In this document: piece after piece, positions 1 through 64,000 of the stretch | How positions within the stretch are numbered: position 1 is the stretch's first letter | Layout: each line of letters starts with the position of its first letter | Source of the DNA: Patescibacteria group bacterium | GTDB taxonomy: Bacteria > Patescibacteriota > Patescibacteriia > Patescibacteriales > UBA12465 | Length of the DNA: 64,000 bases | Assembly: GCA_049317985.1 (NCBI GenBank) | Contig: JBMOHF010000003.1 | Location: forward strand, 22,350-86,349 | Reading direction: 5' to 3' | Made by a program: the position numbers and the translations under genes | The notes under the pieces: generated by a model | Told to the model about the DNA's origin: nothing | Database searches by the model: none | The model's input: the letters and a program-made list of their open reading frames with translations, nothing else

Positions 1-183
1 GTAAAAGCTTAAAATCTTCTCTTGGTATCCTAATAAAACATATGAAAAACAAAAAGAAAAAGGAAAAACCTGCCGCTAAAAAAATTGGCAAGAAAGGACT
101 TCTATCGATTGGGGCTACACTTGCATCAATTATCCCAACTTTTACCCCAGGGAAACCGTGGCTCTAAAAAGCATCAGAAAATT

Positions 184-1587
184 ATGAAAAAATTTTTTCA
201 AATCATACTTAAAAAGATTGATGACAATTTGATAAAACCAAAAAGCCTTAAAGAAGAGCCGAGAAGAAAGGAATTTATTTTAAATATTTTATTAATTTCT
301 TCTGAAATATTAATGTCTGCTATTTTGATCTTGTCTTTCATCCGAGAAGTAATTGATTTGATTGCCGGAGAAGACCGCGGTTTTGAACCCGCGGTCTTTG
401 TTGTTATGGGGTTTGTCTTTGTTGTTGCCCATTATCTATCTCGACACCAGAAAATAAAGACCGCCTCTTTGATCTTCTTGGCAATCTTTTTTATTCCTAA
501 TTTATATCTTTCCTATCATTGGGGAATCGATTTACCCCAAAGTCTTTTGCTCTATGCCTTCACGATTCTTGCTTCTGGAATCTTAATTAGCACTCGATTT
601 TCACTCTTTGTCACCGCTTTTATTAGTATCTATCTTGGGACGCTGGGATATTTGCAGGGGCACGGAATAATCGTGCCAAATACTTATTGGACTTTGGAAA
701 TGACAACTATTTATGACGCAGTGCCAATAATAATTACTCTTTCTATTATGGCGACAATTTCTTGGCTTGCTAATCGGGAAATTGAAAATTCCCTCTTTCG
801 CGCTCTCCAGTCTGAAAAATCTCTGCAAATTGAAAGAGATAATTTAGAAATCACGGTTGAGAAAAGAACTAATGAATTACAGAGGATGCAAATGGATAAA
901 ATTAGCCAACTTTATCGCTTCGCAGAATTCGGACGAATTTCTTCGGGTATTTTTCATGACCTAATTAATCCTCTAACCGCAGTCTCTCTAAATCTTGAAC
1001 AACTTTCCAAAGATCATCGCTACAATGAAACTTCAACCCAAGTTGAACAGGCGGTAATGGCAGCGAAGAGGATGGAGACATTAGTTGTTAGTGTCAAAAA
1101 ACAATTGCAAAAAGAGGAGTGTCGGCGCTTATTTTCCTTGAATCAGGAGATCAAATCGATGTTTGATTTAATGGCTTATCGCGCTTTAAAAACAAACACT
1201 AATCTTAAATTCCGCTATCAAGAAGAAATAATAATATTTGGCGATCCTTTAAAATTTAGCCAAATAATTATGAATTTGATGGCAAATTCCTTGGATGCAC
1301 TGGAGGGAATGGAAAAAGAAGAAAAGGAAATCAGAATTAACCTGAGCAAGAAAAACGAAAGTGAAATGCGCATAATTACTAAAGATAATGGTCCAGGAAT
1401 CAAAGAAGAAGTAATCAAAAAAATATTTGAACCATTTTTTAGCACCAAAAAAGAGAAGGGCCTGGGACTGGGATTATCATCGATTAAACATCTTATAGAA
1501 AAAGACTTCAAAGGAACAATTTATGTAAAAAATTTACCAAGCGATGGTTGCGAGTTTGTAATTTCTCTACCAATAACCAAAGAATAA
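184..1587 (+). CDS. Sensor histidine kinase (multi-pass membrane N-terminus, HisKA + HATPase_c core)
   Basis: ORF 85..1587 (TTG) trimmed to first ATG at 184. H-box SSGIFHDLINPLTAV, N-box IIMNLMANSLDAL, G1 DNGPGI, G2 GLGLGLS. Several hydrophobic helices precede the H-box. No response regulator adjacent in window. Confidence 0.85.
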   Translation: MKKFFQIILKKIDDNLIKPKSLKEEPRRKEFILNILLISSEILMSAILILSFIREVIDLIAGEDRGFEPAVFVVMGFVFVVAHYLSRHQKIKTASLIFLAIFFIPNLYLSYHWGIDLPQSLLLYAFTILASGILISTRFSLFVTAFISIYLGTLGYLQGHGIIVPNTYWTLEMTTIYDAVPIIITLSIMATISWLANREIENSLFRALQSEKSLQIERDNLEITVEKRTNELQRMQMDKISQLYRFAEFGRISSGIFHDLINPLTAVSLNLEQLSKDHRYNETSTQVEQAVMAAKRMETLVVSVKKQLQKEECRRLFSLNQEIKSMFDLMAYRALKTNTNLKFRYQEEIIIFGDPLKFSQIIMNLMANSLDALEGMEKEEKEIRINLSKKNESEMRIITKDNGPGIKEEVIKKIFEPFFSTKKEKGLGLGLSSIKHLIEKDFKGTIYVKNLPSDGCEFVISLPITKE

Positions 1588-1594
1588 AAAAAAT

Positions 1595-2428
1595 ATGACT
1601 AGTCAAAAAACCTTTGCTCGAATTCTAAACAGCCCTGAGGGCCTCGCCTCTGTTGAGATTGTTAGTACCCTAGAAAAATCCTGGCAAGACAAAAAGGCAT
1701 TTTCTCCCTTATCAAAAGCTGAAAAAGAATCTTGGAAACAGGCTAATTTAAAGCTCTGGGCTTCCTACACTATTTATGACCACATTATGGATGGAGGCAC
1801 TAGTTTAGCTGAACTTCCTACCGCTAATCTTTTATTATTTGAAAGCGCCAAAATTCTTGGTGGAAAGAGCCAGTTAGCCGACGAAGCTTTTTTGCTAATG
1901 GAAACGGCTAACCAAAGAGAATTTTTGCGGGTTGGCGAACTAAAGAAGGATAAAAGTTATTGGCAAAAACTTAATGAAGACTCCCTCTTGAAAAATGGCC
2001 ACCAAAAATCTTTGGGACTATATATCTCCGTTTTCATATTTTTAGAAAGTCGCGGCGTAACTTTAATAGAGCAAAAAAAGTTTAGAGATTTCTTTATACA
2101 TTTTCTTAACTGCCGCCAACTTGCTGATGACTTGTATGATTGGCGCGATGATTTGAAAGATAATATTCCAACTGCAGTCACTGTTAATCTAATGAAAAAA
2201 TTCGGAAAGAAAAAATATAATCTCTCCGACTTAGAGGTAGAAGTTTTCATCAATCTTTATCCACATTTTCACAATTATTTAATTAAAACTCTAAATTTAG
2301 CAAGCGCAAGCGCAAAAAAGATATCGGTATTAGAAAAGAATAATTTTCTTGCTTCTTGGGCCGAGACAGCGCTCGAGGAAGAAGAAAAACGATGGCAAGA
2401 TTATCAAAAATTACTTAGGGATACGTAA
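1595..2428 (+). CDS. Hypothetical helical protein with two Asp-rich motifs (isoprenoid/phytoene-synthase-like fold suspected)
   Basis: 277-aa ORF 8 nt after the kinase stop. Motifs YDHIMD (aa 61-66) and QLADDLYDWRDDL (aa 175-187). Product assignment is weak. Confidence 0.55.
   Translation: MTSQKTFARILNSPEGLASVEIVSTLEKSWQDKKAFSPLSKAEKESWKQANLKLWASYTIYDHIMDGGTSLAELPTANLLLFESAKILGGKSQLADEAFLLMETANQREFLRVGELKKDKSYWQKLNEDSLLKNGHQKSLGLYISVFIFLESRGVTLIEQKKFRDFFIHFLNCRQLADDLYDWRDDLKDNIPTAVTVNLMKKFGKKKYNLSDLEVEVFINLYPHFHNYLIKTLNLASASAKKISVLEKNNFLASWAETALEEEEKRWQDYQKLLRDT
2381..2428 (+). repeat. Copy A of duplicated gene 3' end (functional end of ORF 1595..2428)
   Basis: gaagaaaaacgatggcaagattatca matches 3602..3628 at 25 of 26 aligned positions plus a 1-nt indel. 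Encodes ..EKRWQDYQKLLRDT*. Confidence 0.75.
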
Positions 2429-2462
2429 AAAGCGTGATGTCTAAAATATATACATATTCTGT

Positions 2463-2491
2463 TTGACTTTTACACACAGGTGCACTATAAT
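2463..2491 (+). promoter_or_regulatory. Sigma70-type promoter of the TA cassette (TTGACT-17 nt-TATAAT)
   Basis: TTGACT 2463..2468, 17-nt spacer, TATAAT 2486..2491. ATG at 2500 is only 8 nt after the -10 and has no SD, so the mRNA is probably leaderless. Confidence 0.6.
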
Positions 2492-2499
2492 TTTAGTAT

Positions 2500-3189
2500 A
2501 TGACTAAAGACTATTACAAATTCATCAAGGAGCTGCGCTTAAAAAGAGGCCTTTCTCAACTCGAAACTGCCGAAAAAATTGGGATTTCCCGCTCCTCCTA
2601 TATTGGCTTTGAACAAGGCAAAAATGAGCTGAGCTTACTTGAAGCGATAAAACTATCGGATCTTTTTGGCATTTCCCTAGAAGAAATGCGTGGTGGCCTA
2701 AAACCGAACTACGCAAAATACAAGCAAATGATTTTAGCCTATTTGCGATCAGGGAAAGGCGCTGATGGGAAAATACCAAAAACCAAGCTAGCAAAAATGC
2801 TCTACCTGGCTGATTTCGCTTGGTTCTATGAACACCTGGAAAGTATGAGCGGAATGCCTTATCGAAAAATTCAATATGGTCCAGTGCCAGATAATTATTT
2901 CCGCGCTATTGATGAGCTTTTTGAAGCAGGAATTATTGAAATAGACAAAACCACAAGAGACGGCGTCTTTTTTATTTCCCAAACTCGCTCTGGCGAACGG
3001 GAAAAATTGTCAGAACTCAATGCATCAGAACAAAAAATGATCAAAGATATCTCCGCGAAATGGCAGGGGAAAAGAACTCAAGATATTGTGAAATTTACTC
3101 ACGACCAACTACCATATTCTATTTGCGAAGAGAATGAAATAATCCCCTACAGCCTAATAACTCAAGAGGACCCAAGCCATGTTTATTAA
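2500..3189 (+). CDS. Antitoxin: N-terminal XRE-type HTH fused to Panacea (DUF4065/SocA-like) domain
   Basis: HTH: LRLKRGLSQLETAEKIGISRSSYIGFEQGKNELSLLEAIKLSDLFGISLEEM. C-terminal KTKLAKMLYLADFAWFYEHLESMSGMPYRKIQYGPVPDNY matches the Panacea/GepA-like pattern as I recall it. Confidence 0.8.
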   Translation: MTKDYYKFIKELRLKRGLSQLETAEKIGISRSSYIGFEQGKNELSLLEAIKLSDLFGISLEEMRGGLKPNYAKYKQMILAYLRSGKGADGKIPKTKLAKMLYLADFAWFYEHLESMSGMPYRKIQYGPVPDNYFRAIDELFEAGIIEIDKTTRDGVFFISQTRSGEREKLSELNASEQKMIKDISAKWQGKRTQDIVKFTHDQLPYSICEENEIIPYSLITQEDPSHVY

Positions 3190-3571
3190 ATATTCAGTAA
3201 ACATCGAGGAATACGCCCATCGCCACTTCATCAAAAAATTTTCCAAAAAATATGGCCGAGCCTGGGATATTACAATAGAAGCTCTCGTTAGAGAGTTTCA
3301 AAGTTTTGATATTATTTTGGAAAAATCTATTGCCGAGATAATTGTAAAAGATTTCGATGTTAAGATTATAAAAACTGAGTTTAGCGTCGCTGGGACAAAA
3401 ACATCTCGCCACGGCTCCGGCAACCGCTGTATCGTTGCCATGCATGACGATCAAAAATTGATCAATGTTTTATTGGTTTACCACAAAAATGATTTAGAGG
3501 GCAGCAATGAAACGGCTAGATGGAAACAAATAATTAAAGAAAATTACCAAAATTATTGCCATTTACTTTAA
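3179..3571 (+). CDS. Putative toxin partner (RelE/ParE-superfamily-like)
   Basis: 130-aa ORF overlapping the antitoxin stop by 11 nt. FIKKFSKKY..W N-terminal helix and GNRCIVAMHDDQKLINVLLVYHKND resemble the RelE/HigB-like G-x-R-hydrophobic core strand followed by a basic/His motif. Confidence 0.6.
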   Translation: MFIKYSVNIEEYAHRHFIKKFSKKYGRAWDITIEALVREFQSFDIILEKSIAEIIVKDFDVKIIKTEFSVAGTKTSRHGSGNRCIVAMHDDQKLINVLLVYHKNDLEGSNETARWKQIIKENYQNYCHLL

Positions 3572-3601
3572 CCACTTCCTGATTAAAAGAAACCCCCCAA
3601 A

Positions 3602-3662
3602 GAAGAAAAAACGCTGGCAAGATTATCAGTTATTATTAGCCAATACTAAAAATCCCGCCTAA
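3602..3662 (+). repeat. Copy B of duplicated gene 3' end (orphaned relic ending inside the terminator)
   Basis: gaagaaaaaacgctggcaagattatca. Relic frame reads KKKKRWQDYQLLLANTKNPA* with TAA at 3660..3662. Compare RWQDYQKLL in copy A. Confidence 0.7.
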
Positions 3663-3676
3663 AAGCGGGATTTTTT
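3648..3676. terminator. Bidirectional intrinsic terminator
   Basis: tcccgc (3653..3658) / gcggga (3665..3670) hairpin flanked by an A-run and a T-run. Lies between the convergent TA cassette and argS. Confidence 0.8.
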
Positions 3677-3698
3677 ATCAATTACAATATACTCCTTA

Positions 3699-5396
3699 TT
3701 ACATCTTCTCTAAAGTTTCAATCCCTAAAATATTTAAAGATTTTCCTAAAACAATCGTGAAGGCCTCAACCAACTTCAAGCGGAGGTTTGTGTTGCTAGA
3801 ATTAGCGACCGGGCAAGAATGATAAAACTCATTAAAAATTTGCGCTAACTCAAAAGCATAGTGCGCTACTAAAGATGGATTACGATTTTCTCCGGCAAAA
3901 ATAAGTAGTTCCGGAAAGCCAGCAATTTTTTGAATCAGGGCGAACTCGGCATCTTCTAAATTGGCTGTGTCACGAAAATCACCTTCAGTTTCTGATACTT
4001 TTACCAGAATGGAATTGGCACGGGCAAATGAATAGAGAAGATATGGGCCAGTGTCGCCATCGAAACTCAAAGATTCTTTTGGATCAAAAACCATGTCTTT
4101 AAAAACATTAGTCTTGAGTAATTTATATTTAATTGCCGCGAGAGCAATTTTCAGGGCACGAGTGGCGGCTTCGGCTGGATCAATGTCGCTGGTTCTTTCA
4201 ATAATTCCCTCTTTTGCTAAATCAGTTAATTCCCAAATTAAATTATCAGCATCAACAACCGTTCCTTCGCGTGACTTCATCCGCCCTTCGGGTAAAGAAA
4301 TCATCCCGTAAGAAAGATGACTAATTTTTTTGGCAAAACCCATCTTCTTCAAAATAATCGCCAAAACCTTAAAATGATAATCTTGTTCGTTGCCGACGAT
4401 ATAAATTGAATCATCATAGTTATAATCAGCGTCCTTTAAAAAAGCCAGATATAAATCCTGAGTCATATAGACACTGGTACCGTCGGCGCGCAGTAGAACT
4501 TTTTCGTCCAAACCATCGGCGGTCAGGTCAAGAATGATCGCCCCATCTTCACGTTTAGAAAAAACTCCGTCGGACAAATTTTTTAAAACCAAGTCCTTTC
4601 CCTGCTGATAGATTTCGCTTTCAAAATAATTTTTATCATGTTTGATTCCAACAAGCTCAAAAGTTTCCTTAAAACCCTCGAAGGCCCAATTATTCATTTT
4701 CTGCCAAAGGTTTCTGGTTTCCGGATCGCCATTTTCCCATTTCAATAGTAGCTCCTGAGTTTCCTTCTCGAGATTCTCGTCATTTTTGGCGAGGGAGGAA
4801 AATTTTACATAGTAATCACCAACAAAATGATCGGACTTTTTGTCCGGCTCAGCATTCTTGCCTTCTTTTTGATAGGCAATCATCGATTTGCAAATATGAA
4901 TACCGCGATCATTAAAAAGATTAGTGCGAACTACTTTTTCCCCGTTCGCTTCCAAAAGACGGGCTAATGATTCGCCGATTGATAAGTTGCGGAGATGACC
5001 AAGGTGCAAGGGTTTATTGGTGTTTGGCGATGGATATTCAATGACAATTGTTTTGCTGTTCGTTGGTGCATTACCAAATTTTTCACATTTGTCTAAAACA
5101 TCATCCAAAACAGAAATCGCAAAAGACGCACGATCCAGAAAGAGATTGAGGTAAGGACCAACCGCTTCAGCGTTCTGGATAATATTATGACCAGACATTA
5201 AATTCGCAAGCTTTTCGGCAATCACGGCCGGAGGAAGAGCAAGATCTTTGGATAAGACAAAACAAGGGAAAGCAAAATCACCCAAGTCTCTCGTTGGCGG
5301 AACTTCGATTTTTACTAGCAGATCAGAGGCTGAGACCGTCTGACCACTCAATTCTTTCACTTTTTCAGCCAATAACTTGGCGATTTTGCTTTTCAT
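3699..5396 (-). CDS. argS: Arginine--tRNA ligase
   Basis: 565 aa. HIGH-type PLHLGHLRN, KMSKS-type MKSREG, typical C-terminal DALR-like anticodon-binding region. Confidence 0.95.
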   Translation of the reverse strand: MKSKIAKLLAEKVKELSGQTVSASDLLVKIEVPPTRDLGDFAFPCFVLSKDLALPPAVIAEKLANLMSGHNIIQNAEAVGPYLNLFLDRASFAISVLDDVLDKCEKFGNAPTNSKTIVIEYPSPNTNKPLHLGHLRNLSIGESLARLLEANGEKVVRTNLFNDRGIHICKSMIAYQKEGKNAEPDKKSDHFVGDYYVKFSSLAKNDENLEKETQELLLKWENGDPETRNLWQKMNNWAFEGFKETFELVGIKHDKNYFESEIYQQGKDLVLKNLSDGVFSKREDGAIILDLTADGLDEKVLLRADGTSVYMTQDLYLAFLKDADYNYDDSIYIVGNEQDYHFKVLAIILKKMGFAKKISHLSYGMISLPEGRMKSREGTVVDADNLIWELTDLAKEGIIERTSDIDPAEAATRALKIALAAIKYKLLKTNVFKDMVFDPKESLSFDGDTGPYLLYSFARANSILVKVSETEGDFRDTANLEDAEFALIQKIAGFPELLIFAGENRNPSLVAHYAFELAQIFNEFYHSCPVANSSNTNLRLKLVEAFTIVLGKSLNILGIETLEKM

Positions 5397-5438
5397 ATTT
5401 GCTTATTTTGCCATTAATACTTAAGGAAATCAAGACTA

Positions 5439-5468
5439 TTAACAATTATAGCATAAAAATGCTATAAT
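5439..5468 (+). promoter_or_regulatory. Promoter (TTAACA-18 nt-TGcTATAAT) 6 nt upstream of ATG
   Basis: TATAAT 5463..5468 with upstream TG. ATG at 5475, no SD, so the transcript is probably leaderless. Confidence 0.45.
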
Positions 5469-5474
5469 ATACTT

Positions 5475-5846
5475 ATGAAACAATACGAAGAGGCTGCGGA
5501 CGGCCTGCAAAAAAAACTTGATTTCCCTGAACACCCAAGAAAAATTGACTGGGAAACGTATCTTGATGACTTGGAAGAAAAGATAAGAGAGGAGGACGCG
5601 ATTTACGCGACTACCCACCGTGAAGAATGGGATAAACAAGAAGCACTCCAAAAAGTTAGGGACGAGATTTCAGAAGTAAAAGAAACTACTGGTGTGTCAG
5701 TTGAGTTAGATGAAAATGGTCGACACATCAATGACGAGACCGCTTTTCATAAACAGGCGAAAGAAATAAAAGAAAAAACAAAAACAAAAGAAAAACTGTC
5801 GAAGCTAAGTCGGAACAAAGCCTGGTGGAGGTCAATGGCCAAATAA
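5475..5846 (+). CDS. Hypothetical charged (Glu/Lys-rich) protein
   Basis: 123-aa ORF with its own promoter-like signal. No recognisable motif. Confidence 0.5.
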   Translation: MKQYEEAADGLQKKLDFPEHPRKIDWETYLDDLEEKIREEDAIYATTHREEWDKQEALQKVRDEISEVKETTGVSVELDENGRHINDETAFHKQAKEIKEKTKTKEKLSKLSRNKAWWRSMAK

Positions 5847-5889
5847 AGCAGATTATAGACAAAATACAAAAAACGATATATTATATAAA

Positions 5890-6080
5890 CATCCAAAAGC
5901 GATTGCTATAGCCACCAACTATAGGTCATTCCTCAATAACTATTGAGCTAAGCGAATAGGATAAACCAAGATGCTCGAGCTTCGTCTCGAGAAACTGGGT
6001 GGAACCGCGAGACAAAAATAAGTCCCGTCCCAGTAAAAACAGTTTTTCTGTTTTTACTAGGAGGGGATTTTTTTATTAAT
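5890..6080 (+). promoter_or_regulatory. T-box riboswitch leader (Thr-specific) with intrinsic terminator, controlling thrS
   Basis: T-box sequence aaactGGGTGGaACCGCGag at 5992..6012. It is preceded by a Stem III hairpin ctcgag-cttcgt-ctcgag (5974..5991). ACC followed by A sits in hairpin loop 5912..5918. Long terminator stem plus T-run at about 6023..6077. Candidate promoter TAGACA-17-TATTAT at 5856..5884. Confidence 0.8.
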
Positions 6081-6101
6081 AAGAATTAATTTATAAAATA
6101 T

Positions 6102-7847
6102 ATGAAAGAAGAAGCTAACATCGAAATGAAGCGTCACAGCTTGTCTCATATTATGGCGGGGGCAATCAAAGAACTTTGGCCAGATGCCAAACTCGCAATT
6201 GGCCCAGCTATTGAGAATGGTTTTTATTATGATATCGATTTCGGTGATGTTAAAATCACAGAAGCTGATTTAAAAATCATTGAGAAAAAAATGGCTTTTT
6301 TAATCAAACAAAATCTCAAATTTGAGAAAGAAGAGAAAGATGTTGACCAAGCATTAGCCGAAGAAACTAAATCTGGTGAAATCTACAAGGCCGAATTAAT
6401 TGCCGGTATTAAAGAAAACGGCGAAAAAACTGTTAGTTTTTACACCGTTGGAAAATTTACCGATCTTTGTCGTGGACCACACCTGGAAAATACTAACCAA
6501 CTGCAACCTGGTTCCTATAAATTAAACAAATTGGCCGGTGCCTATTGGCGCGGTGATGAAAATAATAAAATGCTAACCCGCATCTACGGATTGGCTTTTA
6601 ACACCAAAGAAGAACTAACTGCTTATGACCAAATGATGTCGGAGGCAGAAAAAAGGGATCATCGAAAACTGGGAAAAGAATTGGATCTTTTCATGACTCA
6701 TGAATATGCCCCTGGGATGCCTTTCTTCTTGCCAAAGGGGATGATTATTCTTCAGGAACTAACAAAATTTGTGCGGTCTGAGTCATACGGTGATGGTTAT
6801 CAAGAAGTTCGTACTCCACAATTATTTAATGATGAACTCTGGAAAACATCTGGGCATTGGGGTCACTACCAGGAAGATATGTTCTGTCTTCACCATGCGG
6901 ATGACGACACTGATATGGCAATTAAACCGATGAATTGCCCAGCGCACATGTTGATTTTTAAGCGGGATATTCATTCATACAAAGAATTACCCCTTCGCAT
7001 TGCGGAAACTACAACTTTGCACCGCAACGAAAAATCTGGTACCCTCCATGGCCTCACCCGCGTTCGTAGCCTTTCTCAGGACGATTCCCATATTTTTGCT
7101 CGCCCCGAACAAATTCTTCAGGAAATTTCTATTCTTTTGGAAAAGACTAAAAGAATTTACCAAGTTTTTGGTTTGGCGATTGATGAGATTCATCTTTCCA
7201 CTCGCCCAGAAAAATTTCTTGGCGAACGGGCGGTCTGGGATGACGCAGAAGCAAGCTTGAAACAAGCCCTGGAGGATGCGGGCTTAAAATACCAAATCAA
7301 TGAGGGAGATGGTGCTTTCTATGGACCAAAAATCGATGTCAAAGTTAAAGATGCGATTGGACGACAATGGCAATTAGCAACGATCCAATTGGATTATCAA
7401 TTGCCAATTCGTTTTGATTTGAACTATATCGACAATGACGGTCAAGAGAAACGCCCCGTGGTTTTGCACCGTGCCCTTCTTGGATCGATGGAAAGGTTTA
7501 TGGGGATTATTATTGAACACTACACCGGAGCCTTCCCGGTCTGGCTCGCCCCGATGCAAGTAAAAATTGTTTCCGTGGCCGAAGCTCATGTCGCACACTG
7601 CAAAAAGTTAGCCAAAGAGTTAAGGGCGGCAGGTATTCGTGTGGAAATCGATGAAGCGAATGAAACGGTTGGTAATAAAATCCGGAAGGCTGCTAATGAA
7701 AAAGTTCCCTATATGCTAGTAATTGGCGATAAAGAAATGGAATCTGAAAAACTGACCGTCAGAGACCGCGGAAGCAAAGACACCCGCGAGATTAATAAAG
7801 AAGAATTCTTTACAGAGATTAAAGAGAAGATTGAGAATTATTTGTAA
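6102..7847 (+). CDS. thrS: Threonine--tRNA ligase (lacks N-terminal TGS domain)
   Basis: 581 aa. Begins at editing-domain motif HSLSHIMAGAIKELWPDAKLAIGPAIENGFYYD. Class II core and C-terminal anticodon-binding domain present. Confidence 0.95.
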   Translation: MKEEANIEMKRHSLSHIMAGAIKELWPDAKLAIGPAIENGFYYDIDFGDVKITEADLKIIEKKMAFLIKQNLKFEKEEKDVDQALAEETKSGEIYKAELIAGIKENGEKTVSFYTVGKFTDLCRGPHLENTNQLQPGSYKLNKLAGAYWRGDENNKMLTRIYGLAFNTKEELTAYDQMMSEAEKRDHRKLGKELDLFMTHEYAPGMPFFLPKGMIILQELTKFVRSESYGDGYQEVRTPQLFNDELWKTSGHWGHYQEDMFCLHHADDDTDMAIKPMNCPAHMLIFKRDIHSYKELPLRIAETTTLHRNEKSGTLHGLTRVRSLSQDDSHIFARPEQILQEISILLEKTKRIYQVFGLAIDEIHLSTRPEKFLGERAVWDDAEASLKQALEDAGLKYQINEGDGAFYGPKIDVKVKDAIGRQWQLATIQLDYQLPIRFDLNYIDNDGQEKRPVVLHRALLGSMERFMGIIIEHYTGAFPVWLAPMQVKIVSVAEAHVAHCKKLAKELRAAGIRVEIDEANETVGNKIRKAANEKVPYMLVIGDKEMESEKLTVRDRGSKDTREINKEEFFTEIKEKIENYL

Positions 7848-7869
7848 TTTTCTTGAGGAAGTGATGCAC

Positions 7870-7903
7870 AAAAAAACTTTCACCAAATGGTGAAAGTTTT
7901 TTT
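7870..7903 (+). terminator. Intrinsic terminator after thrS
   Basis: ctttcacc / ggtgaaag hairpin (7877..7896) followed by a 7-T run. Confidence 0.85.
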
Positions 7904-7925
7904 AATACTAAACAATTTAAATTTT

Positions 7926-7974
7926 AAAAACAAAAAACCCGAGGCACTTAGAATAATCTAAATAAGCTCGGGTT
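7926..7974 (-). terminator. Intrinsic terminator of the minus-strand giant-gene/lipoprotein unit
   Basis: aacccgag / ctcgggtt stem (7936..7974) with an imperfect inner stem. On the minus strand it is followed by ttttttgttttt. Confidence 0.55.
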
Positions 7975-8010
7975 CAAATCGCATCTAATGCTATCATTTC
8001 TTTCCTTTCT

Positions 8011-8039
8011 GTGTTATTCCTTTTGGATAACACTTTTTT
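8011..8039 (+). terminator. Second plus-strand terminator-like hairpin
   Basis: gtgttat / ataacac hairpin followed by tttttt. No ORF lies between it and the thrS terminator. Confidence 0.4.
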
Positions 8040-8049
8040 AAATTGTTAA

Positions 8050-8562
8050 TTACTTTTTTTCGGAGACATAAAATTTTTCTCCACCGGGTAAAATTACTAA
8101 TTTTAGTCTTGGCCAACCAGTCCAGTCATAGTTGCTGAAACCAATGTCACCTAAGTTCACATTTACAACGTGGTCAGTGGTGTCAACATCCGTAAAGTTT
8201 ACCGATTTAACTACACGACCAGAATAAATACTGCCATTTTCACGATAACTGACTTCAACTAATATTTCATATGTTTTACCTATTAACGAATCTGCAGAAT
8301 GTGGTAAAACAAAGGAAAAATTCAACCAGGTTGCGTCTGCACCAAAAATACTATGAGCATCAATATTTTCTCCCTGTCGATGGTCAACTAATGCAATGTA
8401 AAATCCGGTTACTAAATCGGGACTAGGAAAATCTATTGTACCAGTAATTTTGATAGTGTTTTCAATTGGTGGAGGATCAGGTGGCTTGACGATTGGATCG
8501 TCTTTTTTGCAGGAGGATAATAATCCTACTACTGCAAATACGAAAAAAAATATTTTTTTCAT
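8050..8562 (-). CDS. Lipoprotein of unknown function
   Basis: 170 aa. Signal peptide with lipobox MKKIFFFVFAVVGLLSS-C. Pro-rich linker, then a beta-rich domain. Confidence 0.75.
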   Translation of the reverse strand: MKKIFFFVFAVVGLLSSCKKDDPIVKPPDPPPIENTIKITGTIDFPSPDLVTGFYIALVDHRQGENIDAHSIFGADATWLNFSFVLPHSADSLIGKTYEILVEVSYRENGSIYSGRVVKSVNFTDVDTTDHVVNVNLGDIGFSNYDWTGWPRLKLVILPGGEKFYVSEKK

Positions 8563-8609
8563 GGCTATTATTATTTTAATGAATATTTGATTTTACTTAC
8601 TATATTATG

Positions 8610-8638
8610 ATAATAGGATAAGCTTAAAAAATTGTCAA
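8610..8638 (-). promoter_or_regulatory. Promoter-like TTGACA-17 nt-TATTAT for the lipoprotein gene
   Basis: Minus-strand TTGACA at 8638..8633, 17-nt spacer, TATTAT at 8615..8610. Confidence 0.45.
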
Positions 8639-8639
8639 G

Positions 8640-11600
8640 TTAATCGGTCGTGAAATAACTGTCAGGAACATTGTCTGGAAATGTTTTCCAGAGACCCCAA
8701 TTATCAGTTACTTTGATCTTTATTTCCCTTTTTGTTGCTCCCGCTCCGGCGCTATAGCTGTAATTATGAGATATTGCGTGTGGTGCATTTGCGGCTGGAT
8801 GGTTATCTTGAGTATTAATTACTGATACTTGATCATCACCCCAGTTGATAATAATATTACCAAGCGGCTGTTGTTCTTTATCCACAATACTATTGAATTT
8901 GAGAGTGTAATACCCAGGAGCAATAGTCCATTCGCCGATAGTTGGGTTGGAGGCAGTTAAAGCCGCTCCAGTGCCGTTTCCTCTAAAAAGGCTGACATTG
9001 CTTATTTTTGGCATAATTGCACAAAAATCCGAGTCAGAAAAGTTGCTTACACCAAAATCGCTATTGGCATTTGGACGAGAATTCTGATTGCTACATAATT
9101 TTAACTGGTAAACGCCCTCAAATAAATCGGTACTCGTTGAATGAGAGTCATAAGCTATTCTTTTAATGGGATTATCGGGTATATAATTGCCACCATTTAG
9201 AAGAAAACCTTTGGTTGCGTCTAAAAATATATTCTTCAAAGTATTTTTTTGGTTACTACCAGTTTTGGACTCATCCTCATTCTTAAAGCCATATGAAACG
9301 CAGGGACCATCTACGCCGCTTCCAGCACAAGTAGCGGTTGTCCCGCCGCTGTTTCCGGACATAACGCAATTAATTTCCGGCTTATTTTTACAATATCCAA
9401 TAAATTGACAGGAATTTGTACTTTTAGTAACACCACCAACAATAACGTTATCAGAACAACCATATGGACGTCCAGCGAGGGGGCTTTTTTCTCCACTATT
9501 TGAATTGTTGTTGAACATCGTGCCGAATTTAATAGCAGCTTTGCCAGCAACTGATACAGTGTTAAATAATGATGCTGCGCCATATGGAGCAGTTATACCA
9601 CTAACAACTTGACCAAAACTACTAGAAGCTAGATTGAAATAAGGAACAGTGGAATAACCAAATTCGCTGATGATTGGGAAAAAGTTTGGTGAAGTGGAGG
9701 TTGGATAAACGCCTTCACTAAAGATTCTTTCCATCCATGGTTTACCAATGCCGTTACTATCAACGACCTCCACAAACTTGTTACAAGTCGGGGTAAAAAT
9801 ATCTTCAGGATCAATACCTGCCCCACTATTTATATACCATAATCCAGCGGTAGGATTATTATAATCATAGACGCGAACGGCGCTTTCATTACCAGCTAAC
9901 CCATCGTACTTATACCAACCAGCAGAATAAACGTCGACTCCTGATGTAATTCCATAATCACCATGGCTTTGAGAGCCCCATCTTGGACCTTGATAAAAAC
10001 CACCATCAACTGGCACTATTTTTACGTTTGACACAGCTCCGTTCCCCGTAAATTCCAACCTCGCGGTGGTGTTTGCATTTATTACATATCTGGTCCCCCC
10101 CCAACTTGGCTGAAATCTCATACCATGACTCCCAGCATTAATAACCACGGCAACTTTCATGTTTCCTGTATCAGGCACACAAAGAGAAAAAGTTTCACAG
10201 TGGTCCATTTCAGTATTTTCATCATCATCAAAACTATATTGATAAAAGAATTGATTGTAATTTGGGAGACAATCACCTTGCCCAGCAAAACCAGTTGGGA
10301 TATAGTCATCACTATCTCCCTGACATCCTATATCCCCCGTCGTGTCAGTCTGTTGGCGATAAGGACCACCATTACCTGTGATTCTATTCTCCACCAAATC
10401 AAACTGCGCGTTCGCTTCGGCACAATAATATAAAGGATACGTTCCACCCCTGCCAGCATAACTGGTTTTTTTAGTATTTAAGCTTGATGAAAGAATGTTG
10501 TCTAATGGTAACCATTGTAAACAAACACCCGGGTTAAGCGGATCGTGTTGCAAACAATAACCTTCCCAGCCATTTTTTACAACGCTCTGATCACGGCTCG
10601 AACAGGTCAAGCTATTGCTATCCTCTGTTGGATATAAGCGACATTCCTTTGCCAAATAATTACCTTCATCGCCGGAATGGTTATTAATTTCCAAAACTGG
10701 TTCAATTTTAATGTCATCGTAATAAACTGTACCACCAAAATCATCGCCTAATGCTTGGGACGTCCCAAAAACAATAGCGACCTTATTTTTCTGAACATTA
10801 ATTTTATGAACAACGCGTTGCCAGCCTTTTGTGGTATCTTTAAATACCTGCAAAGGAGTTCCGAGATAAGATTTGTCATCTACTATCTTCACCATCGCTT
10901 GTGGGCCAGACAATCCATCGGTATTAACTAAATAACTTATGTAATAGTTTATTCCTGGTATTAAATTTACTCCCGATTTCCCCAGCATTTTACCAGATTT
11001 AATACCAACAAAAACTTTTCCTTCGGCCGGATAAGACATACTTGGTAAAACTGATGAAGGTTCGTCAGCCAACGTGTAGTCTTGAGGTCCGACATTAGCC
11101 GTGGAAGTTGCTACGCCGCCTGAGGAAAATATCTTTAAATCGAAAGAAACGTCGTTGTCCTCAAAATTAATCGCCTTAAAATCACTAGTCGCCCCAACCT
11201 CTTTCATGTTGGCGATATTGTAGGCATTCAACAAGCTATAACCCGTCGCATTTTTATCCTGTGCGTAATTGAAAACATGAGTCGAAGTAGCACTACCGAC
11301 AAAGTTGCCGCAACCACCACCTTCGGTCAATTTATCGCATTCATTCAAACCATAGCAAGTTTCCGTGCCAGTTTTTTCATCCATCACAGCTGTAGTGCAA
11401 GAAAGCCAGCGACTACAAACTCGATTCGGCGAAACTTTCACCACCATATTGGCATTGCAGCTATTGCCAGAACAACTCGTGGCCAAGCCAGACCCAGTGG
11501 TGCTCGCAAAAGCATTATAACTCAAAGACGAAACTTGTCCCTGAATACCATTATAGGCGCGATTATTAAACAGGACACAACCATTATCAAAATCTACTTT

Positions 11601-14600
11601 TGAGTTACAAGTTTTGAGATCTACCTTATCTTCTTTTTGATACTCAACAACTGCTTCTCGAACCTCTAAAGATGCTGCACGAGCCTGGTTGAGGGTTTTA
11701 CTAGATATTCGACAAACAGAATCATATTTAAGGATAATATTAACTCCCTGGTTATTTTTTAATTCTACGGATTGGACTGAAGTAGTGGAAATATTGTTGT
11801 GAGAATCCAAAACATTAATGACTGGAGTTCCCGCAAAAGGTGTGCAACCCAAGGTATTGACTACCAATGAATTGGCCTGATCAACGCTTCTAACAATATA
11901 CAACTTTCTGGCCTTCAAATAGACATCTTGATAATAATCATTGACATTTTTTATCCACATATCCCCAATAACTCCATTTTTATCAATATCATCGAGGGTT
12001 GGATTCATCACCATATTTGGCGAAACAGCACTCGTTGCATCAATATATTCCGAGCAACCAGAGGCAGCAGTTTCGCACAAGCCTGCGTCCTTGGATGGTT
12101 GAGGAGCGCCCGCTCCAGTGTTTCCAATGGTCTTGAAATAGGAAATATCACAAGGGCGATCAGTTGTGTCGAGAGCGCAAGTTGCAGCGTGACAATCCGC
12201 ATCACTGGCACAAACAGCATTAACATCATTAAAGCCACCACCTAATAGACTTTTACATCTCTTTACTGGCTCTTTGAACCAACCCATCGCTTGGCTATTA
12301 ACATTACTGCTCGCTCGATAGCGACAAGTATTGTCACCTGGATTACGGAAGAAAGACTTTCCATTTTTACTATCAAAGAAAGTTTCACAACCTACCGCCG
12401 AGGACTGGCAGAGAGTGCCATTTGCGCCTTCGTAGTTATCCGGATTATTGATCAAGAAAACATCCGAGAAGAAAACACTAGTACCAAATTTTTTACCTTC
12501 TCCCAGTCGGCTACAGCCGATATCAGCCACTGAACATTCTTTTTCTGGGTTAAAAATGGCATAAACCATTTTGTCGCTTAAAACATTAATAGTGCTACTC
12601 GCGAAAGACTGAGCAAAAGGAGATTTTGAATTTCTGGTATCAATCATCGCCTCACAACCAGCCGACGACTCATCACAAAGACTACTAAACTGACGCAAAT
12701 TATGTTGTGTGCCATATGGATCCTGATAGGCACTGCAACCGAGATTGTATTCTGGCCCACGATAATCGCTATTTAAATCATAGTAACAGCTATCATCGGT
12801 AACCCAAGAATCTTTGATCAAATAATAACGATCAGTGACTTCAGTCACGACCAGGGAGTCAAGATAAATTTCGGAATTAGCCGCTACCACAAATTTTTCA
12901 CCCGCTTCAACTCGATGATTAAGGGCCGGCAAACTTACTTGATAAACTTTCCACTCAGCATCATCGATGTTCACGGAATCAGCACCAACTACGCCGCTAT
13001 TAAAATTAGCAACTTCGGTGCCGCTCGCATTTTCAAAATAGAATTTCAAGTTGGCATTTGGATCGGTTGCCTTCGCCAAGAATTTCAAATAGTAAGCGGA
13101 GTTTCTTGTTACATTCCCGATCATTCCAGAGGTAGGCGTTGAGGCAACACCAGTTAATTTAAGAGATTTTCCGTTTTTGTTGATTGAGATTGAGCTGGTT
13201 GCCGCTGCGCCACTAAAAGGATTGCTGTTTGATTCAAAATCATAAGTAGCAATATTATTAATATTATTACCATTACTGCCATTGTATTCTCGGCAGCCTC
13301 TCTCTGCTTCACCGCAAGCACTACTTTGACTTGGTAGAGCCCTAAAAACACAAGTTGAGCTGGCAACTTCACCGCCGTTACCGGTACATTCAGTTGGAGT
13401 GACGGTCTCATCTAAACGTAATTTGCGACAATCTGGGGTACAAGAAATTGTTTTTGAATATAGATGATAAGAAACGCCTCCGGTTTTATTGTAGAACTGT
13501 CGACAATCGGGATTGTAGTCTGGGTGACCGGCTGGCAATTTGAAAATTGCTTCACTACATTCGTTAGAATCAGAACTATATACTTTTGGTGAAAGATTGG
13601 CACCGGAGCTAGTCGCAACTAAGTTAAAGGACTTCAACTGATAACCACTCTCATCCTCACTACTCCAAGAATAGAAGACGCCACAAGTATTGTCTGGCTG
13701 GATACAACGACGCAAAGCCGAATAATATTCATTACTTTCTCCACCCTGGGTAACACTATCGAGATTGGTAAAACGAGAACAACCAGCTGAGGAGGCTGTG
13801 CAATTAGTTGCTGTTTTTGGAATAAAATAACTTGTTGAAATGTCCTGGAAATTGGTCTTACGTTGAACATAAGAATCATAACCAACACAAACATCTGGAC
13901 AGTATTCATCGAAATTAACTTTGGCAGTTAACTTGAAGTCGTCAGCCATTGAAGAGAAGGTTTGGCAACCAACTTCATCCTTATTACAAAGGCGAGCGAA
14001 ATTGTTGCAAATATCTGGAGCATTGTCTTTTAGGCGATAATCCTTTACCCCGGCAGAAAATGGATTTTTATAACATAGACCAGAAAGATACTCTGGAATT
14101 AATTTCTCTTGGGTAACAACCGGCTTATCGTTAACACTTGAGTCGCCATAATTAGACCAAGCAAAACCTGGCTCACCTGCGCCTCGATTATTTGCTTCCA
14201 ATTTAATTTTACGGAGATAAAAAGCGCCCGAGCTAACAATGGAAAAATCTAGTGAACTAATACCATCACTTGGCTTAGCGGTCAAAGAAATTGCTTGCCA
14301 AGAACCATTGTTGGCGACGGATTTGGTGACTGAATCCGGTGCACCGATCGTTAAAGTAGTAGTTCCGTTTGCGGCGTAGACTTCAGCACTCAAAGTGTAG
14401 TAATAGCCATCGATAACAGAACTATTTTCCGGGATAACAGAGAAATTTGAATCAGAAAACAAAGTTGAATTAGCAGTGAAACCAAGAACCTTCCCAGTTC
14501 CTGAGCCACTAACCACCGCATTTTCGGTAGTAACGACCGCAGAACCGGCAACTTGCCAGTGATTATTTAAGATACCCGCGGTGGAAGTTGAACCAACTGG

Positions 14601-16808
14601 ATCGAGATCAAAATTATTATTGAAAATTAAATTATCCCCCCAAGTTGGTTTAACGCGAACCAAAGAACGACAACCTTCACTGCTGGAATCGCAAGAGATT
14701 GCTTTTTCGTTCAAGAAAATACTATAAGCATTATTTCCTGACCACGAAATGGTGTTGGTCGAAGAGGCGTAAGAGCCAAAAGTAGAATACTGGCGGCAAC
14801 CAGAGTTACTGGCATCACAATCTCCGTAATCTAAAGTATTTTTTAAATAAGAAACCGTTCTACCTTTAACATCGGAGAAAGTTTCGCAACTATTGAAAGT
14901 CTGATCGCAAGAATCGCCATTAAAATCCCAAGTCCGTCGATCCGCGGTGCAATAGCCCCAGGCATCACAAACACCCTTTGTTTCATTGATACAAGTTCTT
15001 TCGTCAGCACAATAATCATCAGCTCGAGAAATAACCAAGTCCGAAGCTGGGCTAGTGGTGCCAGTCGCCATCGTAATCATTGAAAGAATCTGATTACCAA
15101 AACCAGCCTTTGCGCAACGAGTCTGTGGCACCTTTAAAACCCAATTTGGATCAATAAGATCCCGACACCAAGCCTGATTACCTTGAACTTCGGGAGATTT
15201 GAAGGTTGTATATTTATCGGTTGGGCTAAAGCAAGAAATCATGTCACCAAGAGTGACAACCATTTTTTTCTCATCAGCCTGTCTGATTGCCTCCTCCCAG
15301 CCAACTGGAATAATTCTGAATTTTCTTAAAATAATGGCGTTACGCAAGGAATATTTTTCATTAAAATCAAAAACCGTGCTATTTGCCGTTAAGACGCCGT
15401 TCTTATTCAAAGCTCCGTCATTAAGCGCCTCACCAACGGTTTTCTGAGCAGAAATGGCGTCCATGAATTTACTATCAATCACACATTCATCTGGGCTGGG
15501 ATTCTTTTGATCCTGGCAAGTTGCTAATTTTGAGAGAACATCATAGTCAGTTTGTTCTTTGAAGTTTGGAGCAAAAGTTGACATTAAGGCCTGCTGGTTA
15601 GCAAGATAATCGTAGGAACCATTAGTATTACCATCGGTAATGAAATCCTTACTGTCACTACCACCGGTCACCGTTCCCTTGTTCAAGCTATTTAAAAAAT
15701 TATCAAAGGCCGATTTTGCCAGTTGATTTAAGAAAATATTACTAGCATCAACAAAAGCATCTCCCGTTGATTGAGCTAAATTTGCAATGTATGCACCAGT
15801 TGCTGTTTTTTTCTTTTCTTCCGCCGCTCCTGGCACGTTCTTTAAATCCCCGCCGACGCCAAAAGAATCCAACCAACCGCCTTTGCCAAAAAAATTCTTG
15901 GAAGCGGTGTCGGTTTTGGCTCCGATGTCTTCGGTCATGCTCGTGCTCATCACAAGCGCGACACTCAAGTCAGAAGACTGAGTATCAAACATATTTCTCA
16001 AATTGCTATACAGTTTCTGTTGATTTGCTTCTTTTGAAAGACCAGCGCCAGTGAGATCTTCATAGGCTCCTTTAACATCCCAGGCCTTTTTCATGTCAGA
16101 CCAAGCACAATTTGGTCGAGCTGGACGAGCTTGATTTACTAAACCAAGAGATAATTTTAATCGAACAGCCAAAGATGGGGCGCAAAGATTCAAACCAGGA
16201 GAAGCTTTTCCGCCACTGCTTGTATTTGAAGCATTTCTAGCGAGAGAATTGGTATAATTATCGGTAGCAGTTTTTTCGCAGCTAATCACTGTCTTTAGAC
16301 AATTATCTTGTTTGTCATTATCAAGACCAGCTGCCGCGTCACAAGCTTGATATTGTTTATCACAATTTTTTGTTTCTCGTGTTCTCCGTTGTTCTGATTG
16401 AACATCGGCCGCAAAGCTATCAGCAAAACTCTCAATAAATTGTCCAGCGGCCTCATCGGCGATCATGCCCAAATAAGACTGTCCGTCTTTGGTGACAAAA
16501 AGTGGTTTTTGTCCGTCCGCCCCGGAACCAATCCAAGTCGCCGTGTCGACCGCAATTTTGTTAAGCGCGGTCCGCAAAGTCGCCTGGAAAGCTCCGGACC
16601 CAGCTTTTGCTAATGCTTTACCAAGCTTCTGCCAAATAGTTTGTTTGGTTGTCGCGGCAGTATCTTTGGCAGTCTGAGCAATAGTCGAAGCGTCTGATGA
16701 GACAGCGACTACCCCGGCCGCTTTGACATTTCCGCCCAACCAAAATAATCCACACAGTAAAATAACAATGAAGACAGATTTATTAAAACGCGAAGGATTA
16801 AAACGCAT
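8640..16808 (-). CDS. Giant secreted/surface Cys-rich protein (2722 aa)
   Basis: Single uninterrupted ORF. N-terminal signal/anchor VFIVILLCGLFWLGGNVKAAG. About 85 Cys by manual count. Gly/Ser/Thr/Asn/Asp-rich. Modular structure (see sub-features and findings). Confidence 0.9.
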   Translation of the reverse strand: MRFNPSRFNKSVFIVILLCGLFWLGGNVKAAGVVAVSSDASTIAQTAKDTAATTKQTIWQKLGKALAKAGSGAFQATLRTALNKIAVDTATWIGSGADGQKPLFVTKDGQSYLGMIADEAAGQFIESFADSFAADVQSEQRRTRETKNCDKQYQACDAAAGLDNDKQDNCLKTVISCEKTATDNYTNSLARNASNTSSGGKASPGLNLCAPSLAVRLKLSLGLVNQARPARPNCAWSDMKKAWDVKGAYEDLTGAGLSKEANQQKLYSNLRNMFDTQSSDLSVALVMSTSMTEDIGAKTDTASKNFFGKGGWLDSFGVGGDLKNVPGAAEEKKKTATGAYIANLAQSTGDAFVDASNIFLNQLAKSAFDNFLNSLNKGTVTGGSDSKDFITDGNTNGSYDYLANQQALMSTFAPNFKEQTDYDVLSKLATCQDQKNPSPDECVIDSKFMDAISAQKTVGEALNDGALNKNGVLTANSTVFDFNEKYSLRNAIILRKFRIIPVGWEEAIRQADEKKMVVTLGDMISCFSPTDKYTTFKSPEVQGNQAWCRDLIDPNWVLKVPQTRCAKAGFGNQILSMITMATGTTSPASDLVISRADDYCADERTCINETKGVCDAWGYCTADRRTWDFNGDSCDQTFNSCETFSDVKGRTVSYLKNTLDYGDCDASNSGCRQYSTFGSYASSTNTISWSGNNAYSIFLNEKAISCDSSSEGCRSLVRVKPTWGDNLIFNNNFDLDPVGSTSTAGILNNHWQVAGSAVVTTENAVVSGSGTGKVLGFTANSTLFSDSNFSVIPENSSVIDGYYYTLSAEVYAANGTTTLTIGAPDSVTKSVANNGSWQAISLTAKPSDGISSLDFSIVSSGAFYLRKIKLEANNRGAGEPGFAWSNYGDSSVNDKPVVTQEKLIPEYLSGLCYKNPFSAGVKDYRLKDNAPDICNNFARLCNKDEVGCQTFSSMADDFKLTAKVNFDEYCPDVCVGYDSYVQRKTNFQDISTSYFIPKTATNCTASSAGCSRFTNLDSVTQGGESNEYYSALRRCIQPDNTCGVFYSWSSEDESGYQLKSFNLVATSSGANLSPKVYSSDSNECSEAIFKLPAGHPDYNPDCRQFYNKTGGVSYHLYSKTISCTPDCRKLRLDETVTPTECTGNGGEVASSTCVFRALPSQSSACGEAERGCREYNGSNGNNINNIATYDFESNSNPFSGAAATSSISINKNGKSLKLTGVASTPTSGMIGNVTRNSAYYLKFLAKATDPNANLKFYFENASGTEVANFNSGVVGADSVNIDDAEWKVYQVSLPALNHRVEAGEKFVVAANSEIYLDSLVVTEVTDRYYLIKDSWVTDDSCYYDLNSDYRGPEYNLGCSAYQDPYGTQHNLRQFSSLCDESSAGCEAMIDTRNSKSPFAQSFASSTINVLSDKMVYAIFNPEKECSVADIGCSRLGEGKKFGTSVFFSDVFLINNPDNYEGANGTLCQSSAVGCETFFDSKNGKSFFRNPGDNTCRYRASSNVNSQAMGWFKEPVKRCKSLLGGGFNDVNAVCASDADCHAATCALDTTDRPCDISYFKTIGNTGAGAPQPSKDAGLCETAASGCSEYIDATSAVSPNMVMNPTLDDIDKNGVIGDMWIKNVNDYYQDVYLKARKLYIVRSVDQANSLVVNTLGCTPFAGTPVINVLDSHNNISTTSVQSVELKNNQGVNIILKYDSVCRISSKTLNQARAASLEVREAVVEYQKEDKVDLKTCNSKVDFDNGCVLFNNRAYNGIQGQVSSLSYNAFASTTGSGLATSCSGNSCNANMVVKVSPNRVCSRWLSCTTAVMDEKTGTETCYGLNECDKLTEGGGCGNFVGSATSTHVFNYAQDKNATGYSLLNAYNIANMKEVGATSDFKAINFEDNDVSFDLKIFSSGGVATSTANVGPQDYTLADEPSSVLPSMSYPAEGKVFVGIKSGKMLGKSGVNLIPGINYYISYLVNTDGLSGPQAMVKIVDDKSYLGTPLQVFKDTTKGWQRVVHKINVQKNKVAIVFGTSQALGDDFGGTVYYDDIKIEPVLEINNHSGDEGNYLAKECRLYPTEDSNSLTCSSRDQSVVKNGWEGYCLQHDPLNPGVCLQWLPLDNILSSSLNTKKTSYAGRGGTYPLYYCAEANAQFDLVENRITGNGGPYRQQTDTTGDIGCQGDSDDYIPTGFAGQGDCLPNYNQFFYQYSFDDDENTEMDHCETFSLCVPDTGNMKVAVVINAGSHGMRFQPSWGGTRYVINANTTARLEFTGNGAVSNVKIVPVDGGFYQGPRWGSQSHGDYGITSGVDVYSAGWYKYDGLAGNESAVRVYDYNNPTAGLWYINSGAGIDPEDIFTPTCNKFVEVVDSNGIGKPWMERIFSEGVYPTSTSPNFFPIISEFGYSTVPYFNLASSSFGQVVSGITAPYGAASLFNTVSVAGKAAIKFGTMFNNNSNSGEKSPLAGRPYGCSDNVIVGGVTKSTNSCQFIGYCKNKPEINCVMSGNSGGTTATCAGSGVDGPCVSYGFKNEDESKTGSNQKNTLKNIFLDATKGFLLNGGNYIPDNPIKRIAYDSHSTSTDLFEGVYQLKLCSNQNSRPNANSDFGVSNFSDSDFCAIMPKISNVSLFRGNGTGAALTASNPTIGEWTIAPGYYTLKFNSIVDKEQQPLGNIIINWGDDQVSVINTQDNHPAANAPHAISHNYSYSAGAGATKREIKIKVTDNWGLWKTFPDNVPDSYFTTD
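8694..9011 (-). other. PKD-like Ig-fold domain at the C-terminus of the giant protein (aa ~2600-2705)
   Basis: IIINWGDD...HAISHNYSYSAGAG..REIKIKVTDNWG follows the PKD pattern WxFGDG...H.Y...G.Y.V.L.V.D..G. Confidence 0.55.
12039..14909 (-). repeat. Protein-level array of a C-x5-G-C-x2-aromatic disulfide unit (aa 634-1590 of the giant protein)
   Basis: CDASNSGCRQYS, CDSSSEGCRSLV, CNKDEVGCQTFS, CTASSAGCSRFT, CGEAERGCREYN, CDESSAGCEAMI, CSVADIGCSRLG, CQSSAVGCETFF, CETAASGCSEYI. Looser variants: CDQTFNSCETFS, CIQPDNTCGVFY. Confidence 0.7.
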
Positions 16809-16830
16809 AGATATAATAATAAATAAAAAA

Positions 16831-17391
16831 TTATTTAGGTGATGAAGTCGCGACCGTTGCGGCCGCGCCAGCTGTCTGACTAGAGGCAGAAGAATCGCCA
16901 GTATCTTGCAGTGATTCTTGATATACTTTCAAAAGATCGGCATCGCTAATTTGACCAAGCATCGTCGCGTCAGCACCGCTTTGCAACATTAAAGCCCGCA
17001 AAGAAGCCGCACTAACTCCACCACTCAAAAGTTTTTCAAGCTCGGCTTGTTTTGGATCAACAACTGCTGTGCCCGCGGTTCCGGCGGCGCCAGAAGAGAC
17101 ATCAGTGCTATCAACTGGATTCAACAAACGATCTGGAACCTCAAGGGTTCCATTATTAATTGGCGTGCCAGTCGCTGTGGCCGGAGCTTCAGTCATTAAG
17201 CTAGAAATATCGTTTTGACATTCTCCTGTTTTACAGCCAAAAGTAATTTTCTGATTTTTCTTTGCTTGTCCGTATTCAAAAGGCTTGTTTAGGCGAGTAT
17301 TAAACTGCCAAGCGGCACCAAAAAATATAAAAATCGCCACAAACCCCAAGGCAACAATGGCGACTTTTTGTTTTTTATCAAATTCTCGCAT
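16831..17391 (-). CDS. Membrane-anchored Ala/Ser/Thr-rich protein of unknown function
   Basis: ORF 16831..17424 trimmed to ATG at 17391 (MREFDKKQKV). Single TM helix VAIVALGFVAIFIFFGAAW. 22 nt upstream of the giant gene. Confidence 0.6.
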   Translation of the reverse strand: MREFDKKQKVAIVALGFVAIFIFFGAAWQFNTRLNKPFEYGQAKKNQKITFGCKTGECQNDISSLMTEAPATATGTPINNGTLEVPDRLLNPVDSTDVSSGAAGTAGTAVVDPKQAELEKLLSGGVSAASLRALMLQSGADATMLGQISDADLLKVYQESLQDTGDSSASSQTAGAAATVATSSPK

Positions 17392-17424
17392 AATGAATAA
17401 ATAAAGAAAAAATATTTGCTTCAA

Positions 17425-18264
17425 TTATACCACAATTCTTTTTAGTTCAGCAAATAAATTTTCCCAATTTTCTAAGCTCAAATCTTCAGCACGAATCTTG
17501 GGATCAAACTGGAGTTTGTTAAATATTTTATCAATTTTTTGCTTGTCTTCCCCTTTCAATTTCAAGCCGCCACAAAGATTATTTTTCAACATTTTTCGCT
17601 TAGCGGCAAAACCCATTTTTGCCAAGCGAAAAAAGATTTTTTCCTCATCACGGGTGTATTTTGTTTCTTTAATTTTAATCTTAATAATTGCACTATCCAC
17701 TTTTGGTTCTGGCCAAAAATTTCCTGCTTTAACCTCTTTAATGATTTCTGGTTCACCATAAAACTGCACCGATAAGGCCAGCATACTCATATCTGGTGCT
17801 TGCGCACAGATTCGAAGAGCCACCTCTTTCTGTAACATTAAAACCAATATTTCTGGTTTGTTTTTTGCGCCCAAAAAAGTACGAAGAAGAATTGAGCTGA
17901 TATTGTAAGGGATATTAGCAACGATTTTATAAGGGCCAATCGCTTCTGGATTAAATCTTAGGATATCTTGGTTCACAATTTCCACGTTTTCAATCCCCTG
18001 GGAATCAATGGCAATTTTTAATACTTCTGCTAAACGGTCATCAAGCTCCACGGCAATAACTTTCTTTGCTTGTTTTGCTAATTTGGCAGTCAAAAAACCG
18101 AGTCCAGGACCAACCTCAACGATTGTGTCTTCCGGCGTAATTTCGGCGCTACTAATAATTTTATCGTAAATACTTTCAGTGACCAAAAAGTTCTGCCCTT
18201 TTGATCTTTTTGGGCTAATTTCGTAAATACGACAGATTTCTTTCATTTGCTTGAGAAGATCCAT
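17425..18264 (-). CDS. rsmA: 16S rRNA (adenine1518/1519-N6)-dimethyltransferase
   Basis: 279 aa. KGQNFL motif, SAM-binding VEVGPGLGFLT, NIPYNIS motif. Confidence 0.9.
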   Translation of the reverse strand: MDLLKQMKEICRIYEISPKRSKGQNFLVTESIYDKIISSAEITPEDTIVEVGPGLGFLTAKLAKQAKKVIAVELDDRLAEVLKIAIDSQGIENVEIVNQDILRFNPEAIGPYKIVANIPYNISSILLRTFLGAKNKPEILVLMLQKEVALRICAQAPDMSMLALSVQFYGEPEIIKEVKAGNFWPEPKVDSAIIKIKIKETKYTRDEEKIFFRLAKMGFAAKRKMLKNNLCGGLKLKGEDKQKIDKIFNKLQFDPKIRAEDLSLENWENLFAELKRIVV

Positions 18265-18330
18265 ATAGTTTTAATTCTATTTATTTATTGCGAGATTATC
18301 ATACCCTGGTTCTTGAAAAACAACTAGTGA

Positions 18331-19287
18331 CTAAACGACATTAATAATAATTGCTAACCACGCGATAATAATCCATTGAATAATATAGATTATCGTGACG
18401 TTTTTACTCCAAAAAGTCAAAATAGACAGTGATTTAGCCGACAATCGATAGTAATTTATATTAATAATTGCCAACCAATAAACAACCACGGATACTAGAA
18501 TTAAAGCAGACCCTAGATTATGGTGCCAATAGGACAGCGTCGACGAATCAAGACTGACAAACAGTAAAATCAGACCAAGGAAAAGAACAACACCAATTTT
18601 AGCAACACAATTCCGATAAAAGCTTTGTTTATCGATTTCTCTACTTAAGATCGTGCCAAAATAATAACCAACCAATGAATAGAGAAACCAGGGGAAAAAT
18701 GGAAATACAACATATCGAGCCATACCAAAAAAAGGTTCAGTCAAATAAGTTAAGGCGGGATAAGAAAAATTAATTTGGCACAAAAATGGTGAAATTAAAG
18801 CAATAACCAGCGCGAGTGCTAAATAATAATCGGCTTTAACTTTTTGATATTTTAATAAAGCGATGCCCATTAAACTTAAACCCGCTACCTGAAGAATGTC
18901 TACTTCAAGTAAATAATCTATTGGCTGTAATTTATAAAGTATACTTTCTGGATGCTGAAGTATCCCAAAGTGTTGCAACAAAATAAGGGGTAAATAAAAT
19001 CTAATTAGAGACAAGGCATAACCCAAAATAATTAATTTTAATCCTCGAATAAACAACTGACGAGGTTTATTATTTTGCGAATGAATAATATTTGCCCCCA
19101 TTATAAACAAAAAAACTGGCGCCCCAAAAATGACTGCAATAAACAACACAATACTATCGAGAGTCGGATTATTAAATAATCCACTAAAAATCAGTTGCCA
19201 CGTATGTTGAATAATCATCAAAAAAATTGCGATTGCGCGAGCAACATCAAATTCGACATTTCTGTTTTTCAATGATTCTATTCTCAT
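18331..19287 (-). CDS. Polytopic membrane protein, acyltransferase-like (DUF1624/heparan N-acetyltransferase-like N-terminus)
   Basis: 318 aa, about 9 hydrophobic helices. N-terminal R-x-x-EFDVARAIAIFLMIIQH pattern. Confidence 0.5.
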   Translation of the reverse strand: MRIESLKNRNVEFDVARAIAIFLMIIQHTWQLIFSGLFNNPTLDSIVLFIAVIFGAPVFLFIMGANIIHSQNNKPRQLFIRGLKLIILGYALSLIRFYLPLILLQHFGILQHPESILYKLQPIDYLLEVDILQVAGLSLMGIALLKYQKVKADYYLALALVIALISPFLCQINFSYPALTYLTEPFFGMARYVVFPFFPWFLYSLVGYYFGTILSREIDKQSFYRNCVAKIGVVLFLGLILLFVSLDSSTLSYWHHNLGSALILVSVVVYWLAIININYYRLSAKSLSILTFWSKNVTIIYIIQWIIIAWLAIIINVV

Positions 19288-19291
19288 TAAT

Positions 19292-20071
19292 TTAACCTTT
19301 TATTCCCTCGACCTCAACCCCGACTGGTGCGTGATCGGACCCAGTAACTTTATCCAGAATAAATGCGCTCTTGAGGTGTTTTTTTATTTTTTCCGAAACG
19401 CAAAAATAATCAATCCGCCAGCCAACATTTCTCACCCGAGCCATCGCCCGATAGCTCCACCACGAATATTGGACTTTACTCTCATTTAAGAAACGAAAAG
19501 AATCAACAAAACCCTGCCCGACAAAAAAAGTCATCCAAGATCTTTCCTCGTCAGTAAAGCCGGGATTTCCAATATTTTCCTTTGGTCGCGCTAGGTCAAT
19601 TTCCCGGTGCGCCACATTAAAGTCACCACAAATTATGACCGGTTTCTTTTTTTCTAATTTTTTTAAATTAGAAGCAAGGTAATTGTTGTAGGATATTTTA
19701 TAATCCAGACGTGAAAGTTCATGATTTGCATTGGGAAAATAACAATTTACTAAGTAAAAATCGGAAAATTCCAAGATTTGGGTTCTCCCTTCATCATCAA
19801 AAGCAGCTTCGCCAAAGCCATTTTTGGAACTCAAGGGTGCGGGAAAACCATCGCGAACTAAAATAGCGGTACCACTGTAACCAGGGCGAGAAGCGCTATT
19901 CCAATATTCTTGATAGTCAGCGAAATCAAAAACTGAATCTTCCTGAGTGCTTTTGGAAATCTTGATTTCCTGCAAACACAAAACATCGGGCAATTCTGTC
20001 CGAAGAAAATCTGTGAATCCTTTTTTTAGTACTGCGCGGATGCCGTTAACATTCCAGGAAACAAGCTTCAT
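19292..20071 (-). CDS. xth: Exodeoxyribonuclease III
   Basis: ORF trimmed to ATG at 20071 (MKLVSWNVNGIRA). LCLQEIK, CGDFNVAH and SDHAPV motifs. Confidence 0.9.
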   Translation of the reverse strand: MKLVSWNVNGIRAVLKKGFTDFLRTELPDVLCLQEIKISKSTQEDSVFDFADYQEYWNSASRPGYSGTAILVRDGFPAPLSSKNGFGEAAFDDEGRTQILEFSDFYLVNCYFPNANHELSRLDYKISYNNYLASNLKKLEKKKPVIICGDFNVAHREIDLARPKENIGNPGFTDEERSWMTFFVGQGFVDSFRFLNESKVQYSWWSYRAMARVRNVGWRIDYFCVSEKIKKHLKSAFILDKVTGSDHAPVGVEVEGIKG

Positions 20072-20130
20072 AGAGAAATAATTATGTGATATAATAATGA
20101 TACTAAAAATTAGGTATTTTTTCAATCAAT

Positions 20131-20934
20131 ATGGATAACGAATTACAAGACCGGATTCGCCTCGCCGACATGAAAGAGCGACATAAAAATAAACTAAAAC
20201 CCTGGTATAAGAAATGGTGGGGAGTAACGATTATCATTCTTGGGGCAATTACTATTTCCTTGGTAACAATGGCCGCTATTTATGTCTACCAAAGCGCGCA
20301 AAGAATCAATGCTGACAGGACAGCTCTCTATTCCGGACAAAGACCGGAGTTAATCAAATCACTAATTGAAGGACAAGGACGTCCTTATCTTGGTAATGCA
20401 AATTCCGACATTGTTATCGTCGAATATTCAGATTTTGCTTGTCCTTACTGTAAGGAAAATCAACCAGCAATTAAGGCGATCATGAAAAAATATAGTGGAC
20501 AAGTAAAAATGATCTTCCGTAACTTAATTCTTCATCAAGATTCAGAGTATCTTTCCCTCGCGTCTTTATGCGCTGGCGAACAGCAAAAAAATGGTTCCAG
20601 TTTATTCTGGCCAATGCATGATCAGCTTTTTAATCTCCAAGGAAAAATTACGGAGACCGATTTGCCAAAAATTGCGACCGCGCTTGGGGCCGATGAAAAA
20701 ACTTTCTCCGCTTGTATGGCGAGCAAAAAGTACCTCGGCGTTTTGAGTTCCGACATGGAAACAGCGAGCACTTTGCAAATTACTGGATCACCAACTTGGT
20801 TTATTAATAACTATAAGATAGATGGTGTAGTTTCTGAAGCAGAATTGGAAAGTATGATTAAAGAATTAATTACCAACGGTACAGGAGTTGATCAAGTAAT
20901 TACCACTTCAACCTCCACCGAAACCAAAAAATAA
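20131..20934 (+). CDS. Membrane-anchored DsbA-family thiol:disulfide oxidoreductase
   Basis: 267 aa. N-terminal TM helix WGVTIIILGAITISLVTMAAIYV. Thioredoxin-fold active site VEYSDFACPYCK. Confidence 0.85.
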   Translation: MDNELQDRIRLADMKERHKNKLKPWYKKWWGVTIIILGAITISLVTMAAIYVYQSAQRINADRTALYSGQRPELIKSLIEGQGRPYLGNANSDIVIVEYSDFACPYCKENQPAIKAIMKKYSGQVKMIFRNLILHQDSEYLSLASLCAGEQQKNGSSLFWPMHDQLFNLQGKITETDLPKIATALGADEKTFSACMASKKYLGVLSSDMETASTLQITGSPTWFINNYKIDGVVSEAELESMIKELITNGTGVDQVITTSTSTETKK

Positions 20935-20935
20935 A

Positions 20936-21508
20936 ATGAAAGAAGTTAGAATCCATGGACGAGGCGGTCAAGGAGTGGTCACGGCAGCGGAGTTAATTGC
21001 AACGGCCGGCTTTTTGGCAGGATTTGAGACACAAGCCTTCCCTTTATTTGGAGTGGAAAGAAGCGGTGCGCCAATTTCTGCTTTTGCCCGTCTCTCAACA
21101 AAAAAAATTATCGCCAAAGACCAAGTCTATCACCCAGATTTTTTAATTATTCAGGACTCGACTCTCTTAAATCAAAAAAACATTTTTTCTGGAATTTCTG
21201 ACCAGACCTTAATAATCATTAACAGCGAACAAACTTCAAAAGAATTGGCGATTCAGATTAAAAAAGAATTATCGATCAAGATCCGTGAAAAAAATATTTT
21301 TGCCGCCCCAGCCACTGAGATTGCTTTGAGAATTATTGGAAAAAATATTATTAACACAGTGATTCTTGGCATTTTTGCAAAAGTTAGCCAGATGTTAACT
21401 TTAAATGACTTAGAAAAAGCGATTACCGAAAAATTTCAAAATAAAGGCCAGGATATTGTTAAAAAAAATATTCAAGCAATCAAAGAAGCTTATGATTACC
21501 AAAAATAA
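20936..21508 (+). CDS. porG: 2-oxoacid:ferredoxin oxidoreductase, gamma subunit
   Basis: 190 aa. IHGRGGQGVVTAAELIA signature. Starts 1 nt after the DsbA-like stop. Confidence 0.9.
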   Translation: MKEVRIHGRGGQGVVTAAELIATAGFLAGFETQAFPLFGVERSGAPISAFARLSTKKIIAKDQVYHPDFLIIQDSTLLNQKNIFSGISDQTLIIINSEQTSKELAIQIKKELSIKIREKNIFAAPATEIALRIIGKNIINTVILGIFAKVSQMLTLNDLEKAITEKFQNKGQDIVKKNIQAIKEAYDYQK

Positions 21509-21725
21509 TTCACTTAGCAATAAAACTGGTAATTGGCGAACTCATCGACCAGAAATTAATCACCAAAAATGTATTGGCTGTTCTTTGTGTGCAAAAATTT
21601 GTCCAGAAGTATGCATTGAAATGAAAAACCGCAAAGCGTTTGTTGATTATGATTACTGCAAGGGCTGTGCTCTCTGCGCCCATGAATGTCCTGTAAAAGC
21701 GATCGAAATGAAAGAAGATTATTAA
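21492..21725 (+). CDS. porD: 2-oxoacid:ferredoxin oxidoreductase, delta subunit (2x[4Fe-4S])
   Basis: CIGCSLCAKICP and CKGCALCAHECP motifs. ORF 21456 trimmed to ATG at 21492. Confidence 0.85.
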   Translation: MITKNNSLSNKTGNWRTHRPEINHQKCIGCSLCAKICPEVCIEMKNRKAFVDYDYCKGCALCAHECPVKAIEMKEDY

Positions 21726-21726
21726 T

Positions 21727-22893
21727 ATGGAAAAAAATTCAAAACAATTACTCGAAGGTTCAAGGGCAATCGCCTTAACCATTGCCAATATTCAACCGGT
21801 AGTGGTGAGCGCCTACCCGATCACTCCACAAACTCATATTGTGGAAGATTTAGCGACTCTTTACGCGAGCGGAAAATCTAGCTTTGAATACGTTCGCGCT
21901 GAGAGTGAGTTTTCAGCTGCATCAATTGTGATGGGTGCCAGCGCAGCTGGTGCAAGAACTTATAGCGCAACTAGCGGTCAAGGACTGCTACTGATGAATG
22001 AAGTTGTCTATTGTATTGCCGGCTTACGTCTTCCGGTTGTGATGACTGACGCGAATCGCGCAATTTCAGCACCAATTAATATTTGGAATGACCAAAGTGA
22101 TATCATGACCATTCGCGATGCAGGGTGGTTACAATTTTTTGCGGAAAACCACCAAGAAGCAGTCGACCAGCATATTCTGGCTTATAAGATCGCCGAAAAA
22201 CACCGCTTACCAGCGATGGTTAATGTTGATGGTTTTATTATTACACATTTATTTGAGCCGGTCATAATTCCGAGCGTGGCCTTAATTAAAAAATTTCTGC
22301 CAAAAAGACCAGTGAACAAAGGCGAAGTTCTTGATCCAAAAAATCCGAGCACGCTTGGTGAATTTTATGGACCAGAATATTATTTTGAGGCCAGACAGAA
22401 ACTTCACGAAGACTTGGTTGCCAGTATCAGAGATATAAATAGTGAATACAAAATATTTCAAAAGATTTTCGGCAGAAAAAATACCGAAGCGAGAATTGAT
22501 AATGGATTACTAGAATATTGTGGACCAAAAAAACCAAAAATAGTCGTCGTGGCGATGGGATCAATTATTGGCACAATTAAAGAAGTGCAAAAAGACAAAA
22601 AATATCAAGATGTGGGAATTTTGAAAATAAAGTGTTTCCGTCCCTTCCCACATCAGGAAATCCGAGAAGTTTTAAAAAATGCAAAACAAATTGCGGTCCT
22701 GGAAAAATCGAGTGGTAGTGGTAGTTTTTCTCCTTTATACTTAGAGATCTGCGCAGCACTACATAACGAAAAAATAATTATCAACAATTTTGTGGCTGGT
22801 CTTGGCGGAAGAGATATTAGCCGAGCGATTATTAAAAAAATGCTTACTTTAATTAACGCCAAAAATAAAAAACCAATTTTCCTTGGAAAATAA
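21727..22893 (+). CDS. porA: 2-oxoacid:ferredoxin oxidoreductase, alpha subunit
   Basis: 388 aa. LEGSRAIALTIANIQPVVVSAYPITPQT N-terminal signature. Confidence 0.9.
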   Translation: MEKNSKQLLEGSRAIALTIANIQPVVVSAYPITPQTHIVEDLATLYASGKSSFEYVRAESEFSAASIVMGASAAGARTYSATSGQGLLLMNEVVYCIAGLRLPVVMTDANRAISAPINIWNDQSDIMTIRDAGWLQFFAENHQEAVDQHILAYKIAEKHRLPAMVNVDGFIITHLFEPVIIPSVALIKKFLPKRPVNKGEVLDPKNPSTLGEFYGPEYYFEARQKLHEDLVASIRDINSEYKIFQKIFGRKNTEARIDNGLLEYCGPKKPKIVVVAMGSIIGTIKEVQKDKKYQDVGILKIKCFRPFPHQEIREVLKNAKQIAVLEKSSGSGSFSPLYLEICAALHNEKIIINNFVAGLGGRDISRAIIKKMLTLINAKNKKPIFLGK

Positions 22894-22933
22894 TTATCAA
22901 AAGTATTTTAAATAAAAAATAATTATCAATGTT

Positions 22934-24256
22934 ATGAATACTGGGAAGAAAAAACAAGTAATTACAAAAATCTTTGGATATGTTTTTGTGATATATTTTT
23001 TATTGACTGGGATTCTGGTAAACAGTGACCCCGCAAAAGCAGAGACTACTATAAATTGCCAATTCCACAAAGAGTGTATGGATGCATTTCCTAACTCAAA
23101 AATGTTGTGTTACGGACCAAAAGTGAAAATTGGTGAAACAATATACAAAGGCACATGTGCACTTTCAGGTACGGCAGTTATGGGTGCTGATTGCTACTAT
23201 AAAGAGGATTGCGCCGTTGGTACTTGTTTAAAACAACCTCATAAAAGTGCTGATGGCTTACAATGGTCTGGTGTTTGCGGTGAAGAAACAGGATCCTATG
23301 TTGCACCAATCCAAACAAACACTGTTTCCTCTCTAAAATTTACCCCGCAAATACCAATACCTAACACTGAAATGTCAGGTACAGTCGACGTTGGTCATCC
23401 TTCAGGCACAAAAATGGTAAGCGATCTTTTTCCAAAATATATTGGTGCATTCTATCGTTATGGTTTGTCTATTGTTGGGATTATCGCAACTGTGATGTTA
23501 ATGGCTGGCGGAATTTTATGGCTAACTTCTGCTGGTAACGATGGTAAAGTCTCAAAAGGCAAGGAAATGATTTTTAGTAGTTTAGCTGGTATTGCTCTTC
23601 TTTATGGCTCATATTTAATTCTAAGTACAATAAACCCCCAATTAATTCAATTAAAACCTTTAGAAAGCCCTGACATAACAAAAGTGGTAATTGATGTTGT
23701 GTGCTGTGATTTACCAGGAAAAAACTCCGAAATGACAACTTCCATTGACTGCCAAAAAAAAGGAGGGGCCAGAAAATCTGATTATTTTATTGAAAATAAT
23801 AAATGCGTCAGTAATGGCTGTTGCATTAAAGAAGAACTAAGTGAAGGTAGCTATAAAACTATTTATTGTCATCCTGGAGTGTTTTCAATGTGTGAACAAG
23901 AAAACGGCAGCACAAGAGTAATGTGGCATAAAGAAAAATGCTCCGATGACTTACTTGCCATGTTTTGCAACGGAACAACCGCTGATGGTGAAGATATCCA
24001 TGCAACGATTAATGAATGCGAAGGAAAAGATGACGGAGAAACTTGCACAGAAGGAACCTGCTACAGCCAAATTTGCAGAACAAAAAATGGAAAGATTAAT
24101 GAAAAATGCGGCAACGACGGCGGAATATGTAGTGTATATGTAGCCTTGCCTCCGTTATACTATCCCTCCTGTGTGAGTGGCGTGCACGACAATGTGCTTG
24201 GCGGTCAAAGTGGATCGAGTTGTGATATTGGGTTAAGGTGTTGCACCACTAAATAA
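22934..24256 (+). CDS. Cys-rich membrane protein with central T4SS-pilin-like (TrbC/VirB2-like) two-helix hairpin
   Basis: 440 aa, 28 Cys. Signal/anchor helix aa 12-30. Cys-rich N-domain. Hairpin IVGIIATVMLMAGGILWLTSAGNDGKVSKGKEMIFSSLAGIALLYGSYLILSTINP (aa ~165-242, nt 23426..23659). C-domain with CC doublets. Confidence 0.8.
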   Translation: MNTGKKKQVITKIFGYVFVIYFLLTGILVNSDPAKAETTINCQFHKECMDAFPNSKMLCYGPKVKIGETIYKGTCALSGTAVMGADCYYKEDCAVGTCLKQPHKSADGLQWSGVCGEETGSYVAPIQTNTVSSLKFTPQIPIPNTEMSGTVDVGHPSGTKMVSDLFPKYIGAFYRYGLSIVGIIATVMLMAGGILWLTSAGNDGKVSKGKEMIFSSLAGIALLYGSYLILSTINPQLIQLKPLESPDITKVVIDVVCCDLPGKNSEMTTSIDCQKKGGARKSDYFIENNKCVSNGCCIKEELSEGSYKTIYCHPGVFSMCEQENGSTRVMWHKEKCSDDLLAMFCNGTTADGEDIHATINECEGKDDGETCTEGTCYSQICRTKNGKINEKCGNDGGICSVYVALPPLYYPSCVSGVHDNVLGGQSGSSCDIGLRCCTTK

Positions 24257-24259
24257 TAT

Positions 24260-25129
24260 ATGAAAAACAAAAAACTCCTCCTCCCCGGACATAACGCCTG
24301 CGCCGGTTGCGGCCAACTGGTCGCAGTGCAAGCCGTGATGAGAGGATTGAATGAAAATACAATAGTTTCAAATGCCACCGGTTGTCTTGAAGTGACATCG
24401 TCTTCGCATAACCAAAGTGCTTGGAATATTCCGTGGATTCACACTCTATTTGAAAGTGCCGCTCCAGTGGCTTCGGGTATTTTAGCCGCTCTCAAAAAAC
24501 AAAATAAAAAAAATCTGCCAACTATTCTTGTCCAAGCAGGCGACGGAGGAACTTTTGATATCGGTTTTGGTCAAGTAAGTGGAATGTGGGAAAGAAACGA
24601 AAAGATTCTTTACATCTGTTACGACACTGAAGCTTATTCAAATACCGGAATTCAAGCTTCGGGTGCAACTCCATATGGTGCCTCAACAACCACCACACCT
24701 GATGGAAAAAATTCTATTGGTTCAACCCAAAACAAAAAAGATATGATTGGGGTTGCTCTTTCTCATGGTTTGCAATATATTGCTCAAAGCACTGCTGGTT
24801 TTCCAGATGACATTACTAGAAAAGTCAAAGCAGCATTGGAGTTTGACGGACCAACATATATCCAAATTCTTTCTCCTTGTGTTCCTGGTTGGAAAATAAA
24901 AAATGATGAAGCGGTAATGATGGGCAAATTAGCAGTCACGACCGGGCTTTACCCACTTTTAGAATATAGAAACGGACAACTTTCTTCATCTAGCATAAAC
25001 GGCTCTTTTATCGGAAAACCAGTAACTGAATATTTGAATACTCAAGGGAGATTCAAACATCTGGGCGCACCTGATTTAAAAATTATTCAAAGTATTGCTA
25101 ATAAAAACATCGAAAAATATAAAATATGA
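24260..25129 (+). CDS. porB: 2-oxoacid:ferredoxin oxidoreductase, beta subunit (TPP-binding)
   Basis: 289 aa. PGHNACAGCG signature and GDGGTFDIG TPP motif. Confidence 0.9.
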   Translation: MKNKKLLLPGHNACAGCGQLVAVQAVMRGLNENTIVSNATGCLEVTSSSHNQSAWNIPWIHTLFESAAPVASGILAALKKQNKKNLPTILVQAGDGGTFDIGFGQVSGMWERNEKILYICYDTEAYSNTGIQASGATPYGASTTTTPDGKNSIGSTQNKKDMIGVALSHGLQYIAQSTAGFPDDITRKVKAALEFDGPTYIQILSPCVPGWKIKNDEAVMMGKLAVTTGLYPLLEYRNGQLSSSSINGSFIGKPVTEYLNTQGRFKHLGAPDLKIIQSIANKNIEKYKI

Positions 25130-26481
25130 ATCAACGCTTAAGATTCGGAATAATTTCTGGCCTCTTTTCTTTATTGGCACTATTTAGTTTTGGTTTGGAA
25201 GCGAAAGCGGTCTGTGTTTGGGCTGATAGTTGTAATAGTACCTATTATTTAGATACATTAAACGGAACTTGTGGAGCTATCAACACAAAGCCGAAGCCGA
25301 ATTCTAGATGCTGCTGCGACGGAAGTGGCATTGAAAATGCCACGGCTATCTCTGCAAATTTTTCAACGTGTAGTTGGCAAAACGACTTATTAGGTAAGCC
25401 TTGTGGTTTACTTGCCGAGGGAGCGAGTGTTCAAGGTGATAGTTTCTGCGCTGACAAACAAAAAACTGGCACTGACGCCAAGTGTTGCTGCCTACCACAA
25501 ATTCCTCTCGTTGCCTCAAAGCCGGCTGCGGTTTTAAATAATCCTTTTGATAATTTAAGTATTCCTATTCCTGGCCTATACAAATCCCTCAGTTGCAAAT
25601 ATGACGATGCAACCAAAAGTTATGTCTGCCCAAAAGTTAATTGTGAGACTGGCGCTGACGGAACAGCGACTTGCGAAGTGCCATGGATCGGCCAATATCT
25701 AATTGCTATTTATAATTACGCACTCATTATTATTGGCTCCATCGCGGCAGTAACCGTGATGGCTGGAGGGATACTTTGGTTAATTTCTGGTAGCAACGCG
25801 TCGAGAATGAAAGTTGCCAAAGAAATGATCGTTGGCAGCATTAGCGGATTGGTTATTATGTTTTCTTCTTACATGATTATTTCTGTTGTTAATCCTACTT
25901 TATTAATATTTAAACCAATCAGCATTGGGTACATTGAAGAGGCAGCGCCAGATTACTCGGACAGTTCACTGGGGGCGGGAGATAATCCATTTCAAGCTGG
26001 TTGCGATGATTTCAAAAAGAATAAAAGCACTAAAGTCTGCGCAAGTTACGGCACAAAAAAACCAGCAAACTTGGTTAGTTATCAAGGGAAACAAATATCA
26101 GAGGAATTAAAAATAAAAATAGAAAAAGCGCTTAAATGCGTTAGTGATAAAAATGGCGGAAAAGTACTTTTCCGAATTTCAGCTGGATCGAGAACAGCGG
26201 AAAAATCTTTAAGCCTCTATAATGATTATATTTCCGGCAAATCAAAAATAGTAGCAGCAGCTCCTTGCTGCTCGAATCATTTAAGCGGAAACGCTGTTGA
26301 TTTAAACCGTACTGACGGAGTAAATATGATTGTTGGATATAGTGAAAAAACTAAAGCATTTATTAATAGCCAATGGGACTACGTGAAGAAAGTCGGCCTG
26401 GTCGACTGCATGACCCAGAATGGAATCCCTGGCGGGAAGATTGCCAAAGAACCTTGGCATTGGTCATTAACCGGAAATTAA
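25126..26481 (+). CDS. Cys-rich membrane protein: T4SS-pilin-like hairpin fused to C-terminal M15 (VanY/LAS-type) peptidase domain
   Basis: 451 aa, 22 Cys. Signal peptide. CCC triplets. Hairpin IIGSIAAVTVMAGGILWLISGSNASRMKVAKEMIVGSISGLVIMFSSYMIISVVNP (nt 25681..25917). M15 motifs SAGSRT, SNHLSGNAVDL, EPWHW (nt ~26098..26478). Start overlaps the porB stop (ATGA). Confidence 0.8.
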   Translation: MNQRLRFGIISGLFSLLALFSFGLEAKAVCVWADSCNSTYYLDTLNGTCGAINTKPKPNSRCCCDGSGIENATAISANFSTCSWQNDLLGKPCGLLAEGASVQGDSFCADKQKTGTDAKCCCLPQIPLVASKPAAVLNNPFDNLSIPIPGLYKSLSCKYDDATKSYVCPKVNCETGADGTATCEVPWIGQYLIAIYNYALIIIGSIAAVTVMAGGILWLISGSNASRMKVAKEMIVGSISGLVIMFSSYMIISVVNPTLLIFKPISIGYIEEAAPDYSDSSLGAGDNPFQAGCDDFKKNKSTKVCASYGTKKPANLVSYQGKQISEELKIKIEKALKCVSDKNGGKVLFRISAGSRTAEKSLSLYNDYISGKSKIVAAAPCCSNHLSGNAVDLNRTDGVNMIVGYSEKTKAFINSQWDYVKKVGLVDCMTQNGIPGGKIAKEPWHWSLTGN

Positions 26482-26487
26482 GAAATA

Positions 26488-26521
26488 TAAAAACTGACTT
26501 CAATTACGAAGTCAGTTTTTT
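26488..26521. terminator. Bidirectional intrinsic terminator
   Basis: ctgactt / aagtcag hairpin (26494..26515) with flanking A-run and T-run. It is the only terminator after the 20131..26481 gene string. Confidence 0.8.
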
Positions 26522-26536
26522 ATTGAAGAAAAAATT

Positions 26537-26941
26537 TTAATCACTCATCCGATCCATCGCTTCATTTGCTAGCGTATCGGCTTCTTTATTTTTCTCGCGC
26601 GGGATATGAGTAAAAGTAAGTTTTTTAAAATCCAAGGAAATATTATGAATCTTTAAAAAAAGCGGGGCTAATTCTTGATTCTTCACTTTATACTCTCGTT
26701 TTAGTTGTTTTACCACTAGTTCACTGTCCAAGAAACAATCAACTTCATCAGCGCCGATTTCCTTCGCCCTCTCAAGAGCCATAATTAAGGCACGATATTC
26801 CGCCTGGTTATTAGTGGTCTCACCTAGGTAACGAGAAAGTCTTTCGATGATTTCATTTTTTTCATTATATAAAACCGCGCCGATTCCTGCTGGCCCCGGG
26901 TTCCCTCTGGCTCCCCCGTCAGAAAAAGAAATTAATTTCAT
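26537..26941 (-). CDS. rnhA: Ribonuclease HI
   Basis: 134 aa. FSDGGARGNPGPAGIGAVL, NNQAEYRALIMALE, DSELVVKQL motifs. Confidence 0.9.
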   Translation of the reverse strand: MKLISFSDGGARGNPGPAGIGAVLYNEKNEIIERLSRYLGETTNNQAEYRALIMALERAKEIGADEVDCFLDSELVVKQLKREYKVKNQELAPLFLKIHNISLDFKKLTFTHIPREKNKEADTLANEAMDRMSD

Positions 26942-28707
26942 ATTTTTTGTAAATCAATTATTTTTAATTGAATTTCTCTTCGGCCATTAAAATCATTCCA
27001 TTCCGCAAAGTAAGCCAGGTCAATAAAATCTCCAACTTCGCAGTGTTTATATACTTCTGTGCCACCGAAACAAATTGCCCAAAGGCTAAAATCATTTTCA
27101 TCGGACACTTTGAATTTTATATGCTGGTTATCAACGCCCATTTGAAAAGCTTCAACAATCTTCAACCCACGACTGGCAAATTTTGGCTGAGGGTTGTGTT
27201 GTCCGAAGGGAGAAAAAAGAGAAATCTCGGCCAATAGTTCTTCATTAACCGCTACCAGAGGAATCTCGACTTCAATCTTTATTTTTGGCACTAAATTTAC
27301 TTCACCTAATTTTCTTTTGGCGATTTCTTCAAGCTTCACAACAAACCGATCCAACTTCTCTCGACTATCAACGCTAAAACCACAGGCCATTGGATGACCA
27401 CCGTATTTTCCAACTAAACCACCTTCATTTTGAGCAACTTCTTCAATTGCTTCAATTAAATTAAACTCTTCAATTGAGCGTCCAGATCCCTTGAAGCCAT
27501 CCTCTGTTGAAGTAACAACGATTGTTGGACGATAATACCTCTCACAAATCTTTCCCGCGACTAAACCAATAATGCCTTCGCTCCAAATTTTTTCTTGATT
27601 AGAAATTGCTGCTAAAAAATATTTTGGTCCAGCAGCAAATTGTTCATCAATTTGTGCCCTGGCCTCACCAACCGCTTCTTCGGTAATTTTTTGTCGATCA
27701 CTATTTCTGGTATTCAAATCTTTGGCGATAACCTCGGCTTTTGCACTGTCTTCACAAACCAATAACGCAAAAGCATTATTTGCATGATCCATTCGGCTAG
27801 CGGCGTTTAAACGAGGACCAATTTGAAAACCAATATTCCAAGACTCCAAGCGACGAAGATTGTCTAGTTTAGAAATTTTTATTAGTTCAACTAACCCAGG
27901 CCTCTTGGTTTCATTTAATACATCCAGCCCTCGACTAACAAGAGAACGATTTTCGCCCATCAAAGTCACCATATCAGCAACTGTACCGATGGCCACCAAG
28001 TCAAGAAGTCTTTCTAGCAAATAGTGCTTTTGTTCATCGGATAATTTTGAACGAGAAACTATTGCGCTTGCAACCTTAAAAGATACACCAACTCCTGCTA
28101 AGAAACGAAAAGGATATTGATTGCGACGATCAGCCGGGTTAATAATCAAACAATTAGGTAAATCTTCTTCGTTGTCAGGTAAAGTATGGTGATCAGTAAT
28201 AATAACTTCAAGCCCGCGCTCTTTCGCATAAGCGACTTCTTCTTTATTTCTGATTCCTGTGTCCACTGTGACTGCTAATTTAACTCCCGAAGCGATTAAT
28301 TGATCAATCGCTTCCCGATTCAAACCATACCCCTCACTAACTCGATCGGGAAGATAAACTTCAACCTTGGCTTTCAAAATTTTTAGGGTCTCAAGCAAAA
28401 CGGCTGCCGCAGTGATGCCATCAGCATCATAATCACCATAAACGACAATCTTTTCACCGGCCTTAATTTTTTCAATTAGCAGACAGACCGCCGCCTCCAT
28501 GTCGCGGAATAGGAACGGATCGTTAAAACCTTCTTCAGGATTCAAAAAAGTCTCGATTTCATCCTCGGTTCGAAGACCACGATTATAAAGTAACTGCGCC
28601 ATTACTGGCGAAAAACCGATATTTTCCGCAAAGAAACCTTCTGGCGCCTGGGCGTAAGATTGCCAAATTTTAGACATAAGGATGGAGTTAATAGAAAATT
28701 GAGCCAA
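26938..28707 (-). CDS. recJ: Single-stranded-DNA-specific exonuclease RecJ
   Basis: DHH motifs VYGDYDADGITAAAV, DTG, ITDHH. GGHPMACG motif. Start is uncertain (TTG 28707 or ATG 28677). Confidence 0.9.
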   Translation of the reverse strand: MAQFSINSILMSKIWQSYAQAPEGFFAENIGFSPVMAQLLYNRGLRTEDEIETFLNPEEGFNDPFLFRDMEAAVCLLIEKIKAGEKIVVYGDYDADGITAAAVLLETLKILKAKVEVYLPDRVSEGYGLNREAIDQLIASGVKLAVTVDTGIRNKEEVAYAKERGLEVIITDHHTLPDNEEDLPNCLIINPADRRNQYPFRFLAGVGVSFKVASAIVSRSKLSDEQKHYLLERLLDLVAIGTVADMVTLMGENRSLVSRGLDVLNETKRPGLVELIKISKLDNLRRLESWNIGFQIGPRLNAASRMDHANNAFALLVCEDSAKAEVIAKDLNTRNSDRQKITEEAVGEARAQIDEQFAAGPKYFLAAISNQEKIWSEGIIGLVAGKICERYYRPTIVVTSTEDGFKGSGRSIEEFNLIEAIEEVAQNEGGLVGKYGGHPMACGFSVDSREKLDRFVVKLEEIAKRKLGEVNLVPKIKIEVEIPLVAVNEELLAEISLFSPFGQHNPQPKFASRGLKIVEAFQMGVDNQHIKFKVSDENDFSLWAICFGGTEVYKHCEVGDFIDLAYFAEWNDFNGRREIQLKIIDLQKI

Positions 28708-28798
28708 AAGTCCAAGCGAGCATGGAGATCATTACCATTAAAGAGATTAAAATTGTAATCGCTTTAAAGATTTTTTTTCTTTTAATTTTCATAAGATA

Positions 28799-30622
28799 TT
28801 ATTGTCTTTTTAAAATTTTTACGAAGGTGTCAGGTGGAATTTCAACACTACCTTTCCCAGCTGCCATCATCTTCTTTTTTCCTTTTTTTTGTTTTTCTAA
28901 TAATTTTCTTTTGCGAGAAACATCGCCGCCATAAAGTTTGGCAGTCACATCCTTGCTCATAGCGCTAATTCTTTCGGAAGCAATTACTTTTGCGCCAACC
29001 GAAGCTTGCAGCTTTAGGACAAACATTTGCTTCGGTAAAGTATCCTTAAGTATTTTAACAATTTCTTTTCCTTCACGGAAGGCATCATCTCGGTAAACAA
29101 TTGTTGATAGCGATTCCACGACTTCTTCGGCAACCAGAATGTCCATTTTAACAACATCTGCTTCACGATAATCAAAGAATTCGTAATTCAATGAAGCATA
29201 GCCAGAGGAAACACTTTTAATTTTGTCGTAAAAATCCGTTAAAATTGCCGACATCGGAATTTCATAGTGAAGCATCACGCGAGCATCATCGCCTTCAGCT
29301 GAAAGATATTCAGTATTTTTATATAGACCCCGTTTATCCTGCGCGACCTTCATGATATTTCCCAAATAAACTTTGGGGGTAATAATATCTAACTTCACCC
29401 ATGGCTCACGAATCTTATCAATTCGGGTTGGATCTGGTAGGCGTTGAGGAGTGCGAACAACAATCTCTTCCCCGTCGCTCTTTAAAACTTGATAGGCCAC
29501 GCTTGGTACTGTGACAATTAAATCTAGATCATATTCTCGACGCAATCTTTCTTGGCAAACTTCTAAGTGAAGCAAACCTAAAAAACCACAACGGAAACCG
29601 AGGCCCAAAGCATCTGATCTTTCCGGTTCATAAGCGAGAGCGGCATCATTTAATTTTAATTTTTCCATCGCTTCCCTTAGTTCTTTAAAGTCGCTGCCTT
29701 CACGCGGGAAAACACCGGCAAAAACCATCGGCTTTACCTCTTGGTAACCATGGAGCGCTTCCAAATCTTTTCGGTCCGCCTGACTCGAAGCAGTGCTGAT
29801 TGTATCACCAACTCGGCAATCACCGACTTGCTTGAAGCCAGTAATAATATAACCAATTTCTCCTTCTTTCAATTCATTAGTGGAAAAATAATCTGGTTTA
29901 AATATTCCAATATCTAATACTTCACTCTCGGCTTCAGCAATAATCAGCCGAATCTTATCTCCCTTCTTGATACTACCATTAAAAACTCGGACATAGGCGA
30001 CAACGCCTTTGTATTCGTCGTATTTGGAATCAAAAATGAGAGCCCGAGAAAGTTCAGGATTTTTAGTCGGCGAACTTTTTGGACTGGGACCATTTTTGAT
30101 TACTGATTGCAAAATATCAATTACGCCTTCACCGGTTTTTCCAGAAGCACATAAAATTTCTTCTTCCTTGCAGCCAATTAACTTGATAATTTCTGCTTTT
30201 GTTTTTGGCACATCAGCCGCTGGTAAATCAATTTTATTTACCACCGGAATAATTGTCAGGTCTTGATCAAGGGCTAAGTATAAATTTGCCAAAGTCTGGG
30301 CCTGAATTCCTTGCGTGCAGTCCACTAACAAAACCGCCGTCTCAACGGCGGCAAGAGAGCGGGAAACTTCATAAGAGAAATCGACGTGACCAGGAGTATC
30401 AATTAAATTTAACTGATAACCCTCGAAATTCATGGTTACTGGTTGCAATTTGATTGTAATACCGCGCTCACGTTCAATGTCCATGCCATCAAGAATCTGG
30501 TCTTTCATCTTGCGCTTATCGACCGTACCAGTAAGTTCAAGCATGCGGTCGGCAAGGGTGGATTTGCCGTGATCAATGTGAGCAATAATACAAAAATTTC
30601 TGATTTTTTCGCTTCTATTCAT
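28799..30622 (-). CDS. lepA: Translation elongation factor 4
   Basis: 607 aa. IRNFCIIAHIDHGKSTLADR G1, DTPGHVDF G3, NKID G4. Characteristic LepA C-terminal domain. Confidence 0.95.
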   Translation of the reverse strand: MNRSEKIRNFCIIAHIDHGKSTLADRMLELTGTVDKRKMKDQILDGMDIERERGITIKLQPVTMNFEGYQLNLIDTPGHVDFSYEVSRSLAAVETAVLLVDCTQGIQAQTLANLYLALDQDLTIIPVVNKIDLPAADVPKTKAEIIKLIGCKEEEILCASGKTGEGVIDILQSVIKNGPSPKSSPTKNPELSRALIFDSKYDEYKGVVAYVRVFNGSIKKGDKIRLIIAEAESEVLDIGIFKPDYFSTNELKEGEIGYIITGFKQVGDCRVGDTISTASSQADRKDLEALHGYQEVKPMVFAGVFPREGSDFKELREAMEKLKLNDAALAYEPERSDALGLGFRCGFLGLLHLEVCQERLRREYDLDLIVTVPSVAYQVLKSDGEEIVVRTPQRLPDPTRIDKIREPWVKLDIITPKVYLGNIMKVAQDKRGLYKNTEYLSAEGDDARVMLHYEIPMSAILTDFYDKIKSVSSGYASLNYEFFDYREADVVKMDILVAEEVVESLSTIVYRDDAFREGKEIVKILKDTLPKQMFVLKLQASVGAKVIASERISAMSKDVTAKLYGGDVSRKRKLLEKQKKGKKKMMAAGKGSVEIPPDTFVKILKRQ

Positions 30623-30733
30623 AGAATCATCTTACTTGATTTGCCAAAAGCGGTCAATGGATGTCGCTAATATTTAAGTAATTCTTGCGAGTTACGCCAC
30701 TTAGGAAACTAAACAACTGCGGATATTTCCTAT

Positions 30734-30762
30734 TTGACAAAAATGACTAATATTTATAAGAT
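30734..30762 (+). promoter_or_regulatory. Promoter-like TTGACA-17 nt-TAAGAT
   Basis: Upstream of the 30811 gene, which also has a clear SD (aggaaggaga) 5-9 nt before the ATG. Confidence 0.45.
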
Positions 30763-30810
30763 AGAAACAATTCGTAAATTAATAATTTATAAATAGGAAG
30801 GAGAAAAGAT

Positions 30811-31098
30811 ATGCTAGGTTATGCACTCGTTTTTTTATCAGGATTAGTTATTGGAATCTTCGTAATGGCTTATTACCGCGACACTTTTATCCTCTATAAA
30901 GCCGGCACTGGCGTTACAACGAATTTAATTCAAAAAAAAGATAACCTTTCAGATGAAGAGGTTATTGAATTAAAATTTAGAAACAGTCCTATTACTTATG
31001 ACCGCGTCAGGGTAATTCGCTGTGAATCAACAACTATTATTGACTGCGAGCAAGATTATTACTCATATATTATTGAGTACTGGCCCAAAAATACCTAA
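30811..31098 (+). CDS. Small membrane-anchored hypothetical protein
   Basis: 95 aa. N-terminal TM helix LGYALVFLSGLVIGIFVMAYY. Strong SD. Confidence 0.6.
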   Translation: MLGYALVFLSGLVIGIFVMAYYRDTFILYKAGTGVTTNLIQKKDNLSDEEVIELKFRNSPITYDRVRVIRCESTTIIDCEQDYYSYIIEYWPKNT

Positions 31099-31113
31099 CA
31101 ACTGCTTACAAGC

Positions 31114-31146
31114 AAAAAGCCATCCAGGAAACGGATGGCTTTTTTT
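31114..31146. terminator. Bidirectional intrinsic terminator
   Basis: gccatcc / ggatggc hairpin (31119..31139) with A-run and 7-T run. Lies between convergent genes. Confidence 0.8.
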
Positions 31147-31163
31147 AATTTTATTAATAAAAT

Positions 31164-32777
31164 CTAATTCCCTCTCGCCTCACTCTGATCTTCAACCTGG
31201 ACTTTCTTAAATCGCCAACGACCACTCAAAGCGGAAACAAAGCTATCCATTTCTTCGCTTCCTAACATTTTACAAATAAAGGCATAAACTAAAGTTCCGA
31301 CAATGAATGAAACGGATAATTGAATAAACACACCATAAAATCTGGTCATATCGATATATGGCCAAACAGCAACTTTGGAAATCTGAATTGCTACTCCTGC
31401 TAAAAGTGCAGCTGCCGAATATTTTAAGGCACTAATGAATATTGGGAAAGCATTGAAAATTGGAATTTCGACATAAATAAAAAGCCAAAGGAGCACGAAA
31501 TTTAAAGCGCTGGAAACTGAGGCAGCAATCGCCAAGCCGGTCACGCCCATTTTCCGTCCAAGAAACCAAGACAGAACAAGATTAGCAAGGACACTCAAGC
31601 CGCCAATATACAAAGGGGTTTTTGAATTATGTCGCGCATAAAAAACTCTAACAAGAAGAGGGGCGGCTGCCTGAGCAACCAAACTAGTGGAAAAAAGACC
31701 GAGTGCGTTCATAGTTTGAACCGTATCATTCCAATCAAAAGCTCCAGTGCCAAGAACAACACGAATAATCTGCGCCCGAAGTGTAATAATAAAGACGGTA
31801 GCCGGGATCACAAAAAACATAATTTGCCGCATGGTCGTGCTAAATTTTTTCAACAAAATTTCTGGATTAAAGGCATTCTCCGAGAAAGAAGGAAAGGCAG
31901 CAATTGCAAAAGAAACTCCAAAAATTCCAACCGGAAAAGAGGCCAGATTATTGGCAAAATTATAAATCGCTAAAGAGCCACTTGGCAGCATCGAAGCAAT
32001 TACAGTTGTGAAAAGCAGGCCAACTTGTGACACGGCCAAGCTGAGAGTTCGAGGAATCATCATCCTACCAATTTTTCTGGTGTTTAAGTCATGTCGGTTA
32101 AAGATTATTGACCAGCGAAACCCCAGACGATAAACAGCGGGAAATTGAATCGCGGCATGTAAAAATGCACCGATCACCACACCCCAAGCCAAACCATAAA
32201 TCCCCAGCCACCTTGAAAGATACAAGGCACCAAAAATAATTCCGAGATTATATGCCATCGGTGCGATTGAATAAACCAAGAATCTCTTGGTTGATTGCAG
32301 AATACCTCCTAAAACGCCAGATATTCCAAGAAACAAGGGGGACAAGAACATCACACGCGTCAGCTTGGCGGTTAAAAGTTGGGCCTCTGGGCTAAAACCG
32401 GGAGCAATAATTTTAACTAAAGGGTTAGCAAAAATAATTCCAAACACAGACAAAACAAAAATGACAAGAGATAGAAAATTTAAAACGTTGCTAGCTAAAT
32501 CCCAAGCTTCTTTGTTATTTTCCTCATCTTTTTTCAAAAGGGTAGTAAAAACTGGAATAAAGCCAGCCGATAAAGCACCTAAAACGACGAGATTAAAAAC
32601 CAAATCGGGAACCCTAAAAGCCGCGTAATAAATATCGAGAGATTCCCCGGCACCAAATTGACCTGCCAAAATTCGATCACGAATTACTCCCAATAACCTT
32701 GATAACAAAGAAGATAGAGCCACTAGCCCAGCCGCCAAAGTAATACTATTTATTTGTCCGCTTCGCTTCTTTTTCAT
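31164..32777 (-). CDS. murJ: Lipid II flippase MurJ
   Basis: ORF trimmed to ATG at 32777 (MKKKRSGQ). LSRLLGVIRDRILAGQFGAGESLDIYYAAFRVPD signature. About 14 TM helices. Confidence 0.9.
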   Translation of the reverse strand: MKKKRSGQINSITLAAGLVALSSLLSRLLGVIRDRILAGQFGAGESLDIYYAAFRVPDLVFNLVVLGALSAGFIPVFTTLLKKDEENNKEAWDLASNVLNFLSLVIFVLSVFGIIFANPLVKIIAPGFSPEAQLLTAKLTRVMFLSPLFLGISGVLGGILQSTKRFLVYSIAPMAYNLGIIFGALYLSRWLGIYGLAWGVVIGAFLHAAIQFPAVYRLGFRWSIIFNRHDLNTRKIGRMMIPRTLSLAVSQVGLLFTTVIASMLPSGSLAIYNFANNLASFPVGIFGVSFAIAAFPSFSENAFNPEILLKKFSTTMRQIMFFVIPATVFIITLRAQIIRVVLGTGAFDWNDTVQTMNALGLFSTSLVAQAAAPLLVRVFYARHNSKTPLYIGGLSVLANLVLSWFLGRKMGVTGLAIAASVSSALNFVLLWLFIYVEIPIFNAFPIFISALKYSAAALLAGVAIQISKVAVWPYIDMTRFYGVFIQLSVSFIVGTLVYAFICKMLGSEEMDSFVSALSGRWRFKKVQVEDQSEARGN

Positions 32778-32786
32778 AATAAATAA

Positions 32787-32795
32787 ATTATAGCA
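32787..32795 (-). promoter_or_regulatory. Extended -10 (TGCTATAAT) 9 nt upstream of murJ ATG
   Basis: Minus-strand reading gtgcTATAATttatttattATG. No SD. Confidence 0.4.
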
Positions 32796-32805
32796 CAAAC
32801 TCTCA

Positions 32806-32842
32806 AAAAAAATCCGCCCCAAATTTAAGGGCGGATTTTTTA
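32806..32842. terminator. Intrinsic terminator after rpoC (bidirectional shape)
   Basis: atccgccc / gggcggat hairpin (32813..32837) flanked by an 8-A run and a 5-T run. Confidence 0.75.
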
Positions 32843-32855
32843 AAGCAAAGAATAA

Positions 32856-35800
32856 TTACTTATATTCTTCACGAGTCTGCTTTCCTTTGTAGCCAGTTCC
32901 CGCTGGAATTAAACAACCAATAATAACATTTTCTTTCAAGCCCTCAAGATAATCGATCTTGCCATTAACGGCAGCCTCAATTAAAACACGAGGGGTTTCT
33001 TGGAAGGAAGCGGCAGAAAGGAAGCTATCGGTAGTCAAGGAAGCTTTGGTAATACCAAGCAATAATCTTTCAGCAGTTGCCGGATCGTTCGTTTCTCGGT
33101 TTGCCTTATCTAAAACTTCTTCTTCAATAGTCTCACCCGGTAAAAGAATTGTATCACCAGCATCTTTCACTAAATAACGAGAGAACATTTGACGAGCAAT
33201 AATTTCAATATGTTTGTCGTTTAATGGTTGACCCTGGGAAGAGTAAACATATTGAATTTCTCGAATAATATACTTCTGAGTTTCAAGTTGTCCTTTTAAT
33301 TTATAAAGCTCTCGCAAATCGAGACTACCTTCCGTTAATTGGACACCTCTTTCAATCGCATCGCCATCTTTCACCATGATCATGGTTCCGCGAGGGATCA
33401 AGAATTCCTTGATCTTTTCAATTTCTTTCGCAATCGAAACAAATTTGTCTTTTACTTCAGCATTTCCAGAGTCTTTTGCTTTCACGATCTCTTCCCCAAC
33501 AGAGAACAAAGGTGTCCCCTTCGAGACGTGTACTCCATCTTCCACTAAAACTTTGACAGCGAGTTTCTTTTTATCTTTTGAAGTAACACCGGCCGAAAGT
33601 TTAATTTCATTTTGTTTCTCGGAGAAATAATATTTATCCTGATCCTTTCCTTTGTAAGTTATGCTTAAAACCTTGGACTGAGGATTGGCAACAATAATTT
33701 CTTTACCATCTTTGTCTCTAATAACTTTCTGAGCGAATTCAATTTTGACAGTACCTGAAACATCAGTAATCAAAGCTTTTTTCTTTGGAGAACGAGCTTC
33801 AAAGATTTCTTCAACCCGAGGCAAACCTTGGGTAATATCATCTTGACCGGCAACACCACCAGTATGGAAGGTTCTCATGGTTAACTGAGTTCCTGGTTCA
33901 CCAATTGATTGAGCGGCGATAACTCCAACAGTTGCGCCAAGTTTTACTGGCTTGTTGTAAGCAAGGTCATAACCATAACACTTAGCACAAATTCCTTTAT
34001 GCATTTTGCAAGTTAAAACTGAGCGAACACAAACTTCTGAGATATCTTTTGAACGCAAATCCCGGACAACTTCTTCCGTCAACAATTCTCCGGCTGCCAA
34101 AAGCTTTTTACCGGCTGTATCTTTCAAGTCTTTAGCGAGGTAACGTCCGAGCATTCTTCTAAAAATATCTTCACCAACTTTTTCGCTTTCTGCTTTTGTG
34201 ATAATCAAACCCTCGACGTCACCACAATCATCTTGAGAAACAATAATATCTTGAGACACATCAACGAGACGACGAGTTAGATAACCTGCATTAGCGGTAC
34301 GAAGCGCCGTATCGGACAAACCTTTACGCACACCGTGGGTCGAAATAAAGTATTCCAAAACACCAAAGCCTTTTTTGAAGTTTCCCTTTACTGGTAATTC
34401 AATAATCGCACCAGACGGAGAGGTTACCAAACCTTTCATACCAAGAATCTGCACTGGTTGAGCCCAAGAACCTCTGGCTCCTGATTCAATCATGGAGAAC
34501 ACTGGCAAAATTTTTGTTAAACCTTTTTTACAAATTTCAGCAATTTTATCCTTAGTTTTCGTCCACTCCTCAACGACCTTGGCATATCTTTCACTTTCGG
34601 TAAGAAGACCTTCTTCGTATTGTTCTTGAATTAATTCAACTTGAGTGTTTGCTGCTTCAATTAATTGATCTTTTTCAGGCAAAGTTGGCAGATCACCGAA
34701 TCCCCAAGACAAACCAGATTTTGTGATAAAAGCAAAACTGCGATTTTTTAAATCATCAATAAAGTGAACAGTTTCATCTTCGCCATAAAGACGAAGCGCT
34801 TCACGAATTAAATCTTTTAATTTCCCCTTACCAACAACATCGTTGATAAAACGTAATTTATCTGGAAGAACCTGATTGAAAATTACTCGACCAACTGAGG
34901 TTCTGATTCTATTTCCTTCTGGCAAACGAACGATAATCGGTTGATGAAGAGTGATGAAATTATTTTGATAAGCCAAATCAGCTTCATCTTCATTGGAGAA
35001 AAATTTCAAATCCTGATCTTTCAAATCTTTCGTTTCAGAGTCTTCGAGGGTCATATAATAAGCACCCCAAACGATATCCTGAGAAGGAGCAACGATTGGA
35101 TCACCAGTCGCTGGCTTCAATAAATTGTGAGTTGAAAGCATTAACTCGGATGCTTCCTGACGAGCCTCCTTTGTTAAAGGAACGTGGACAGCCATTTGGT
35201 CTCCATCAAAGTCAGCGTTAAAAGCAGTACAAACAAGCGGATGAATCTGAATTGCTTTACCTTCAATCAAGATTGGTCTAAATGCTTGAATACCAAGGCG
35301 ATGAAGGGTTGGTGCGCGGTTTAAGAGAACAAAAGCCTCGCGAACAGTTTCTTCTAAAATATCGAAAACTTCATCGTGACCGGCTTCAATGTAGCGAGAT
35401 GCGCTGCGAACATTATGAACAATTTCTCTCTTAATTAATTGGCTGATAATAAATGGCTTGAACAATTCAATCGCCATGATCTTCGGCAAACCACATTGAT
35501 CTAAATTTAATTTTGGATTTACCACAATTACTGAACGACCAGAATAATCAACGCGCTTACCGAGTAAGTTTTGGCGGAAACGACCCTGTTTTCCTTTCAA
35601 GGAATCAGCTAAAGACTTCAACTGTCTTTTTTGACCAGTAGAGGCCGTGACTGTTTTACTATGACGCGCAGAGTTATCGATCAAAGCGTCAACCGCTTCT
35701 TGCAACATGCGTTTTTCATTTCGACAAATAACTTCCGGCGCATTCAAGTCTACCAACTGTTTCAAGCGATTATTACGATTAATAACGCGACGGTAGAGAT

Positions 35801-36716
35801 CGTTTAAGTCGGAAGCGGCAAAACGACCACCATCAAGAGCGACCATTGGACGCAAGTCTGGTGGTACGACTGGTAAAACATTTAAAATCATCCATTCTGG
35901 ACGAATATTATTGTTACGAAAACTCTTGAGAAGTTTTAAACGTTTAATTAATTTATCCTTTTTCGATTCAACCGCGTCAACAAGTTTTTCCTCTAATCTG
36001 GAAACACTTTTTACGAGATCAATTTTTTCTAATAGTTTACGAATTGCACCGGCGCCAATCCCTGCTTCAAAAACGTGACCAAATTTTAAACTTAAAGATT
36101 GGTAGTTTTGTTCAGAAATTACTAGCAAAGGCTTGAGATCTTTTAATTCTTTGAGGGTGGAATTGAATTCTTCATCCAATTGTTTTGTTTTTTCTTCCTT
36201 CAATTCTCCTCCTTCTTTTTCAATGCTTTTTTTCTTGGACTTGTATTCGTTTTTTATTTGTTCGATTGTTGCTTCTTTCAAATCTTCATCAACTTCCGTA
36301 ACAATGAAACTCGCATAATAAATAACTTTTTCGAGAGATTGGATGCCAAGATTAAGCAATAAGCCGATTTTTGAAGAAACGCCACGTAAAAACCAAATGT
36401 GAGTAGCTGGCACTTGAAGAGTGATGTGGCCCATTCTTTCGCGACGAACAACGCTCCGAGTTACTTCAACTCCGCACTTGTCACAAATAATACCTTTGTA
36501 ACGAATTTTCTTATACTTACCGCAGGCGCATTCCCAGTCTTTTGTTGGACCAAAAATTTTCTCGCAGAACAAACCGTCTTTTTCCGGTTTTTGGGTGCGA
36601 TAGTTAATGGTTTCTGGACGAATAACTTCGCCGAAAGACCATGACAGAATATTTTCTGGACTGGCCAATTTCAGGCGGATAGCGTCGAAATCACTAGTTT
36701 TGATTGGATTTAACAT
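32856..36716 (-). CDS. rpoC: DNA-directed RNA polymerase subunit beta'
   Basis: 1286 aa. Zn-finger [20 protein letters not shown], catalytic NADFDGD. Confidence 0.97.
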
Positions 36717-36756
36717 ATAATTAAATGAAGCACTAAGTTAGTTAGATGAGAAAATT

Positions 36757-39700
36757 TTATTCTGCAAGCTTTTCAGGTTCTTCGATATTTTCTAATTCAG
36801 TTAAAGTTTCGAGACCTTCAGCATCTACAATAATTTCTGGCGCATCAATAATAAATTTATCGTCTTTTGGTTTTCCTTTTTCTTCAGCCGCAAAAACTTC
36901 AGCTGGTGTTTCCTTTGGTACTTCAAGAACTTCATTATTCCCCAAAAGCTCAACATCCAAACATAAACCTTTTAATTCGCGAATCAAAACGTTAAAAGAT
37001 TCTGGAACATTTAATTTTTCAATTTCCTCGCCCTTAATAATCGCTTCGTAAGCTTTGCTACGGCCAGGAACGTCGTCGGACTTAATTGTTAAAATTTCCT
37101 GTAAAGTATGAGCAGCACCGTATCCTTCCAAAGCCCAAACTTCCATTTCTCCAAAACGCTGACCACCAAATTGCGCTTTACCACCCAAAGGCTGTTGAGT
37201 AATAAGTGAGTAAGGACCAATTGAGCGTTGGTGAATTTTATCTTCAACCATATGGTTGAGTTTCAAAACATATTTATACCCAACCGTAATCTTATGATCA
37301 TAAGGATCACCAGTCTTTCCGTCGTATAACATAACCTTTCCATCTTCTGGAAGCCCTGCTTTTTTGAGTTCTTCCCTAATCTGATCTTCGGAAATTCCAT
37401 TTAAGGCTGGTGTCGCAATGCGATAACCAAGTTTTTTTGCTGCAAAACCAAGATGAGTTTCAAGTAACTGACCAAGATTCATACGAGAAATAATACCAAG
37501 AGGTGAAAGGATGATGTCGATTGGCGTTCCATCTTCCAAGTATGGCATATCCTCAACTGGAACAATCTTAGAGATAACTCCTTTATTTCCATGACGGCCA
37601 GACATTTTATCACCAACTTGAATCTTGCGAAGGTTAGCAACGGAAATTTGAATAGATTTCAAAACGCCAGCGGACAATTTGTCGCCGTCTTCGCGAGAGA
37701 ATAATTTGATATCTACTACTTTTCCGTGTTCACCATGTTCAAGGTAAAGTGAAGAGTCACGAACATCTTTGGCTTTATCACCAAAAATAGCGCGTAATAA
37801 TTTTTCTTCAGCGGACAAAGTGGTCTCACCTTTTGGAGTAATTTTACCAACTAAAATATCGCCAGAAGAAACTTCGGCGCCAATTCTGATAATACCCTCT
37901 TCATCAAGATTCTTTAATTTTTCTTCACTGATGTTTGGAATATCGTTCGTTATCATCTCTGGACCAAGCTTGGTGTCACGAACATCAATTGTGTAGTTTT
38001 CGATATGAATTGAGGAATAGGTATCTTTGCGAACTAAATTTTCGGAAATAATCACCGCATCTTCGTAGTTGTATCCTTCCCAAGTCATGAAAGCAACGAG
38101 AACGTTTCGTCCCAAGGACAATTCTCCGTTATCAATACAAGGACCATCCGACAAAACATCGCCTTTTTTGACTTTATCACCAACATTAATAGTTGGATGT
38201 TGATTAATACATGTTGAGGAGTTGGAACGTAAAAATTTATTTAAATTATAACGAGTAACCTGGCCCTTCTTACTAACAGTTTCGATACAGGCAGAATCAA
38301 CACGAGTGGCATCGCCATCTTCAGTGGCAATCACAACGTGTCCGCTATCACGAGCGGCACGAGCTTCAACACCGGTACCAACAACTGGGGATTCGGCCTT
38401 CACCAAAGGCACAGCCTGACGTTGCATGTTAGTACCCATCAAAGATCTCTGTCCATCGTTATGTTCCATGAAAGGAATTAAACTCGTGGCGATCGAGATA
38501 ATCTGATTTGCCGCAACGCCAACAAAGTTGATTTTAGTGGTTTCTTCCGTTGCTGGTTGGCCAAACTTTCTCACTTGGAATTTATTTACCAAAATCTTGC
38601 CAGTCTCATCCATTGGGATTGTGGCATCGGCGGTAATAAATTTCTCTTCTTCAAAAGCGTCAATGTATAAAATTTCATTTGTTACTCGACTACCAGTTTT
38701 TTCATGAACAACTTTTCGGTAAGGAGTTTCCAAGAAACCGTAACTATTTAAGCGAGCAAAACTTGCCAAATGACCAACTAAACCAATATTTGGACCTTCT
38801 GGGGTGGCAATTGGGCAGATTCTGCCGTAGTGAGTTGTGTGCACATCACGAACATCAAAACCAGCACGTTCACGAGTTAAACCGCCTGGACCCATCGCAC
38901 TCAAGCGACGTTTGTGTTCAAGTTCAGCTAATGGGTTGGTTTGATCCATGAATTGAGAAAGCTGGGAAGACATAAAGAATTCCTTCACTACCCCAATCAC
39001 TGGACGAGCGTTGATTAATTTTGTTGGAGTGATACTAGCAATATCAGAAGTGGACATTCGATCTTTCACGATACGTTCCATTCTAGCCAAACCAACACGA
39101 AAACGATTTTGAATCAATCCGCCAATTGCCCGAACGCGACGATTACCCAAATGGTCGATATCATCTTCTAATTCCTTAGTGATGTTTAGGCGGATCACTT
39201 CCTTAATGATCAGAACGAGATCTTCTTTTCGTAAAACCCGATTTTCTTTTTTATTTGGTAAATCTAATTCGAAACGACGATTTAATTTGTAGCGACCAAC
39301 GCGACCAAAATCATAACGATCAAAACGACAGAACATTGACTGGATTAATTGGCGGGCGTTTTCGGTTGAAGCAAGATCACCCGGACGGATTCTTTTGTAC
39401 ACTTCCTGTAAACCTTCTTCTTCGGTTTTAGCAGCATCTTTTTCAATTGTTGCTTCAAGAAAGCCAATTTCATCTGGAGTTTTCTTTAAATCGACATCTT
39501 TAAATAACCCAATCAACTCTTCATCAGTAACATAACCGAAAGCACGCAACAAAGATGTTACGGCAACTTTTCTCTTGCGATCAATTCGGACCCAAAGAAC
39601 TTTATTTTGGTCACTCTCAATTTCTAGCCAAGCACCACGGTTTGGAATAATTTTTGCACCATAGCATTTTTTTCCTTTTACGAACTCGGCAGTAAACATT

Positions 39701-40137
39701 ACTCCGGCGCTTCGAATAAGTTGAGAAACGATAACGCGTTCGATACCATTAATGATAAAAGTCCCTTTATCAGTCATGATTGGGAAATCGCCAAGAAACA
39801 CTTCCTGGGAAACAGTCTGATTAGTTTTTTTATTTAGTAAACGAGTCTTCACACGAAGCGGTGCTTCGTAAGTAATATTTTTTTCACGACTCTCTATTTC
39901 GTTGAATTTTGGTTCATCGAGATAATAATCTTCTAGATATAATTCCAAGTCGCGACCGATAAAGTCAGCAATTGGATTAATTTCATCAAAAAGTTCAGCC
40001 AAGCCCTCTTCCAAGAACCAACGATAAGAGTCTTTCTGAATTTCTATCAGGTCGGGCATCGCCATCACCTCTTCGTGGTCGGTAAAAAATTTCCGACTCT
40101 CCTGTTTTTTTTCGGTTTGTGTGTTGGCCTGAGACAT
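36757..40137 (-). CDS. rpoB: DNA-directed RNA polymerase subunit beta
   Basis: 1126 aa. Rif-cluster region [19 protein letters not shown] and [12 protein letters not shown]. Acidic C-terminal tail of about 60 aa. Confidence 0.97.
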
Positions 40138-40218
40138 AAATTTATTTAAAAAAATTTATAAACTATTTAAAATTTGTGGTCCGCCGAAGCGGTGAACGTG
40201 AACTAACCCCTTATCAAC

Positions 40219-40247
40219 AAAAAAATCTCAAAGCCGATCGGTTTGAG
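40219..40247 (-). terminator. Intrinsic terminator between murE and rpoB
   Basis: Minus strand ctcaaaccgatcggctttgag hairpin followed by attttttt. Confidence 0.5.
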
Positions 40248-40438
40248 TTAACGATATCCTAAATTATGATTTTTTTTGAGTAATCACGGAGCGAAAGCCG
40301 CCCAAAAAAGATAAAAAACCTGTGTGCACATGGCCTTTATTTTTTACAGGGTGGGAATATATTCTTTCCTAAATTGTCTTGATTCTTATAATATAAAATT
40401 ATTTATGTTTTGTCAACACAAAGTTTATCCACAAATTA

Positions 40439-41902
40439 TCAACCGACCAAAAAACCAAGCTCTTCGCGAGCCACGAGCCGATCGTCCCAAGGAATTTTCT
40501 CACCATTTTTGGAGCAAATAAACTGTTCACCACCCTTCCCGGTGATTAACACTAAGTCGCCTTCTCGAGCTTCCTCAAAAGCCCGATGAATAGCTTCCCG
40601 CCTATCGACAATTTTTAGCAAATTTTCGCCAAGAATCTTACCAGACTCTTCCGCGCCAGAAGCTACGGCATCAATAATTTCTTGTGGGTCATCATCGTAG
40701 GGGTCTTCGTTGGTGACAATCACTAATTCTGCTCTACTCCCGGCAATCTTGCCAAGTATTGGCCGCCGAGCTGAATCTCTTCCGCCACCAGCTGAACCAA
40801 GGACATGAATTGTTCTTTTGTGAATAACTAAAGCCATTGTTTCATATAATTTCTCTAAAGCTCGAGGTTCAAAAGCATAATCGACCAAAACGGTAAAATT
40901 CTGGCCAACGTCGATTCTTTCCATTTTACCAACTAAGCCAGATACCTCCTCTAAACCTACCTGCGCTTTTTCAAGCGGTAAATCTATCCCGGCACAAATA
41001 GCAAGAACTGCAGCTGCGTTTTGGGCGTTAAAAACACCGAGTAATTTTAAATTAACCTCCTTTAGTGGTTGCTCTTCGATTTTAAAATCTTTTTGATAAG
41101 CTGCTCGGATAAGAGGAAAAAAAGAAAATGAAGTACCTGCCGCTGAAGTTTCTACATTATTATAATAAAACAATTCCAAATCCTGGTTAATTGCTTCAGA
41201 AAATGCCTTGGCGCCTTCGCCACCAGGTTGACCACTTAAAAACGCGATCTTCCTTTCACTCCAAAAATTTGCAAAATATGGTGCATTTTCATCATCGCCA
41301 TTAACGATAATCGTTTTTTTTACGCGATTTAGACCTAGTTTCTGCAATTCAGTTTTTGGCTTAACAATTTTCTTTTGGTCATTAATGTATTTTGTACGAC
41401 AAAAAGATAAATGCCCGAAAAGACGCCCCTTGGCAATCTTATAATTCTCAAAGTTGCCATGAGATTCTAGATGTTCAGGATATAAACCCGTGAACACCAA
41501 GATATCAAAATTAATAAAGCGGTGGCGAAATTGGCGAATTCCCTCAGAAGTACTTTCAATAATTGCAAACTCACAACCATTTTTGGTCATTGTGCGAATC
41601 ATTCGCTGAGTAAAAAATCGACCAACCATTGTCATTTTCTTGTCATTCAGCCATTCTTTTTCTCCATCAGAGAACATTGCAGTTGAGGTGTAGCCAACTT
41701 TATAACCCATGGATCGCAACGCGCGCGCCAACAGATAAACTGTTGAGGTCTTTCCGGTTGTACCAGTAACGCCAATCACTATCAAGCGATCAGAAGGAAA
41801 CCCGTGGAATAAAACGGCCGCAAAGCTCAAGATAAAATGATAAATTGGCTGGAGGGTGCGAAATAACTGGCGAGGAATTATTTTTTTTATTTTACTTAGC
41901 AT
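40439..41902 (-). CDS. murE: UDP-N-acetylmuramoyl-L-alanyl-D-glutamate--diamino acid ligase (MurE-type Mur ligase)
   Basis: ORF trimmed to ATG at 41902. P-loop GVTGTTGKTST. TNEDPYDDDP sits at the position of the MurE DNPR motif. Confidence 0.8.
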   Translation of the reverse strand: MLSKIKKIIPRQLFRTLQPIYHFILSFAAVLFHGFPSDRLIVIGVTGTTGKTSTVYLLARALRSMGYKVGYTSTAMFSDGEKEWLNDKKMTMVGRFFTQRMIRTMTKNGCEFAIIESTSEGIRQFRHRFINFDILVFTGLYPEHLESHGNFENYKIAKGRLFGHLSFCRTKYINDQKKIVKPKTELQKLGLNRVKKTIIVNGDDENAPYFANFWSERKIAFLSGQPGGEGAKAFSEAINQDLELFYYNNVETSAAGTSFSFFPLIRAAYQKDFKIEEQPLKEVNLKLLGVFNAQNAAAVLAICAGIDLPLEKAQVGLEEVSGLVGKMERIDVGQNFTVLVDYAFEPRALEKLYETMALVIHKRTIHVLGSAGGGRDSARRPILGKIAGSRAELVIVTNEDPYDDDPQEIIDAVASGAEESGKILGENLLKIVDRREAIHRAFEEAREGDLVLITGKGGEQFICSKNGEKIPWDDRLVAREELGFLVG

Positions 41903-42015
41903 ATTGAATAATTCTAGCGCTAAAGGTTGAAAAATGCAAAATATTAGCAAAGACTTGTTATTGACAAAATATTAAATAAATTATAATCTAAGCTTAACAA
42001 CAAAAAAATTTCGAA

Positions 42016-42651
42016 ATGGAATTAGTTCAGTTTTTTAATAACTCAGTAGAGGCCAAAAACTTCGGTCTCAACACAATAACAATTAGCGCTTTAATAACGC
42101 TAATTCTTAGCACCTACCAAATGTGGGGAGTGACAAAGCAAATCGCGACCATAAGAAGAGAAAGATCAACTGAATCAATCTCAATACCACTTATCATTTT
42201 CGCCTTCTTCTATTTAATTGCGACTGTGATGTACGGAATATACACCTCAAAATTATCGATAATATACAACGGTAGTAATTTTTTATTTTTCTTAGTTGTC
42301 CTGATTAATATTTGGCGCATTAAGAAATTTGCCATTAGTGATTTTTTATATTTATTACTATTTTCTTTATTGATCCTAGAGATGATAATTAATCCTAATA
42401 AAAAATTGGCATATATGATGTGCGCCTCGATTATGTTAATAGGGATGATATCTCAATTAATTCTACTAATTAAAAACGAAAAAAGCGGTGCGCTAGAGCC
42501 AAAGTTAATCAACGTTTATATTGTCACAAATTCATCTTGGTTAATCTATGGAATAATAACAAATGATTGGGTGCTACAACTATCGAACGCGATCTCGGTC
42601 ACAATAGTAATATCGATTGCAATTCTACTAAAACGTTACAAAGGCAGATAA
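42016..42651 (+). CDS. Polytopic membrane protein of unknown function
   Basis: 211 aa, 6-7 hydrophobic helices. No diagnostic motif recognised. Confidence 0.6.
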   Translation: MELVQFFNNSVEAKNFGLNTITISALITLILSTYQMWGVTKQIATIRRERSTESISIPLIIFAFFYLIATVMYGIYTSKLSIIYNGSNFLFFLVVLINIWRIKKFAISDFLYLLLFSLLILEMIINPNKKLAYMMCASIMLIGMISQLILLIKNEKSGALEPKLINVYIVTNSSWLIYGIITNDWVLQLSNAISVTIVISIAILLKRYKGR

Positions 42652-42671
42652 ACATACAAATCTGTCTTTTT
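42643..42671 (+). terminator. Intrinsic terminator overlapping the stop codon of 42016..42651
   Basis: ggcagat / atctgtc hairpin followed by ttttt. Confidence 0.6.
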
Positions 42672-42675
42672 TATT

Positions 42676-42705
42676 TAAAAAAGACCCTTCTCTCAGAGGG
42701 TCTTT
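42676..42705. terminator. Bidirectional intrinsic terminator (serves ftsK on minus strand)
   Basis: aagaccct / agggtctt hairpin with flanking A-run and T-run. Confidence 0.7.
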
Positions 42706-42719
42706 TCATTTGGTTGTGA

Positions 42720-45263
42720 TTAGTGAGAAAAATAATCTTCCTCATCATCAAGCGCTGGTTTTTTTTCTTTTTTTACCTCAACTGTCTCTTCCTGTCTATT
42801 TTCTTCTGAGTCATGAATATTTTCAAGCATTTCTTCTTCGTATTCTTCAGCGCTCGTTGGCTCGTCCTCCAGGGCAGATATCTCCTCTTCGGTGGTAAAC
42901 ATCCCTGTTGTTGGTTCTTCTATTTCTTCAACTCCGGGGTTTTCATCTTCCTCTGGCTCACTACTGTGGCCGAAATCTAAAACGCCATCATCCCCTTCAT
43001 CATCACCCAAATAATGTTCTGGGGCAACAGAATTTACACGGCTATGAACTGGTGAAACAGGGATTCCTGCTTCGTAATCATCTTTACTTACCAAAATCTC
43101 TCGGGGCTTCGATCCGTTCGATGGACCAATCATTCCATTTTCTTCCATCATATCCAAAATTTTTGCTGCCCGGCCGTAACCAATACTCAGACGACGTTGC
43201 AACAGTGAAGTGGAAGCTTTGCCAGCCTTAATCACAATTTCTTTTGCCTCTTCCATCAAATCATCTTCATCTCCATAACTACCATCCATTCCGACCCCAG
43301 CAACTCCGCCAACCTTTTGTCTTTCTGTGACACCATCCAAATAGTCAACCTGACCACTCTTCTCTTTAATATAATTAATAATGTCTTTAATTTCTTCATC
43401 GCTGACATAAGCACCTTGAATACGTTTTGGCTTGGAAAGCTCTGGAGTTGTCAGAAGCATGTCTCCTTGTCCCAATAATTTCTCCGCACCTGAAATATCT
43501 AAAATTGTTTTTGAATCAACTAACGATGTAACCGCGAAGGCAATACGGGCTGGAATATTTGCTTTAATCAGACCAGTAATAACATCCACACTAGGGCGTT
43601 GGGTGGCGAGAATTAAATGAATACCAACCGCTCGAGACATTTGAGCTAAACGAATAATTGCCGCTTCCATATCTTTACCGGCAGTCATCATAAAATCTGC
43701 CAACTCATCAATTACAAAAACAATGTAAGGCATCTTTTCTTTGCCGTCGATATTATAGCTCGCAATATTCTTTTTTCCAGATGCGTTCAGAATATCATAA
43801 CGACGGTTCATCTCGTTGAGACACCACTTCAAAGCATTAATGGTTTTCCCGACCTCAGTGATTACCGGAACCAATAGATGTGGAATACCATTATAGATCG
43901 GCAATTCAACGCGCTTTGGATCAACCATGATAAAACGCAAATCCTCGGGATTGTTTTGATAGAGCAAGGAAACGATAATCGTATTCAAACAAACAGATTT
44001 CCCTGAATTAGTTGCACCAGCAACCAACAAATGTGGCATTCGAGTGATATCATAAATCCAGGAAGTACCAGAAACATCTTTCCCCAAAGCAATCATTAAA
44101 TTATTTTTGCGATTACGGAAAACTTCATCATCCAAGATTTCACGCAAACCAACAAGCGCCTTAGCTTTATTTGGAACTTCTACGCCGATTAGTGATTGCC
44201 CCGGGATTGGTGCCTCAATACGAATTGGATGAGCAGCAAGTGCTAAAGATAAATCATTATTTAAGGTTGTGATCCTCGCAACCTTCACACCTTCGGCGGG
44301 TTTAAAAGTATATTGAGTGACTGTTGGGCCAACTTTTGTTTCACCCATTTCCACCATGATGCCAAAATTTTCTAAAGTATGTTTAATTTTCAAAGCACCA
44401 GCGGCGGTGTCACCACTAATTGCTTTTGTTACTTTATTGTTTAATAACTCCAGAGGAATATCAATCTTGATAGTCTTCTTTGGCCAAACAATTTTTTCTT
44501 GAGTTTTCTTTTCGACTTCCTTGAATTTCGCCGGAACAACTTCCTCTGGATCCTCAAAATCTTCTTCATGGTGAGTAGATACTTCTTTTTGTTGCCAGGC
44601 TGAAAGAATTTTTTTGCTCAACATACTGGCAGTCGCCTGGGCGCCACTTTCTAGTTCATCATTTTCACTGCCCTCGCTAATCTCTGGTTTGCCAGAAAAA
44701 GAGCGAAGAATTTTTGCCCAAACACTTTCCCGACCAATAATCTTTGCTAAAGAAGTATTAAAAACGATTACGATAGATAACAATAACAAACAACCAAGGA
44801 CTAAAACTCCACCCCAAAATCCAAATAAATAAAAAAATAACCGAGATAGTTCGAAGCCAAGATAACCGCCACCCGATCCAGCGGCTGCTTTTACTTCCCA
44901 AGTTAATGGGTTATATAAAAAATGGAAAAGAGTTTGAATGGAGACAAATAAAAGAAAGAGTCCGAGATAGTCATTAAATCTAATTTGATATTTTTTGGCG
45001 AGAGAAAGCAGTCCACCCCAGGCTAAAAAGAATAGTGGCACCAACCAGCGGCCGAAGCCAAACCCCAAGCTAAGCCAGTGAGCAAAAAACTGACCAAACT
45101 TGCCCGACAAATCAAAAAGACCCAACAAGCTTAGTAGGCCGAAAGCAAATATTGCCAAGATTAGAATACTTTTTCTGGCACGCTCTCCCAATTCTAAACC
45201 TGGTGCCGAAACATGCTCCAACGGCTCTTTTTCTTGGGATTTTTTTGAATTTTTCTTACTCAT
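42720..45263 (-). CDS. ftsK: DNA translocase FtsK/SpoIIIE
   Basis: 847 aa. N-terminal TM helices. Walker A VAGATNSGKSV. Gamma-domain LLQRRLSIGYGRAAKILDMMEENG. Extra acidic tail of about 130 aa. Confidence 0.93.
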   Translation of the reverse strand: MSKKNSKKSQEKEPLEHVSAPGLELGERARKSILILAIFAFGLLSLLGLFDLSGKFGQFFAHWLSLGFGFGRWLVPLFFLAWGGLLSLAKKYQIRFNDYLGLFLLFVSIQTLFHFLYNPLTWEVKAAAGSGGGYLGFELSRLFFYLFGFWGGVLVLGCLLLLSIVIVFNTSLAKIIGRESVWAKILRSFSGKPEISEGSENDELESGAQATASMLSKKILSAWQQKEVSTHHEEDFEDPEEVVPAKFKEVEKKTQEKIVWPKKTIKIDIPLELLNNKVTKAISGDTAAGALKIKHTLENFGIMVEMGETKVGPTVTQYTFKPAEGVKVARITTLNNDLSLALAAHPIRIEAPIPGQSLIGVEVPNKAKALVGLREILDDEVFRNRKNNLMIALGKDVSGTSWIYDITRMPHLLVAGATNSGKSVCLNTIIVSLLYQNNPEDLRFIMVDPKRVELPIYNGIPHLLVPVITEVGKTINALKWCLNEMNRRYDILNASGKKNIASYNIDGKEKMPYIVFVIDELADFMMTAGKDMEAAIIRLAQMSRAVGIHLILATQRPSVDVITGLIKANIPARIAFAVTSLVDSKTILDISGAEKLLGQGDMLLTTPELSKPKRIQGAYVSDEEIKDIINYIKEKSGQVDYLDGVTERQKVGGVAGVGMDGSYGDEDDLMEEAKEIVIKAGKASTSLLQRRLSIGYGRAAKILDMMEENGMIGPSNGSKPREILVSKDDYEAGIPVSPVHSRVNSVAPEHYLGDDEGDDGVLDFGHSSEPEEDENPGVEEIEEPTTGMFTTEEEISALEDEPTSAEEYEEEMLENIHDSEENRQEETVEVKKEKKPALDDEEDYFSH

Positions 45264-45327
45264 ATCAAAATTATAGCAGTTAGTTCGGAATAAAAAAAGA
45301 AGGACAAAAACGTGTTCAGGAAACAGA

Positions 45328-46335
45328 TTAATTTATTTCTATATCAATAAAGACTATTTCCGGAAAACGATCTTTAATTTTCTTTTCAATTTCATCAATT
45401 TTCTTGCCCACCAAACGCGGAACACGGTCCATATATTCGACGCAGAACTTTTTAAATTCTTCAGGATCACCTTGAACTTCTTTGTATTCATTAGCAATAA
45501 AATGATTGCGATCTAAATCCTTAATCATTGCCGACGCGTTAAATTCAACGTCACATTTCACAAGATATTTATCGGCATCAAACACGGCCGATTTAAACTC
45601 ATAAATTTTTTCAATTACCGGATCAGCCAACAAAATCGCTTTAACCTCCTGAGACATTTTTAAAGGGATGGATTTGGTGATTAAAAAATGTCTATTTTTG
45701 TTAATTAAAACAACCGCAACAATGCCAAGTAAGACACCAATGAGAATTGAACCAATGGCGTCCCAATAATGATTACCGGTGTAGCGAGTTAAAATAATAC
45801 CGGTACCAGCAATTAAGACACCCACGACTGCCAAGCCGTCCTCCATCACGACAGCTAAAGTAGTTGGATCAGCATCACGGTTAATAGTTTTCCATTTAGC
45901 GCGCGGAAAGTTCTTTTTTATCTCACGAACGGCTAACCAGAGAGTAAAAGATTCTATGATCAAAGAAACGGCTAAAATAACAATTGCCCAATTACTATAA
46001 TTAAAAACATGACCATTAACCAAAACATCAATCCCATGATAAACGGTGACACCGCAACCCAAAAAGAAAATACCGCAGGCAGAAATTAAAGCCCAAATAT
46101 AGCGCTCGCGACCATGACCATAAGGATGTTCGTCACTCGCCTTCTTTCGCGATCGCTGCAAACCAACAAATAAAAGAAATTGGTTTGAGGTGTCGGCAAA
46201 GCTATGGATGGCTTCGGAAAACATCGAACCTGAACCAGTAATTAAGAATCCGGCAAATTTTGCGAGAGTGACAATAAAGTTTCCGACAAATGCGGCAATG
46301 ACTGGCAAACGTCCGGTGTGATGGCTGTTCTTCAT
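45328..46335 (-). CDS. Cation diffusion facilitator family transporter
   Basis: 335 aa. FSEAIHSFADTSNQ motif in TM2, six TM helices, cytoplasmic C-terminal domain. Confidence 0.8.
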   Translation of the reverse strand: MKNSHHTGRLPVIAAFVGNFIVTLAKFAGFLITGSGSMFSEAIHSFADTSNQFLLFVGLQRSRKKASDEHPYGHGRERYIWALISACGIFFLGCGVTVYHGIDVLVNGHVFNYSNWAIVILAVSLIIESFTLWLAVREIKKNFPRAKWKTINRDADPTTLAVVMEDGLAVVGVLIAGTGIILTRYTGNHYWDAIGSILIGVLLGIVAVVLINKNRHFLITKSIPLKMSQEVKAILLADPVIEKIYEFKSAVFDADKYLVKCDVEFNASAMIKDLDRNHFIANEYKEVQGDPEEFKKFCVEYMDRVPRLVGKKIDEIEKKIKDRFPEIVFIDIEIN

Positions 46336-46346
46336 ATTAATATCTC

Positions 46347-47408
46347 TTAACTCTTATAATTAACCATCAAATCCTGAGCATGACGCCCAGTTTTTTGACG
46401 CTCGTGAATTGCTGCTAATAATTCTCTTCCATTCACTGGTGAAGCATGATGATTTAGAAACCAATAAACTGCCGTTCTTAAAGCCGTCCAATCATAATAA
46501 AGATTAATCCGCTCCTGTAAGTTTTCGTCAAGAACGCGCCCAGAGACCCGAAGATACTCCGTTAAAAAAAGCTTTTTCATTGTCCTGGCGAATTCCAAAT
46601 CTTCGACCTTACGAACAATTTTATATTCTATCTGTTGAATAAACGCCCCAATGTCACGAGCAAAATCAGCTGGAGAAAAATCGGTAAAATCAATTAAGCC
46701 AATTTTATTTTCACCAACTTTAATAATATTTTCTGGATGAGCATCGCCATGAATTAAAGATCTTTTATTTTGCTCGGGAAATAATTTTTCTTCGCGCCTA
46801 ACACATTCGGCATAAAAATCCACTAAATCTTCATATTCGCCATTCTTAAAACGTGATATGAGCTCGGAATAAATAAACTTCTCACCCGGGACAACTGTGG
46901 AAATCTTTTGGTTATCAACATTAAACTCAAAGCTAGGGTCAATTGGTATTTGATGGAGTCTAGCAAACATTCTTGCGGCACCTGAGATTAACGAAGCAAT
47001 CGCCACCTTGTCTCCCTTTTTTATATAGTGAAGGAGAGTCTGACCGGATAGGGCGCGATAAAACGTCGCTTGAAATTCCTCAATATAAAATAGCGGTCGA
47101 GGCAGCTTAACCTCTAAGTTTGGTAGATTTTTTGCCCAAAGATAATTTAAGGTATCTAAAACATTTTTTCGAGGTTCATTACTATGCGCCGAACAAACGA
47201 TTTGAATTTTTTTTTCTTCGGCCTTTTCATTTCTCCAAAACAAATCATAAGCGAAAACCACGTGATAAGTAGTGTCCCAAATCATCTTTTTATATGGGGT
47301 GATTTCTATTCTGTCGAATGTTTTTATTTGTGGATAAAAAGGAAGCACCTTATCAATAAATAAAGCCTTCACATAATCAATATCCAGTAAGCTATAAATC
47401 TTGTTCAT
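46347..47408 (-). CDS. Aminoglycoside-phosphotransferase-fold kinase (possible sugar/maltose kinase)
   Basis: Brenner/catalytic loop LIHGDAHPENII and IGLIDFTDF. The ATG at 47408 avoids a 31-nt overlap with the upstream gene (ORF track start 47444). Confidence 0.65.
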   Translation of the reverse strand: MNKIYSLLDIDYVKALFIDKVLPFYPQIKTFDRIEITPYKKMIWDTTYHVVFAYDLFWRNEKAEEKKIQIVCSAHSNEPRKNVLDTLNYLWAKNLPNLEVKLPRPLFYIEEFQATFYRALSGQTLLHYIKKGDKVAIASLISGAARMFARLHQIPIDPSFEFNVDNQKISTVVPGEKFIYSELISRFKNGEYEDLVDFYAECVRREEKLFPEQNKRSLIHGDAHPENIIKVGENKIGLIDFTDFSPADFARDIGAFIQQIEYKIVRKVEDLEFARTMKKLFLTEYLRVSGRVLDENLQERINLYYDWTALRTAVYWFLNHHASPVNGRELLAAIHERQKTGRHAQDLMVNYKS

Positions 47409-47413
47409 AAATT

Positions 47414-48571
47414 CTAAAAATATTTCTGCCAATGTTTGGTCCAAACTAGGGACCGTAATCGAGAGGCTATTTTTTCGGCAAGTATTTTTTTCCGCCTTGT
47501 TTTTTTATCTTCTAAAGATCTTACCGCTCTCAGTAAATCATTGGTTCCTCTTTCAAGTTCATCCGGGCTCCAGGCGAGAGGACCAAAGTGACGCGAAAAA
47601 TCATGTCCACTGCTCCACCACCACGAACAACTAGCTAGACCGCGAGACAAGTGCCAGCGCGCCCAAACATAACCGTGATCTTTTGGATTTTCATGGACCA
47701 CTTTAATTGCTAATTTCGCCAAACGCCAAAGAGATTGATGAATTTCATTCCGTTTATTATTCCACAGCTCATATGGATTATTGGCTGACAATTCTCTTTC
47801 ACTGCTTTCCCAAGAACAAGAGCGCAAAATAATTTTTTCTGGATTTGTCGTTAAAGAAATAAAATCGCCAAGTGTACCGGTTCCCAAGCGCTCATCTTTG
47901 CAAATTTTTTCAAGTTCGGCAGTTTGATCGACGTGACGTAAACCATATAACTCCGCATCGCTAGCCGTCACGACGATACCAGTACGATTGGTCCGCAGGG
48001 ATTTCTGGAAATAATCTGGTGCATATTTTGATGACCAAGCCCGATTACGAAAAACGATTTTTAACCCACTGGCCTGATCACAATACGTTTTCAGAGCTTC
48101 AAAATCACGGAGGTTTTTATTACTGTATGCGATTGGATCAAGAATTAAATATTCATAGCCAAGACTCTTAATAATTTTTGCAACAGCCGATGAGTATGCC
48201 ATTTCTGGTAAGAAAAAACCCCTTGGCCTTGAAACACCGAGATATTTTTTTAAGATTTTTTCCTGTTCTTTAATTTGAAAAATTACTTCTTTCTCGGGAA
48301 GTAACGGTAGAAAGGCGTGGTATGCCGCCGAGCCAACAATTTCGATTCGCCCAGATTTAACAAGAGGCAATAATCTTTTAGCAAAGTCTTCTAGTCCTAA
48401 TTCATTCATTCTTTCGAGAAGACAACCAGAAACGTTGATTGTCATTCGCAAATTTTTGTTCTCTTCAAAAAGACGAAGCAGACGAAAATAACTTTTTTCA
48501 CTTGCTTCTTTTATTATCTCTGCCTCAATATTCGCTGGTTGATAAAAATGTAGAAAATTAAACCATTTCAT
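47414..48571 (-). CDS. Glycoside hydrolase family 57-like protein
   Basis: 385 aa. N-terminal FNFLHFYQP (GH57 hFHQP-type motif). Neighbour of glgA. Confidence 0.65.
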   Translation of the reverse strand: MKWFNFLHFYQPANIEAEIIKEASEKSYFRLLRLFEENKNLRMTINVSGCLLERMNELGLEDFAKRLLPLVKSGRIEIVGSAAYHAFLPLLPEKEVIFQIKEQEKILKKYLGVSRPRGFFLPEMAYSSAVAKIIKSLGYEYLILDPIAYSNKNLRDFEALKTYCDQASGLKIVFRNRAWSSKYAPDYFQKSLRTNRTGIVVTASDAELYGLRHVDQTAELEKICKDERLGTGTLGDFISLTTNPEKIILRSCSWESSERELSANNPYELWNNKRNEIHQSLWRLAKLAIKVVHENPKDHGYVWARWHLSRGLASCSWWWSSGHDFSRHFGPLAWSPDELERGTNDLLRAVRSLEDKKTRRKKILAEKIASRLRSLVWTKHWQKYF

Positions 48572-48576
48572 AATAT

Positions 48577-50043
48577 TTAGAAACGCAGAGTTTTTCGATA
48601 CAACTCCACATACTTTCGGGCTTGAATCTTCCAGCTATTTGACTGCTTCATCACTCTTTTTACGAATTCTCGCCAATCTTTTTTATTTTTGTAATTTTCC
48701 AAAGCACGAATAATTGCTCCATAGAATTGCCAAGTATCCTCGGCCTTAAAAGTAAAGCCGCTGCCGCGCTTGGTCGCTGGAGAATAATTTTCTACCGTAT
48801 CATAAAGTCCACCAATTTCACGGACAATTGGAATGCAGCCATAACGCATCGCAATCAATTGATTAATCCCGCACGGTTCATGGTTTGATGGCAGCAAAAA
48901 GAAGTCGGAACCAGCATAAACAAGAGTTTCATATTTTTGATTTGCTTCATGAGATGGAATTAAAACCATTTTCTTTGGATGCTTTTTGGCGATTTTCGCT
49001 AATTCTTTTAAATAATTTTTATCTCCTGAGCCAATAATAATAAATTGCACATCCATCTTCAAAAGAATGGGCATCAAAGCGATAATCAACTCAAATCCTT
49101 TTTGAAAAGTCACCCGGGAAGTGGTACAAAAAATCGGTACGTTTTCATCCTCTGGTAAACCAAATTGCTTCTGCAAAAAAAGTTTATTTTCCTTTTTAAT
49201 TTCTGGTGTAGAAAAAGAATATTTTTTAAAAATTGCTTCGTCTTTTTCTGGGTTATAGGAGTTATAATCAATTCCATTAATGATTCCGAATAACCGTTCT
49301 TCACGTTTTTTTAAAATTCGGTTAAGATCCTGCCCGAATTTTTTAGTCAATATTTCGTTGCGATATTGCTCACTCACCGTATTGACTGTATCGGCAGACA
49401 TAACACCTCGCTTGGCGAAATTAATTTTTTCAATTGATGGATCAGCAATGTGTGGCAGACGCTTACGGCCAAAATCCCTTTCCTTGGTTGGAATTTCCCA
49501 CCAATTGTGTCCGAGTTGAAAAATTAGATTATGGATTGTAAAAACTGTCTTTGATTTTTTTAAAGTTTTAGAATAACGAAAATCATTTTTTAAATAGTAG
49601 GGAATAAGGCCGGTTTGCCAATCATGGCAATGGACAATGTCTGCCTCAAATTTTAATAAAGAAATTAGTTTTAAGGCAGCGACGCTAAAAATTAAAAATC
49701 GAGCGTTTTCTTTATCGGAACCATAAATTTGTTTTGAACGAGAAAAATATGCTGGCTGCTCGATAAAATACACCGGTAAACCTTCCATTAAATATCCTTG
49801 CCAATAACTAACAACCACCGTTTCCGTGGAGTTTAAATATATTTTTACATCTTTAAATAAAAGCTTTAGACCCTCCTCTTCTTTGTTAATCACTTTTCCA
49901 TAAAGCGGCGTAATAATACAAACGTCATGCCCTAAGCGTTTTAAAGCTTTTGGCAAACTACGCACCACATCACCAAGACCGCCCGTTTTTGAGAATGGGG
50001 CGACTTCCGAAGCAATGTGAACTATTTTTAGTTTCTTGGCCAT
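48577..50043 (-). CDS. glgA: Glycogen/starch synthase (GT5)
   Basis: 488 aa. KIVHIASEVAPFSKTGGLGDV N-terminal signature. Confidence 0.9.
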   Translation of the reverse strand: MAKKLKIVHIASEVAPFSKTGGLGDVVRSLPKALKRLGHDVCIITPLYGKVINKEEEGLKLLFKDVKIYLNSTETVVVSYWQGYLMEGLPVYFIEQPAYFSRSKQIYGSDKENARFLIFSVAALKLISLLKFEADIVHCHDWQTGLIPYYLKNDFRYSKTLKKSKTVFTIHNLIFQLGHNWWEIPTKERDFGRKRLPHIADPSIEKINFAKRGVMSADTVNTVSEQYRNEILTKKFGQDLNRILKKREERLFGIINGIDYNSYNPEKDEAIFKKYSFSTPEIKKENKLFLQKQFGLPEDENVPIFCTTSRVTFQKGFELIIALMPILLKMDVQFIIIGSGDKNYLKELAKIAKKHPKKMVLIPSHEANQKYETLVYAGSDFFLLPSNHEPCGINQLIAMRYGCIPIVREIGGLYDTVENYSPATKRGSGFTFKAEDTWQFYGAIIRALENYKNKKDWREFVKRVMKQSNSWKIQARKYVELYRKTLRF

Positions 50044-50052
50044 AAATAATAA

Positions 50053-50538
50053 TTAACAACCATCAAGGCGAGCTCCACTTGCGCAAATGGCTAAAGCCAG
50101 TGCGTCAGCGGCATCGTCTGGTTGCGGAAGTTTTTCTAAATTCAAAATGGTCTTCACCATTTTTTGGACTTGAATTTTTGGTGCAGCTCCATAAGAGCAG
50201 ACTGCGGCCTTCACCTGAGAAGGCGTAAAGTTAACAATTGGAATTTTATTTTGTTTAAGTGCCAACAAGGCAACACCACGTGCTTGTCCAACAATAAGCG
50301 CAGTAGTGACATTGGTATTGAAAAACAATTGTTCGACCGCTGCCAAGTCAGGATGGTATCTTTTCAAAATAGAACCAAGATCTTGGTAGAGTATCTCTAA
50401 GCGATCACTTAATTCTGTTTTTTTTGGAGTTTTTATTGAACCATAAGTCAGACAAGTAATTTTTCCCTTTTCCACTTCAATTAACCCAAAACCAGTATCG
50501 GCAATTCCCGGATCAATTCCCAAAATTATTTTTGACAT
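50053..50538 (-). CDS. ruvC: Crossover junction endodeoxyribonuclease RuvC
   Basis: 161 aa. ILGIDPGIADTGFGLIE. C-terminal DAADALALA. Confidence 0.9.
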   Translation of the reverse strand: MSKIILGIDPGIADTGFGLIEVEKGKITCLTYGSIKTPKKTELSDRLEILYQDLGSILKRYHPDLAAVEQLFFNTNVTTALIVGQARGVALLALKQNKIPIVNFTPSQVKAAVCSYGAAPKIQVQKMVKTILNLEKLPQPDDAADALALAICASGARLDGC

Positions 50539-50546
50539 ATGATGAT

Positions 50547-51272
50547 TTAAAATTCAGCGTTGGTGTAGTATTCACTGACATCCTCATTATCTTCAAGCTC
50601 GCCGATAAATTTCTCCAACTTAACAATGTCTTCGGCACTGGTTACTACTAATTTTTCTTTGGCAACGTATTCCATTTCTGCTGATTCAGTTTTTAAATTT
50701 TTCTTTGCTAAAAAATCAGTCATCGCATGAAAATCTTTGATTTCTGTATAAATTGTTAAACCTTCCTCTTCTTTAACGATGTCACGTACTTCCTGATCAA
50801 TAAGCTCTAATTCCAAATCATCAAAATTAATTTTTTTGTCTTTTAGTTCTTCGTCAGAAATAAGAAAAACTCCTAATTGATCAAAATTCCACATCACTGC
50901 CCCAAACGAGCCACCATTTTTGGTGAAAAGATGACGAACCGTGCTAGCACTGCGATTTTTGTTGTCGGTTACACATTTTACAATAAACTGTGCTCCCAAG
51001 GAGCCAAGACCCTCGTAATATAGTTCTTCTAAAGCAGCGCCACCTAATTCGCCAGTCCCTTTTTTGATTGCTCTTTCGACATTATCCTTTGGCATATTAG
51101 CGGCCCGAGCCTTATCAACGGCTGTCCGAAGTGAGGGATTTGCCTCTGGATCACCGCCTTTTTTGGCAGCAAGAGAGATATTGTTGGCCAATTTTGTGAA
51201 AATTGCCCCTCTTTTAGCATCTACTAATTCTTTCTGGCGATGTGTCGTCGCCCATTTGGAGTGTCCAGACAT
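50547..51272 (-). CDS. YebC/PmpR family DNA-binding transcriptional regulator
   Basis: 241 aa. MSGHSKWATTHRQK N-terminus typical of the family. Confidence 0.9.
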   Translation of the reverse strand: MSGHSKWATTHRQKELVDAKRGAIFTKLANNISLAAKKGGDPEANPSLRTAVDKARAANMPKDNVERAIKKGTGELGGAALEELYYEGLGSLGAQFIVKCVTDNKNRSASTVRHLFTKNGGSFGAVMWNFDQLGVFLISDEELKDKKINFDDLELELIDQEVRDIVKEEEGLTIYTEIKDFHAMTDFLAKKNLKTESAEMEYVAKEKLVVTSAEDIVKLEKFIGELEDNEDVSEYYTNAEF

Positions 51273-51385
51273 AAAAATATATAGTGAATTCTAAATAAGA
51301 TACGCCATCATCTTAACCCAAATTGAAATAAAAATCAATATCAACTATAATTGAATTATCAATAAAATTGGGTAAAAAATCATTT

Positions 51386-52300
51386 ATGAAAAAAGAATAT
51401 TTGCCATCTTTAAGCGAGGTCACTTTGTCCGCCGTGACCCTTTTTACAAAAAATAGACCACCAAAACTTGGACCAAAAAACTTTATGTTTCCCATCATTA
51501 TTGGCAGCGGTAACGCCTACAACGCCGGCCAAATCATTTTTGGTAATCAAAAAGCTGTTTTTGCCAGCGAAAGTAACTTTAAGGAAATCGTTAAAAATTA
51601 TAAAAACCTAATTTCTCAAAAGATTATTAGTGACGCGATTGTTATTTCTGCTTCTGGTGAAAAAGATTCAATCTGGGAAGTAAAATTAGCAAAAAAACTG
51701 GGGTTGAAGACCTCTTTATTTACTTGTTCCCCGGCATCTTCAGCAGCAAAGCTGGCCGATCAGGTTTTTGAGTATAAAAAACTACCAGAACCATATACTT
51801 ATAATACTTCCACTTATTTGGGAATGATTTTAAGCGCCACAATGGAAGATCCAAAAGTTATCTTGAAGTATTTAAAATCGATTAAACTACCAAATCGTTT
51901 TCGAAGATATGATTCATATGCTTTTGTGTTGCCAAATAACTTTGCCGCTCTCGCGCCAATGCTCGAAATTAAACGTAATGAATTATTTGGACCAAAACTG
52001 TCTTTAAGGGCTTTTTCTGAAGGCGAGGCTCGGCATGCCAAGTTTGTTATTCGCGACGAACGCGAGTTAGTAATTAGTTTTGGCGAAAATTTGTATTTTG
52101 GTCATCCAAAACACCGTTGGGAAATTAAATTACCAAAAGGTGCGGATTATGGATTAATGATGGCTTTAACCTATTTCGTGATTGGTCAAATTCAAGAGTC
52201 CAAACCAGCTTGGTTTGAAAAAAATATTTATAATTTCTGCAATGACTACGGCTTCCCACCTTATGGTGGAAATAAGCCGTTTGAGGTAATTGTGAAATAA
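51386..52300 (+). CDS. SIS-domain-like protein of unknown function
   Basis: ORF 51368 (TTG) trimmed to ATG at 51386. IIIGSGNAYNAG and VISASGEKDS resemble SIS sugar-phosphate-binding motifs. Confidence 0.5.
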   Translation: MKKEYLPSLSEVTLSAVTLFTKNRPPKLGPKNFMFPIIIGSGNAYNAGQIIFGNQKAVFASESNFKEIVKNYKNLISQKIISDAIVISASGEKDSIWEVKLAKKLGLKTSLFTCSPASSAAKLADQVFEYKKLPEPYTYNTSTYLGMILSATMEDPKVILKYLKSIKLPNRFRRYDSYAFVLPNNFAALAPMLEIKRNELFGPKLSLRAFSEGEARHAKFVIRDERELVISFGENLYFGHPKHRWEIKLPKGADYGLMMALTYFVIGQIQESKPAWFEKNIYNFCNDYGFPPYGGNKPFEVIVK

Positions 52301-52301
52301 G

Positions 52302-52784
52302 ATGACAAAAAAAGAACAATTCATGATGGAAGCAATCAAAGAAGCTGAAATAGCCTTTAAACAAGGAAATTGGCCAATTGGTTGCGTGATCGTTCTGGAT
52401 GGAAAAATAATTTCTCGAGCACATAATTTAGTCTACTCTAAGGACAATAAACTAGCTCACGCAGAAATACTCGCCATCCAAAAAGCAAAAGATATATTAA
52501 AAGAAAACCCAAAAAAAGCTATTTTATATACAACATACGAGCCCTGCCCTATGTGTTTTGGGGCTTCTGCTTTAAGTAGAATAAAAAAAGTTGTCTGCGG
52601 AATTGATTTGGATAATAGTGGCGCAATGTATTTTCGGAAAAATTTACCTCAGCTATTCAAACAAAAGAAATTTTCTCTAGAATTTGAAACCGGAGTTTTA
52701 AAAGAAAAATGCAGAGAAATTTTCATCAAAGGAGAGCCAACAAAAAAACTAATAAAACAAAAGATTGTTAATTTTAATGATTGA
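52302..52784 (+). CDS. CMP/dCMP-type zinc deaminase (TadA/nucleoside deaminase-like)
   Basis: 160 aa. HAEILAI and PCPMCFGA zinc-binding motifs. Confidence 0.8.
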   Translation: MTKKEQFMMEAIKEAEIAFKQGNWPIGCVIVLDGKIISRAHNLVYSKDNKLAHAEILAIQKAKDILKENPKKAILYTTYEPCPMCFGASALSRIKKVVCGIDLDNSGAMYFRKNLPQLFKQKKFSLEFETGVLKEKCREIFIKGEPTKKLIKQKIVNFND

Positions 52785-52839
52785 CTTAAATATTTAAAAA
52801 AATTAGGATAATAGAAACTCAAATCAAAAAACCGTTCTT

Positions 52840-53394
52840 ATGAAAAATACCTTAACACAAGAAATAGAAAATTTATTAGAAAATTGTTCTACCGCAGAAA
52901 CTGCATGGAAGTTTAAACAAAAATTAAAAGAAGGCAAACTGACAAGGGAGGAAGACCCGGAGAATCATTTTTGTGCCTTCTTTGCCGCTTGCGATTACGA
53001 AACCAAGCAATTTTTTATCGGGCAGCACAAAAAATCTGGACTATGGCTTTTTAATGGTGGGCATATCGACCCAGAAGAAAATATAAGAGAAACTGTGCGA
53101 CGCGAAATCGGAGAAGAATAGGGTTTGGATATCAATGATTTAGAAGTAAAGGCACCAGAACTATTAACGATAACGGACATTTACAACCCAAGCAAACAAA
53201 GGTGCTTAACGCATTTTAATGTTTGGTATTTTATCAATGTTGATAGAAATAGCTTTAACCCAAACTCGGACAATCTTGCTGAAGAATTTTTATCAGTCGA
53301 GTGGATGGATATAGAAAAAGCCAGACAACTTGTCACCGATAAAAGCACTTTAGAAGCAATTGGTTTTGTTGAAAAAAATTATTTCAAAAATTAG
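52840..53394 (+). pseudogene. Nudix hydrolase interrupted by one in-frame TAG (53119..53121)
   Basis: ORFs 52840..53121 and 53125..53394 are in the same frame. Joined sequence GGHIDPEENIRETVRREIGEE*GL is a complete Nudix box G-x5-E-x7-R-E-U-x-E-E-x-G-U, with the stop at the second variable x. Confidence 0.8.
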
Positions 53395-53400
53395 CAAGCA

Positions 53401-53432
53401 AAAAGGAACGAATTAAATCGTTCCTTTTTTTT
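53401..53432. terminator. Bidirectional intrinsic terminator
   Basis: aggaacga / tcgttcct hairpin followed by an 8-T run, with an A-run upstream. Confidence 0.8.
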
Positions 53433-53438
53433 GTTTCA

Positions 53439-53900
53439 CTAGTTTCTTAATTTCCTCTCCACCAAATCTATCGCTTCTTTCAGAATATCGAGGTCTTTTA
53501 ATTTTTCCTCATTTGGTAATCTTGAATATTGAGTTTTTTGTTCGCCAGAGGCATAGTTGTCATTTCTATCCAACCATTTGTCGTGAATCAAATATAGAAC
53601 TTCTTCCAACTTTTCCGTTGCCACTTTGGCGGAAAGATAATTTTCTTCCTGCCAATCGAGTGGTAATTCTGAAAAAGGAGTATTAGCAATATCAACTTCT
53701 TTGGCGCCACCATGTGCGATAATCCATTCTTCGTCTTTGACGTCTTTAAGTCTTGGTTCGTAGTTATTTTCTTGGACGTTAAAACGTCCTTGTCGCCAAC
53801 TTTCATGCATTAAATTCGCTAAAGAGTTGATCATTTCACGTCGATCGTTCTCTAGTTTGTTTTCTCTTTCATTAAAAATTGGCACCTCATTCTTATTCAT
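53439..53900 (-). CDS. Hypothetical protein (possible RyR-like domain)
   Basis: ORF trimmed to ATG at 53900 to avoid overlapping gpmI. LMHESWRQGR...FSELPLDWQEENYLSAKVA loosely recalls the RyR-domain pattern. Confidence 0.5.
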   Translation of the reverse strand: MNKNEVPIFNERENKLENDRREMINSLANLMHESWRQGRFNVQENNYEPRLKDVKDEEWIIAHGGAKEVDIANTPFSELPLDWQEENYLSAKVATEKLEEVLYLIHDKWLDRNDNYASGEQKTQYSRLPNEEKLKDLDILKEAIDLVERKLRN

Positions 53901-53925
53901 AAATTTAGTTTTAAAAAGGATTAAT

Positions 53926-55443
53926 CTATTCAAACAAGCACTCACCATCCATTTCAGCTGGCACTGGCAAATCTAGCAAACGCAAAATAGTCGGCGCGAC
54001 ATCCTTGAGACCACCATTTGAAATAAGTTTTTTTTGATTTAAATCCTGATTATTAGAAATCAAAATCACTGGCACTGGATGAGTGGTGTGACTTGTCTCA
54101 ACTGCTGCACTTTTGTCTTCCGCGTTACCATGATCAGCCAATACTAAACAAACATAATTTTTCTGGAGAGCTGCATCAATTATTTTTCCCTGAGCAAGGT
54201 CAACAGCTTCTACTGCCTGAATAATTGCTGGAATATCACCAGTATGTCCCACCATATCACTGTTAACTAAATTAACAACAATAAAATCATAGATATTCTT
54301 TTCAATTTCTGCCACTAAACGATCAGCAATCCCAAAAACGCTCATCTCTGGCTGTAGATCATAAGTAGCAACTTTAGGAGAACTAATCATCACCCGATCT
54401 TCACCTAAATTAGGCTCTTCAGCTTGACCATTGAAGAAAAAAGTGACGTGCGGATATTTTTCAGTTTCACTAATCCTTAATTGACGCAAGCCAGCCTTAC
54501 CAATAACTTCCCCCAGTAGATTGCTTAAAGGAATATTTGAAAAAGCAACTTTTGCTGTGCTCGGCTCATAGTATTGAGTTATCGTTACATAATCGACGGG
54601 AATTAATTCTCTCTTAAAATCAGAGAAATCCTCACCGATAATTGCTTTGGTTAATTGTCTAGGGCGATCAGTCCGAAAATTGAAAAATATAACTCCGTCA
54701 TGGGCAGTAAAACCATTGTAGCCAATTAATTTTCTAGGTTGAATAAACTCATCGGTTTCATCGTTTTGGTGACAAATTTTCACTTGCTGCATCGGATTAC
54801 TAAACTCTGGGCCTTGACCCAAAACAATTGTTTTATAAGCTTGCTCTGTTCGCTCCCAACGATTATCGCGATCCATTGCAAAATAACGACCACTGATTGT
54901 GACAATCTGACCAAACCCAAGAGAAGAAAGTTTGTCTTGTAATTTTTTTAAATGCTCAATGCTCTCGGTAACTGGCGCGTCGCGTCCGTCAGTAATAACA
55001 TGAATTAATACATCGTGAAAATTTTGCTGCTGACACAAATCAAGCAGTGCAAAAAGGTGATTGATGTGAGCATGCACTCCCTGATCTTGAAGCAAACCAA
55101 TTAAATGCAATTTTGTTTCGTTTATCTGACAATTGTTAATAACTTGGAGAAAAACTGGATTGCGAAAAAAATCACCAGTTGCAATAGCTTTATCGATACG
55201 CGTTAACGATTGGAAGATAATTCTGCCAGCGCCCATTGTGATGTGGCCAACTTCGGAGTTTCCCTGGTAGCCATTACTGAGTCCGACAGCTTCACCGCTC
55301 GTAGCCAAAAGATTATGCGGATATTTCAATAAATAACTGTCTTCATTTGGCGTATGCGCCTGAGCAATCGGGTTATTTTCTGGATGTGAGTTATAGCCCC
55401 AACCATCACGAATAATTAAGATCACGGGTTCTACTGTTTTCAT
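53926..55443 (-). CDS. gpmI: 2,3-bisphosphoglycerate-independent phosphoglycerate mutase
   Basis: 505 aa. ILIIRDGWGYN, GNSEVGHITMGAGR, ADHGNAE motifs. Confidence 0.93.
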   Translation of the reverse strand: MKTVEPVILIIRDGWGYNSHPENNPIAQAHTPNEDSYLLKYPHNLLATSGEAVGLSNGYQGNSEVGHITMGAGRIIFQSLTRIDKAIATGDFFRNPVFLQVINNCQINETKLHLIGLLQDQGVHAHINHLFALLDLCQQQNFHDVLIHVITDGRDAPVTESIEHLKKLQDKLSSLGFGQIVTISGRYFAMDRDNRWERTEQAYKTIVLGQGPEFSNPMQQVKICHQNDETDEFIQPRKLIGYNGFTAHDGVIFFNFRTDRPRQLTKAIIGEDFSDFKRELIPVDYVTITQYYEPSTAKVAFSNIPLSNLLGEVIGKAGLRQLRISETEKYPHVTFFFNGQAEEPNLGEDRVMISSPKVATYDLQPEMSVFGIADRLVAEIEKNIYDFIVVNLVNSDMVGHTGDIPAIIQAVEAVDLAQGKIIDAALQKNYVCLVLADHGNAEDKSAAVETSHTTHPVPVILISNNQDLNQKKLISNGGLKDVAPTILRLLDLPVPAEMDGECLFE

Positions 55444-55576
55444 AGCTTTTATTTGTTTATTCTTGTTAATTTTTTAGATAAAAAATAAGTAATCTTAGGA
55501 TATTTTAACAGATTTTAAAGAAAAAGAAAATTGACGCCTAAGCACCCATAATGATAGTATTAAAAGCAGAAAACCC

Positions 55577-56977
55577 ATGGAACCAGAAAACGGACAATCA
55601 AAAAATCCAAGACTAGGAAAAGCCGCAATTAACTTTTTGTTGAACGCGGTTAAACTTTTGTTATTTTTAAAAAAAACGATTGCACTTTTAATCAATTTAC
55701 TTGCCAAATTTATTGCTTGGATTTTTCGTTTAGTTTTGAAGCGCCCGCTAATTAGAATTTACTATTGGATATTTCGCTTTAAAAAGGAAGGATTGATTGA
55801 AAATTCAATTTTTGATGTTGTTCGTAAAAAAATACCACATTTTTTTATTGCTCTACTAGTTTTTATTAGTTTCTTATCTAACCTTGGACAACCAAATAAA
55901 ATTTCCGCTGTCACTGAAAGTATGTCAAAGACCACCATGGCCCAGTTAGTGTCCGGCGAATTTAGCAATCTTGAACAAGAGAGCATGATCAAAGAGACTC
56001 TTAACCCAGCTAGCATCCACGATTACGCTAATGATAAATATTCTCACGATCAAGGCGTTTTAAACAATGAATTGCCAATAATTGACACTAATACTGATTT
56101 TGAAGATGATCAGTTCGTAATCGAAAAAAATTCTGACTATCTCAGTAAACCAGATATTTGGGGTGTTAATAATAATTCCGGCAGTACAAACGTACCCGCT
56201 GCACAAAAAAGAAATAGTGTAATATATTATACAATTAAAAATGGCGAAACTATTAGCGCAATCGCCAGATCTTTTGGGCTTAATGTAAACACAATCTTGT
56301 GGGCAAATAATCTTGGCCCAAGAAGTTTGATTCAACCAGGAAACCAGTTAATGATCTTGCCTCAGAATGGCGTCGTTTACACGGTTATAAAAGGTGATAC
56401 AATTGGTAAAATTGCGAGAAAATACGGAATTGGTGAAAATATTTTAATTTCCGAAAATAACTTGGGAAATAGCATTGCTATCGGACAAAAAATTCTTATT
56501 CCCGGTGGTCGCATTTTAACAGAAAGCGCTCCAACTACTAACACCACAAAAACCAATAGTTATACGGGAATTTCAGTAATTAAGGATTTAGTAAAAGCCC
56601 CAGCAGCAAAAATAACGGGTGGAAATATGCTTTGGCCAACAGTTGGACATCGCATTACCCAATATTATTCTTGGAGACATACAGGATTGGATATTGCAAA
56701 TAAAGTTGGAACACCTCTTTATGCGGCCGAAAGTGGAACAGTTGAATTCGCAGGTTGGAGTAATGGTTATGGAAACAACGTCGTAATTAACCACGGCGGC
56801 GGCAAGAAGACTCGTTACGCTCACGCCTCAAAACTGTTTGTTTCTGTTGGACAAGAAGTTGACCGTGGCGAAAATATCGCGGCCATGGGATCTACTGGTT
56901 GGTCTACCGGCCCGCACATTCACTTTGAAGTGATGGTTAATGGTGTCAAATATAACCCACTAAACTATATTAAGTAA
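55577..56977 (+). CDS. Membrane-anchored LysM-repeat M23 peptidase
   Basis: Two LysM repeats (YTIKNGETISAIARSFGLNVNTILWANNL; YTVIKGDTIGKIARKYGIGENILISENNL). M23 motifs HTGLDIA and GPHIHFEV. Confidence 0.9.
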   Translation: MEPENGQSKNPRLGKAAINFLLNAVKLLLFLKKTIALLINLLAKFIAWIFRLVLKRPLIRIYYWIFRFKKEGLIENSIFDVVRKKIPHFFIALLVFISFLSNLGQPNKISAVTESMSKTTMAQLVSGEFSNLEQESMIKETLNPASIHDYANDKYSHDQGVLNNELPIIDTNTDFEDDQFVIEKNSDYLSKPDIWGVNNNSGSTNVPAAQKRNSVIYYTIKNGETISAIARSFGLNVNTILWANNLGPRSLIQPGNQLMILPQNGVVYTVIKGDTIGKIARKYGIGENILISENNLGNSIAIGQKILIPGGRILTESAPTTNTTKTNSYTGISVIKDLVKAPAAKITGGNMLWPTVGHRITQYYSWRHTGLDIANKVGTPLYAAESGTVEFAGWSNGYGNNVVINHGGGKKTRYAHASKLFVSVGQEVDRGENIAAMGSTGWSTGPHIHFEVMVNGVKYNPLNYIK

Positions 56978-56984
56978 AAAGATT

Positions 56985-57245
56985 ATGAAAATCATTCTTG
57001 GCATTCTAATTGCCTTTGGCGGAACAATGATGGTGCTAAAAACCGAGTGGCTAATGGAAAATTTTGGCCGAATGAGCTGGTTTGAGGAAAAATTAGGAAC
57101 CGAGGGTGGATCTCGCCTTGGTTACAAACTGATCGGCTTGGCTGCTATCTTTTTTGGCATTTTGATGATGACCGGCTCATCAGATTCCTTTATCCAATGG
57201 ATACTTAGCCCATTAATTAAAGCGGGAAACCGTGGTCAAAGCTAA
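56985..57245 (+). CDS. Small two-helix membrane protein
   Basis: 86 aa. Hydrophobic helices at both ends. 7 nt after the M23 gene. Confidence 0.55.
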   Translation: MKIILGILIAFGGTMMVLKTEWLMENFGRMSWFEEKLGTEGGSRLGYKLIGLAAIFFGILMMTGSSDSFIQWILSPLIKAGNRGQS

Positions 57246-57319
57246 GGGGACTAGACAAAAAGAAAATTAAATAATAAAATAAAGCGACGGTCATACAAAA
57301 ACAAGATCGTCGTTATCGC

Positions 57320-57392
57320 GGGCCCTTAGCTCATCTGGTAGAGCACCTGCTTTGCAAGCAGGGGGTGGCAGGTTCGAGTCCTGTAGGGTCCA
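57320..57392 (+). tRNA. tRNA-Ala (anticodon UGC), no encoded CCA
   Basis: Full cloverleaf folded by hand. Acceptor GGGCCCT/AGGGTCC with G3:U70. D-stem GCTC/GAGC. Anticodon arm CCTGC-TTTGCAA-GCAGG. T-arm GCAGG-TTCGAGT-CCTGT. 73 nt. Confidence 0.93.
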
Positions 57393-57396
57393 CAAG

Positions 57397-57426
57397 AAAA
57401 AAATCTAGCAACAGCTAGATTTTTTT
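57397..57426 (+). terminator. Intrinsic terminator after tRNA-Ala
   Basis: atctagc-aaca-gctagat hairpin followed by tttttt. Confidence 0.75.
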
Positions 57427-57440
57427 CTTGTGCAAAAATC

Positions 57441-57551
57441 ACAGGACGAGAAAGCCGGAGCCGCATTTATGCGGCGAGGCCGGACTAGGGTGCTTGTTTT
57501 TCGCCGAGTGTAACGAAGGTGAAAAACTTAGCAACCGGAACCGAGTCCTGT
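57441..57551 (+). ncRNA. Unclassified GC-rich structured RNA candidate (three-way junction)
   Basis: Closing helix acaggac/gtcctgt (57441..57447 with 57545..57551). Arm 1: ccgg..gccgca-ttta-tgcggc..ccgg (57455..57483). Arm 2: 9-bp tttttcgcc/ggtgaaaaa extended by gcttg/cttagc (57491..57533). Sits in an otherwise AT-rich spacer. Confidence 0.5.
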
Positions 57552-57615
57552 ATTTATTAAATATTTATTAGCTGATTGCTTAAACTTTATCGACGTCATG
57601 AAATAATAACCCTAT

Positions 57616-57683
57616 GGGCCAGGTATGGCTACGAACCAGAATTTAACAATCAGGTCTTCGGAGTTCGATTCTCCGCTGGTCCA
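57616..57683 (+). ncRNA. 68-nt tRNA-like element (non-canonical; not assignable to an amino acid)
   Basis: Acceptor GGGCCAG/CTGGTCC with G3:U70 and discriminator A. Perfect T-arm CGGAG-TTCGATT-CTCCG. The D region (TGG-CTACGAA-CCA) and central hairpin CCAGA-ATTTAACAA-TCAGG (A-A mismatch, 9-nt loop) do not fit a cloverleaf. Confidence 0.5.
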
Positions 57684-57773
57684 CTTGGTTGAATTTTTTC
57701 AATCAACATGATATTATTAAATAGTTAAATTCTGGTACAATATACGTATCCATGCGAGACAATCACATATTTC

Positions 57774-57805
57774 AAAAACCTCCCTTTTCGGGAGGTTTTT
57801 GTTTT
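57774..57805 (+). terminator. Intrinsic terminator
   Basis: cctccc-ttttc-gggagg hairpin followed by tttttgtttt. Confidence 0.8.
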
Positions 57806-57883
57806 ATTCAAGTTTATAACTTATAATAGCAATACACTAACAGCGCCGTTTGGCGCCTATTCAAAAAATCTAATCATCTTTTT

Positions 57884-58108
57884 ATGTCCCAAGAAGAAAA
57901 ACACGAAGCAGCTTGCTGTTCCAAAAAAAAGCATCATGGCAGTAACAATAATTTATGTGGTGGCGTCTACTTTTTTGCTTTCATCGGCGCAGCTGTCTAT
58001 TTCATTCAGCACTCAAGCGGCTTTTGGCTTGGTGTACTGGCAGTACTCAAAGCTCTTGTTTGGCCAGCAATACTGATTCATAAAATTTTCACGATGATAG
58101 GTATGTAA
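57884..58108 (+). CDS. Small membrane protein with Cys/His-rich N-terminus
   Basis: 74 aa. HEAACCSKKKHHGSNNNLCGG followed by two hydrophobic helices. Confidence 0.5.
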   Translation: MSQEEKHEAACCSKKKHHGSNNNLCGGVYFFAFIGAAVYFIQHSSGFWLGVLAVLKALVWPAILIHKIFTMIGM

Positions 58109-58126
58109 AAGTTTGCCGCGGAATAT

Positions 58127-58154
58127 CAAAAACAGATTCGGTGAGTCTGTTTTT
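58127..58154 (+). terminator. Intrinsic terminator
   Basis: acagatt / gagtctgt hairpin followed by a T-run. Confidence 0.65.
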
Positions 58155-58200
58155 ATTTACCTGGCCATAGTATAATACAAGTAACTAATTCATTAAAAAT

Positions 58201-58380
58201 ATGGAAAATATAATAGAAAAAATCCGCCGAGGAAAAATTTTACCCACTTTTAAAGTTGACATTCGTACGGCATCCCAGAAAAAAACTATCCTTAAACAAG
58301 CGTTTAAACTGCAAAAGGAAAACGAATTACTGGCAGAAGTTAATTGGCCAGAATTAAACCGCTTCGTTATTCTCATTTAA
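58201..58380 (+). CDS. Small basic hypothetical protein (59 aa; below the ORF-track cutoff)
   Basis: Hand translation MENIIEKIRRGKILPTFKVDIRTASQKKTILKQAFKLQKENELLAEVNWPELNRFVILI*. TATAAT-like box upstream and a plus-strand terminator downstream. The antisense 63-aa ORF in the track looks spurious. Confidence 0.45.
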   Translation: MENIIEKIRRGKILPTFKVDIRTASQKKTILKQAFKLQKENELLAEVNWPELNRFVILI

Positions 58381-58395
58381 ACTCACTTCCTCTCT

Positions 58396-58418
58396 AAATA
58401 GGCCCTGGCCTATTTTTT
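58396..58418 (+). terminator. Intrinsic terminator
   Basis: ataggc(c) / (g)gcctat hairpin followed by tttttt. Confidence 0.65.
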
Positions 58419-58494
58419 ATTTTAGAATTCGTCTCCCATATCTAATAAACGCCCTAAGTGATAAAATAGAGATGAGAAATAACTACTAAAATAT

Positions 58495-59145
58495 ATGAAA
58501 AAGAAAAAATCAAATTTTAAAATTATCATTGTTGTTATTTTGCTTATTGGCCTCTCCGCTATTGTCGGCGAATATGTTTGGCAAAAAAATCAAGCAACTG
58601 ATTACGAAAAAAATATTCTCACTCAAAAAACAAATAACCTTTCTTCTTCAACAACATCGAGCATAACAGATACCACCACGCAAGAAAATGGACCACTATT
58701 ATACGAAATAAACGCGAAACAGGTATCCGCTACCCGAGAAATTGATGGGATATTTGACTATACTGCTGCAGAACTAAAATCAAGAGCCGATGATTGCGGG
58801 ACAAAATACCCCGAAGCTTATTTTGAAAATCTGGTTTCTCAATTTAGTGGCGCACCAAAAATTTATTATATCTTTAGCTATGAAGGCTCTAACCCTGCAA
58901 ATAGCGACGGAAGTGTTTATTCGGTGACTCTTTTACCAAACAAAGCTGGTTATACTTCTCAAGATCAATTTAAAAAAGATTTTAACCTCTGCTCTTCTGG
59001 CGGTGTCGATAATCCATTAATAATGAACAACAACTGGCTTCTTTTTGTTAGTTCCTGTGGCAGTGGTTTCAATGACGGTTCAGGAAGAATTAATGGCTGC
59101 GATGAAGCCAGAAAGATTATTGAGCCGAGTTTGGGATTGAAATAG
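58495..59145 (+). CDS. Membrane-anchored extracytoplasmic protein of unknown function
   Basis: 216 aa. N-terminal TM helix FKIIIVVILLIGLSAIVGEYVW. Ser/Thr-rich linker, then a globular domain with 4 Cys. Confidence 0.65.
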   Translation: MKKKKSNFKIIIVVILLIGLSAIVGEYVWQKNQATDYEKNILTQKTNNLSSSTTSSITDTTTQENGPLLYEINAKQVSATREIDGIFDYTAAELKSRADDCGTKYPEAYFENLVSQFSGAPKIYYIFSYEGSNPANSDGSVYSVTLLPNKAGYTSQDQFKKDFNLCSSGGVDNPLIMNNNWLLFVSSCGSGFNDGSGRINGCDEARKIIEPSLGLK

Positions 59146-59153
59146 GCTAAATC

Positions 59154-59182
59154 TTGACAAAATAAAAATACTATGGTATAAT
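59154..59182 (+). promoter_or_regulatory. Perfect consensus sigma70 promoter (TTGACA-17 nt-TATAAT) driving the downstream small RNA
   Basis: TTGACA 59154..59159, 17-nt spacer, TATAAT 59177..59182. No ORF follows before the terminator at 59293..59320. Confidence 0.75.
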
Positions 59183-59196
59183 TCTAATATACAAAC

Positions 59197-59289
59197 GCCA
59201 GGGAATTAGCCATTGTTCCTAACAAAATAATGGAAGCAAACGGGCGGTAAACTAATAACTCCGCAGAGGTTCGAATCCTCTCCTTGGTG
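59197..59289 (+). ncRNA. 93-nt tRNA-like small RNA of unknown class
   Basis: Four-helix layout. Acceptor-like GCCAGGG/CCTTGGT. 8-bp stem CCATTGTT/AATAATGG with loop CCTAACAA. GCGG/CCGC stem with 13-nt loop. Perfect T-arm AGAGG-TTCGAAT-CCTCT. Bounded by a consensus promoter and a terminator. Confidence 0.6.
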
Positions 59290-59292
59290 CAA

Positions 59293-59320
59293 AGCGATAT
59301 ATAATTTATATCGCTTTTTT
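59293..59320 (+). terminator. Intrinsic terminator of the small RNA
   Basis: agcgatata-taatt-tatatcgct hairpin followed by tttttt. Confidence 0.8.
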
Positions 59321-59345
59321 CTTTTTCTTCACTTATCCTATTTTA

Positions 59346-59354
59346 TGCTACAAT
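59346..59354 (+). promoter_or_regulatory. Extended -10 (TGcTACAAT) 6 nt upstream of polA ATG
   Basis: tgctacaat-tgaaat-ATG with no SD, so the polA mRNA is probably leaderless. Confidence 0.4.
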
Positions 59355-59360
59355 TGAAAT

Positions 59361-62033
59361 ATGGATAATAAACCAGAAATCTTAATAATCATTGATGGAA
59401 ATGCTCTCGTGCATCGCAGTTTTCATGCCTTGCCGACAACCATGAAGCGCCAAGACGGACTAACAACCAACGCTGTCTATGGTTTTACTTCATTTCTATT
59501 GAAAGCCATCCAGGAATTCAAGCCTCTCTATGCGGTGGTTACTTTTGATGAAGCTGCCCCGACTTTTCGCCACGAAGCTTATGTCGAATACAAAGCCAAC
59601 CGCGTCAAAGCACCAGATGAATTATACGAACAAATTCCTCTCACCAAAGAAGTTTTGGAAGCTTTTGAAATTCCAATTTTTTCTAAAGCCGGTTTTGAAG
59701 CTGACGATCTAATCGGCACCATCTGCCAAAAAGTAAAAAAAGAAAAAAACCTAGTTAGTTATATCATCACCGGCGATATGGATACACTCCAGTTGGTTGA
59801 TGACAAAGTAAAAGTTTATACCATGAGTCGAGGGCTGAGTGACCCAATAATTTATGATGCCGCAAAAATAAAAGAACGCTACGGACTTCGTCCAAACCAA
59901 GTAATTGATTACAAAGCTTTGCGCGGTGATCCAGGCGACAATATTCCAGGAGTAAAAGGAATTGGTGAAAAAACGGCAGTGGGGTTATTAAATGATTACG
60001 ATACACTAGAAAATATCTATCAAAATATTGACGCCGCCGAAAAAGAAAAAAAAGTTACTCCGCGTATTGCTGGACTACTGCGCGACCAAAAAGAAAGCGC
60101 CTTCTTTTCACAGGAGTTAGCAACCATCAATATTGATTCACCTTTAGAATTTGATTTAGAAAAAGCAAAATTAAATTTTTCGCGGGAAAAAGTTGCCGAA
60201 ATTTTTTCGGTGATGAATTTTCGTTCACTTTTAAACCGTCTGCCGAGTCACCAAGAAAATGATCAGGTTCAATCTTTAACAATCAAAAAAGAAGTAGCAA
60301 TCAAATGCCAAGAGATTAACAACGAAATTGATTTTAAGAAATTTTTTGATAGCCTAGTCAAGGAAAAATATTTTGCTTTTAGCTTAGAGATGAACGAAGA
60401 GAAAAAAATTGCTGGGCTTTCTTTTTCCTGGAAAAAAAATGAGGCCTTTTATCTTCCACTGAATAATTCTGCACAAGGTGGTTTGTTTGGGAATGCAAAC
60501 CCTTGGTTGGATAAATTAAAAGTAGTTTTCGAAAATCCAAAAATCGAAAAAATTGGGCATGATCTAAAATCTTCCTGGCATTATCTTGCCGATGAAGGAA
60601 TAACACTTAACGGCTTGTCCTTTGACGCAATGATTGTTTCTTATCTTCTTGACCCCGGACGTCGTCGACATGACTTGCAAACTTTAGCCTTCCTGGAATT
60701 TGGCTTAGAAAATATCCCTAGCGAAAAAGGGGCTGACGCTGCATTACTGTGGCGATTAAAAGAAGTGTTGGCACCAAGACTTAAAAAAGAAAACCTTTTG
60801 AACCTATACCTGGAAATGGAGCAGCCACTAATTCCGATATTGGGAAAAATGGAAATAACCGGCATTGCCTTGGATAAGGAATTTTTAAAAGAATTCAGTA
60901 AAAAATTAGCCAAGCGTCTGAAAGAACTTGAAAAAGAAATTCATCAACAGGCCGGCGGAGAATTTAACATCAACTCGACTAAGCAACTAAAAGAAGTTTT
61001 GTTCGAAAAATTAGCCCTGCCAACAAAAAATATCAAAAAAAGTAAAACTGGATTTTCGACGGCTGAAGATGAACTGGATAAACTGGCCGACTTACACCCA
61101 ATCATTCCCTTCTTAAAAGAATATCGCGAACTAAATAAATTACGCAGTACTTATATTGATGCTCTGCCACTTCTTGCCGACAAAAATAGTCGAATTCACA
61201 CAACCTTCAATCAAACAGTTGCGGCAACTGGCAGATTATCTTCGACTGACCCAAATCTCCAAAATATTCCAGTAAAAACTGAACTCGGAAAAGAAACGAG
61301 GCGAGCTTTTGTTTCTGCACCTGGCAAAAAATTACTAAGTTTAGATTATTCACAGATTGAATTGCGTCTTGCTGCTCATTTATCTGGTGACCCGATTATG
61401 ATCAAGGCTTTTGTTGACGGTGATGATATCCACACCATAACGGCAGCGGCAATAAACGGCGTAAAAGAAGATGAGGTCACAAAAAAAATGCGCCGTGAAG
61501 CAAAAGCGGTTAATTTTGGTATTCTTTATGGCCAAGGACCGCACGGATTAGCGCAAGGGACCGGAATTTCTTTTATGGAAGCCAAGGGCTTTATTGATAA
61601 ATATTTCGAAACCTACAAAGGCGTTCGCAAGATGATGGATCATTTCATCGCTCAAGCTGAAAAAGATGGTGAATCAGTCACAATGTTCGGTCGCCGCCGA
61701 CCTTTGCCAGATATGAATTCAGAAATGGCTCAAATACGCAAAATGTCTGAGAGAATGGCAATCAACACTCCCGTTCAGGGCGCTGCTGCTGACCTCCTTA
61801 AATTAGCAATGATTAAAATCGACGAAGCTATTGGCCATGAAGGACAGGATATCAAAATGCTACTCCAGGTTCACGACGAATTAATTTTTGAAGTTGACGA
61901 AAACAAGGTGGACGATTATGCTAAGATGATTAAAGATATCATGGAAAACACCCATCATTTCGCTGTCCCAATTATCGCTGAAGCTTCAGTTGGCGACAAC
62001 TGGAACGAATTAAAAAAAATGATAATAAAATAA
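59361..62033 (+). CDS. polA: DNA polymerase I
   Basis: 890 aa. 5'-nuclease domain (IIIDGNALVHRSFHA, GDPGDNIPGVKGIGEKTA). Central 3'-5' exo-like region. Pol motifs DYSQIELR, RREAKAVNFGILYG, QVHDEL. Confidence 0.95.
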   Translation: MDNKPEILIIIDGNALVHRSFHALPTTMKRQDGLTTNAVYGFTSFLLKAIQEFKPLYAVVTFDEAAPTFRHEAYVEYKANRVKAPDELYEQIPLTKEVLEAFEIPIFSKAGFEADDLIGTICQKVKKEKNLVSYIITGDMDTLQLVDDKVKVYTMSRGLSDPIIYDAAKIKERYGLRPNQVIDYKALRGDPGDNIPGVKGIGEKTAVGLLNDYDTLENIYQNIDAAEKEKKVTPRIAGLLRDQKESAFFSQELATINIDSPLEFDLEKAKLNFSREKVAEIFSVMNFRSLLNRLPSHQENDQVQSLTIKKEVAIKCQEINNEIDFKKFFDSLVKEKYFAFSLEMNEEKKIAGLSFSWKKNEAFYLPLNNSAQGGLFGNANPWLDKLKVVFENPKIEKIGHDLKSSWHYLADEGITLNGLSFDAMIVSYLLDPGRRRHDLQTLAFLEFGLENIPSEKGADAALLWRLKEVLAPRLKKENLLNLYLEMEQPLIPILGKMEITGIALDKEFLKEFSKKLAKRLKELEKEIHQQAGGEFNINSTKQLKEVLFEKLALPTKNIKKSKTGFSTAEDELDKLADLHPIIPFLKEYRELNKLRSTYIDALPLLADKNSRIHTTFNQTVAATGRLSSTDPNLQNIPVKTELGKETRRAFVSAPGKKLLSLDYSQIELRLAAHLSGDPIMIKAFVDGDDIHTITAAAINGVKEDEVTKKMRREAKAVNFGILYGQGPHGLAQGTGISFMEAKGFIDKYFETYKGVRKMMDHFIAQAEKDGESVTMFGRRRPLPDMNSEMAQIRKMSERMAINTPVQGAAADLLKLAMIKIDEAIGHEGQDIKMLLQVHDELIFEVDENKVDDYAKMIKDIMENTHHFAVPIIAEASVGDNWNELKKMIIK

Positions 62034-62064
62034 AAAAACCTTCTTTAATTTTATAAAGAAGGTT
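62032..62064 (-). terminator. Hairpin terminator between convergent polA and the 62063..62554 gene
   Basis: aaccttcttta / taaagaaggtt 11-bp hairpin. The T-run is present only on the minus strand. Confidence 0.6.
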
Positions 62065-62554
62065 AACCGGGAAACAAAATTTCCCAAAAAATATTGCTTA
62101 ATTCAAGTAGAATAATTATCCCGATGAAAATAAGGATAAAAGCCAAATAAGCAACAACCCCGAAACAAATTGAATTCAGATAAAAAGAGAGGCAAACACC
62201 CGAGGCGACGGCAAAGAAATTAATTGCTGGTAAAACGATTAATTCGTGTCGTTCAAGAAATTTTAGTTTAGCAAAACCAAAGACTAAAAAACCCCAAGCG
62301 GCAGTAAAAGCAAAATTCCAATAGCCTGCGATTTCTAGACCAGTCGCCTTCCAACCCCAGCTTTTTTCCATTACCGAAAAATATTCTTGGTTTGTGGAAA
62401 TAGTAAAAGATTTCTCTAAAATTATAGTATTAATTATTATAAATAGTAGAGAAAAAATAAACGAAGCGGCTAGAGAGACCAACAAAGATTTACCAATTTT
62501 ATAAATATAAAATTTAAGTGAATTCAAAATTTTTACTAATAAATTTTTCTTCAT
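62063..62554 (-). CDS. Polytopic membrane protein of unknown function
   Basis: 163 aa with 4-5 hydrophobic helices. Confidence 0.55.
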   Translation of the reverse strand: MKKNLLVKILNSLKFYIYKIGKSLLVSLAASFIFSLLFIIINTIILEKSFTISTNQEYFSVMEKSWGWKATGLEIAGYWNFAFTAAWGFLVFGFAKLKFLERHELIVLPAINFFAVASGVCLSFYLNSICFGVVAYLAFILIFIGIIILLELSNIFWEILFPG

Positions 62555-62621
62555 TATCTTAAGTTTTTAAAGTATTTAAGAATTTAAACACAGAAAAGGA
62601 TTAAAATCAATTTATTAATAT

Positions 62622-64000
62622 ATGGATAGCCAGACATCAAAAAGTTTTATCTTTAAAAGTTACTCCTTCGACCAGAGAACAAAACTGGCTTCTTTTTTTT
62701 ATTCCTTTGATAATAAATTGAATTTCAAAGAAATTCTCGATTTTTCTGCCTGCAAAACGAACTGGCATCAGATAAATAAAAAACTACTAGACCGAGCCCT
62801 CTTCAATCTTCATCTCGCAATTGGTGTCGGCTATTACAAGGCCTATTGCCCAAAAAAAATCGAAATAAAAAGCGGAGCACTCAACAAAGAACAAGCGGAA
62901 TTTTGGAATAAGCTCTACGAACGAGGACTTGGAGAATTTTTTTATCGTAACCAAATTGATTTCCGCGGTTTAATCAATTTTCCAGCCAACGGGAAGGGAC
63001 AAAAACCATTCGAAGTAAAATTTAAAAAACGAACGCTACTGCCAATCGGAGGTGGTAAAGATTCTTGTCTCAGCGCTGAAAAATTACTGGAAATTTGGCA
63101 CCCTTTCTCTTTGATTAGCTTGCGTGACAGCAAGATTCAAAAAGATACTGCAAAAATAATTGATGCGCCGAGACTTGTCATCGGCCGCGAAATGGATTCA
63201 CAACTATTCCGCTTGAATGAAAGCGGCGCTTATAACGGACACGTGCCGATTTCTTCAATTTATTCCTGGACCTGTGTCGTGGCGGCAATTCTTGGAGATT
63301 TTCAAGACATTGTTTTCTCTAACGAACATAGCGCCAACTTCGGAAATGTTGAGTATTTAGGAACCGAAATTAATCATCAATACAGTAAGAGTTTTGAATT
63401 TGAAACTGACTTTGCCAACTATCTTCATAAATTTTTAACACCAAATCTTCAATATTTCAGCATTCTCCGCCCTTATTCAGAACTGAAAATCGCTCGCGAA
63501 TTTTCTCAATACAAAAAATACTTCTCAGCTTTTTCTAGTTGCAATAAAAATTTTAAAATAACAAAAAAAACTCACCAACGTTGGTGTGGTGTCTGTGCAA
63601 AATGCGCCTTCTCGTTTGCTATTTTTGCTGCTTGGAATAATCCAAAAACTCTTCAAAAAATTTTTGGCGCTAATTTACTAAATGACAAAAAATTATTGGC
63701 CACCTTCCAAGAACTTTGGGGTGAAAAAGATTTCAAACCATTTGACTGCGTCGGTACACCAGAGGAAGTCCGCGCAGCCCTTGTTTTAATTTGCGAAAAT
63801 GCGGCCTGGGATGAATCATTGGTTGTTGAATATTTTCGAAAAAAAATTCTACCAACGATAAAAAATAAAACTACTTTATTAAATCATGAACTAACAAATA
63901 GCGCAGAACATGCCGTGCCTCTTAACTTCCAAAAGACTTTAATTCTTGGGTTTGGCAAAGAAGGAAAATTTGCTCTTAATTATTGGCGCAAAAATAACCC
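62622..64000 (+). CDS. PP-loop ATPase-like protein (MurL-like?) continuing into a MurD-like N-terminus; 3'-partial at window end
   Basis: Not in the ORF track because it has no stop. Hand translation from ATG 62622 is open to 64000 (459 codons). PP-loop LLPIGGGKDSCLSAE, WCGVCAKCAF Cys motif. Last residues KTLILGFGKEGKFALNYW resemble the MurD Rossmann N-terminus. Confidence 0.7.
   Translation, partial: MDSQTSKSFIFKSYSFDQRTKLASFFYSFDNKLNFKEILDFSACKTNWHQINKKLLDRALFNLHLAIGVGYYKAYCPKKIEIKSGALNKEQAEFWNKLYERGLGEFFYRNQIDFRGLINFPANGKGQKPFEVKFKKRTLLPIGGGKDSCLSAEKLLEIWHPFSLISLRDSKIQKDTAKIIDAPRLVIGREMDSQLFRLNESGAYNGHVPISSIYSWTCVVAAILGDFQDIVFSNEHSANFGNVEYLGTEINHQYSKSFEFETDFANYLHKFLTPNLQYFSILRPYSELKIAREFSQYKKYFSAFSSCNKNFKITKKTHQRWCGVCAKCAFSFAIFAAWNNPKTLQKIFGANLLNDKKLLATFQELWGEKDFKPFDCVGTPEEVRAALVLICENAAWDESLVVEYFRKKILPTIKNKTTLLNHELTNSAEHAVPLNFQKTLILGFGKEGKFALNYWRKNN

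Follow-up and report, generated by a model that had tools for sequence, protein, structure and literature searches.

How toxin-antitoxin genes move among chromosomal sites without a mobile element that carries them is an old and unresolved question. It is raised again by a locus near the left end of the window (the whole 64-kb stretch of DNA analysed), which derives from a member of the Patescibacteria. In a preliminary description of the sequence, a toxin-antitoxin cassette was proposed to have inserted at the 3′ end of a resident gene, duplicating the tail of the gene and parting it from its original terminator. We consider here whether the cassette was gained at this site and how it could have arrived. 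The features concerned are as follows.

1595..2428, + strand: resident gene, 277 aa, function unknown (ORF list)
2378..2436 (core), + strand: copy A of the gene tail (self-alignment and alignment with empty sites)
2437..3572, + strand: inserted unit of about 1,136 nt, comprising operator, promoter, antitoxin gene and toxin gene (limits of homology across contexts; operator assignment probable)
2438..2454, + strand: imperfect palindrome TGTCTA-N5-TATACA at the left end of the unit
2463..2491, + strand: sigma-70-type promoter, TTGACT-17-TATAAT
2500..3189, + strand: PanA-type antitoxin gene, 229 aa, N-terminal XRE-type HTH plus SocA/Panacea domain
3179..3571, + strand: toxin gene, 130 aa, predicted RelE/ParE-superfamily fold (structure model and Foldseek)
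3573..3659 (core 3599-3659), + strand: copy B, the displaced original tail, now non-coding (alignments and frame translation)
3648..3675, both strands: bidirectional intrinsic terminator (folding; 11-bp stem 3648-3658/3665-3675, loop CUAAAA)
3699..5396, − strand: arginyl-tRNA synthetase gene, ArgRS (Pfam tRNA-synt_1d, DALR_1 and Arg_tRNA_synt_N; synteny)

The two genes between the repeat copies, the only ones there, overlap by 11 nt in the ORF list, and their assignment to a toxin-antitoxin pair was borne out. The antitoxin contains HTH_3 and SocA_Panacea domains (PF01381, E = 6.5e-15; PF13274, E = 4.8e-13, 50.4 bits against a cut-off of 25.7, residues 97-205). The structure model of the toxin (pLDDT 80.6) matched RelE best in a Foldseek search of the PDB (1wmi, E = 3.8e-4, probability 1.00), followed by HigB2 and YoeB, with modest TM-scores (0.44 by query length, 0.61 by target length) and 15-19% identity. 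PanAT systems are characterized by Panacea/DUF4065 antitoxins, and an HTH was reported in 343 PanA proteins (Kurata et al. 2022, PMC8832971). The pair in the window resembles them in having a Panacea domain behind an N-terminal HTH and a bicistronic, overlapping operon with a small adjacent toxin gene, and the system is a member of a known family. It differs in its toxin, which matched no Pfam, NCBIfam or PADLOC profile and would be recognizable only by its predicted, RelE-like fold; its toxicity and neutralization are putative. The toxin has 572 close relatives (171 representatives after clustering at 50%), and where a source is named it is almost always a Patescibacteria metagenome-assembled genome. 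The antitoxin-toxin pair is conserved as a unit in 153 loci, duplicate contigs included.

The palindrome at the left end of the unit is probably the operator for the HTH domain of the antitoxin. The promoter lies where it was first placed and matches 11 of 12 consensus positions. Because 8 nt separate its −10 element from the ATG, with no Shine-Dalgarno sequence present, the cassette mRNA is probably leaderless. Other cassette loci have the same promoter layout, and a conserved ATGTCAA..TTATTAACA motif precedes the −35 element in most of about 80 listed cassettes. The unit has no terminator of its own.

The case for a duplication began with the sequence gaagaaaaacgatggcaagattatca at 2381-2406, which recurs as gaagaaaaaacgctggcaagattatca at 3602-3628 with one mismatch and one extra A, as the preliminary description had it. 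Ungapped extension lengthened the match to 46 nt at 74% identity (2385-2430 versus 3607-3652), and gapped local alignment (2364-2431 versus 3588-3652) gave a score of 29, which was reached by 1 of 3000 mismatched upstream/downstream pairs from other loci; among 99 shifted placements within the window locus, none exceeded 20.5. The duplication is longer than first described: it covers at least 60 nt (2378-2436 versus 3599-3659) and probably about 90 nt, beginning directly after the toxin stop codon, to which a weaker match of copy B runs back. Similarity in copy A may start near 2347. The right edge of the duplication falls within the left arm of the terminator, and copy A extends into the former A-run of that arm. 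An A-rich chance match or an assembly artefact might be suspected from the GAAGAAAAA part of the repeat, which is of low complexity and occurs six times in the window. However, only this part is of low complexity; the 14-mer core TGGCAAGATTATCA is found in the window solely at 2393 and 3615, the alignment statistics are as given above, the reading of copy B matches the C-termini of orthologues (below), and the filled architecture recurs across NCBI, Logan, ENA and JGI assemblies. An origin of the repeat by chance or misassembly is thus effectively refuted.

In the window the resident gene is located 3′ of a histidine kinase gene, and on related contigs a response-regulator and histidine-kinase pair is located upstream of its orthologue; profile searches of Pfam and NCBIfam gave no match for it. 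Its product ends in ...EKRWQDYQKLLRDT followed by the stop, the ending already reported, and its last 17-30 codons or so constitute copy A. Copy B has an open frame over 3573-3662, which reads HFLIKRNPPKKKKRWQDYQLLLANTKNPA before the stop, as claimed, and folding placed its TAA (3660-3662) in the loop of the 3648-3675 hairpin. The hairpin (dG −15.1 kcal/mol, z −4.4) lies between an A-run and a T-run. Its original clients were the resident gene and ArgRS, and they are now the toxin-antitoxin operon and ArgRS, the convergent and conserved right-hand neighbour of the insertion site. An Rfam scan of window positions 1-8000 found no known RNA. The sole tRNA gene of the window is at 57320, and tRNA genes are near only about 8 of about 150 cassettes.

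Related genomes supplied the empty site that the proposed insertion implied. In loci L002 and L003, as in the outgroup L004-L007, a matching hairpin follows directly on the resident gene, with ArgRS 26-46 nt beyond. Orthologues aligned with the window gene are 287-294 aa long; the 287-aa orthologue at empty sites (71-72% identical to the window gene in L002/L003, 62% in the outgroup) ends in ...RWQDYQKxLAxTKNPA, with the stop codon in the terminator loop. The orthologue C-termini, ...RWQDYQK(I/V/L)LA(E/D/K)(T/I)KNPA and stop, match copy B and not copy A: copy B retains the ancestral reading ...RWQDYQLLLANTKNPA followed by the stop, and the stop of copy A (2426-2428) arose later, when the AAA codon for the K of the ancestral ...TKNPA became TAA. 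The insertion is also carried, with the same left junction, by two other lineages (L001/L010/L015 and L012/L013/L014); the junction ATGTCTAAAATATA is common to the window, L001 and L013, and the same junctions appear in independent assemblies of the three lineages. Copy A ends in ...VTTLKL in L001 and, read off the DNA, in ...ASAKNQRV in L013. These data support the reading of an insertion at the 3′ end of the resident gene that duplicated the tail and separated the gene from its terminator.

The direction of the change was gain of the cassette, not loss. An ancestral cassette, lost from the empty genomes by recombination between the tail copies, has in its favour that repeat-mediated deletion is easy and leaves exactly one tail. 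However, an addictive module would have had to be lost precisely and independently at least two or three times, given the single tail both in the outgroup L004-L007 and in the sister clade (L002, L003 and L008). Moreover, at every empty site the tail codons KNPA also form the terminator stem, an integrated arrangement and not a scar. We regard such losses as very improbable. Resident-gene identity to the window is 75-78% in the filled lineages, 70.6-71.5% in the empty ones and 61.7% in the outgroup, and the proteins of the window genome resemble their counterparts in the filled lineages more closely than those in the empty lineages. A single insertion would then have occurred in the common ancestor of the window genome and its two sister lineages.

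The question of how the cassette arrived turns on its behaviour elsewhere. The cassette was found in more than 100 other genomic contexts, and across 237 pairs of cassettes in different contexts nucleotide homology is confined to the stretch from a median of 61 nt 5′ of the PanA ATG to the toxin stop codon. The ends of the unit are thus sharp, and this is seen across 63 loci. Direct repeats of 26-173 nt flank it in 13 of 122 contexts; 7 of 77 true placements scored 27 or more, a level reached by 0.33% of 5119 shifted controls. The repeats differ in sequence and length from locus to locus, and a comparison across loci found no attachment core common to independent insertions. The absence of an integrase or transposase, noted at the outset, held for the cassette and for the 35 window ORFs scanned against Pfam. 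A repeat search listed no inverted repeat joining the two ends of the unit; the nearest inverted match, of 12 nt (2487-2498 with 3545-3556), lies within the unit and is at chance level.

An unlinked transposase or integrase acting in trans could recognize the ends of the cassette, as a non-autonomous element, and cut with a long, variable stagger. The sharp ends would suit such an enzyme, as would the cleanest cases, in which the repeats lie within 0-5 nt of the unit (window, L073 and L082). There is also a precedent in IS1549 and IS1634, which generate direct repeats of variable length, 8-514 bp (PMC2266710). Those elements share with the window unit long and variable target duplications, but they possess a DDE transposase gene and terminal inverted repeats, both of which the unit lacks. 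At 60-90 nt, verified against the empty sites, the duplication in the window far exceeds the usual 2-14 bp of target-site duplications. Against an enzyme in trans, the inserted segment does not have fixed ends: from one independent event to another they shift by 0-90 nt (extra nucleotides in L024, L046, L079, L119 and L148), and a similar duplication surrounds an unrelated six-gene block (below). Moreover, the ends of the unit coincide with functional limits, namely the operator edge and the stop codon, so trimming under selection explains their sharpness equally well. We consider a trans-acting enzyme unlikely, though the sharp ends could reflect its recognition of them and not functional trimming, which counts against host-mediated joining, the explanation that we prefer.

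Integrative islands and prophages insert into the 3′ ends of genes and carry a replacement end, the identity segments of attL and attR. The locus resembles them in that repeats of tens of bases flank the insert, one copy rebuilding the gene and the displaced tail lying at the far end; it differs in that the insert is only 1.1 kb, lacks an integrase and a common attachment core, and has locus-specific repeats. A circular intermediate could have integrated by a single crossover of the Campbell type, with a carried gene tail or a dispersed repeat as attachment site; the cassette would be either what is left of a larger integrative element whose integrase was lost or a circle excised between flanking repeats. 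Direct repeats of 30-180 nt that rebuild a gene 3′ end are typical of integrative islands, and the cassette lies between copies of a dispersed repeat in L082, L100 and L149. L100 and L102 share a flanking motif in unrelated contexts, indicating that a flanking repeat can travel with the cassette or be its landing site. The flanking repeats of L082, L100, L149 and L070 are dispersed genome repeats with further copies in the same locus; not all flanking repeats can be taken as target duplications, and these four are explained equally well by recombination at repeats and by target duplication. However, short cassette contigs with terminal overlap were not found, and toxin relatives were absent from IMG/VR viral contigs, INPHARED phages and PLSDB plasmids. 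A Campbell-type route could spread the cassette among orthologous or repeat-bearing sites, but it cannot create the first duplication of a unique tail. Together with the lack of an integrase and of a shared core, and with the second duplication described next, this makes a circular intermediate less probable still than an enzyme in trans.

In related genomes a hotspot lies between the resident gene and ArgRS: the conserved flanking genes enclose nothing in some relatives and, in others, a Fic gene, an AAA_14/DUF4143 ATPase gene, the cassette, the cassette with the ATPase gene, or the cassette with a six-gene block. In L015, a 107-nt repeat (105/107 identical) flanks this 4.4-kb block of six genes unrelated to the cassette. 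The repeat consists of the toxin tail, 11 nt of spacer and the ArgRS tail, a junction unique to the recipient lineage and hence not one that a circle could have delivered. At the AAA_14/DUF4143 insertion in L008 and L013, flanking matches were at chance level only (scores 14.5-16.5). Minimal mobile elements of Neisseria are likewise hotspots flanked by conserved genes, at which alternative cargo is swapped through transformation and homologous recombination, but they are not defined by target duplication, whereas the first insertion in the window locus duplicated its target.

Two further comparisons bear on the route. Chromosomal integrons hold toxin-antitoxin gene cassettes, and small promoter-bearing toxin-antitoxin units bracketed by repeated elements (L082, L149) resemble them; they differ in that no attC structure was seen by inspection and no integron integrase is present, and the right-hand repeat in the window is a gene tail plus an intrinsic terminator. 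Because the empty sites confirmed copy B as a gene tail, an integron reading of the window was rejected. Integration by microhomology at the replication fork is independent of a recombinase and joins ectopic DNA at two microhomologies, a resemblance that would be mechanistic only; those events are microindels, whereas the present ones are kilobase insertions with duplications of 60-170 nt. Literature searches returned no description of the cassette or of duplicative toxin-antitoxin insertion.

The lack of a recombinase, terminal inverted repeats and an attachment core, together with the variable ends and the duplication around the L015 block, leads us to favour joining by the host. We think it reasonably probable that a horizontally mobile type II toxin-antitoxin cassette of about 1.13 kb inserted duplicatively once, without a recombinase. 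The insertion struck the resident gene in its last codons, immediately ahead of the terminator that serves the convergent ArgRS as well. Its two joints were staggered by about 60-90 nt, which left the tail on both sides; incoming DNA may have been attached at these points by illegitimate or short-homology joining. Copy A preserved the resident gene, then drifted and gained its new stop codon, and the toxin gene is now followed by copy B and the terminator. The insertion in the window is old (the repeat is about 75% identical), so microhomologies at its junctions are no longer legible. In very compact genomes, selection might retain only events that regenerate both neighbours. The installed cassette would be hard to delete, because loss of the antitoxin frees the toxin. 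That flanking repeats occur in only about 10% of contexts counts against host-mediated joining. No empty sites were recovered for loci other than the window locus; at L082 the upstream-gene homologues were at most 64% identical and not syntenic.

More tentatively, and as a possibility that we hold to be doubtful, the PanA/RelE-like pair might be a mobile unit of a new kind in Patescibacteria, one without a recombinase. Its insertions would be duplicative and lie beside gene ends and terminators, with target duplications of 26-170 nt, through host replication and repair or an unrecognized trans-acting enzyme, and the same route would install larger cargo such as the six-gene block.

The window locus offers a clean case for the question posed at the outset, with filled and empty versions of one site and a sharply delimited unit; long flanking duplication recurs without a recombinase, and a second, unrelated insertion at the hotspot bears the same signature. 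Comparative genomics of close Patescibacteria, and experiment, can thereby put the movement of toxin-antitoxin genes to the test. The site also provides a natural experiment in dual coding: the four codons that end the resident gene form the terminator stem, and the insertion separated the coding and terminator roles, leaving those codons free to drift. If the more tentative reading, of a new recombinase-less mobile unit, is true, long duplicative insertion would be a general route of gene gain in ultra-compact genomes, one that leaves the neighbouring genes unbroken.

A toxin-antitoxin gene pair lies between the 277-aa resident gene and the convergent ArgRS gene, in the following arrangement.

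Genes at the window locus.
85–1587, plus strand: histidine kinase
1595–2428, plus strand: 277-aa protein without a family match (resident gene)
2500–3189, plus strand: HTH and SocA_Panacea protein
3179–3571, plus strand: 130-aa protein
3699–5396, minus strand: ArgRS (convergent)

Profile searches gave no match for the 130-aa protein, but the structures most similar to its AlphaFold model (pLDDT 80.6) were RelE, HigB2 and YoeB. Because of this resemblance and the SocA_Panacea antitoxin, the pair is probably a PanA-type (PMC8832971) type II toxin-antitoxin system with a predicted RelE-fold toxin. The promoter, the overlap of the two genes and the stop codon within the terminator loop all matched the preliminary description. 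In window 2486–2502, the −10 element ends 8 nt 5′ of the PanA ATG and a Shine-Dalgarno sequence is absent, a layout shared by most other cassette loci; judging from it, the antitoxin mRNA is probably leaderless. The resident protein, for which Pfam and NCBIfam gave no match, shows good conservation that extends to a DDLYDWRDD motif. Its gene was always 3′ of a histidine kinase gene in the contigs examined, the kinase gene being preceded by a response-regulator gene where upstream sequence was available. The window also carries a 2,722-aa open reading frame (8640–16808, minus strand), with a similar counterpart (2,669 aa) in the related contig L002.

The pair had been described as flanked by a direct repeat (2381–2406 and 3602–3628), and reading of the sequence confirmed both copies, identical except for one mismatch and one extra A. 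A repeat search extended them without gaps to 46 nt at 74% identity (2385–2430 versus 3607–3652), and gapped local alignment covered 2364–2431 versus 3588–3652 with a score of 29. Within the 64-kb window, the 14-mer core TGGCAAGATTATCA is present only at the two repeat sites. That the repeat is a chance match can be practically dismissed, because a score of 29 was attained in only 1 of 3000 alignments pairing upstream and downstream flanks from different cassette loci, and none of 99 shifted placements within the window locus exceeded 20.5.

Homologues of the resident protein are 287–294 aa long, and the C-terminus of most, ...RWQDYQK(I/V/L)LA(E/D/K)(T/I)KNPA*, agrees with the reading of copy B, the tail displaced 3′ of the toxin gene (KKRWQDYQLLLANTKNPA*), and not with copy A, the tail that ends the resident gene (...KLLRDT*). 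Insertion at the 3′ end of the resident gene, as previously claimed, was supported by empty sites without the cassette in contigs L002 and L003, where the gap between the resident gene and ArgRS is 26 nt, and in outgroup contigs L004–L007, where it is 46 nt. Empty-site DNA runs ...caagattaccaaaaaatactcgccgaaacaaaaaatcccgcTTAAtagcgggatttttt, with the K-N-P-A codons forming the left terminator arm and the stop codon in the loop. Two further lineages (L001/L010/L011/L015 and L012/L013/L014/L016) carry the cassette at this position, both with the left junction of the window, the tail followed by ATGTCTAAAATATAGACA; in L013, a copy B remnant lies directly 3′ of the toxin stop. Resident-protein identity to the window genome is 75–78% in filled lineages, 70.6–71.5% in empty ones and 61.7% in the outgroup, and the window-genome proteins are nearer to those of filled than of empty lineages. 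Because one gain accounts for the filled/empty pattern, whereas an ancestral cassette lost from the empty genomes would require several precise losses and is very improbable, the comparison of sites establishes a single insertion as the direction of change. The K-N-P-A/terminator segment lies at window 3648–3675, at 5850–5880 in both L002 and L003, and at 2495–2525 in L008; the K-N-P-A tail is kept in empty sites but has drifted to three different endings in lineages where the cassette lies between the gene and its former terminator. Assembly artefact was ruled out, as the same architecture was found in NCBI, Logan, ENA and JGI assemblies.

Copy A of L013, which ends ...LLASAKNQRV* when read from the DNA, still holds aaaaatc, the start of the terminator arm, ahead of the cassette, and the duplication therefore spanned the gene interior to the left hairpin arm. 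Weaker gene similarity (cacttcctg versus gcttcttgg) begins immediately 3′ of the toxin stop in both the window and L013. The duplicated segment is at least 60 nt long, and probably about 90 nt. Copy A ends in RDT*, VTTLKL* or ASAKNQRV* according to lineage, the window stop being an AAA-to-TAA change; its drift, once released from the terminator role, is lineage-specific. The resident gene had been said to be parted from its terminator; it indeed lacks one now and runs on into the promoter of the cassette, which came without a terminator and makes use of the old one of the resident gene.

Toxin-alignment scans yielded 254 loci in genomes and at least 308 in metagenomes, of which the best 80 of each were retained; in 153 loci, duplicate contigs included, the two genes stay together as a unit. 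When cassettes whose flanks are unrelated were compared (237 pairs from 63 loci, at least 78% nucleotide identity), homology ended on the left at a median of 61 nt upstream of the PanA ATG (119 pairs in the 60–64 nt bin) and on the right at the toxin stop (median −2, mode 0–4). At the left end lies a palindrome, ATGTCAA..TTATTAACA, followed by the −35 element, the −10 element, 7–9 nt and the ATG, which places the unit in the window at 2437–3572. The toxin family is compact: at 50% clustering, it comprises 171 representatives among 1.84 billion proteins, with none in the viral, phage and plasmid collections searched. Cassette contigs with record titles naming Gammaproteobacteria, Saccharibacteria, Verrucomicrobiota, Pacearchaeota or Nanoarchaeota (L016, L020, L021, L029, L070 and others) could be mislabelled or mis-binned MAGs, or could reflect real transfer outside Patescibacteria. 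L012 and L013 carry a second, distinct Panacea-type cassette about 4 kb downstream of the first (about 9296–10393, minus strand), with an HTH and SocA_Panacea antitoxin and a PemK toxin.

When the 250–300 nt upstream of each cassette were aligned to an equal length downstream, a score of at least 27 was reached by 7 of 77 true placements, versus 0.33% of 5119 shifted placements at the same loci. Scores of at least 25 were obtained in 13 of 122 non-identical contexts, with repeats of 26–173 nt; in two of these 13 (L062 and L057) the repeats were distant from the unit ends. The repeat sequence differed from locus to locus without exception; examples are a terminator 3′ of an upstream gene (L073), intergenic DNA (L024, L119) and the 5′ end of a downstream gene (L046). 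Only two copies were present in the DNA examined for the window, L073, L024, L046, L079, L119 and L148, whereas those of L082, L100, L149 and L070 had extra copies within the locus and are therefore dispersed repeats, not unique duplications. L100 and L102 share a 95%-identical cassette in unrelated contexts, with the same ribosome-binding-site-containing motif on both sides. This dispersed motif of about 30 nt, AATAAAAGATTTGGAGGGG, precedes many genes, occurring seven times in L017 (1111, 2284, 2810, 4034, 5874, 7422, 7866) and at 333, 1105 and 2261 in L100, and may be a portable recombination site. L017 also contains four copies of a 111-nt repeat (5383–5493, 7315–7425, 8153–8263, 10008–10118), at least two of which (8153–8263, 10008–10118) form the 3′ ends of paralogous genes for 71-aa products; one copy immediately follows the toxin stop, another gene-tail remnant beside a cassette. 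In L082, a near-perfect hairpin with an 18-bp stem, resembling a repetitive extragenic palindrome, occurs three times (4230–4268, 5400–5438, 6224–6253). Two copies flank the cassette, and the toxin terminates in ...ELLNP* rather than ...LL*, so that the repeat contains the final two codons and the stop.

A second insertion was found in L015, where a 4.4-kb block of six genes (AAA_18, NUDIX, glycosyltransferase, dNK-like kinase, phosphoribosyltransferase and methyltransferase) separates the toxin gene from ArgRS. The block is bracketed by a 107-nt direct repeat (5335–5441 versus 9799–9905, 105/107 identical) in which the final 57 nt of the toxin gene are joined through an 11-nt spacer to the final 37 nt of ArgRS. 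This lineage had already lost copy B and the terminator. Since the toxin–ArgRS junction is confined to the recipient lineage, the duplication arose from recipient DNA during insertion, by a process not restricted to the toxin-antitoxin unit. A circle or attachment-site (Campbell-type) crossover would account for the dispersed-repeat cases and for spread between orthologous sites, but a first duplication of unique sequence, as in L015, is beyond its reach, making it an improbable origin. Somewhat less improbable, though still unlikely, is a dedicated enzyme acting in trans: the unit ends are very sharp, repeats adjoin them in the cleanest cases, and IS1549 and IS1634 provide a precedent with duplications of 8–514 bp. 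However, terminal inverted repeats are absent, no attachment core is common to the loci, donor ends differ by 0–90 nt, the same signature surrounds unrelated cargo and, as first claimed, none of the 35 window ORFs scanned was identified as a transposase or integrase gene. The stretch from the resident gene to ArgRS is a hotspot with alternative cargo, which in other relatives is a Fic-domain gene (in the contig carrying P0009) or an AAA_14/DUF4143 ATPase gene. The ATPase gene (L008, 2527–3960; L009, 2976–4409; L012/L013, 5453–6886) occupies two different positions relative to the terminator; a flanking duplication was looked for around the insertions of L008 and L013 and none was seen, matches being at chance level.

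At the level of sequence, the locus thus establishes one insertion, its direction, a target duplication and a discrete cargo with no recombinase in cis, while the manner in which the two joints formed is something we infer. We consider it fairly likely that the insertion was duplicative, independent of a recombinase and filtered by selection. Incoming DNA would have been joined at two staggered illegitimate or short-homology joints. Where a stop codon lies inside a terminator that also serves an essential gene, both neighbours would go on working only after insertions that duplicate the shared segment, and selection would therefore enrich such insertions.

The cassette probably represents a new addition to the known PanAT family. 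Integrase-driven islands are known for duplicated gene ends like those at the window locus, and minimal mobile elements for hotspots with alternative cargo like the one next to ArgRS. Our literature searches found no description of a recombinase-less, sharp-ended toxin-antitoxin unit of 1.1 kb with recurrent long locus-specific flanking repeats. Nor did they find one of such a unit in more than 100 contexts combined with duplicative insertion of a second cargo at the same site.

Follow-up and report, generated by a model that had tools for sequence, protein, structure and literature searches.

The four-subunit POR of anaerobic bacteria and archaea is encoded by porCDAB (or porGDAB) operons, with the genes in the order gamma, delta, alpha, beta. 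Patescibacteria are known for arrays of VirB2-like pilin genes (Pfam PF18895/PF04956; PMC12102498), and in the Southlakia T4SS cluster the predicted pilins are essential (PMC10633639). In monoderm and other bacteria, genes for extracytoplasmic DsbA/BdbD/ScsC oxidoreductases adjoin genes for Cys-rich exported proteins, while T4SS wall hydrolases of the VirB1 type are encoded along with pilin-family genes. The locus described here lies in a 64-kb stretch of Patescibacteria DNA (the window) and has features in common with each of these. All POR subunits are present in the usual order, with full-length domains, cluster-binding Cys and the thiamine-diphosphate motif; two further proteins, each with a two-helix hairpin behind a signal peptide, belong to the VirB2-like family; one of these carries a wall hydrolase with the fold and the zinc and catalytic motifs of the M15B carboxypeptidases VanY, LdcB and DacB; and a membrane-anchored CPYC (CxxC) oxidoreductase with a thioredoxin fold and helical insertion is encoded beside the genes for these Cys-rich exported proteins.

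The locus also differs from each of them. In contrast to the usual por operon, a 1.3-kb unrelated gene parts porA from porB, and another, equally unrelated, is coupled to the stop codon of porB. Compared with the known VirB2-like arrays, the gene separating the two hairpin genes encodes one subunit of an enzyme of core catabolism, the array lies inside that enzyme's operon, and T4SS genes are lacking within the 64 kb; the proteins are also 3–4 times as large as canonical pilins, with disulfide-rich ectodomains or a wall hydrolase. The peptidase is neither free nor lipid-anchored but shares a polypeptide with a VirB2-like hairpin and a Cys-rich N-terminal domain, and, unlike VirB1, is not a lytic transglycosylase. 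Finally, the DsbA-like gene heads the operon of a cytoplasmic Fe-S enzyme, with no DsbB, BdbC, VKOR or ScsB gene nearby.

Recomputed ORF coordinates placed all seven genes on the plus strand with spacings, 5′ to 3′, of +1, −17, +1, +40, +3 and −4 nt, as the first-pass annotation had listed; the ATGA overlap of the porB stop with the start of inserted gene 2 was also found where claimed, a recount returned the same 28 and 22 Cys for inserted proteins 1 and 2, and profile searches agreed with the gene identities proposed. The features are as follows.

20067–20095, plus strand: promoter-like site (TTCATA, 17 nt, TATAAT, extended TG), 36 nt 5′ of dsbA
20131–20934, plus strand: membrane-anchored DsbA-like thiol:disulfide oxidoreductase, 267 aa (Thioredoxin_4 93.2 bits; DSBA 68.2 bits)
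20936–21508, plus strand: porC, POR gamma, 190 aa (PF01558 134 bits; TIGR02175 183.8 bits, above cutoff)
21492–21725, plus strand: porD, POR delta, 77 aa from ATG 21492 (TIGR02179 96.4 bits)
21727–22893, plus strand: porA, POR alpha, 388 aa (POR_N 228.9 bits; PFOR_II 82.3 bits)
22894–22933, plus strand: AT-rich gap of 40 nt between porA and inserted gene 1
22934–24256, plus strand: inserted gene 1, 440 aa, 28 Cys (PF18895 23.8 bits; AF2 model)
23426–23632, plus strand: VirB2-like two-helix membrane hairpin of inserted protein 1, aa 165–233, with the short loop SAGNDGKVSKGKE
24260–25129, plus strand: porB, POR beta, 289 aa (NF008819 341 bits; TPP_enzyme_C)
25126–26481, plus strand: inserted gene 2, 451 aa, 22 Cys (PF18895 19.2 bits; VanY 23.1 bits)
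25681–25890, plus strand: VirB2-like hairpin of inserted protein 2, aa 186–255 (custom hairpin HMM 100.5 bits)
25978–26475, plus strand: VanY/LdcB-type (LAS, M15B) zinc peptidase domain of inserted protein 2 (VanY 23.1 bits)
26489–26520, both strands: bidirectional intrinsic-terminator hairpin, 14-bp stem, T-runs on both strands

The POR looks intact, with four subunits and full-length domains. PorA shares 57–87% identity with relatives. PorD contains two CxxCxxCxxxCP motifs and its gene overlaps porC by 17 nt; its longest ORF begins at TTG 21456, while the ATG 21492 start matches the annotation of relatives. PorB aligns over its full length with a solved PFOR beta subunit (9bt4_C, E 2e-77), with motifs conserved; its cluster ligands (CxxC...C...C) and the GDG motif for thiamine diphosphate are retained. 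Subunit comparison found no clade-specific or docking-type extensions in PorA, PorB or PorC. The N-terminus of the DsbA-like protein is basic, a single TM helix spans aa ~32–53, and the active site is C104-P-Y-C107; the positive-inside rule predicts the membrane topology of the protein, and the nearest solved structures are 3gyk, BdbD (3eu3) and ScsC (4gxz). A search of the 64-kb window turned up no DsbB, VKOR or CcdA partner for the DsbA-like protein, so it could act as an oxidase or as an isomerase.

Inserted protein 1 starts with a signal peptide (aa 1–36, ending AKA before E), followed by a variable N-terminal Cys domain (aa 42–115, 8 Cys), a conserved FTPQIxIP motif, the membrane hairpin (178.7 bits with a custom hairpin HMM built in this analysis) and a C-terminal Cys-rich domain (aa 257–437, 20 Cys). 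The AF2 model was poor overall (pLDDT 62.5), with helices at 165–198 and 203–233, and a fold search with it gave no matches. NCBI annotates this protein as 'pilin', with the start placed at M49. HMM classification of the inserted proteins, as the first-pass annotation had suggested, matched both to PF18895 (T4SS_pilin), at 23.8 and 19.2 bits and thus below the gathering score of 26.6, and the second also to VanY; all 17 aligned homologues of inserted protein 1 likewise matched PF18895 and no other family. In inserted protein 2, a signal peptide (AKA before V), an N-terminal Cys-rich domain and the hairpin precede the C-terminal M15B peptidase. The VanY score of 23.1 bits falls below the Pfam cutoff of 25; the domain motifs (R at aa ~355, SNHLSGNAVD and EPWH) are kept in orthologues, AF2 pLDDT reaches 85–95 over the domain, and the top 14 matches in a Foldseek PDB search were VanXYc, VanY, LdcB or DacB (probability 0.99–1.00). 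The post-porB position carries M15B, NlpC/P60 (L136) or a third domain without a Pfam match (L137) in different genomes, and hairpin paralogues at other loci bear M15_4, M23 or SLT; judged by this domain content, the hydrolase on hairpin proteins is interchangeable.

The claim that exported Cys-rich proteins are wedged into a normally contiguous operon was upheld. A hairpin ORF (signal peptide plus two TM helices, 12–40 Cys in most) followed porA in 22 of the 26 informative Patescibacteria GTDB species genomes, whereas porA and porB were adjacent (spacing −56 to +238 nt, no hairpin ORF) in 47/47 non-Patescibacteria loci containing both genes, which identifies an insertion into an otherwise contiguous porCDAB. 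Nor is the arrangement unique to this contig, an outcome that would have undermined the claim: the synteny survey recovered it from >40 independent Patescibacteria contigs or assemblies (NCBI, JGI, ENA, Logan), including closed or near-closed genomes such as CP066698.1 (L027), from every por-linked locus found via protein look-ups, and from ~18 metagenome contigs retrieved by the hairpin motif alone. In a rough NJ tree of PorA the insert occurs throughout the Patescibacteria clade, including the basal L035 and L037, and three insert-free loci (L032, L033, L036) group as one subclade; on this tree the insertion appears to be ancestral and to have been lost once.

The tight packing noted in the window extends to relatives, where genes are likewise packed or overlapping. 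The 4-nt overlap of porB with inserted gene 2 is shared by at least 11 of them, and porA overlaps inserted gene 1 by 4 nt in at least 8, against the 40-nt gap in the window; in some (L011, L022, L035, L037) 140–290 nt follow porA. The order porA-hairpin-porB-hairpin is kept in L034 and L090 despite an inverted dsbA-porC-porD, and the por-hairpin layout is kept in L014, L016, L011 and L035, where the flanks differ. Hairpin paralogues diverge fast, at 27–51% identity compared with 52–87% for PorA. A large part of the 15-kb surroundings is likewise syntenic in the majority of relatives, so gene-order conservation alone is weak evidence either way.

The DsbA-like gene heads the por unit throughout the Patescibacteria clade, and only there. 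The suggestion that it is dedicated to the inserts did not survive the comparison, as it also heads the insert-free, UvrA-flanked porCDAB operons of L032, L033 and L036. At the same chromosomal site, DsbA with 4–5 hairpin genes and no por on the contig occurs in L091 and L110 (contigs only), and L092 has DsbA, a hairpin gene and a hairpin-SLT gene in an unrelated context, again with no por; in these loci, DsbA and hairpin proteins form a module in their own right. Because each half also occurs alone, the link to energy metabolism is weak, and the stoichiometric or functional tie envisaged in the first-pass annotation finds no support in these insert-free por operons and por-free arrays, nor in POR subunits that lack clade-specific extensions.

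We therefore favour, as probable though far from certain, a reading in which a DsbA-served envelope module hitch-hikes transcriptionally in an intact por operon, conserved lineage-wide in Falkowbacteria-type Patescibacteria, without an obligatory or physical partnership; the arrangement most likely reflects shared transcription and not a joint machine, a view argued from the absence of coupling signals. An ordinary porCDAB operon, already headed by a membrane-anchored DsbA-like gene, would later have gained a VirB2-like ('T4SS_pilin') hairpin paralogue behind porA and another behind porB. All seven genes would probably share one transcript, starting at the promoter-like site 5′ of dsbA and ending at the one bidirectional terminator, and porB would therefore be expressed only by read-through of inserted gene 1. 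The putative promoter, a consensus match only (10/12), is the top plus-strand site of the region, in which 18 promoter-like matches against 21.1 expected from shuffled sequence represent no enrichment; the divergent ExoIII-like gene upstream of dsbA ends at 20125. A terminator after the last ORF had been claimed and was recovered as the strongest terminator-like site, separating the operon from a convergent RNase H gene; the only two plus-strand sites inside the operon are weak and lie within porA (22106–22131 and 22345–22358), and the scan found none at gene boundaries. No flanking repeats were found around the cluster. After signal-peptide cleavage, both termini of each hairpin protein would lie outside the membrane, where the DsbA-like enzyme could plausibly make 14 and 11 disulfides in the ectodomains of inserted proteins 1 and 2. 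The latter would anchor its peptidase at the membrane for local cell-wall trimming, and POR would remain cytoplasmic in its usual role, the two halves being linked by shared expression, probably constitutive, in a densely packed genome with few promoters.

An unlikely but still worthwhile alternative is that the hairpin proteins are VirB2-type filament subunits (minor or decorated pilins, or tip proteins) of a T4SS encoded elsewhere, displaying Cys-rich domains and the hydrolase on the pilus surface, with VirB1-like wall opening by the hydrolase and an incidental por location. In its favour, both pilin termini point outward in F-type pili. Homologues match PF18895 only, some above the gathering threshold (L035, 38.9 bits; L120, 40.7 bits), the same family builds tandem arrays mixing small Cys-free and large Cys-rich pilins (L115–L135), and the essential predicted pilins of Southlakia (PMC10633639) are in keeping with such a role. 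However, no T4SS genes were found in the 64-kb window, sampled arrays adjoin NTP-transferase and solute-binding-protein genes and not virB4, and ectodomains of 130–200 aa at both ends would impede tight filament packing.

True functional coupling, in which the envelope module depends on or regulates POR, seems to us more doubtful still. The hairpins might dock POR at the membrane, or low-potential POR electrons might travel via ferredoxin and thioredoxin, then a membrane relay, and so keep the DsbA-like protein reduced as an isomerase for proteins with 11–14 disulfides. Such coupling would suit an apparently ancestral interleaving that survives local rearrangements, the overlapping start and stop codons on both sides of porB, and a DsbA of ScsC- or BdbD-like type that stays with por even without hairpins and whose CPYC motif is compatible, by comparison with ScsC, with isomerase or reductase activity. 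It fits poorly with the occurrence of either half without the other, a cytoplasm-facing loop of only ~5–13 residues, hairpin helices without conserved Cys or cofactor ligands, unextended POR subunits and a 64-kb window without a CcdA/DsbD-like relay; moreover, any useful gene in an essential operon would stay put uncoupled.

Separate transcription units, with internal promoters driving hairpin-1/porB/hairpin-2 apart from dsbA-porCDA and no co-regulation, retain a slim chance because of a candidate promoter in the 40-nt gap (TTATCA-18-AATAAT, 22894–22923, a weak 9/12 match) and the 140–290 nt gaps of relatives. They are hard to reconcile with the lack of boundary terminators, the porA/hairpin gene overlap in many relatives and the promoter-match frequency, no higher than in shuffled sequence, and would make POR subunits dependent on two promoters. 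A mis-join in a MAG has a negligible probability, given the same order in contigs from different projects and assemblers and the uniform base composition and GC through the cluster; the layout is neither an assembly artefact nor a one-off.

The first-pass annotation knew of no described system with this architecture. That holds for the interleaving of por with hairpin genes, described in none of the papers we found ('pyruvate' and 'oxidoreductase' are both absent from the text of PMC12102498), and not for the VirB2-like arrays themselves, already known from that study. The arrangement is thus a variation on known patescibacterial arrays in which the por interleaving is the new part, and it is old and conserved across a whole lineage of ultra-small Patescibacteria.

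Seven plus-strand ORFs at 20131–26481 run in the order dsbA-like, porC, porD, porA, inserted gene 1 (440 aa), porB and inserted gene 2 (451 aa), where porC, porD, porA and porB encode the gamma, delta, alpha and beta subunits of a 2-oxoacid:ferredoxin oxidoreductase, putatively of the pyruvate type (POR). Reanalysis reproduced the ORF positions and spacings (+1, -17, +1, +40, +3 and -4 nt) reported in the first-pass annotation, along with the ATGA common to the porB stop and the last start codon, and a recount returned the same 28 and 22 Cys in the two inserted proteins. The strongest terminator-like hairpin lies behind the last gene, where the first-pass annotation put its terminator; inside the operon, only two weak plus-strand terminator-like sites were found, both within porA. 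The main predicted signals were as follows:

20067–20095, just upstream of dsbA: best-scoring promoter-like site, TTCATA-17-TGnTATAAT
26489–26520, T-runs on both strands: strongest terminator-like hairpin, 14-bp stem, after the last gene

None of the seven genes has an evident Shine-Dalgarno-like motif in front of it, and an Rfam scan of the operon and its surroundings detected no RNA element, a tRNA-Ala at 57320 being the sole match. When repeats were sought beside the inserted genes, neither direct nor inverted ones turned up, and thus no trace of a mobile element. In the NCBI annotation, inserted gene 1 starts at M49 (a 392-aa 'pilin'), 48 codons short (22934–23078), so that the predicted signal peptide is lost, while inserted gene 2 is labelled 'hypothetical protein' (locus tag ACOYMB_01410). 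Homologues agree with the 440-aa start at 22934; the present analysis therefore restores the start of the former and takes the latter beyond a mere 'hypothetical'. An exact look-up of the inserted protein, in both its window and NCBI versions, returned no contig on record.

Family matches above threshold were obtained for the gamma, delta, alpha and beta subunits (PF01558, TIGR02175, TIGR02179, PF01855 with PF17147, and PF02775). The best-matching 2-oxoacid models were of the pyruvate type, yet all scored below their strict equivalog cutoffs (NF040682, 409 bits against 550; NF008819, 341 bits against 405). The full length of PorB could be aligned to 9bt4_C (E 2e-77), the beta chain in a solved PFOR of the four-subunit type, with retention of CAGC, TGC, GDG and PC, which represent the four Cys of the proximal [4Fe-4S] cluster and the thiamine-diphosphate motif; both CxxCxxCxxxCP motifs are present in the PorD translation, and PorA is 57–87% identical to its relatives. 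Nothing in these sequences suggests decay of the subunits, and the operon appears intact.

The DsbA-like protein matched PF13462 (93.2 bits) and PF01323 (68.2 bits), both above threshold, with CPYC at residues 104–107. Its catalytic domain is predicted to be extracytoplasmic from a single N-terminal transmembrane helix that follows a strongly basic N-terminus. A scan of 28 window ORFs of 150 aa or more, a set excluding eight ORFs of that size at 51368–62554, found neither a re-oxidising partner (DsbB, BdbC or VKOR) nor a reducing one (DsbD, CcdA or ScsB). Electron flow from DsbA to ferredoxin was rejected as thermodynamically implausible. In one relative (L136:2200–3011), the dsbA-like gene is apparently broken into two ORFs of 198 and 59 aa, neither having a Pfam match on record, possibly through a frameshift or as a pseudogene; the layout of por and inserted genes is intact at that locus.

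Classification with profile HMMs, as proposed in the first-pass annotation, suggested that both inserted proteins belong to the VirB2-like T4SS_pilin family (PF18895), whose two-transmembrane-helix members we refer to as hairpin proteins. The Pfam scores themselves were sub-threshold: PF18895 was the sole match of inserted protein 1 (23.8 bits, gathering score 26.6), and inserted protein 2 matched T4SS_pilin at 19.2 bits and VanY at 23.1 bits (cutoff 25). Each of the 17 homologues aligned with inserted protein 1 matched PF18895 and no other family, and its gathering score was passed in relatives, including the insert of another por locus (L035, 38.9 bits) and a member of a tandem array (L120, 40.7 bits). 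A custom hairpin HMM run over the 64-kb window recovered exactly two ORFs, namely inserted genes 1 and 2. Both proteins carry a cleavable-looking signal peptide (…AKA|) and an N-terminal Cys-rich domain, followed by a conserved core in which an FTPQIxIPG-type motif is combined with a pair of long hydrophobic helices and the short loop between them (WLTSAGN…AKEMI); hydropathy profiles gave a signal peptide and then two hydrophobic helices in all orthologues. AF2 models placed the hairpin helices at residues 165–198 and 203–233 of protein 1 and 186–221 and 225–255 of protein 2. The C-terminal module of inserted protein 1 holds 20 Cys, and that of inserted protein 2 is an enzyme domain. The model of inserted protein 1 was poor (pLDDT 62.5), with the signal helix, beta-rich Cys domains and helical hairpin visible, and Foldseek matched it to nothing in the PDB beyond generic helical hairpins, none at E ≤ 0.001. 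In canonical VirB2 topology both termini face outward; with this topology, all Cys-rich domains and the peptidase would face outward as well, as the DsbA-like protein's catalytic domain, anchored through its N-terminus, is predicted to do.

A phmmer search of PDB sequences with inserted protein 2 returned nothing, and its placement depended on a fold search. The C-terminal domain was modelled with a pLDDT of 85–95, and its top 14 Foldseek PDB hits were all VanXYc, VanY, LdcB or DacB (probability 0.99–1.00, E 2.4e-4 to 2.1e-2). The M15B zinc-ligand and catalytic motifs SxHxxGxAxD and ExxH and an upstream Arg are conserved in most orthologues, and PF02557 is on record for those of L002 and L008. 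At the position following porB, the hairpin and N-domain are conserved between relatives while the catalytic domain is swapped, with further hydrolases attached to hairpin paralogues elsewhere:

Window, L002 and L008, after porB: M15B/VanY
P0047 (L136), after porB: NlpC/P60 instead of VanY
P0049 (L137), after porB: domain without Pfam match, SLT-like only by eye in the alignment
P0051 (locus not seen): weak glucosaminidase match
Hairpin paralogues elsewhere: Peptidase_M15_4 (P0027), M23 or 3D domain (L091), SLT (L092, L111)

These swaps indicate that the constant element is the combination of a wall hydrolase with a VirB2-like hairpin as its tether, rather than any one chemistry.

A synteny survey, likewise called for at first pass, contradicted uniqueness of the arrangement to this contig. 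All five close homologues of inserted protein 1 in public assemblies (33–51% identical) lie between porA and porB, with dsbA-porC-porD upstream and a hairpin-hydrolase gene downstream, and some of these loci carry two inserts. Among relatives that have been named, Candidatus Falkowbacteria MAGs are the closest. A scan by PorA alignment, with one genome per GTDB species and loci annotated by our own ORF caller, blastp and the hairpin HMM, yielded 80 loci (52 from outside Patescibacteria and 28 from within). None of the 52 non-Patescibacteria loci (Omnitrophota, Desulfobacterales, Planctomycetota, Methanomicrobiales and others) had dsbA or inserts, and porA and porB were adjacent (-56 to +238 nt) in all 47 that contained both genes. 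Among the 26 Patescibacteria loci that reached beyond porA, 22 had a hairpin ORF with signal peptide and two transmembrane helices directly after porA, most of these proteins containing 12–40 Cys (762 aa and 40 Cys in L035). A metagenome scan seeded on the hairpin motif alone added about 18 por-embedded loci. The hairpin gene after porB is more variable, being absent in L019, L022, L094, L102 and others and duplicated in L026. In three loci (L032, L033, L036) porCDAB is contiguous, without inserts and with UvrA downstream; dsbA is directly upstream of por in L032 and L036, and in L033 it is also upstream, at a distance of about 3 kb. In L028 (10237–14076), porA is followed directly by starch synthase, GH57 and APH-like kinase genes, and porB is missing from the vicinity. 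This glycogen cluster of three genes also occurs in the window at 46347–50043 (minus strand), 20 kb away.

In a neighbour-joining tree of PorA, Patescibacteria formed one clade in which the insert is spread throughout, basal branches included, and the three insert-free loci made up a single subclade. On this distribution the insertion looks ancestral, with one loss, as far as a rough tree of this kind allows. Both the insertion and the association of DsbA with hairpin genes are real, and the insertion appears to be old.

Taken together, we consider it probable that members of the patescibacterial VirB2-like family hitch-hike in a por operon that is itself intact. The hitch-hiking genes would be co-transcribed from the dsbA promoter, DsbA would oxidise the ectodomains of their products outside the membrane, and the last gene would supply local wall trimming.

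An alternative compatible with hitch-hiking, and one we regard as unlikely, is that the inserted proteins are true subunits of a pilus which a distant T4SS assembles. Their family membership is set against the lack of VirB4, VirB6 or other T4SS genes among the scanned window ORFs, and at 440 and 451 aa, with large ectodomains, they fall outside the size of small pilins (mature ~70–130 aa).

True functional or redox coupling between POR and the envelope module is less plausible still. The 15-kb flanks (RrnaAD, LeuRS and ExoIII on one side; RNase H, RecJ, LepA and MurJ on the other) are common to most relatives, so that gene order alone is uninformative. In addition, a useful gene inside an essential operon is hard to relocate without breaking porB expression. 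Beyond this general synteny, coupling draws support from L034 and L090, which keep porA-hairpin-porB-hairpin despite an inversion of dsbA-porC-porD, from four loci that retain the cluster with different flanks (L011, L014, L016, L035), and from 4-nt overlaps of porA/hairpin and porB/hairpin that are widespread among relatives. Nevertheless, each half also occurs alone: dsbA-porCDAB without hairpins in L032, L033 and L036, and dsbA with hairpins but without por in L091 (4072–11150) and L110, where dsbA and four or five hairpin genes follow ExoIII at the chromosomal site that holds the por cluster in relatives, and in L092, where dsbA, a hairpin gene and a hairpin-SLT gene lie in an unrelated context. 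In L091 and L110 one hairpin gene is fused to Peptidase_M23 and one carries a 3D domain, and a HupE/UreJ-like membrane protein follows. A search of PorA, PorB and PorC of the insert-bearing clade for clade-specific insertions or extensions, as adaptations to a membrane partner, turned up indels of 3–5 residues only, the cytoplasmic hairpin loop is short (about 5–13 residues) and has no conserved Cys, and CcdA, VKOR and DsbB were missing from the scanned ORFs, among them 20 further window ORFs. The tie to energy metabolism proposed in the first-pass annotation is thus better read as shared transcription than as a joint machine.

That the genes form independent transcription units is highly unlikely, the point in its favour being a weak promoter-like match in the 40-nt gap between porA and the insert. 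An artefactual layout can practically be dismissed, and an assembly chimera is ruled out because the layout recurs in independent assemblies.

Two observations concern gene order around the cluster. In the sublineage of L034, L010 and L090, an ExoIII-like gene separates the inverted dsbA-porC-porD segment from porA, and the POR subunits are distributed over two divergent transcription units, with porA-hairpin-porB-hairpin kept together. At 18331–20125, the window has no LeuRS between the acyltransferase-3 and ExoIII-like genes, where relatives do (L002:1729–5991).

VirB2-like genes (PF18895/PF04956) have been reported in 1,948 Patescibacteria assemblies (PMC12102498), in a study that counts as an array at least two pilin-family genes lying in tandem or interrupted by one non-pilin gene. 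By that definition the two hairpin genes here, the sole hairpin ORFs in the window and separated by porB, form an array. The text of that study contains neither 'pyruvate' nor 'oxidoreductase', and our literature search found no account of por interleaving or of a DsbA head, in partial agreement with the first-pass view that no such system has been described. Tandem arrays in L115–L135 hold large Cys-rich hairpin proteins among small Cys-free pilins (up to 13 genes and 42 Cys). The metagenome contigs L116, L118 and L120/L121 contain 5–13 hairpin genes, with small, Cys-free members of about 110–190 aa. Adjacency to virB4 had been expected; the arrays checked lie directly downstream of NTP-transferase and solute-binding-protein genes instead. 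In L111 (3–7736), two adjoining proteins of ~1,260 aa with 92 Cys each, LVIVD repeats and DUF4215 are encoded directly ahead of a pair of hairpin-SLT genes and one further hairpin gene.

Elsewhere in the window, a 2,722-aa ORF without Pfam match (8640–16808, minus strand) has counterparts of 2,664–2,767 aa in relatives, likewise positioned ahead of the RrnaAD gene, and probably encodes a lineage-specific giant surface protein. An HTH_3 and SocA/Panacea-domain protein of antitoxin-like architecture (2500–3189, plus strand) is preceded by a 277-aa ORF without Pfam match, and an otherwise housekeeping stretch includes a 211-aa protein with an MtN3/SWEET-like sugar-transporter match of 26.7 bits (42016–42651, plus strand).

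The finding exposes a recurrent module of DsbA, a Cys-rich VirB2-like protein and a hairpin-anchored wall hydrolase, and the por-hairpin layout is of practical use as a synteny marker of Falkowbacteria-type lineages. If the two halves are coupled through transcription alone, it is a clean, datable case of unrelated envelope genes locked into an essential enzyme operon in a streamlined genome, and a caution against annotating Patescibacteria genes through guilt by association. Of more promise as a lead is the possibility that the module stands in for VirB1. It is a long shot that hairpin-anchored hydrolases (M15B, NlpC/P60, SLT, M23), disulfide-rich hairpins and DsbA constitute a new 'missing VirB1' module for VirB2-type structures, with expression wired to POR in Falkowbacteria-type lineages such that the building of surface or host-contact structures tracks fermentative flux. 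Should a functional link between POR and the module be true, it would join the surface biology of these episymbionts with their central fermentation.

Follow-up and report, generated by a model that had tools for sequence, protein, structure and literature searches.

The tRNA-Ala locus and its downstream element

The window, by which we mean the whole 64,000-nt stretch of Patescibacteria DNA analysed here, contains a tRNA-Ala(UGC) gene in which CCA is not encoded, followed by a terminator-like hairpin and, starting 47 nt past the end of the tRNA, by a structured element that we designate E (Table 1). A first-pass annotation had described a GC-rich three-way junction at this position after tRNA-Ala and its terminator, and this description was borne out by ARAGORN, repeat searches, folding and base composition (G+C of 0.55 at 57450-57549 versus 0.32-0.37 directly downstream). 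The minimum-free-energy fold of E (-50.5 kcal/mol; z = -5.2; equalled by none of 200 dinucleotide shuffles) contains the proposed closing helix, ACAGGAC paired with its complement GTCCTGT, and both proposed distal hairpins, GCCGCA-TTTA-TGCGGC and TTTTTCGCC/GGTGAAAAA. The intervening 57391-57432 hairpin, with an A-run and an internal T-run, resembles a terminator of the bidirectional type; it was not called by a consensus terminator scan because its stem is GC-poor, and equivalent hairpins lie between tRNA and E in most other copies. A promoter scan of the window found no promoter-like site between the tRNA and E.

Table 1. Features of the tRNA-Ala locus, in window coordinates
Feature	Position	Strand	Basis or description
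tRNA-Ala(UGC)	57320-57393	+	ARAGORN; Rfam RF00005, 65 bits
Repeat copy 1, CGAGTCCTGTA	57375-57385	+	Repeat search; 11 nt
19-bp perfect hairpin	57391-57432	.	Inverted-repeat search; between tRNA and E
Element E, T-arm-capped three-way junction	57441-57552	+	Covariance model R1, 117.9 bits (window copy is an R1 seed); 112 nt
P1 5' strand, ACAGGAC + GAG	57441-57450	+	Complementary to tRNA positions 56-65
Junction J1/2, GAAA	57450-57453	+	Alignment and consensus line
P2 arm: GCC/GGC, GGA/GA internal loop, variable hairpin GCCGCA-TTTA-TGCGGC	57454-57480	+	Helices 2 and 3
P3 arm	57483-57542	+	Helices 4-6 of family alignment
Repeat copy 2	57542-57552	+	P1 3' strand and truncated tail
Downstream flank, TTTATTAAATATTTAT	57553-57568	+	Common to flank of second, older E copy of locus L001 (alignment A1)

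A covariance model of the three-way junction (R1), built from five seed sequences, has its sole match in the window at E and covers all model positions, 1-112; the window copy was itself one of the seeds. Comparison with other copies refined the fold. Window P1 carries G.A/A.G pairs where loci L001, L003 and L005 have U-A/C-G. The GAAA of J1/2 has a single spelling across all copies in the printed alignment; it sits within a GAAAGCC block demanded by the search patterns. Within the P2 arm the CCGG/CCGG pairing originally proposed gave way to one favoured by covariation, a 3-bp GCC/GGC helix (57454-56 with 57478-80) and a GGA/GA internal loop, and helix 3 shows compensatory changes at all seven of its pairs. 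Moving outward from the junction, the long P3 arm has a 4-bp helix, then an internal loop (2x2), GGUGCU/AGCA-A-CC and a distal hairpin, GUUUUUCGCC/GGUGAAAAAC. Other copies conserve the junction-proximal helix as GGCU/AGCC or GGUC/GACC; in the window two G-to-A changes disrupt it and leave A57484.C57541 and C57485.A57540 in the alignment.

The last 11 nt of E reproduce part of the tRNA gene exactly, as had been noticed at the outset: a direct-repeat search found CGAGTCCTGTA to be 100% identical in its two copies, the first of which begins at C56 in the T-loop, takes in the 3' strand of the T-stem and ends on the first base of the acceptor. In relatives the second copy continues into an acceptor 3' strand; the window copy lacks this strand, and an acceptor 5' strand as well. 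By our own estimate an 11-nt repeat within about 700 nt has a chance expectation of order 0.05 and is not significant alone; we take it as real because relatives show the same repeat at 19-21 nt, comprising the whole tRNA 3' end.

A covarying family tied to tRNA genes

R1 matched 43 copies in genome loci and 102 (85 distinct) when metagenome loci were included, scoring 32-127 bits, all from genomes and metagenomes of Patescibacteria. Structural conservation among these roughly 100 copies is pronounced: 84-86% of pair cells are paired, versus 32-39% when 3' partners are slid, and two-sided changes affect 214 (alignment A4) and 320 (A5) pair cells versus 62 and 107 in shuffles, a level reached in none of 500 shuffles. 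This strong compensatory change among relatives supports the earlier suggestion of a novel ncRNA. P1 pairs covary with tRNA type. The junction is spelled the same in nearly every copy, a sameness to be read with the fact that the search patterns required three junction blocks. Counts of G-U (66) versus A-C (82) pairs do not separate the folding strand; E most likely folds into its three-way junction as RNA on the tRNA strand.

Searched against Rfam 15 at gathering thresholds, the window yielded the tRNA alone, so that E has no clean family match; at E-value ≤ 10 with permissive filters nothing credible was found over 57441-57552, and neither one type 2 copy (see below) nor the core of a sibling element, E', gave a match. 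RNase P, ykkC, tmRNA, Y RNA and known ribozymes were accordingly rejected as identities of E. The annotation had already judged its likenesses to RNase P and ykkC superficial, and cmscan at E-value ≤ 10 agrees. What RNase P CR-I and ykkC (the guanidine-I riboswitch) have in common with E is limited to the short strings GAGAAAGCCGG and ACUAGGGU, the latter not conserved across the family, most copies of which read GUCGGGGC, and both misfit E in size and helix order. Full-text searches of the literature found no description of E; the closest paper deals with group I introns that lie in Patescibacteria tRNA anticodon loops and are unrelated to it. E is a previously uncatalogued family of structured elements linked to tRNAs.

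Copies with a tRNA in the vicinity sit 21-85 nt downstream of that tRNA, and the neighbours include tRNA-Ala, Ser, Leu, Pro, Gln, Cys, Arg, Val and Lys, at least nine specificities. In all copies the closing helix is the T-stem of the tRNA alongside, lengthened by 4-5 bp of T-loop, and differs from one tRNA to another; the image of a T-arm whose loop carries a structured insert of about 95 nt, drawn from the window, thus holds family-wide. The 5' strand of P1 complements both the tail behind E and positions 56-65 of the local tRNA. DNA following E repeats the local tRNA from C56 through its last base, for 19-25 nt and sometimes 60-73 nt, and the left junction is fixed at T55/C56. In relatives there is an att-like identity block running from C56 to about the last tRNA base, in keeping with the att-type duplication first proposed. 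Repeat length is bimodal. It is exactly 19 nt in 16 of 52 distinct units and 19-22 nt in 22 of the 52; repeats of the 19-nt class stop on the last tRNA base or a few bases away from it, and similarity is gone about 10 nt beyond. In about ten units the whole interval of 51-73 nt is duplicated, and behind long-repeat units comes part of a second E, 5-52 nt in length. Loci L001, L003 and L182 repeat 19-21 nt, through the tRNA 3' end; tails truncated to 8-14 nt occur at L005 (10 nt), L145 (11 nt), L215, L164, L301 and L286. Most copies have a terminator behind the tail, and the bounded insert measures about 150-220 bp. Where E lacks an upstream tRNA, a decayed tRNA 3' remnant occupies its place, preceded by accessory genes; their Pfam matches, a HerA-like ATPase alone, include no integrase. 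In these genomes, T-loops are hot spots of integration.

E units form tandem arrays in which the newest copy adjoins the tRNA. At L001 the order is tRNA, Ta, E1, an exact 20-nt tail, Tb, E2 and a decayed tail, Ta and Tb being two different trailer-plus-terminator sequences and E1 and E2 belonging to different subtypes; at L005 it is tRNA, Tb, E. Core similarity does not track tRNA type (0.84 for Ala/Leu, 0.88 for Ser/Ala and 0.85 for Gln/Pro). E is present in some close relatives and absent from others: L006 has the same tRNA-Ala and synteny, with a neighbouring protein 74% identical, and no E, its downstream sequence being too diverged for exact junctions. The flank downstream of the window copy aligns with the L001 array, window 57530-57806 matching L001 6144-6451 by BLAST. 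The window copy is a truncated member of the family, its tail repeating 11 nt where L001, L003 and L182 reach 19 nt or more, and is old and degraded, and presumably immobilised; we read it as old because of the shortened tail, the flank shared with an older array member and the two broken P3 pairs.

Several simpler origins were considered and rejected. Simple tandem duplication fails in that the repeats of 16 units stop at 19 nt, with no further similarity between trailers, and E1 and E2 of L001 are of different subtypes. An intron in the T-loop is contradicted by an upstream tRNA that is already complete and a window tail that lacks an acceptor strand, and a primer-binding-site origin from mature tRNA by a repeat that runs on into the gene trailer, not into CCA.

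A subset of copies, type 2, carries in addition an acceptor stem of 7-9 bp and a P0 hairpin that covaries, which together make the RNA resemble a cloverleaf. At six loci (L144, L157, L155, L232, L247 and L253) the acceptor 5' strand pairs perfectly over 7 bp at a fixed offset of 31-33 nt, with five distinct strand sequences among them; five further loci have six of seven acceptor pairs at 31-34 nt. Acceptor closure is restricted to this subset, and most type 1 copies, including that of the window, have no acceptor 5' strand. E' is a second, unrelated core with the same layout, and the layout shared by the two cores is a general architecture.

Possible readings: integrated module, host RNA or recombination site

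Our preferred reading, on which we find the balance of probability about even, is that E is a structured element of about 110 nt in a small protein-less module integrated att-style 3' of Patescibacteria tRNA genes. The module would begin with a duplicate of the tRNA segment between C56 and the final base, followed by a trailer and terminator hairpin of its own, a short spacer and, lastly, E; insertion would leave the host tRNA intact, with the displaced original tRNA 3' end coming to lie after E. In its geometry this layout corresponds to site-specific integration of the att type, with the T-loop as sublocation. The closing helix, in which the 5' end of E pairs with the att core at tRNA positions 56-65, always mimics the T-arm of the host tRNA, and in the subset described above an added acceptor 5' strand and P0 hairpin close a tRNA-like cloverleaf. 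Modules may be moved by a recombinase that acts at the T-loop and is supplied in trans; once settled they may expand, contract and swap parts through homologous recombination between repeats. The fold of E would be recognised either by the recombination machinery or by tRNA-processing enzymes. The function and enzymology of the modules are matters that we infer. The three non-exclusive identities offered initially (a tRNA-derived structured RNA, an att-type duplication, a novel ncRNA) are each partly upheld.

Searches of neighbouring genes bear on the proposed mobilising agent. Clustering of ORFs around 43, and then 118, units recovered upstream housekeeping synteny only. No integrase, transposase or other protein family was enriched within 6 kb of the 118 units, no guide-RNA effector gene occurred in the same interval, and no integrase or recombinase cluster emerged among ORFs within 5-6 kb of the 43 or 118 units. 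A pattern scan of viral contigs gave chance matches only, and BLAST of annotated phages and plasmids gave no match to E. With no linked protein family, and no E in the viral, phage and plasmid collections, the mobilising enzyme is hypothetical. Gene content downstream of E differs even between close relatives, with no conserved downstream gene. Further considerations count against an integrated module: neither a free or excised form nor an empty/filled pair at strain-level identity was seen; classical site-specific recombination to a new tRNA would make a chimeric tRNA; simple integration does not predict the partial second E behind long-repeat units; and the G-U and A-C counts leave the folding strand undecided, while the window shows no promoter-like site ahead of E.

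Among known systems, a catalogue attributed to Williams in 2002 reportedly sets out tyrosine-integrase att architecture, including the T-loop sublocation of tRNA genes. Integrative elements of this T-loop kind resemble E in a direct repeat that starts within the T-loop and reaches the tRNA 3' end or a little past it, in leaving the tRNA intact, in new insertions that adjoin the tRNA and push older ones outward, in old repeats that decay and in variable presence among relatives. A repeat bracketing an insert, the mark of att sites, is found in the family, that of the window being partial (11 nt). E departs from such elements in an insert of only about 150-220 bp, encoding neither integrase nor any other protein and consisting essentially of a terminator and a covarying structure closed by the att core. 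Acido-Lenti-1 (RF01687) and similar RNA motifs are reported beside tRNAs and integrases where putative mobile elements end; Rfam models, that of Acido-Lenti-1 included, do not match E. Like E, Acido-Lenti-1 is a structured RNA motif next to tRNA genes whose 3' end overlaps tRNA-derived sequence; it belongs to different phyla and has a different fold, and E lacks its nearby integrase and has a closing helix and tail that follow the identity of each tRNA. The stacking of acceptor stem on T-stem, with the rest replaced, is shared by type 2 copies with tRNA-like RNAs that retain the acceptor/T-arm half of a tRNA, such as tmRNA, the bacterial Y RNA YrlA and mascRNA. In E, by contrast, a three-way junction takes the place of the T-loop, many tRNAs and not one serve as models for acceptor and T-stem, most copies have no acceptor 5' strand, and no tmRNA or Y RNA match is found in Rfam. 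Integron attC sites and the CTX-phage attP hairpin, which are recombination sites of folded single-stranded DNA, likewise have inverted repeats of the recombination core around about 60-140 nt, form arrays of units and encode no recombinase per unit; E differs from them in its near-uniform, RNA-like junction spelling, its tRNA T-loop target and the lack of linked IntI or Xer.

The chief alternative, to which we assign a distinctly minor share of belief, holds that E is a non-mobile family of host tRNA-like ncRNAs, new genes arising by duplication of the 3' part of a tRNA gene and the mimicry serving as a handle for RNase P, RNase Z, the CCA-adding enzyme and possibly aminoacylation. The type 2 copies speak for it, with their 7-9 bp acceptor stem at fixed offset, covarying P0 and cloverleaf-like form, as do the terminator behind most tails, the near-uniform junction spelling (three blocks of which were demanded by the search patterns), the retention of several copies in each reduced genome and the absence of linkage to mobility genes. 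Yet most copies, being type 1 like that of the window, lack the acceptor 5' strand, many keep the core and lose the acceptor tail, arrays mix subtypes, close relatives differ in having E at all, and the window holds a decayed copy; moreover the identity block stops at about the tRNA end, with unrelated trailers, which argues for two origins and not for duplication followed by divergence. That E might instead be a recombination site of folded single-stranded DNA, its closing helix rebuilding the T-arm half-site duplex for a host recombinase or HUH nickase, we consider unlikely. E does lie between inverted (positions 54-65) and direct (56-76) copies of the target, with a fixed T55/C56 junction and no encoded protein; duplications longer than a unit, with variable ends, resemble products of rolling circles or concatemers, and G-U and A-C counts are balanced between strands. 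At attC-like DNA sites, however, only structure is conserved, and the conserved purine-rich junction, internal loops and bulge of E (GAAA, GGA/GA, bulged A), with its type 2 cloverleaf, look RNA-like; genes of IntI, Xer or HUH type were not found nearby.

Two other readings fare worse. We think it very improbable that E is a scaffold-plus-guide RNA of a nuclease or recombinase, on the pattern of TnpB/IscB omega RNA, Cas12k homing crRNA or IS110 bridge RNA, with the tRNA-matched 3' tail as guide and GGTT as adjacent motif. The GGTT of the tRNA T-arm is taken as invariant. Behind a conserved scaffold of some 100 nt there are indeed 19-25 nt that match the adjacent tRNA gene exactly, the match is preceded by GGTT in the tRNA and by GACC or AGCC in E, and the tail is retargeted across nine tRNA types; but the 6-kb surroundings of 118 units contain no effector gene, P1 ties up the first 10 nt of the putative guide, Rfam models of known guide scaffolds do not match, and the match often reaches the trailer and terminator, up to 73 nt, as expected of a DNA duplication and not of a spacer. 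Least probable of all, to the point of being nearly negligible, is a cis-regulatory riboswitch or leader of a downstream gene, or a chance GC-rich fold beside a relic att scar. The three-way-junction shape with its conserved junction, the ACUAGGG and GAGAAAG strings noted earlier and an 11-nt repeat that by itself is near chance level would fit, whereas downstream genes are not conserved even between close relatives, a terminator stands behind E in most copies, no Rfam riboswitch matches at E-value ≤ 10 and some 100 covarying copies exclude chance; clustering of neighbouring genes and covariation already contradict such readings.

As an extension of the integrated-module reading, E and E' may together represent a new class of protein-less mobile tRNA-gene modules, in which a programmable helix that copies the T-arm of the target tRNA, and sometimes its acceptor stem, closes a conserved core and the fold, whether of RNA or of single-stranded DNA, would direct a recombinase or nickase acting in trans to the T-loop of a particular tRNA gene, a proposal we regard as doubtful. 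A structure- or RNA-guided class of this kind would amount to an undescribed way of choosing tRNA genes, and its type 2 members to RNAs tagged with a tRNA minihelix and matured by tRNA enzymes.

Implications for Patescibacteria genomes

Neither the E family nor its sibling core E' is represented in Rfam, and the family accounts for recurrent GC-rich "orphan" intergenic folds beside tRNAs in Patescibacteria genomes, where it may help to break contigs and to leave gaps in annotation around tRNA loci. At the locus examined here, the tRNA-Ala(UGC) gene is the anchor or target of the module. Very small Patescibacteria genomes keep several copies of E, each fitted to a different tRNA. If E units are host RNAs, they constitute a new class of tRNA-like RNA with a swappable tRNA handle. 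If they are mobile, they would be the smallest tRNA-targeting integrative units known to us and would point to a trans-acting enzyme able to recognise the T-loops of tRNAs, a matter of interest for how these genomes evolve and possibly for site-specific integration as a tool.

The tRNA-Ala locus and its syntenic relatives

In an intergenic region of 640 nt, 3' of a small membrane-protein ORF, a tRNA-Ala(UGC) gene is followed by a hairpin and then by the GC-rich element E (G+C 0.55, versus 0.32-0.37 immediately downstream). Its computed fold (MFE -50.5 kcal/mol, z = -5.2, equalled by 0 shuffles) agrees with the three-way junction that the first-pass annotation had drawn by hand, and the 11-nt T-loop/T-stem repeat noticed there, CGAGTCCTGTA, is present at both 57375 and 57542. 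A search of Rfam 15 with E gave no match at gathering thresholds, and none at E <= 10.

Features of the window and copies of the second core (E') at other loci
Feature	Location	Strand	Remark
M23 peptidase	55577-56977		100% match to an NCBI protein whose source name is a Patescibacteria-group MAG
tRNA-Ala(UGC)	57320-57393		
Hairpin	57391-57432		19 bp, perfect, A-run and T-run inside
E	57441-57552		GC-rich segment
E' copy	L155 6255-6469	-	
E' copy	L272 5761-5957		
E' copy	L193 6745-6853	-	
E' copy	L302 7392-7547	-	
E' copy	L259 about 4269-4500		

Syntenic loci were obtained through the neighbouring M23 peptidase, among whose closest relatives is a protein (79% identity) that NCBI lists under a Candidatus Falkowbacteria MAG. 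At three of them (L001, L003 and L005; protein identity 78-80%) E stands behind the same tRNA-Ala, with compensatory changes between copies in its hairpin arms; at a fourth (L006, 74%) the tRNA and synteny are kept and E is absent. The repeat following E in L001 and L003 measures 19-20 nt and comprises the entire tRNA stretch from T-loop C56 through the discriminator. L001 bears a tandem pair, of which the tRNA-proximal copy has a perfect 20-nt repeat and the distal copy a decayed one (CGAGTTCTATA) followed by TTTATTAAATATTT, a flank common to this distal E and the window E. Six other contigs (L002, L007, L008, L009, L010 and L011), some among the 23 with protein P0013, terminate within the tRNA-Ala gene, possibly because the genome has another, identical tRNA-Ala at a different place, or because the population is heterogeneous at this site.

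The window copy retains only 11 nt of the tRNA repeat, whereas the repeat of its closest core (L182, identity 0.89) is still 21 nt long. Its downstream flank, being that of the older copy in L001, suggests recombination between two array members, and two G-to-A changes have produced A57484.C57541 and C57485.A57540 at pairs kept in 42 of 43 copies. From the short repeat, the older-copy flank and the broken pairs, the window E is best read as an old copy, and it is probably immobile.

Further downstream, a second tRNA-like element (57616-57685, with 57689-57717, 57721-57736 and 57773-57801) received no call from ARAGORN or the Rfam tRNA model. It shows an acceptor stem GGGCCAG/CTGGTCC with G3:U70 as in tRNA-Ala, a D-like hairpin of 3 bp, an arm whose loop of 9 nt reads ATTTAACAA, and a T-arm of ordinary form (CGGAG-TTCGATT-CTCCG). 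In its central part a stretch of 13-16 nt is complementary to 57721-57736, a pairing that has three compensatory changes in L001. Between the two is a promoter-like site (TTGAAT-17-TATTAT), and behind them a strong terminator.

A multi-copy family matched to its tRNAs

E is a member of an uncatalogued, multi-copy, tRNA-linked family. A covariance model (R1) built from five copies was run on loci from one degenerate-pattern scan per collection, genome or metagenome, and identified 43 copies in the genome loci and, with metagenome loci added, 102 matches (85 distinct) scoring 32-127 bits. In several genomes or contigs E occurs at two or three separate sites. Among 32 titled genome records with a match, 21 are Patescibacteria by name (Falkowbacteria, Parcubacteria, "Patescibacteria group"); the other 11, labelled otherwise or not at all (Gammaproteobacteria, Planctomycetota, Acholeplasmataceae, plain "bacterium"), are taken to be mislabelled bins; L001 itself lies on one such contig. 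Three further matching loci (L214, L215, L229-L234 in part) fall outside this count.

Covariation is strong. In the set of 85 distinct sequences, pairing is intact in 84% of pair cells, compared with 32-36% when partners are slid; double changes occur in 24 of 38 pairs; and both sides have changed in 320 cells, against 107 in shuffles, none of the 500 shuffles attaining 320. The figures for the earlier alignment (A4) were similar. By consensus E is a three-way junction consisting of a closing helix (P1), a GAAA junction, an arm P2 (GCC/GGC, then an internal loop GGA/GA, then a variable hairpin), a link of two bases and an arm P3 (GGUC/GACC or GGCU/AGCC, a 2x2 loop, GGYGCU/AGCR-A-CC and, at the distal end, a hairpin with two subtypes). 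Because the scans demanded GAAAGCC, GGGYGCTT and AGCRACCG in genomes, and GAAAGCCGG and GAGGCCGGGYYRGGGYGCTT in metagenomes, the near-invariance of three conserved blocks is partly a retrieval effect; the covariation in P1 and the variable hairpins is untouched by this bias. The ykkC-like string ACUAGGGU is not conserved among copies.

Wherever an upstream tRNA was detected, E lies on the same strand, 21-85 nt 3' of that gene. The partners include tRNAs for Ala(UGC, GGC), Ser(GCU, GGA, CGA, UGA), Leu(CAA, UAG, UAA), Pro(UGG, CGG, GGG), Gln(CUG, UUG), Cys, Arg(CCU), Val(UAC) and Lys(CUU). Except in copies with decayed tails, the sequence that starts at the final C of E's conserved GACC matches the local tRNA from C56 to the last base. 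Where the tRNA is present and the tail not decayed, positions 56-65 of that tRNA also reappear, as their reverse complement, in the first 10 nt of E, as in GAGGGAATCG with CGATTCCCTC. P1, whose sequence varies with the partner tRNA, is therefore a copy of the T-stem that reaches into the T-loop. The first-pass description of a T-arm with an insert in its loop proves correct and general across the family; overall, that observation is confirmed and its interpretation supported.

Two architectures were distinguished. Type 1, to which the window copy belongs, runs from tRNA through terminator hairpin and a spacer of about 15-25 nt to E, without an acceptor 5' strand. Type 2 has two added parts after the tRNA terminator, a covarying hairpin (P0) and a segment that pairs 7/7 with the acceptor 3' strand of the tail at a fixed offset of 31-33 nt (L144, L157, L155, L232, L247 and L253, in five different sequences). 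The whole would make a cloverleaf-like RNA with acceptor stem, P0 and an E-capped T-arm. A loop motif (C)ACCUGCG(U)G is common to many post-tRNA terminator hairpins (L145, L129, L178, L120, L184, L149, L190 and others, and L006, where E is absent) and occurs also in P0 hairpins of type 2 units.

A second core, E', of about 150 nt (CUGGUUGGAAGCGAGACG...CCAACCCUGG...), unrelated to that of E and without a match in Rfam, has the same architecture: its 5' strand is complementary to the T-arm of the local tRNA, and its tail repeats that tRNA's 3' end. Its partners are tRNA-Gly(UCC, GCC), Asp and Ala, together with a Gln-type tail, and it sometimes shares one array with E.

Repeats, arrays and remnants

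The length of the repeat between tRNA and tail is bimodal among 52 distinct units, being exactly 19 nt in 16 and 19-22 nt in 22. In the 19-nt class it ends at, or a few bases from, the last tRNA base, and similarity is gone within about 10 nt beyond; by analogy with attL and attR, we read this as marking two DNA origins. In about 10 units the whole stretch between C56 and the start of P1 (51-73 nt) is duplicated. Behind the second repeat of long-repeat units come the initial 5-52 nt of another E, and after these unrelated DNA. Such partial copies, seen where the whole 64-86-nt interval is duplicated (L276, L243, L305, L268, L246 and L158), amount to more than one unit length with a variable end, and they point to unequal crossing-over, to concatemer-like intermediates or to deletions at a later time.

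Presence of E in some relatives and absence from others, as at L006, is evidence for insertion over inheritance with each tRNA, as are the bimodal repeat length, the L001 array, the tRNA-less copies with remnants and the shared architecture of E'. In the same sense, the closest kin of a core often lies at another tRNA type in another genome (Ala-Leu 0.84, Ser-Ala 0.88, Gln-Pro 0.85). L001 is ordered tRNA-Ta-E1-tail-Tb-E2 and L005 tRNA-Tb-E, Ta and Tb being different trailer-plus-terminator sequences; these layouts, and the different subtypes of E1 and E2, fit a new unit entering beside the tRNA, ahead of the older one.

Copies without a tRNA within 400 nt, or in the whole 8-kb locus, have instead a decayed tRNA 3' remnant (for example TTCGAATAGCGTCCCGTACTCTCCGC) about 60-110 nt upstream of E (L254, L304, L237, L178, L170, L239, L265, L263 and L155). 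Remnants start at T54 (TTCGAAT...CTCTCCGC or ...CCCCGAGC) and have accessory genes before them, a HerA-like ATPase among these; some also have a conserved end motif, TTAGCCAC(A)CC, before them. We read them, resembling attR as they do, as marking larger E-less islands later integrated into the same T-loops.

Downstream of another tRNA-less copy is a restriction-modification-like gene set. Putative defence or toxin-antitoxin genes were seen downstream of several units (L185 374-4268, L196, L005, L232 1926-2486), judged from sequence, apart from a weak Pfam match to NTP_transf_2/Polbeta in L005, to include a DNA methylase with restriction enzyme and OLD-like ATPase, nucleotidyltransferase/HEPN-type pairs and a RelB/YafQ-like pair. 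The DNA 3' of the tRNA/E region differs even between close relatives.

Folding strand and competing explanations

A simple integrase scheme does not fit the lack of a linked protein (around 118 units, out to 6 kb, neither a recombinase nor any other protein family is enriched), the absence of E from the viral, phage and plasmid collections searched, or the partial second E after long repeats, and under it the gain of a new tRNA's 3' end would first create a chimeric tRNA. The best explanation, to which we give about even chances, is a protein-less module that would integrate in att fashion at the T-loop of the tRNA and carry a structured RNA which the att core closes; both the function of E and its enzymology are here what we infer.

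Counts of G-U (66) and A-C (82), a conserved A.C in P2 included, single out neither strand as the one that folds, because the A.C mismatch conserved in many copies in P2a (helix 3 of the later alignment A5, e.g. GCGAUG...CACCGC), in a hairpin otherwise Watson-Crick, would be G.U on the opposite strand. A recombination site of folded single-stranded DNA is an improbable reading. The tRNA strand is favoured since conserved unpaired bases are purine-rich (GAAA, GGA/GA, bulged A), terminators come after the tail and type 2 resembles tRNA; that E belongs to a host family of tRNA-like RNAs is possible, if rather doubtful, and a role as guide RNA appears very unlikely.

Integrative elements associated with tRNA genes, like tRNA-like RNAs, are of already known kinds; unusual in E are its programmable T-arm cap, its lack of an encoded protein and the occurrence of two cores with one architecture.
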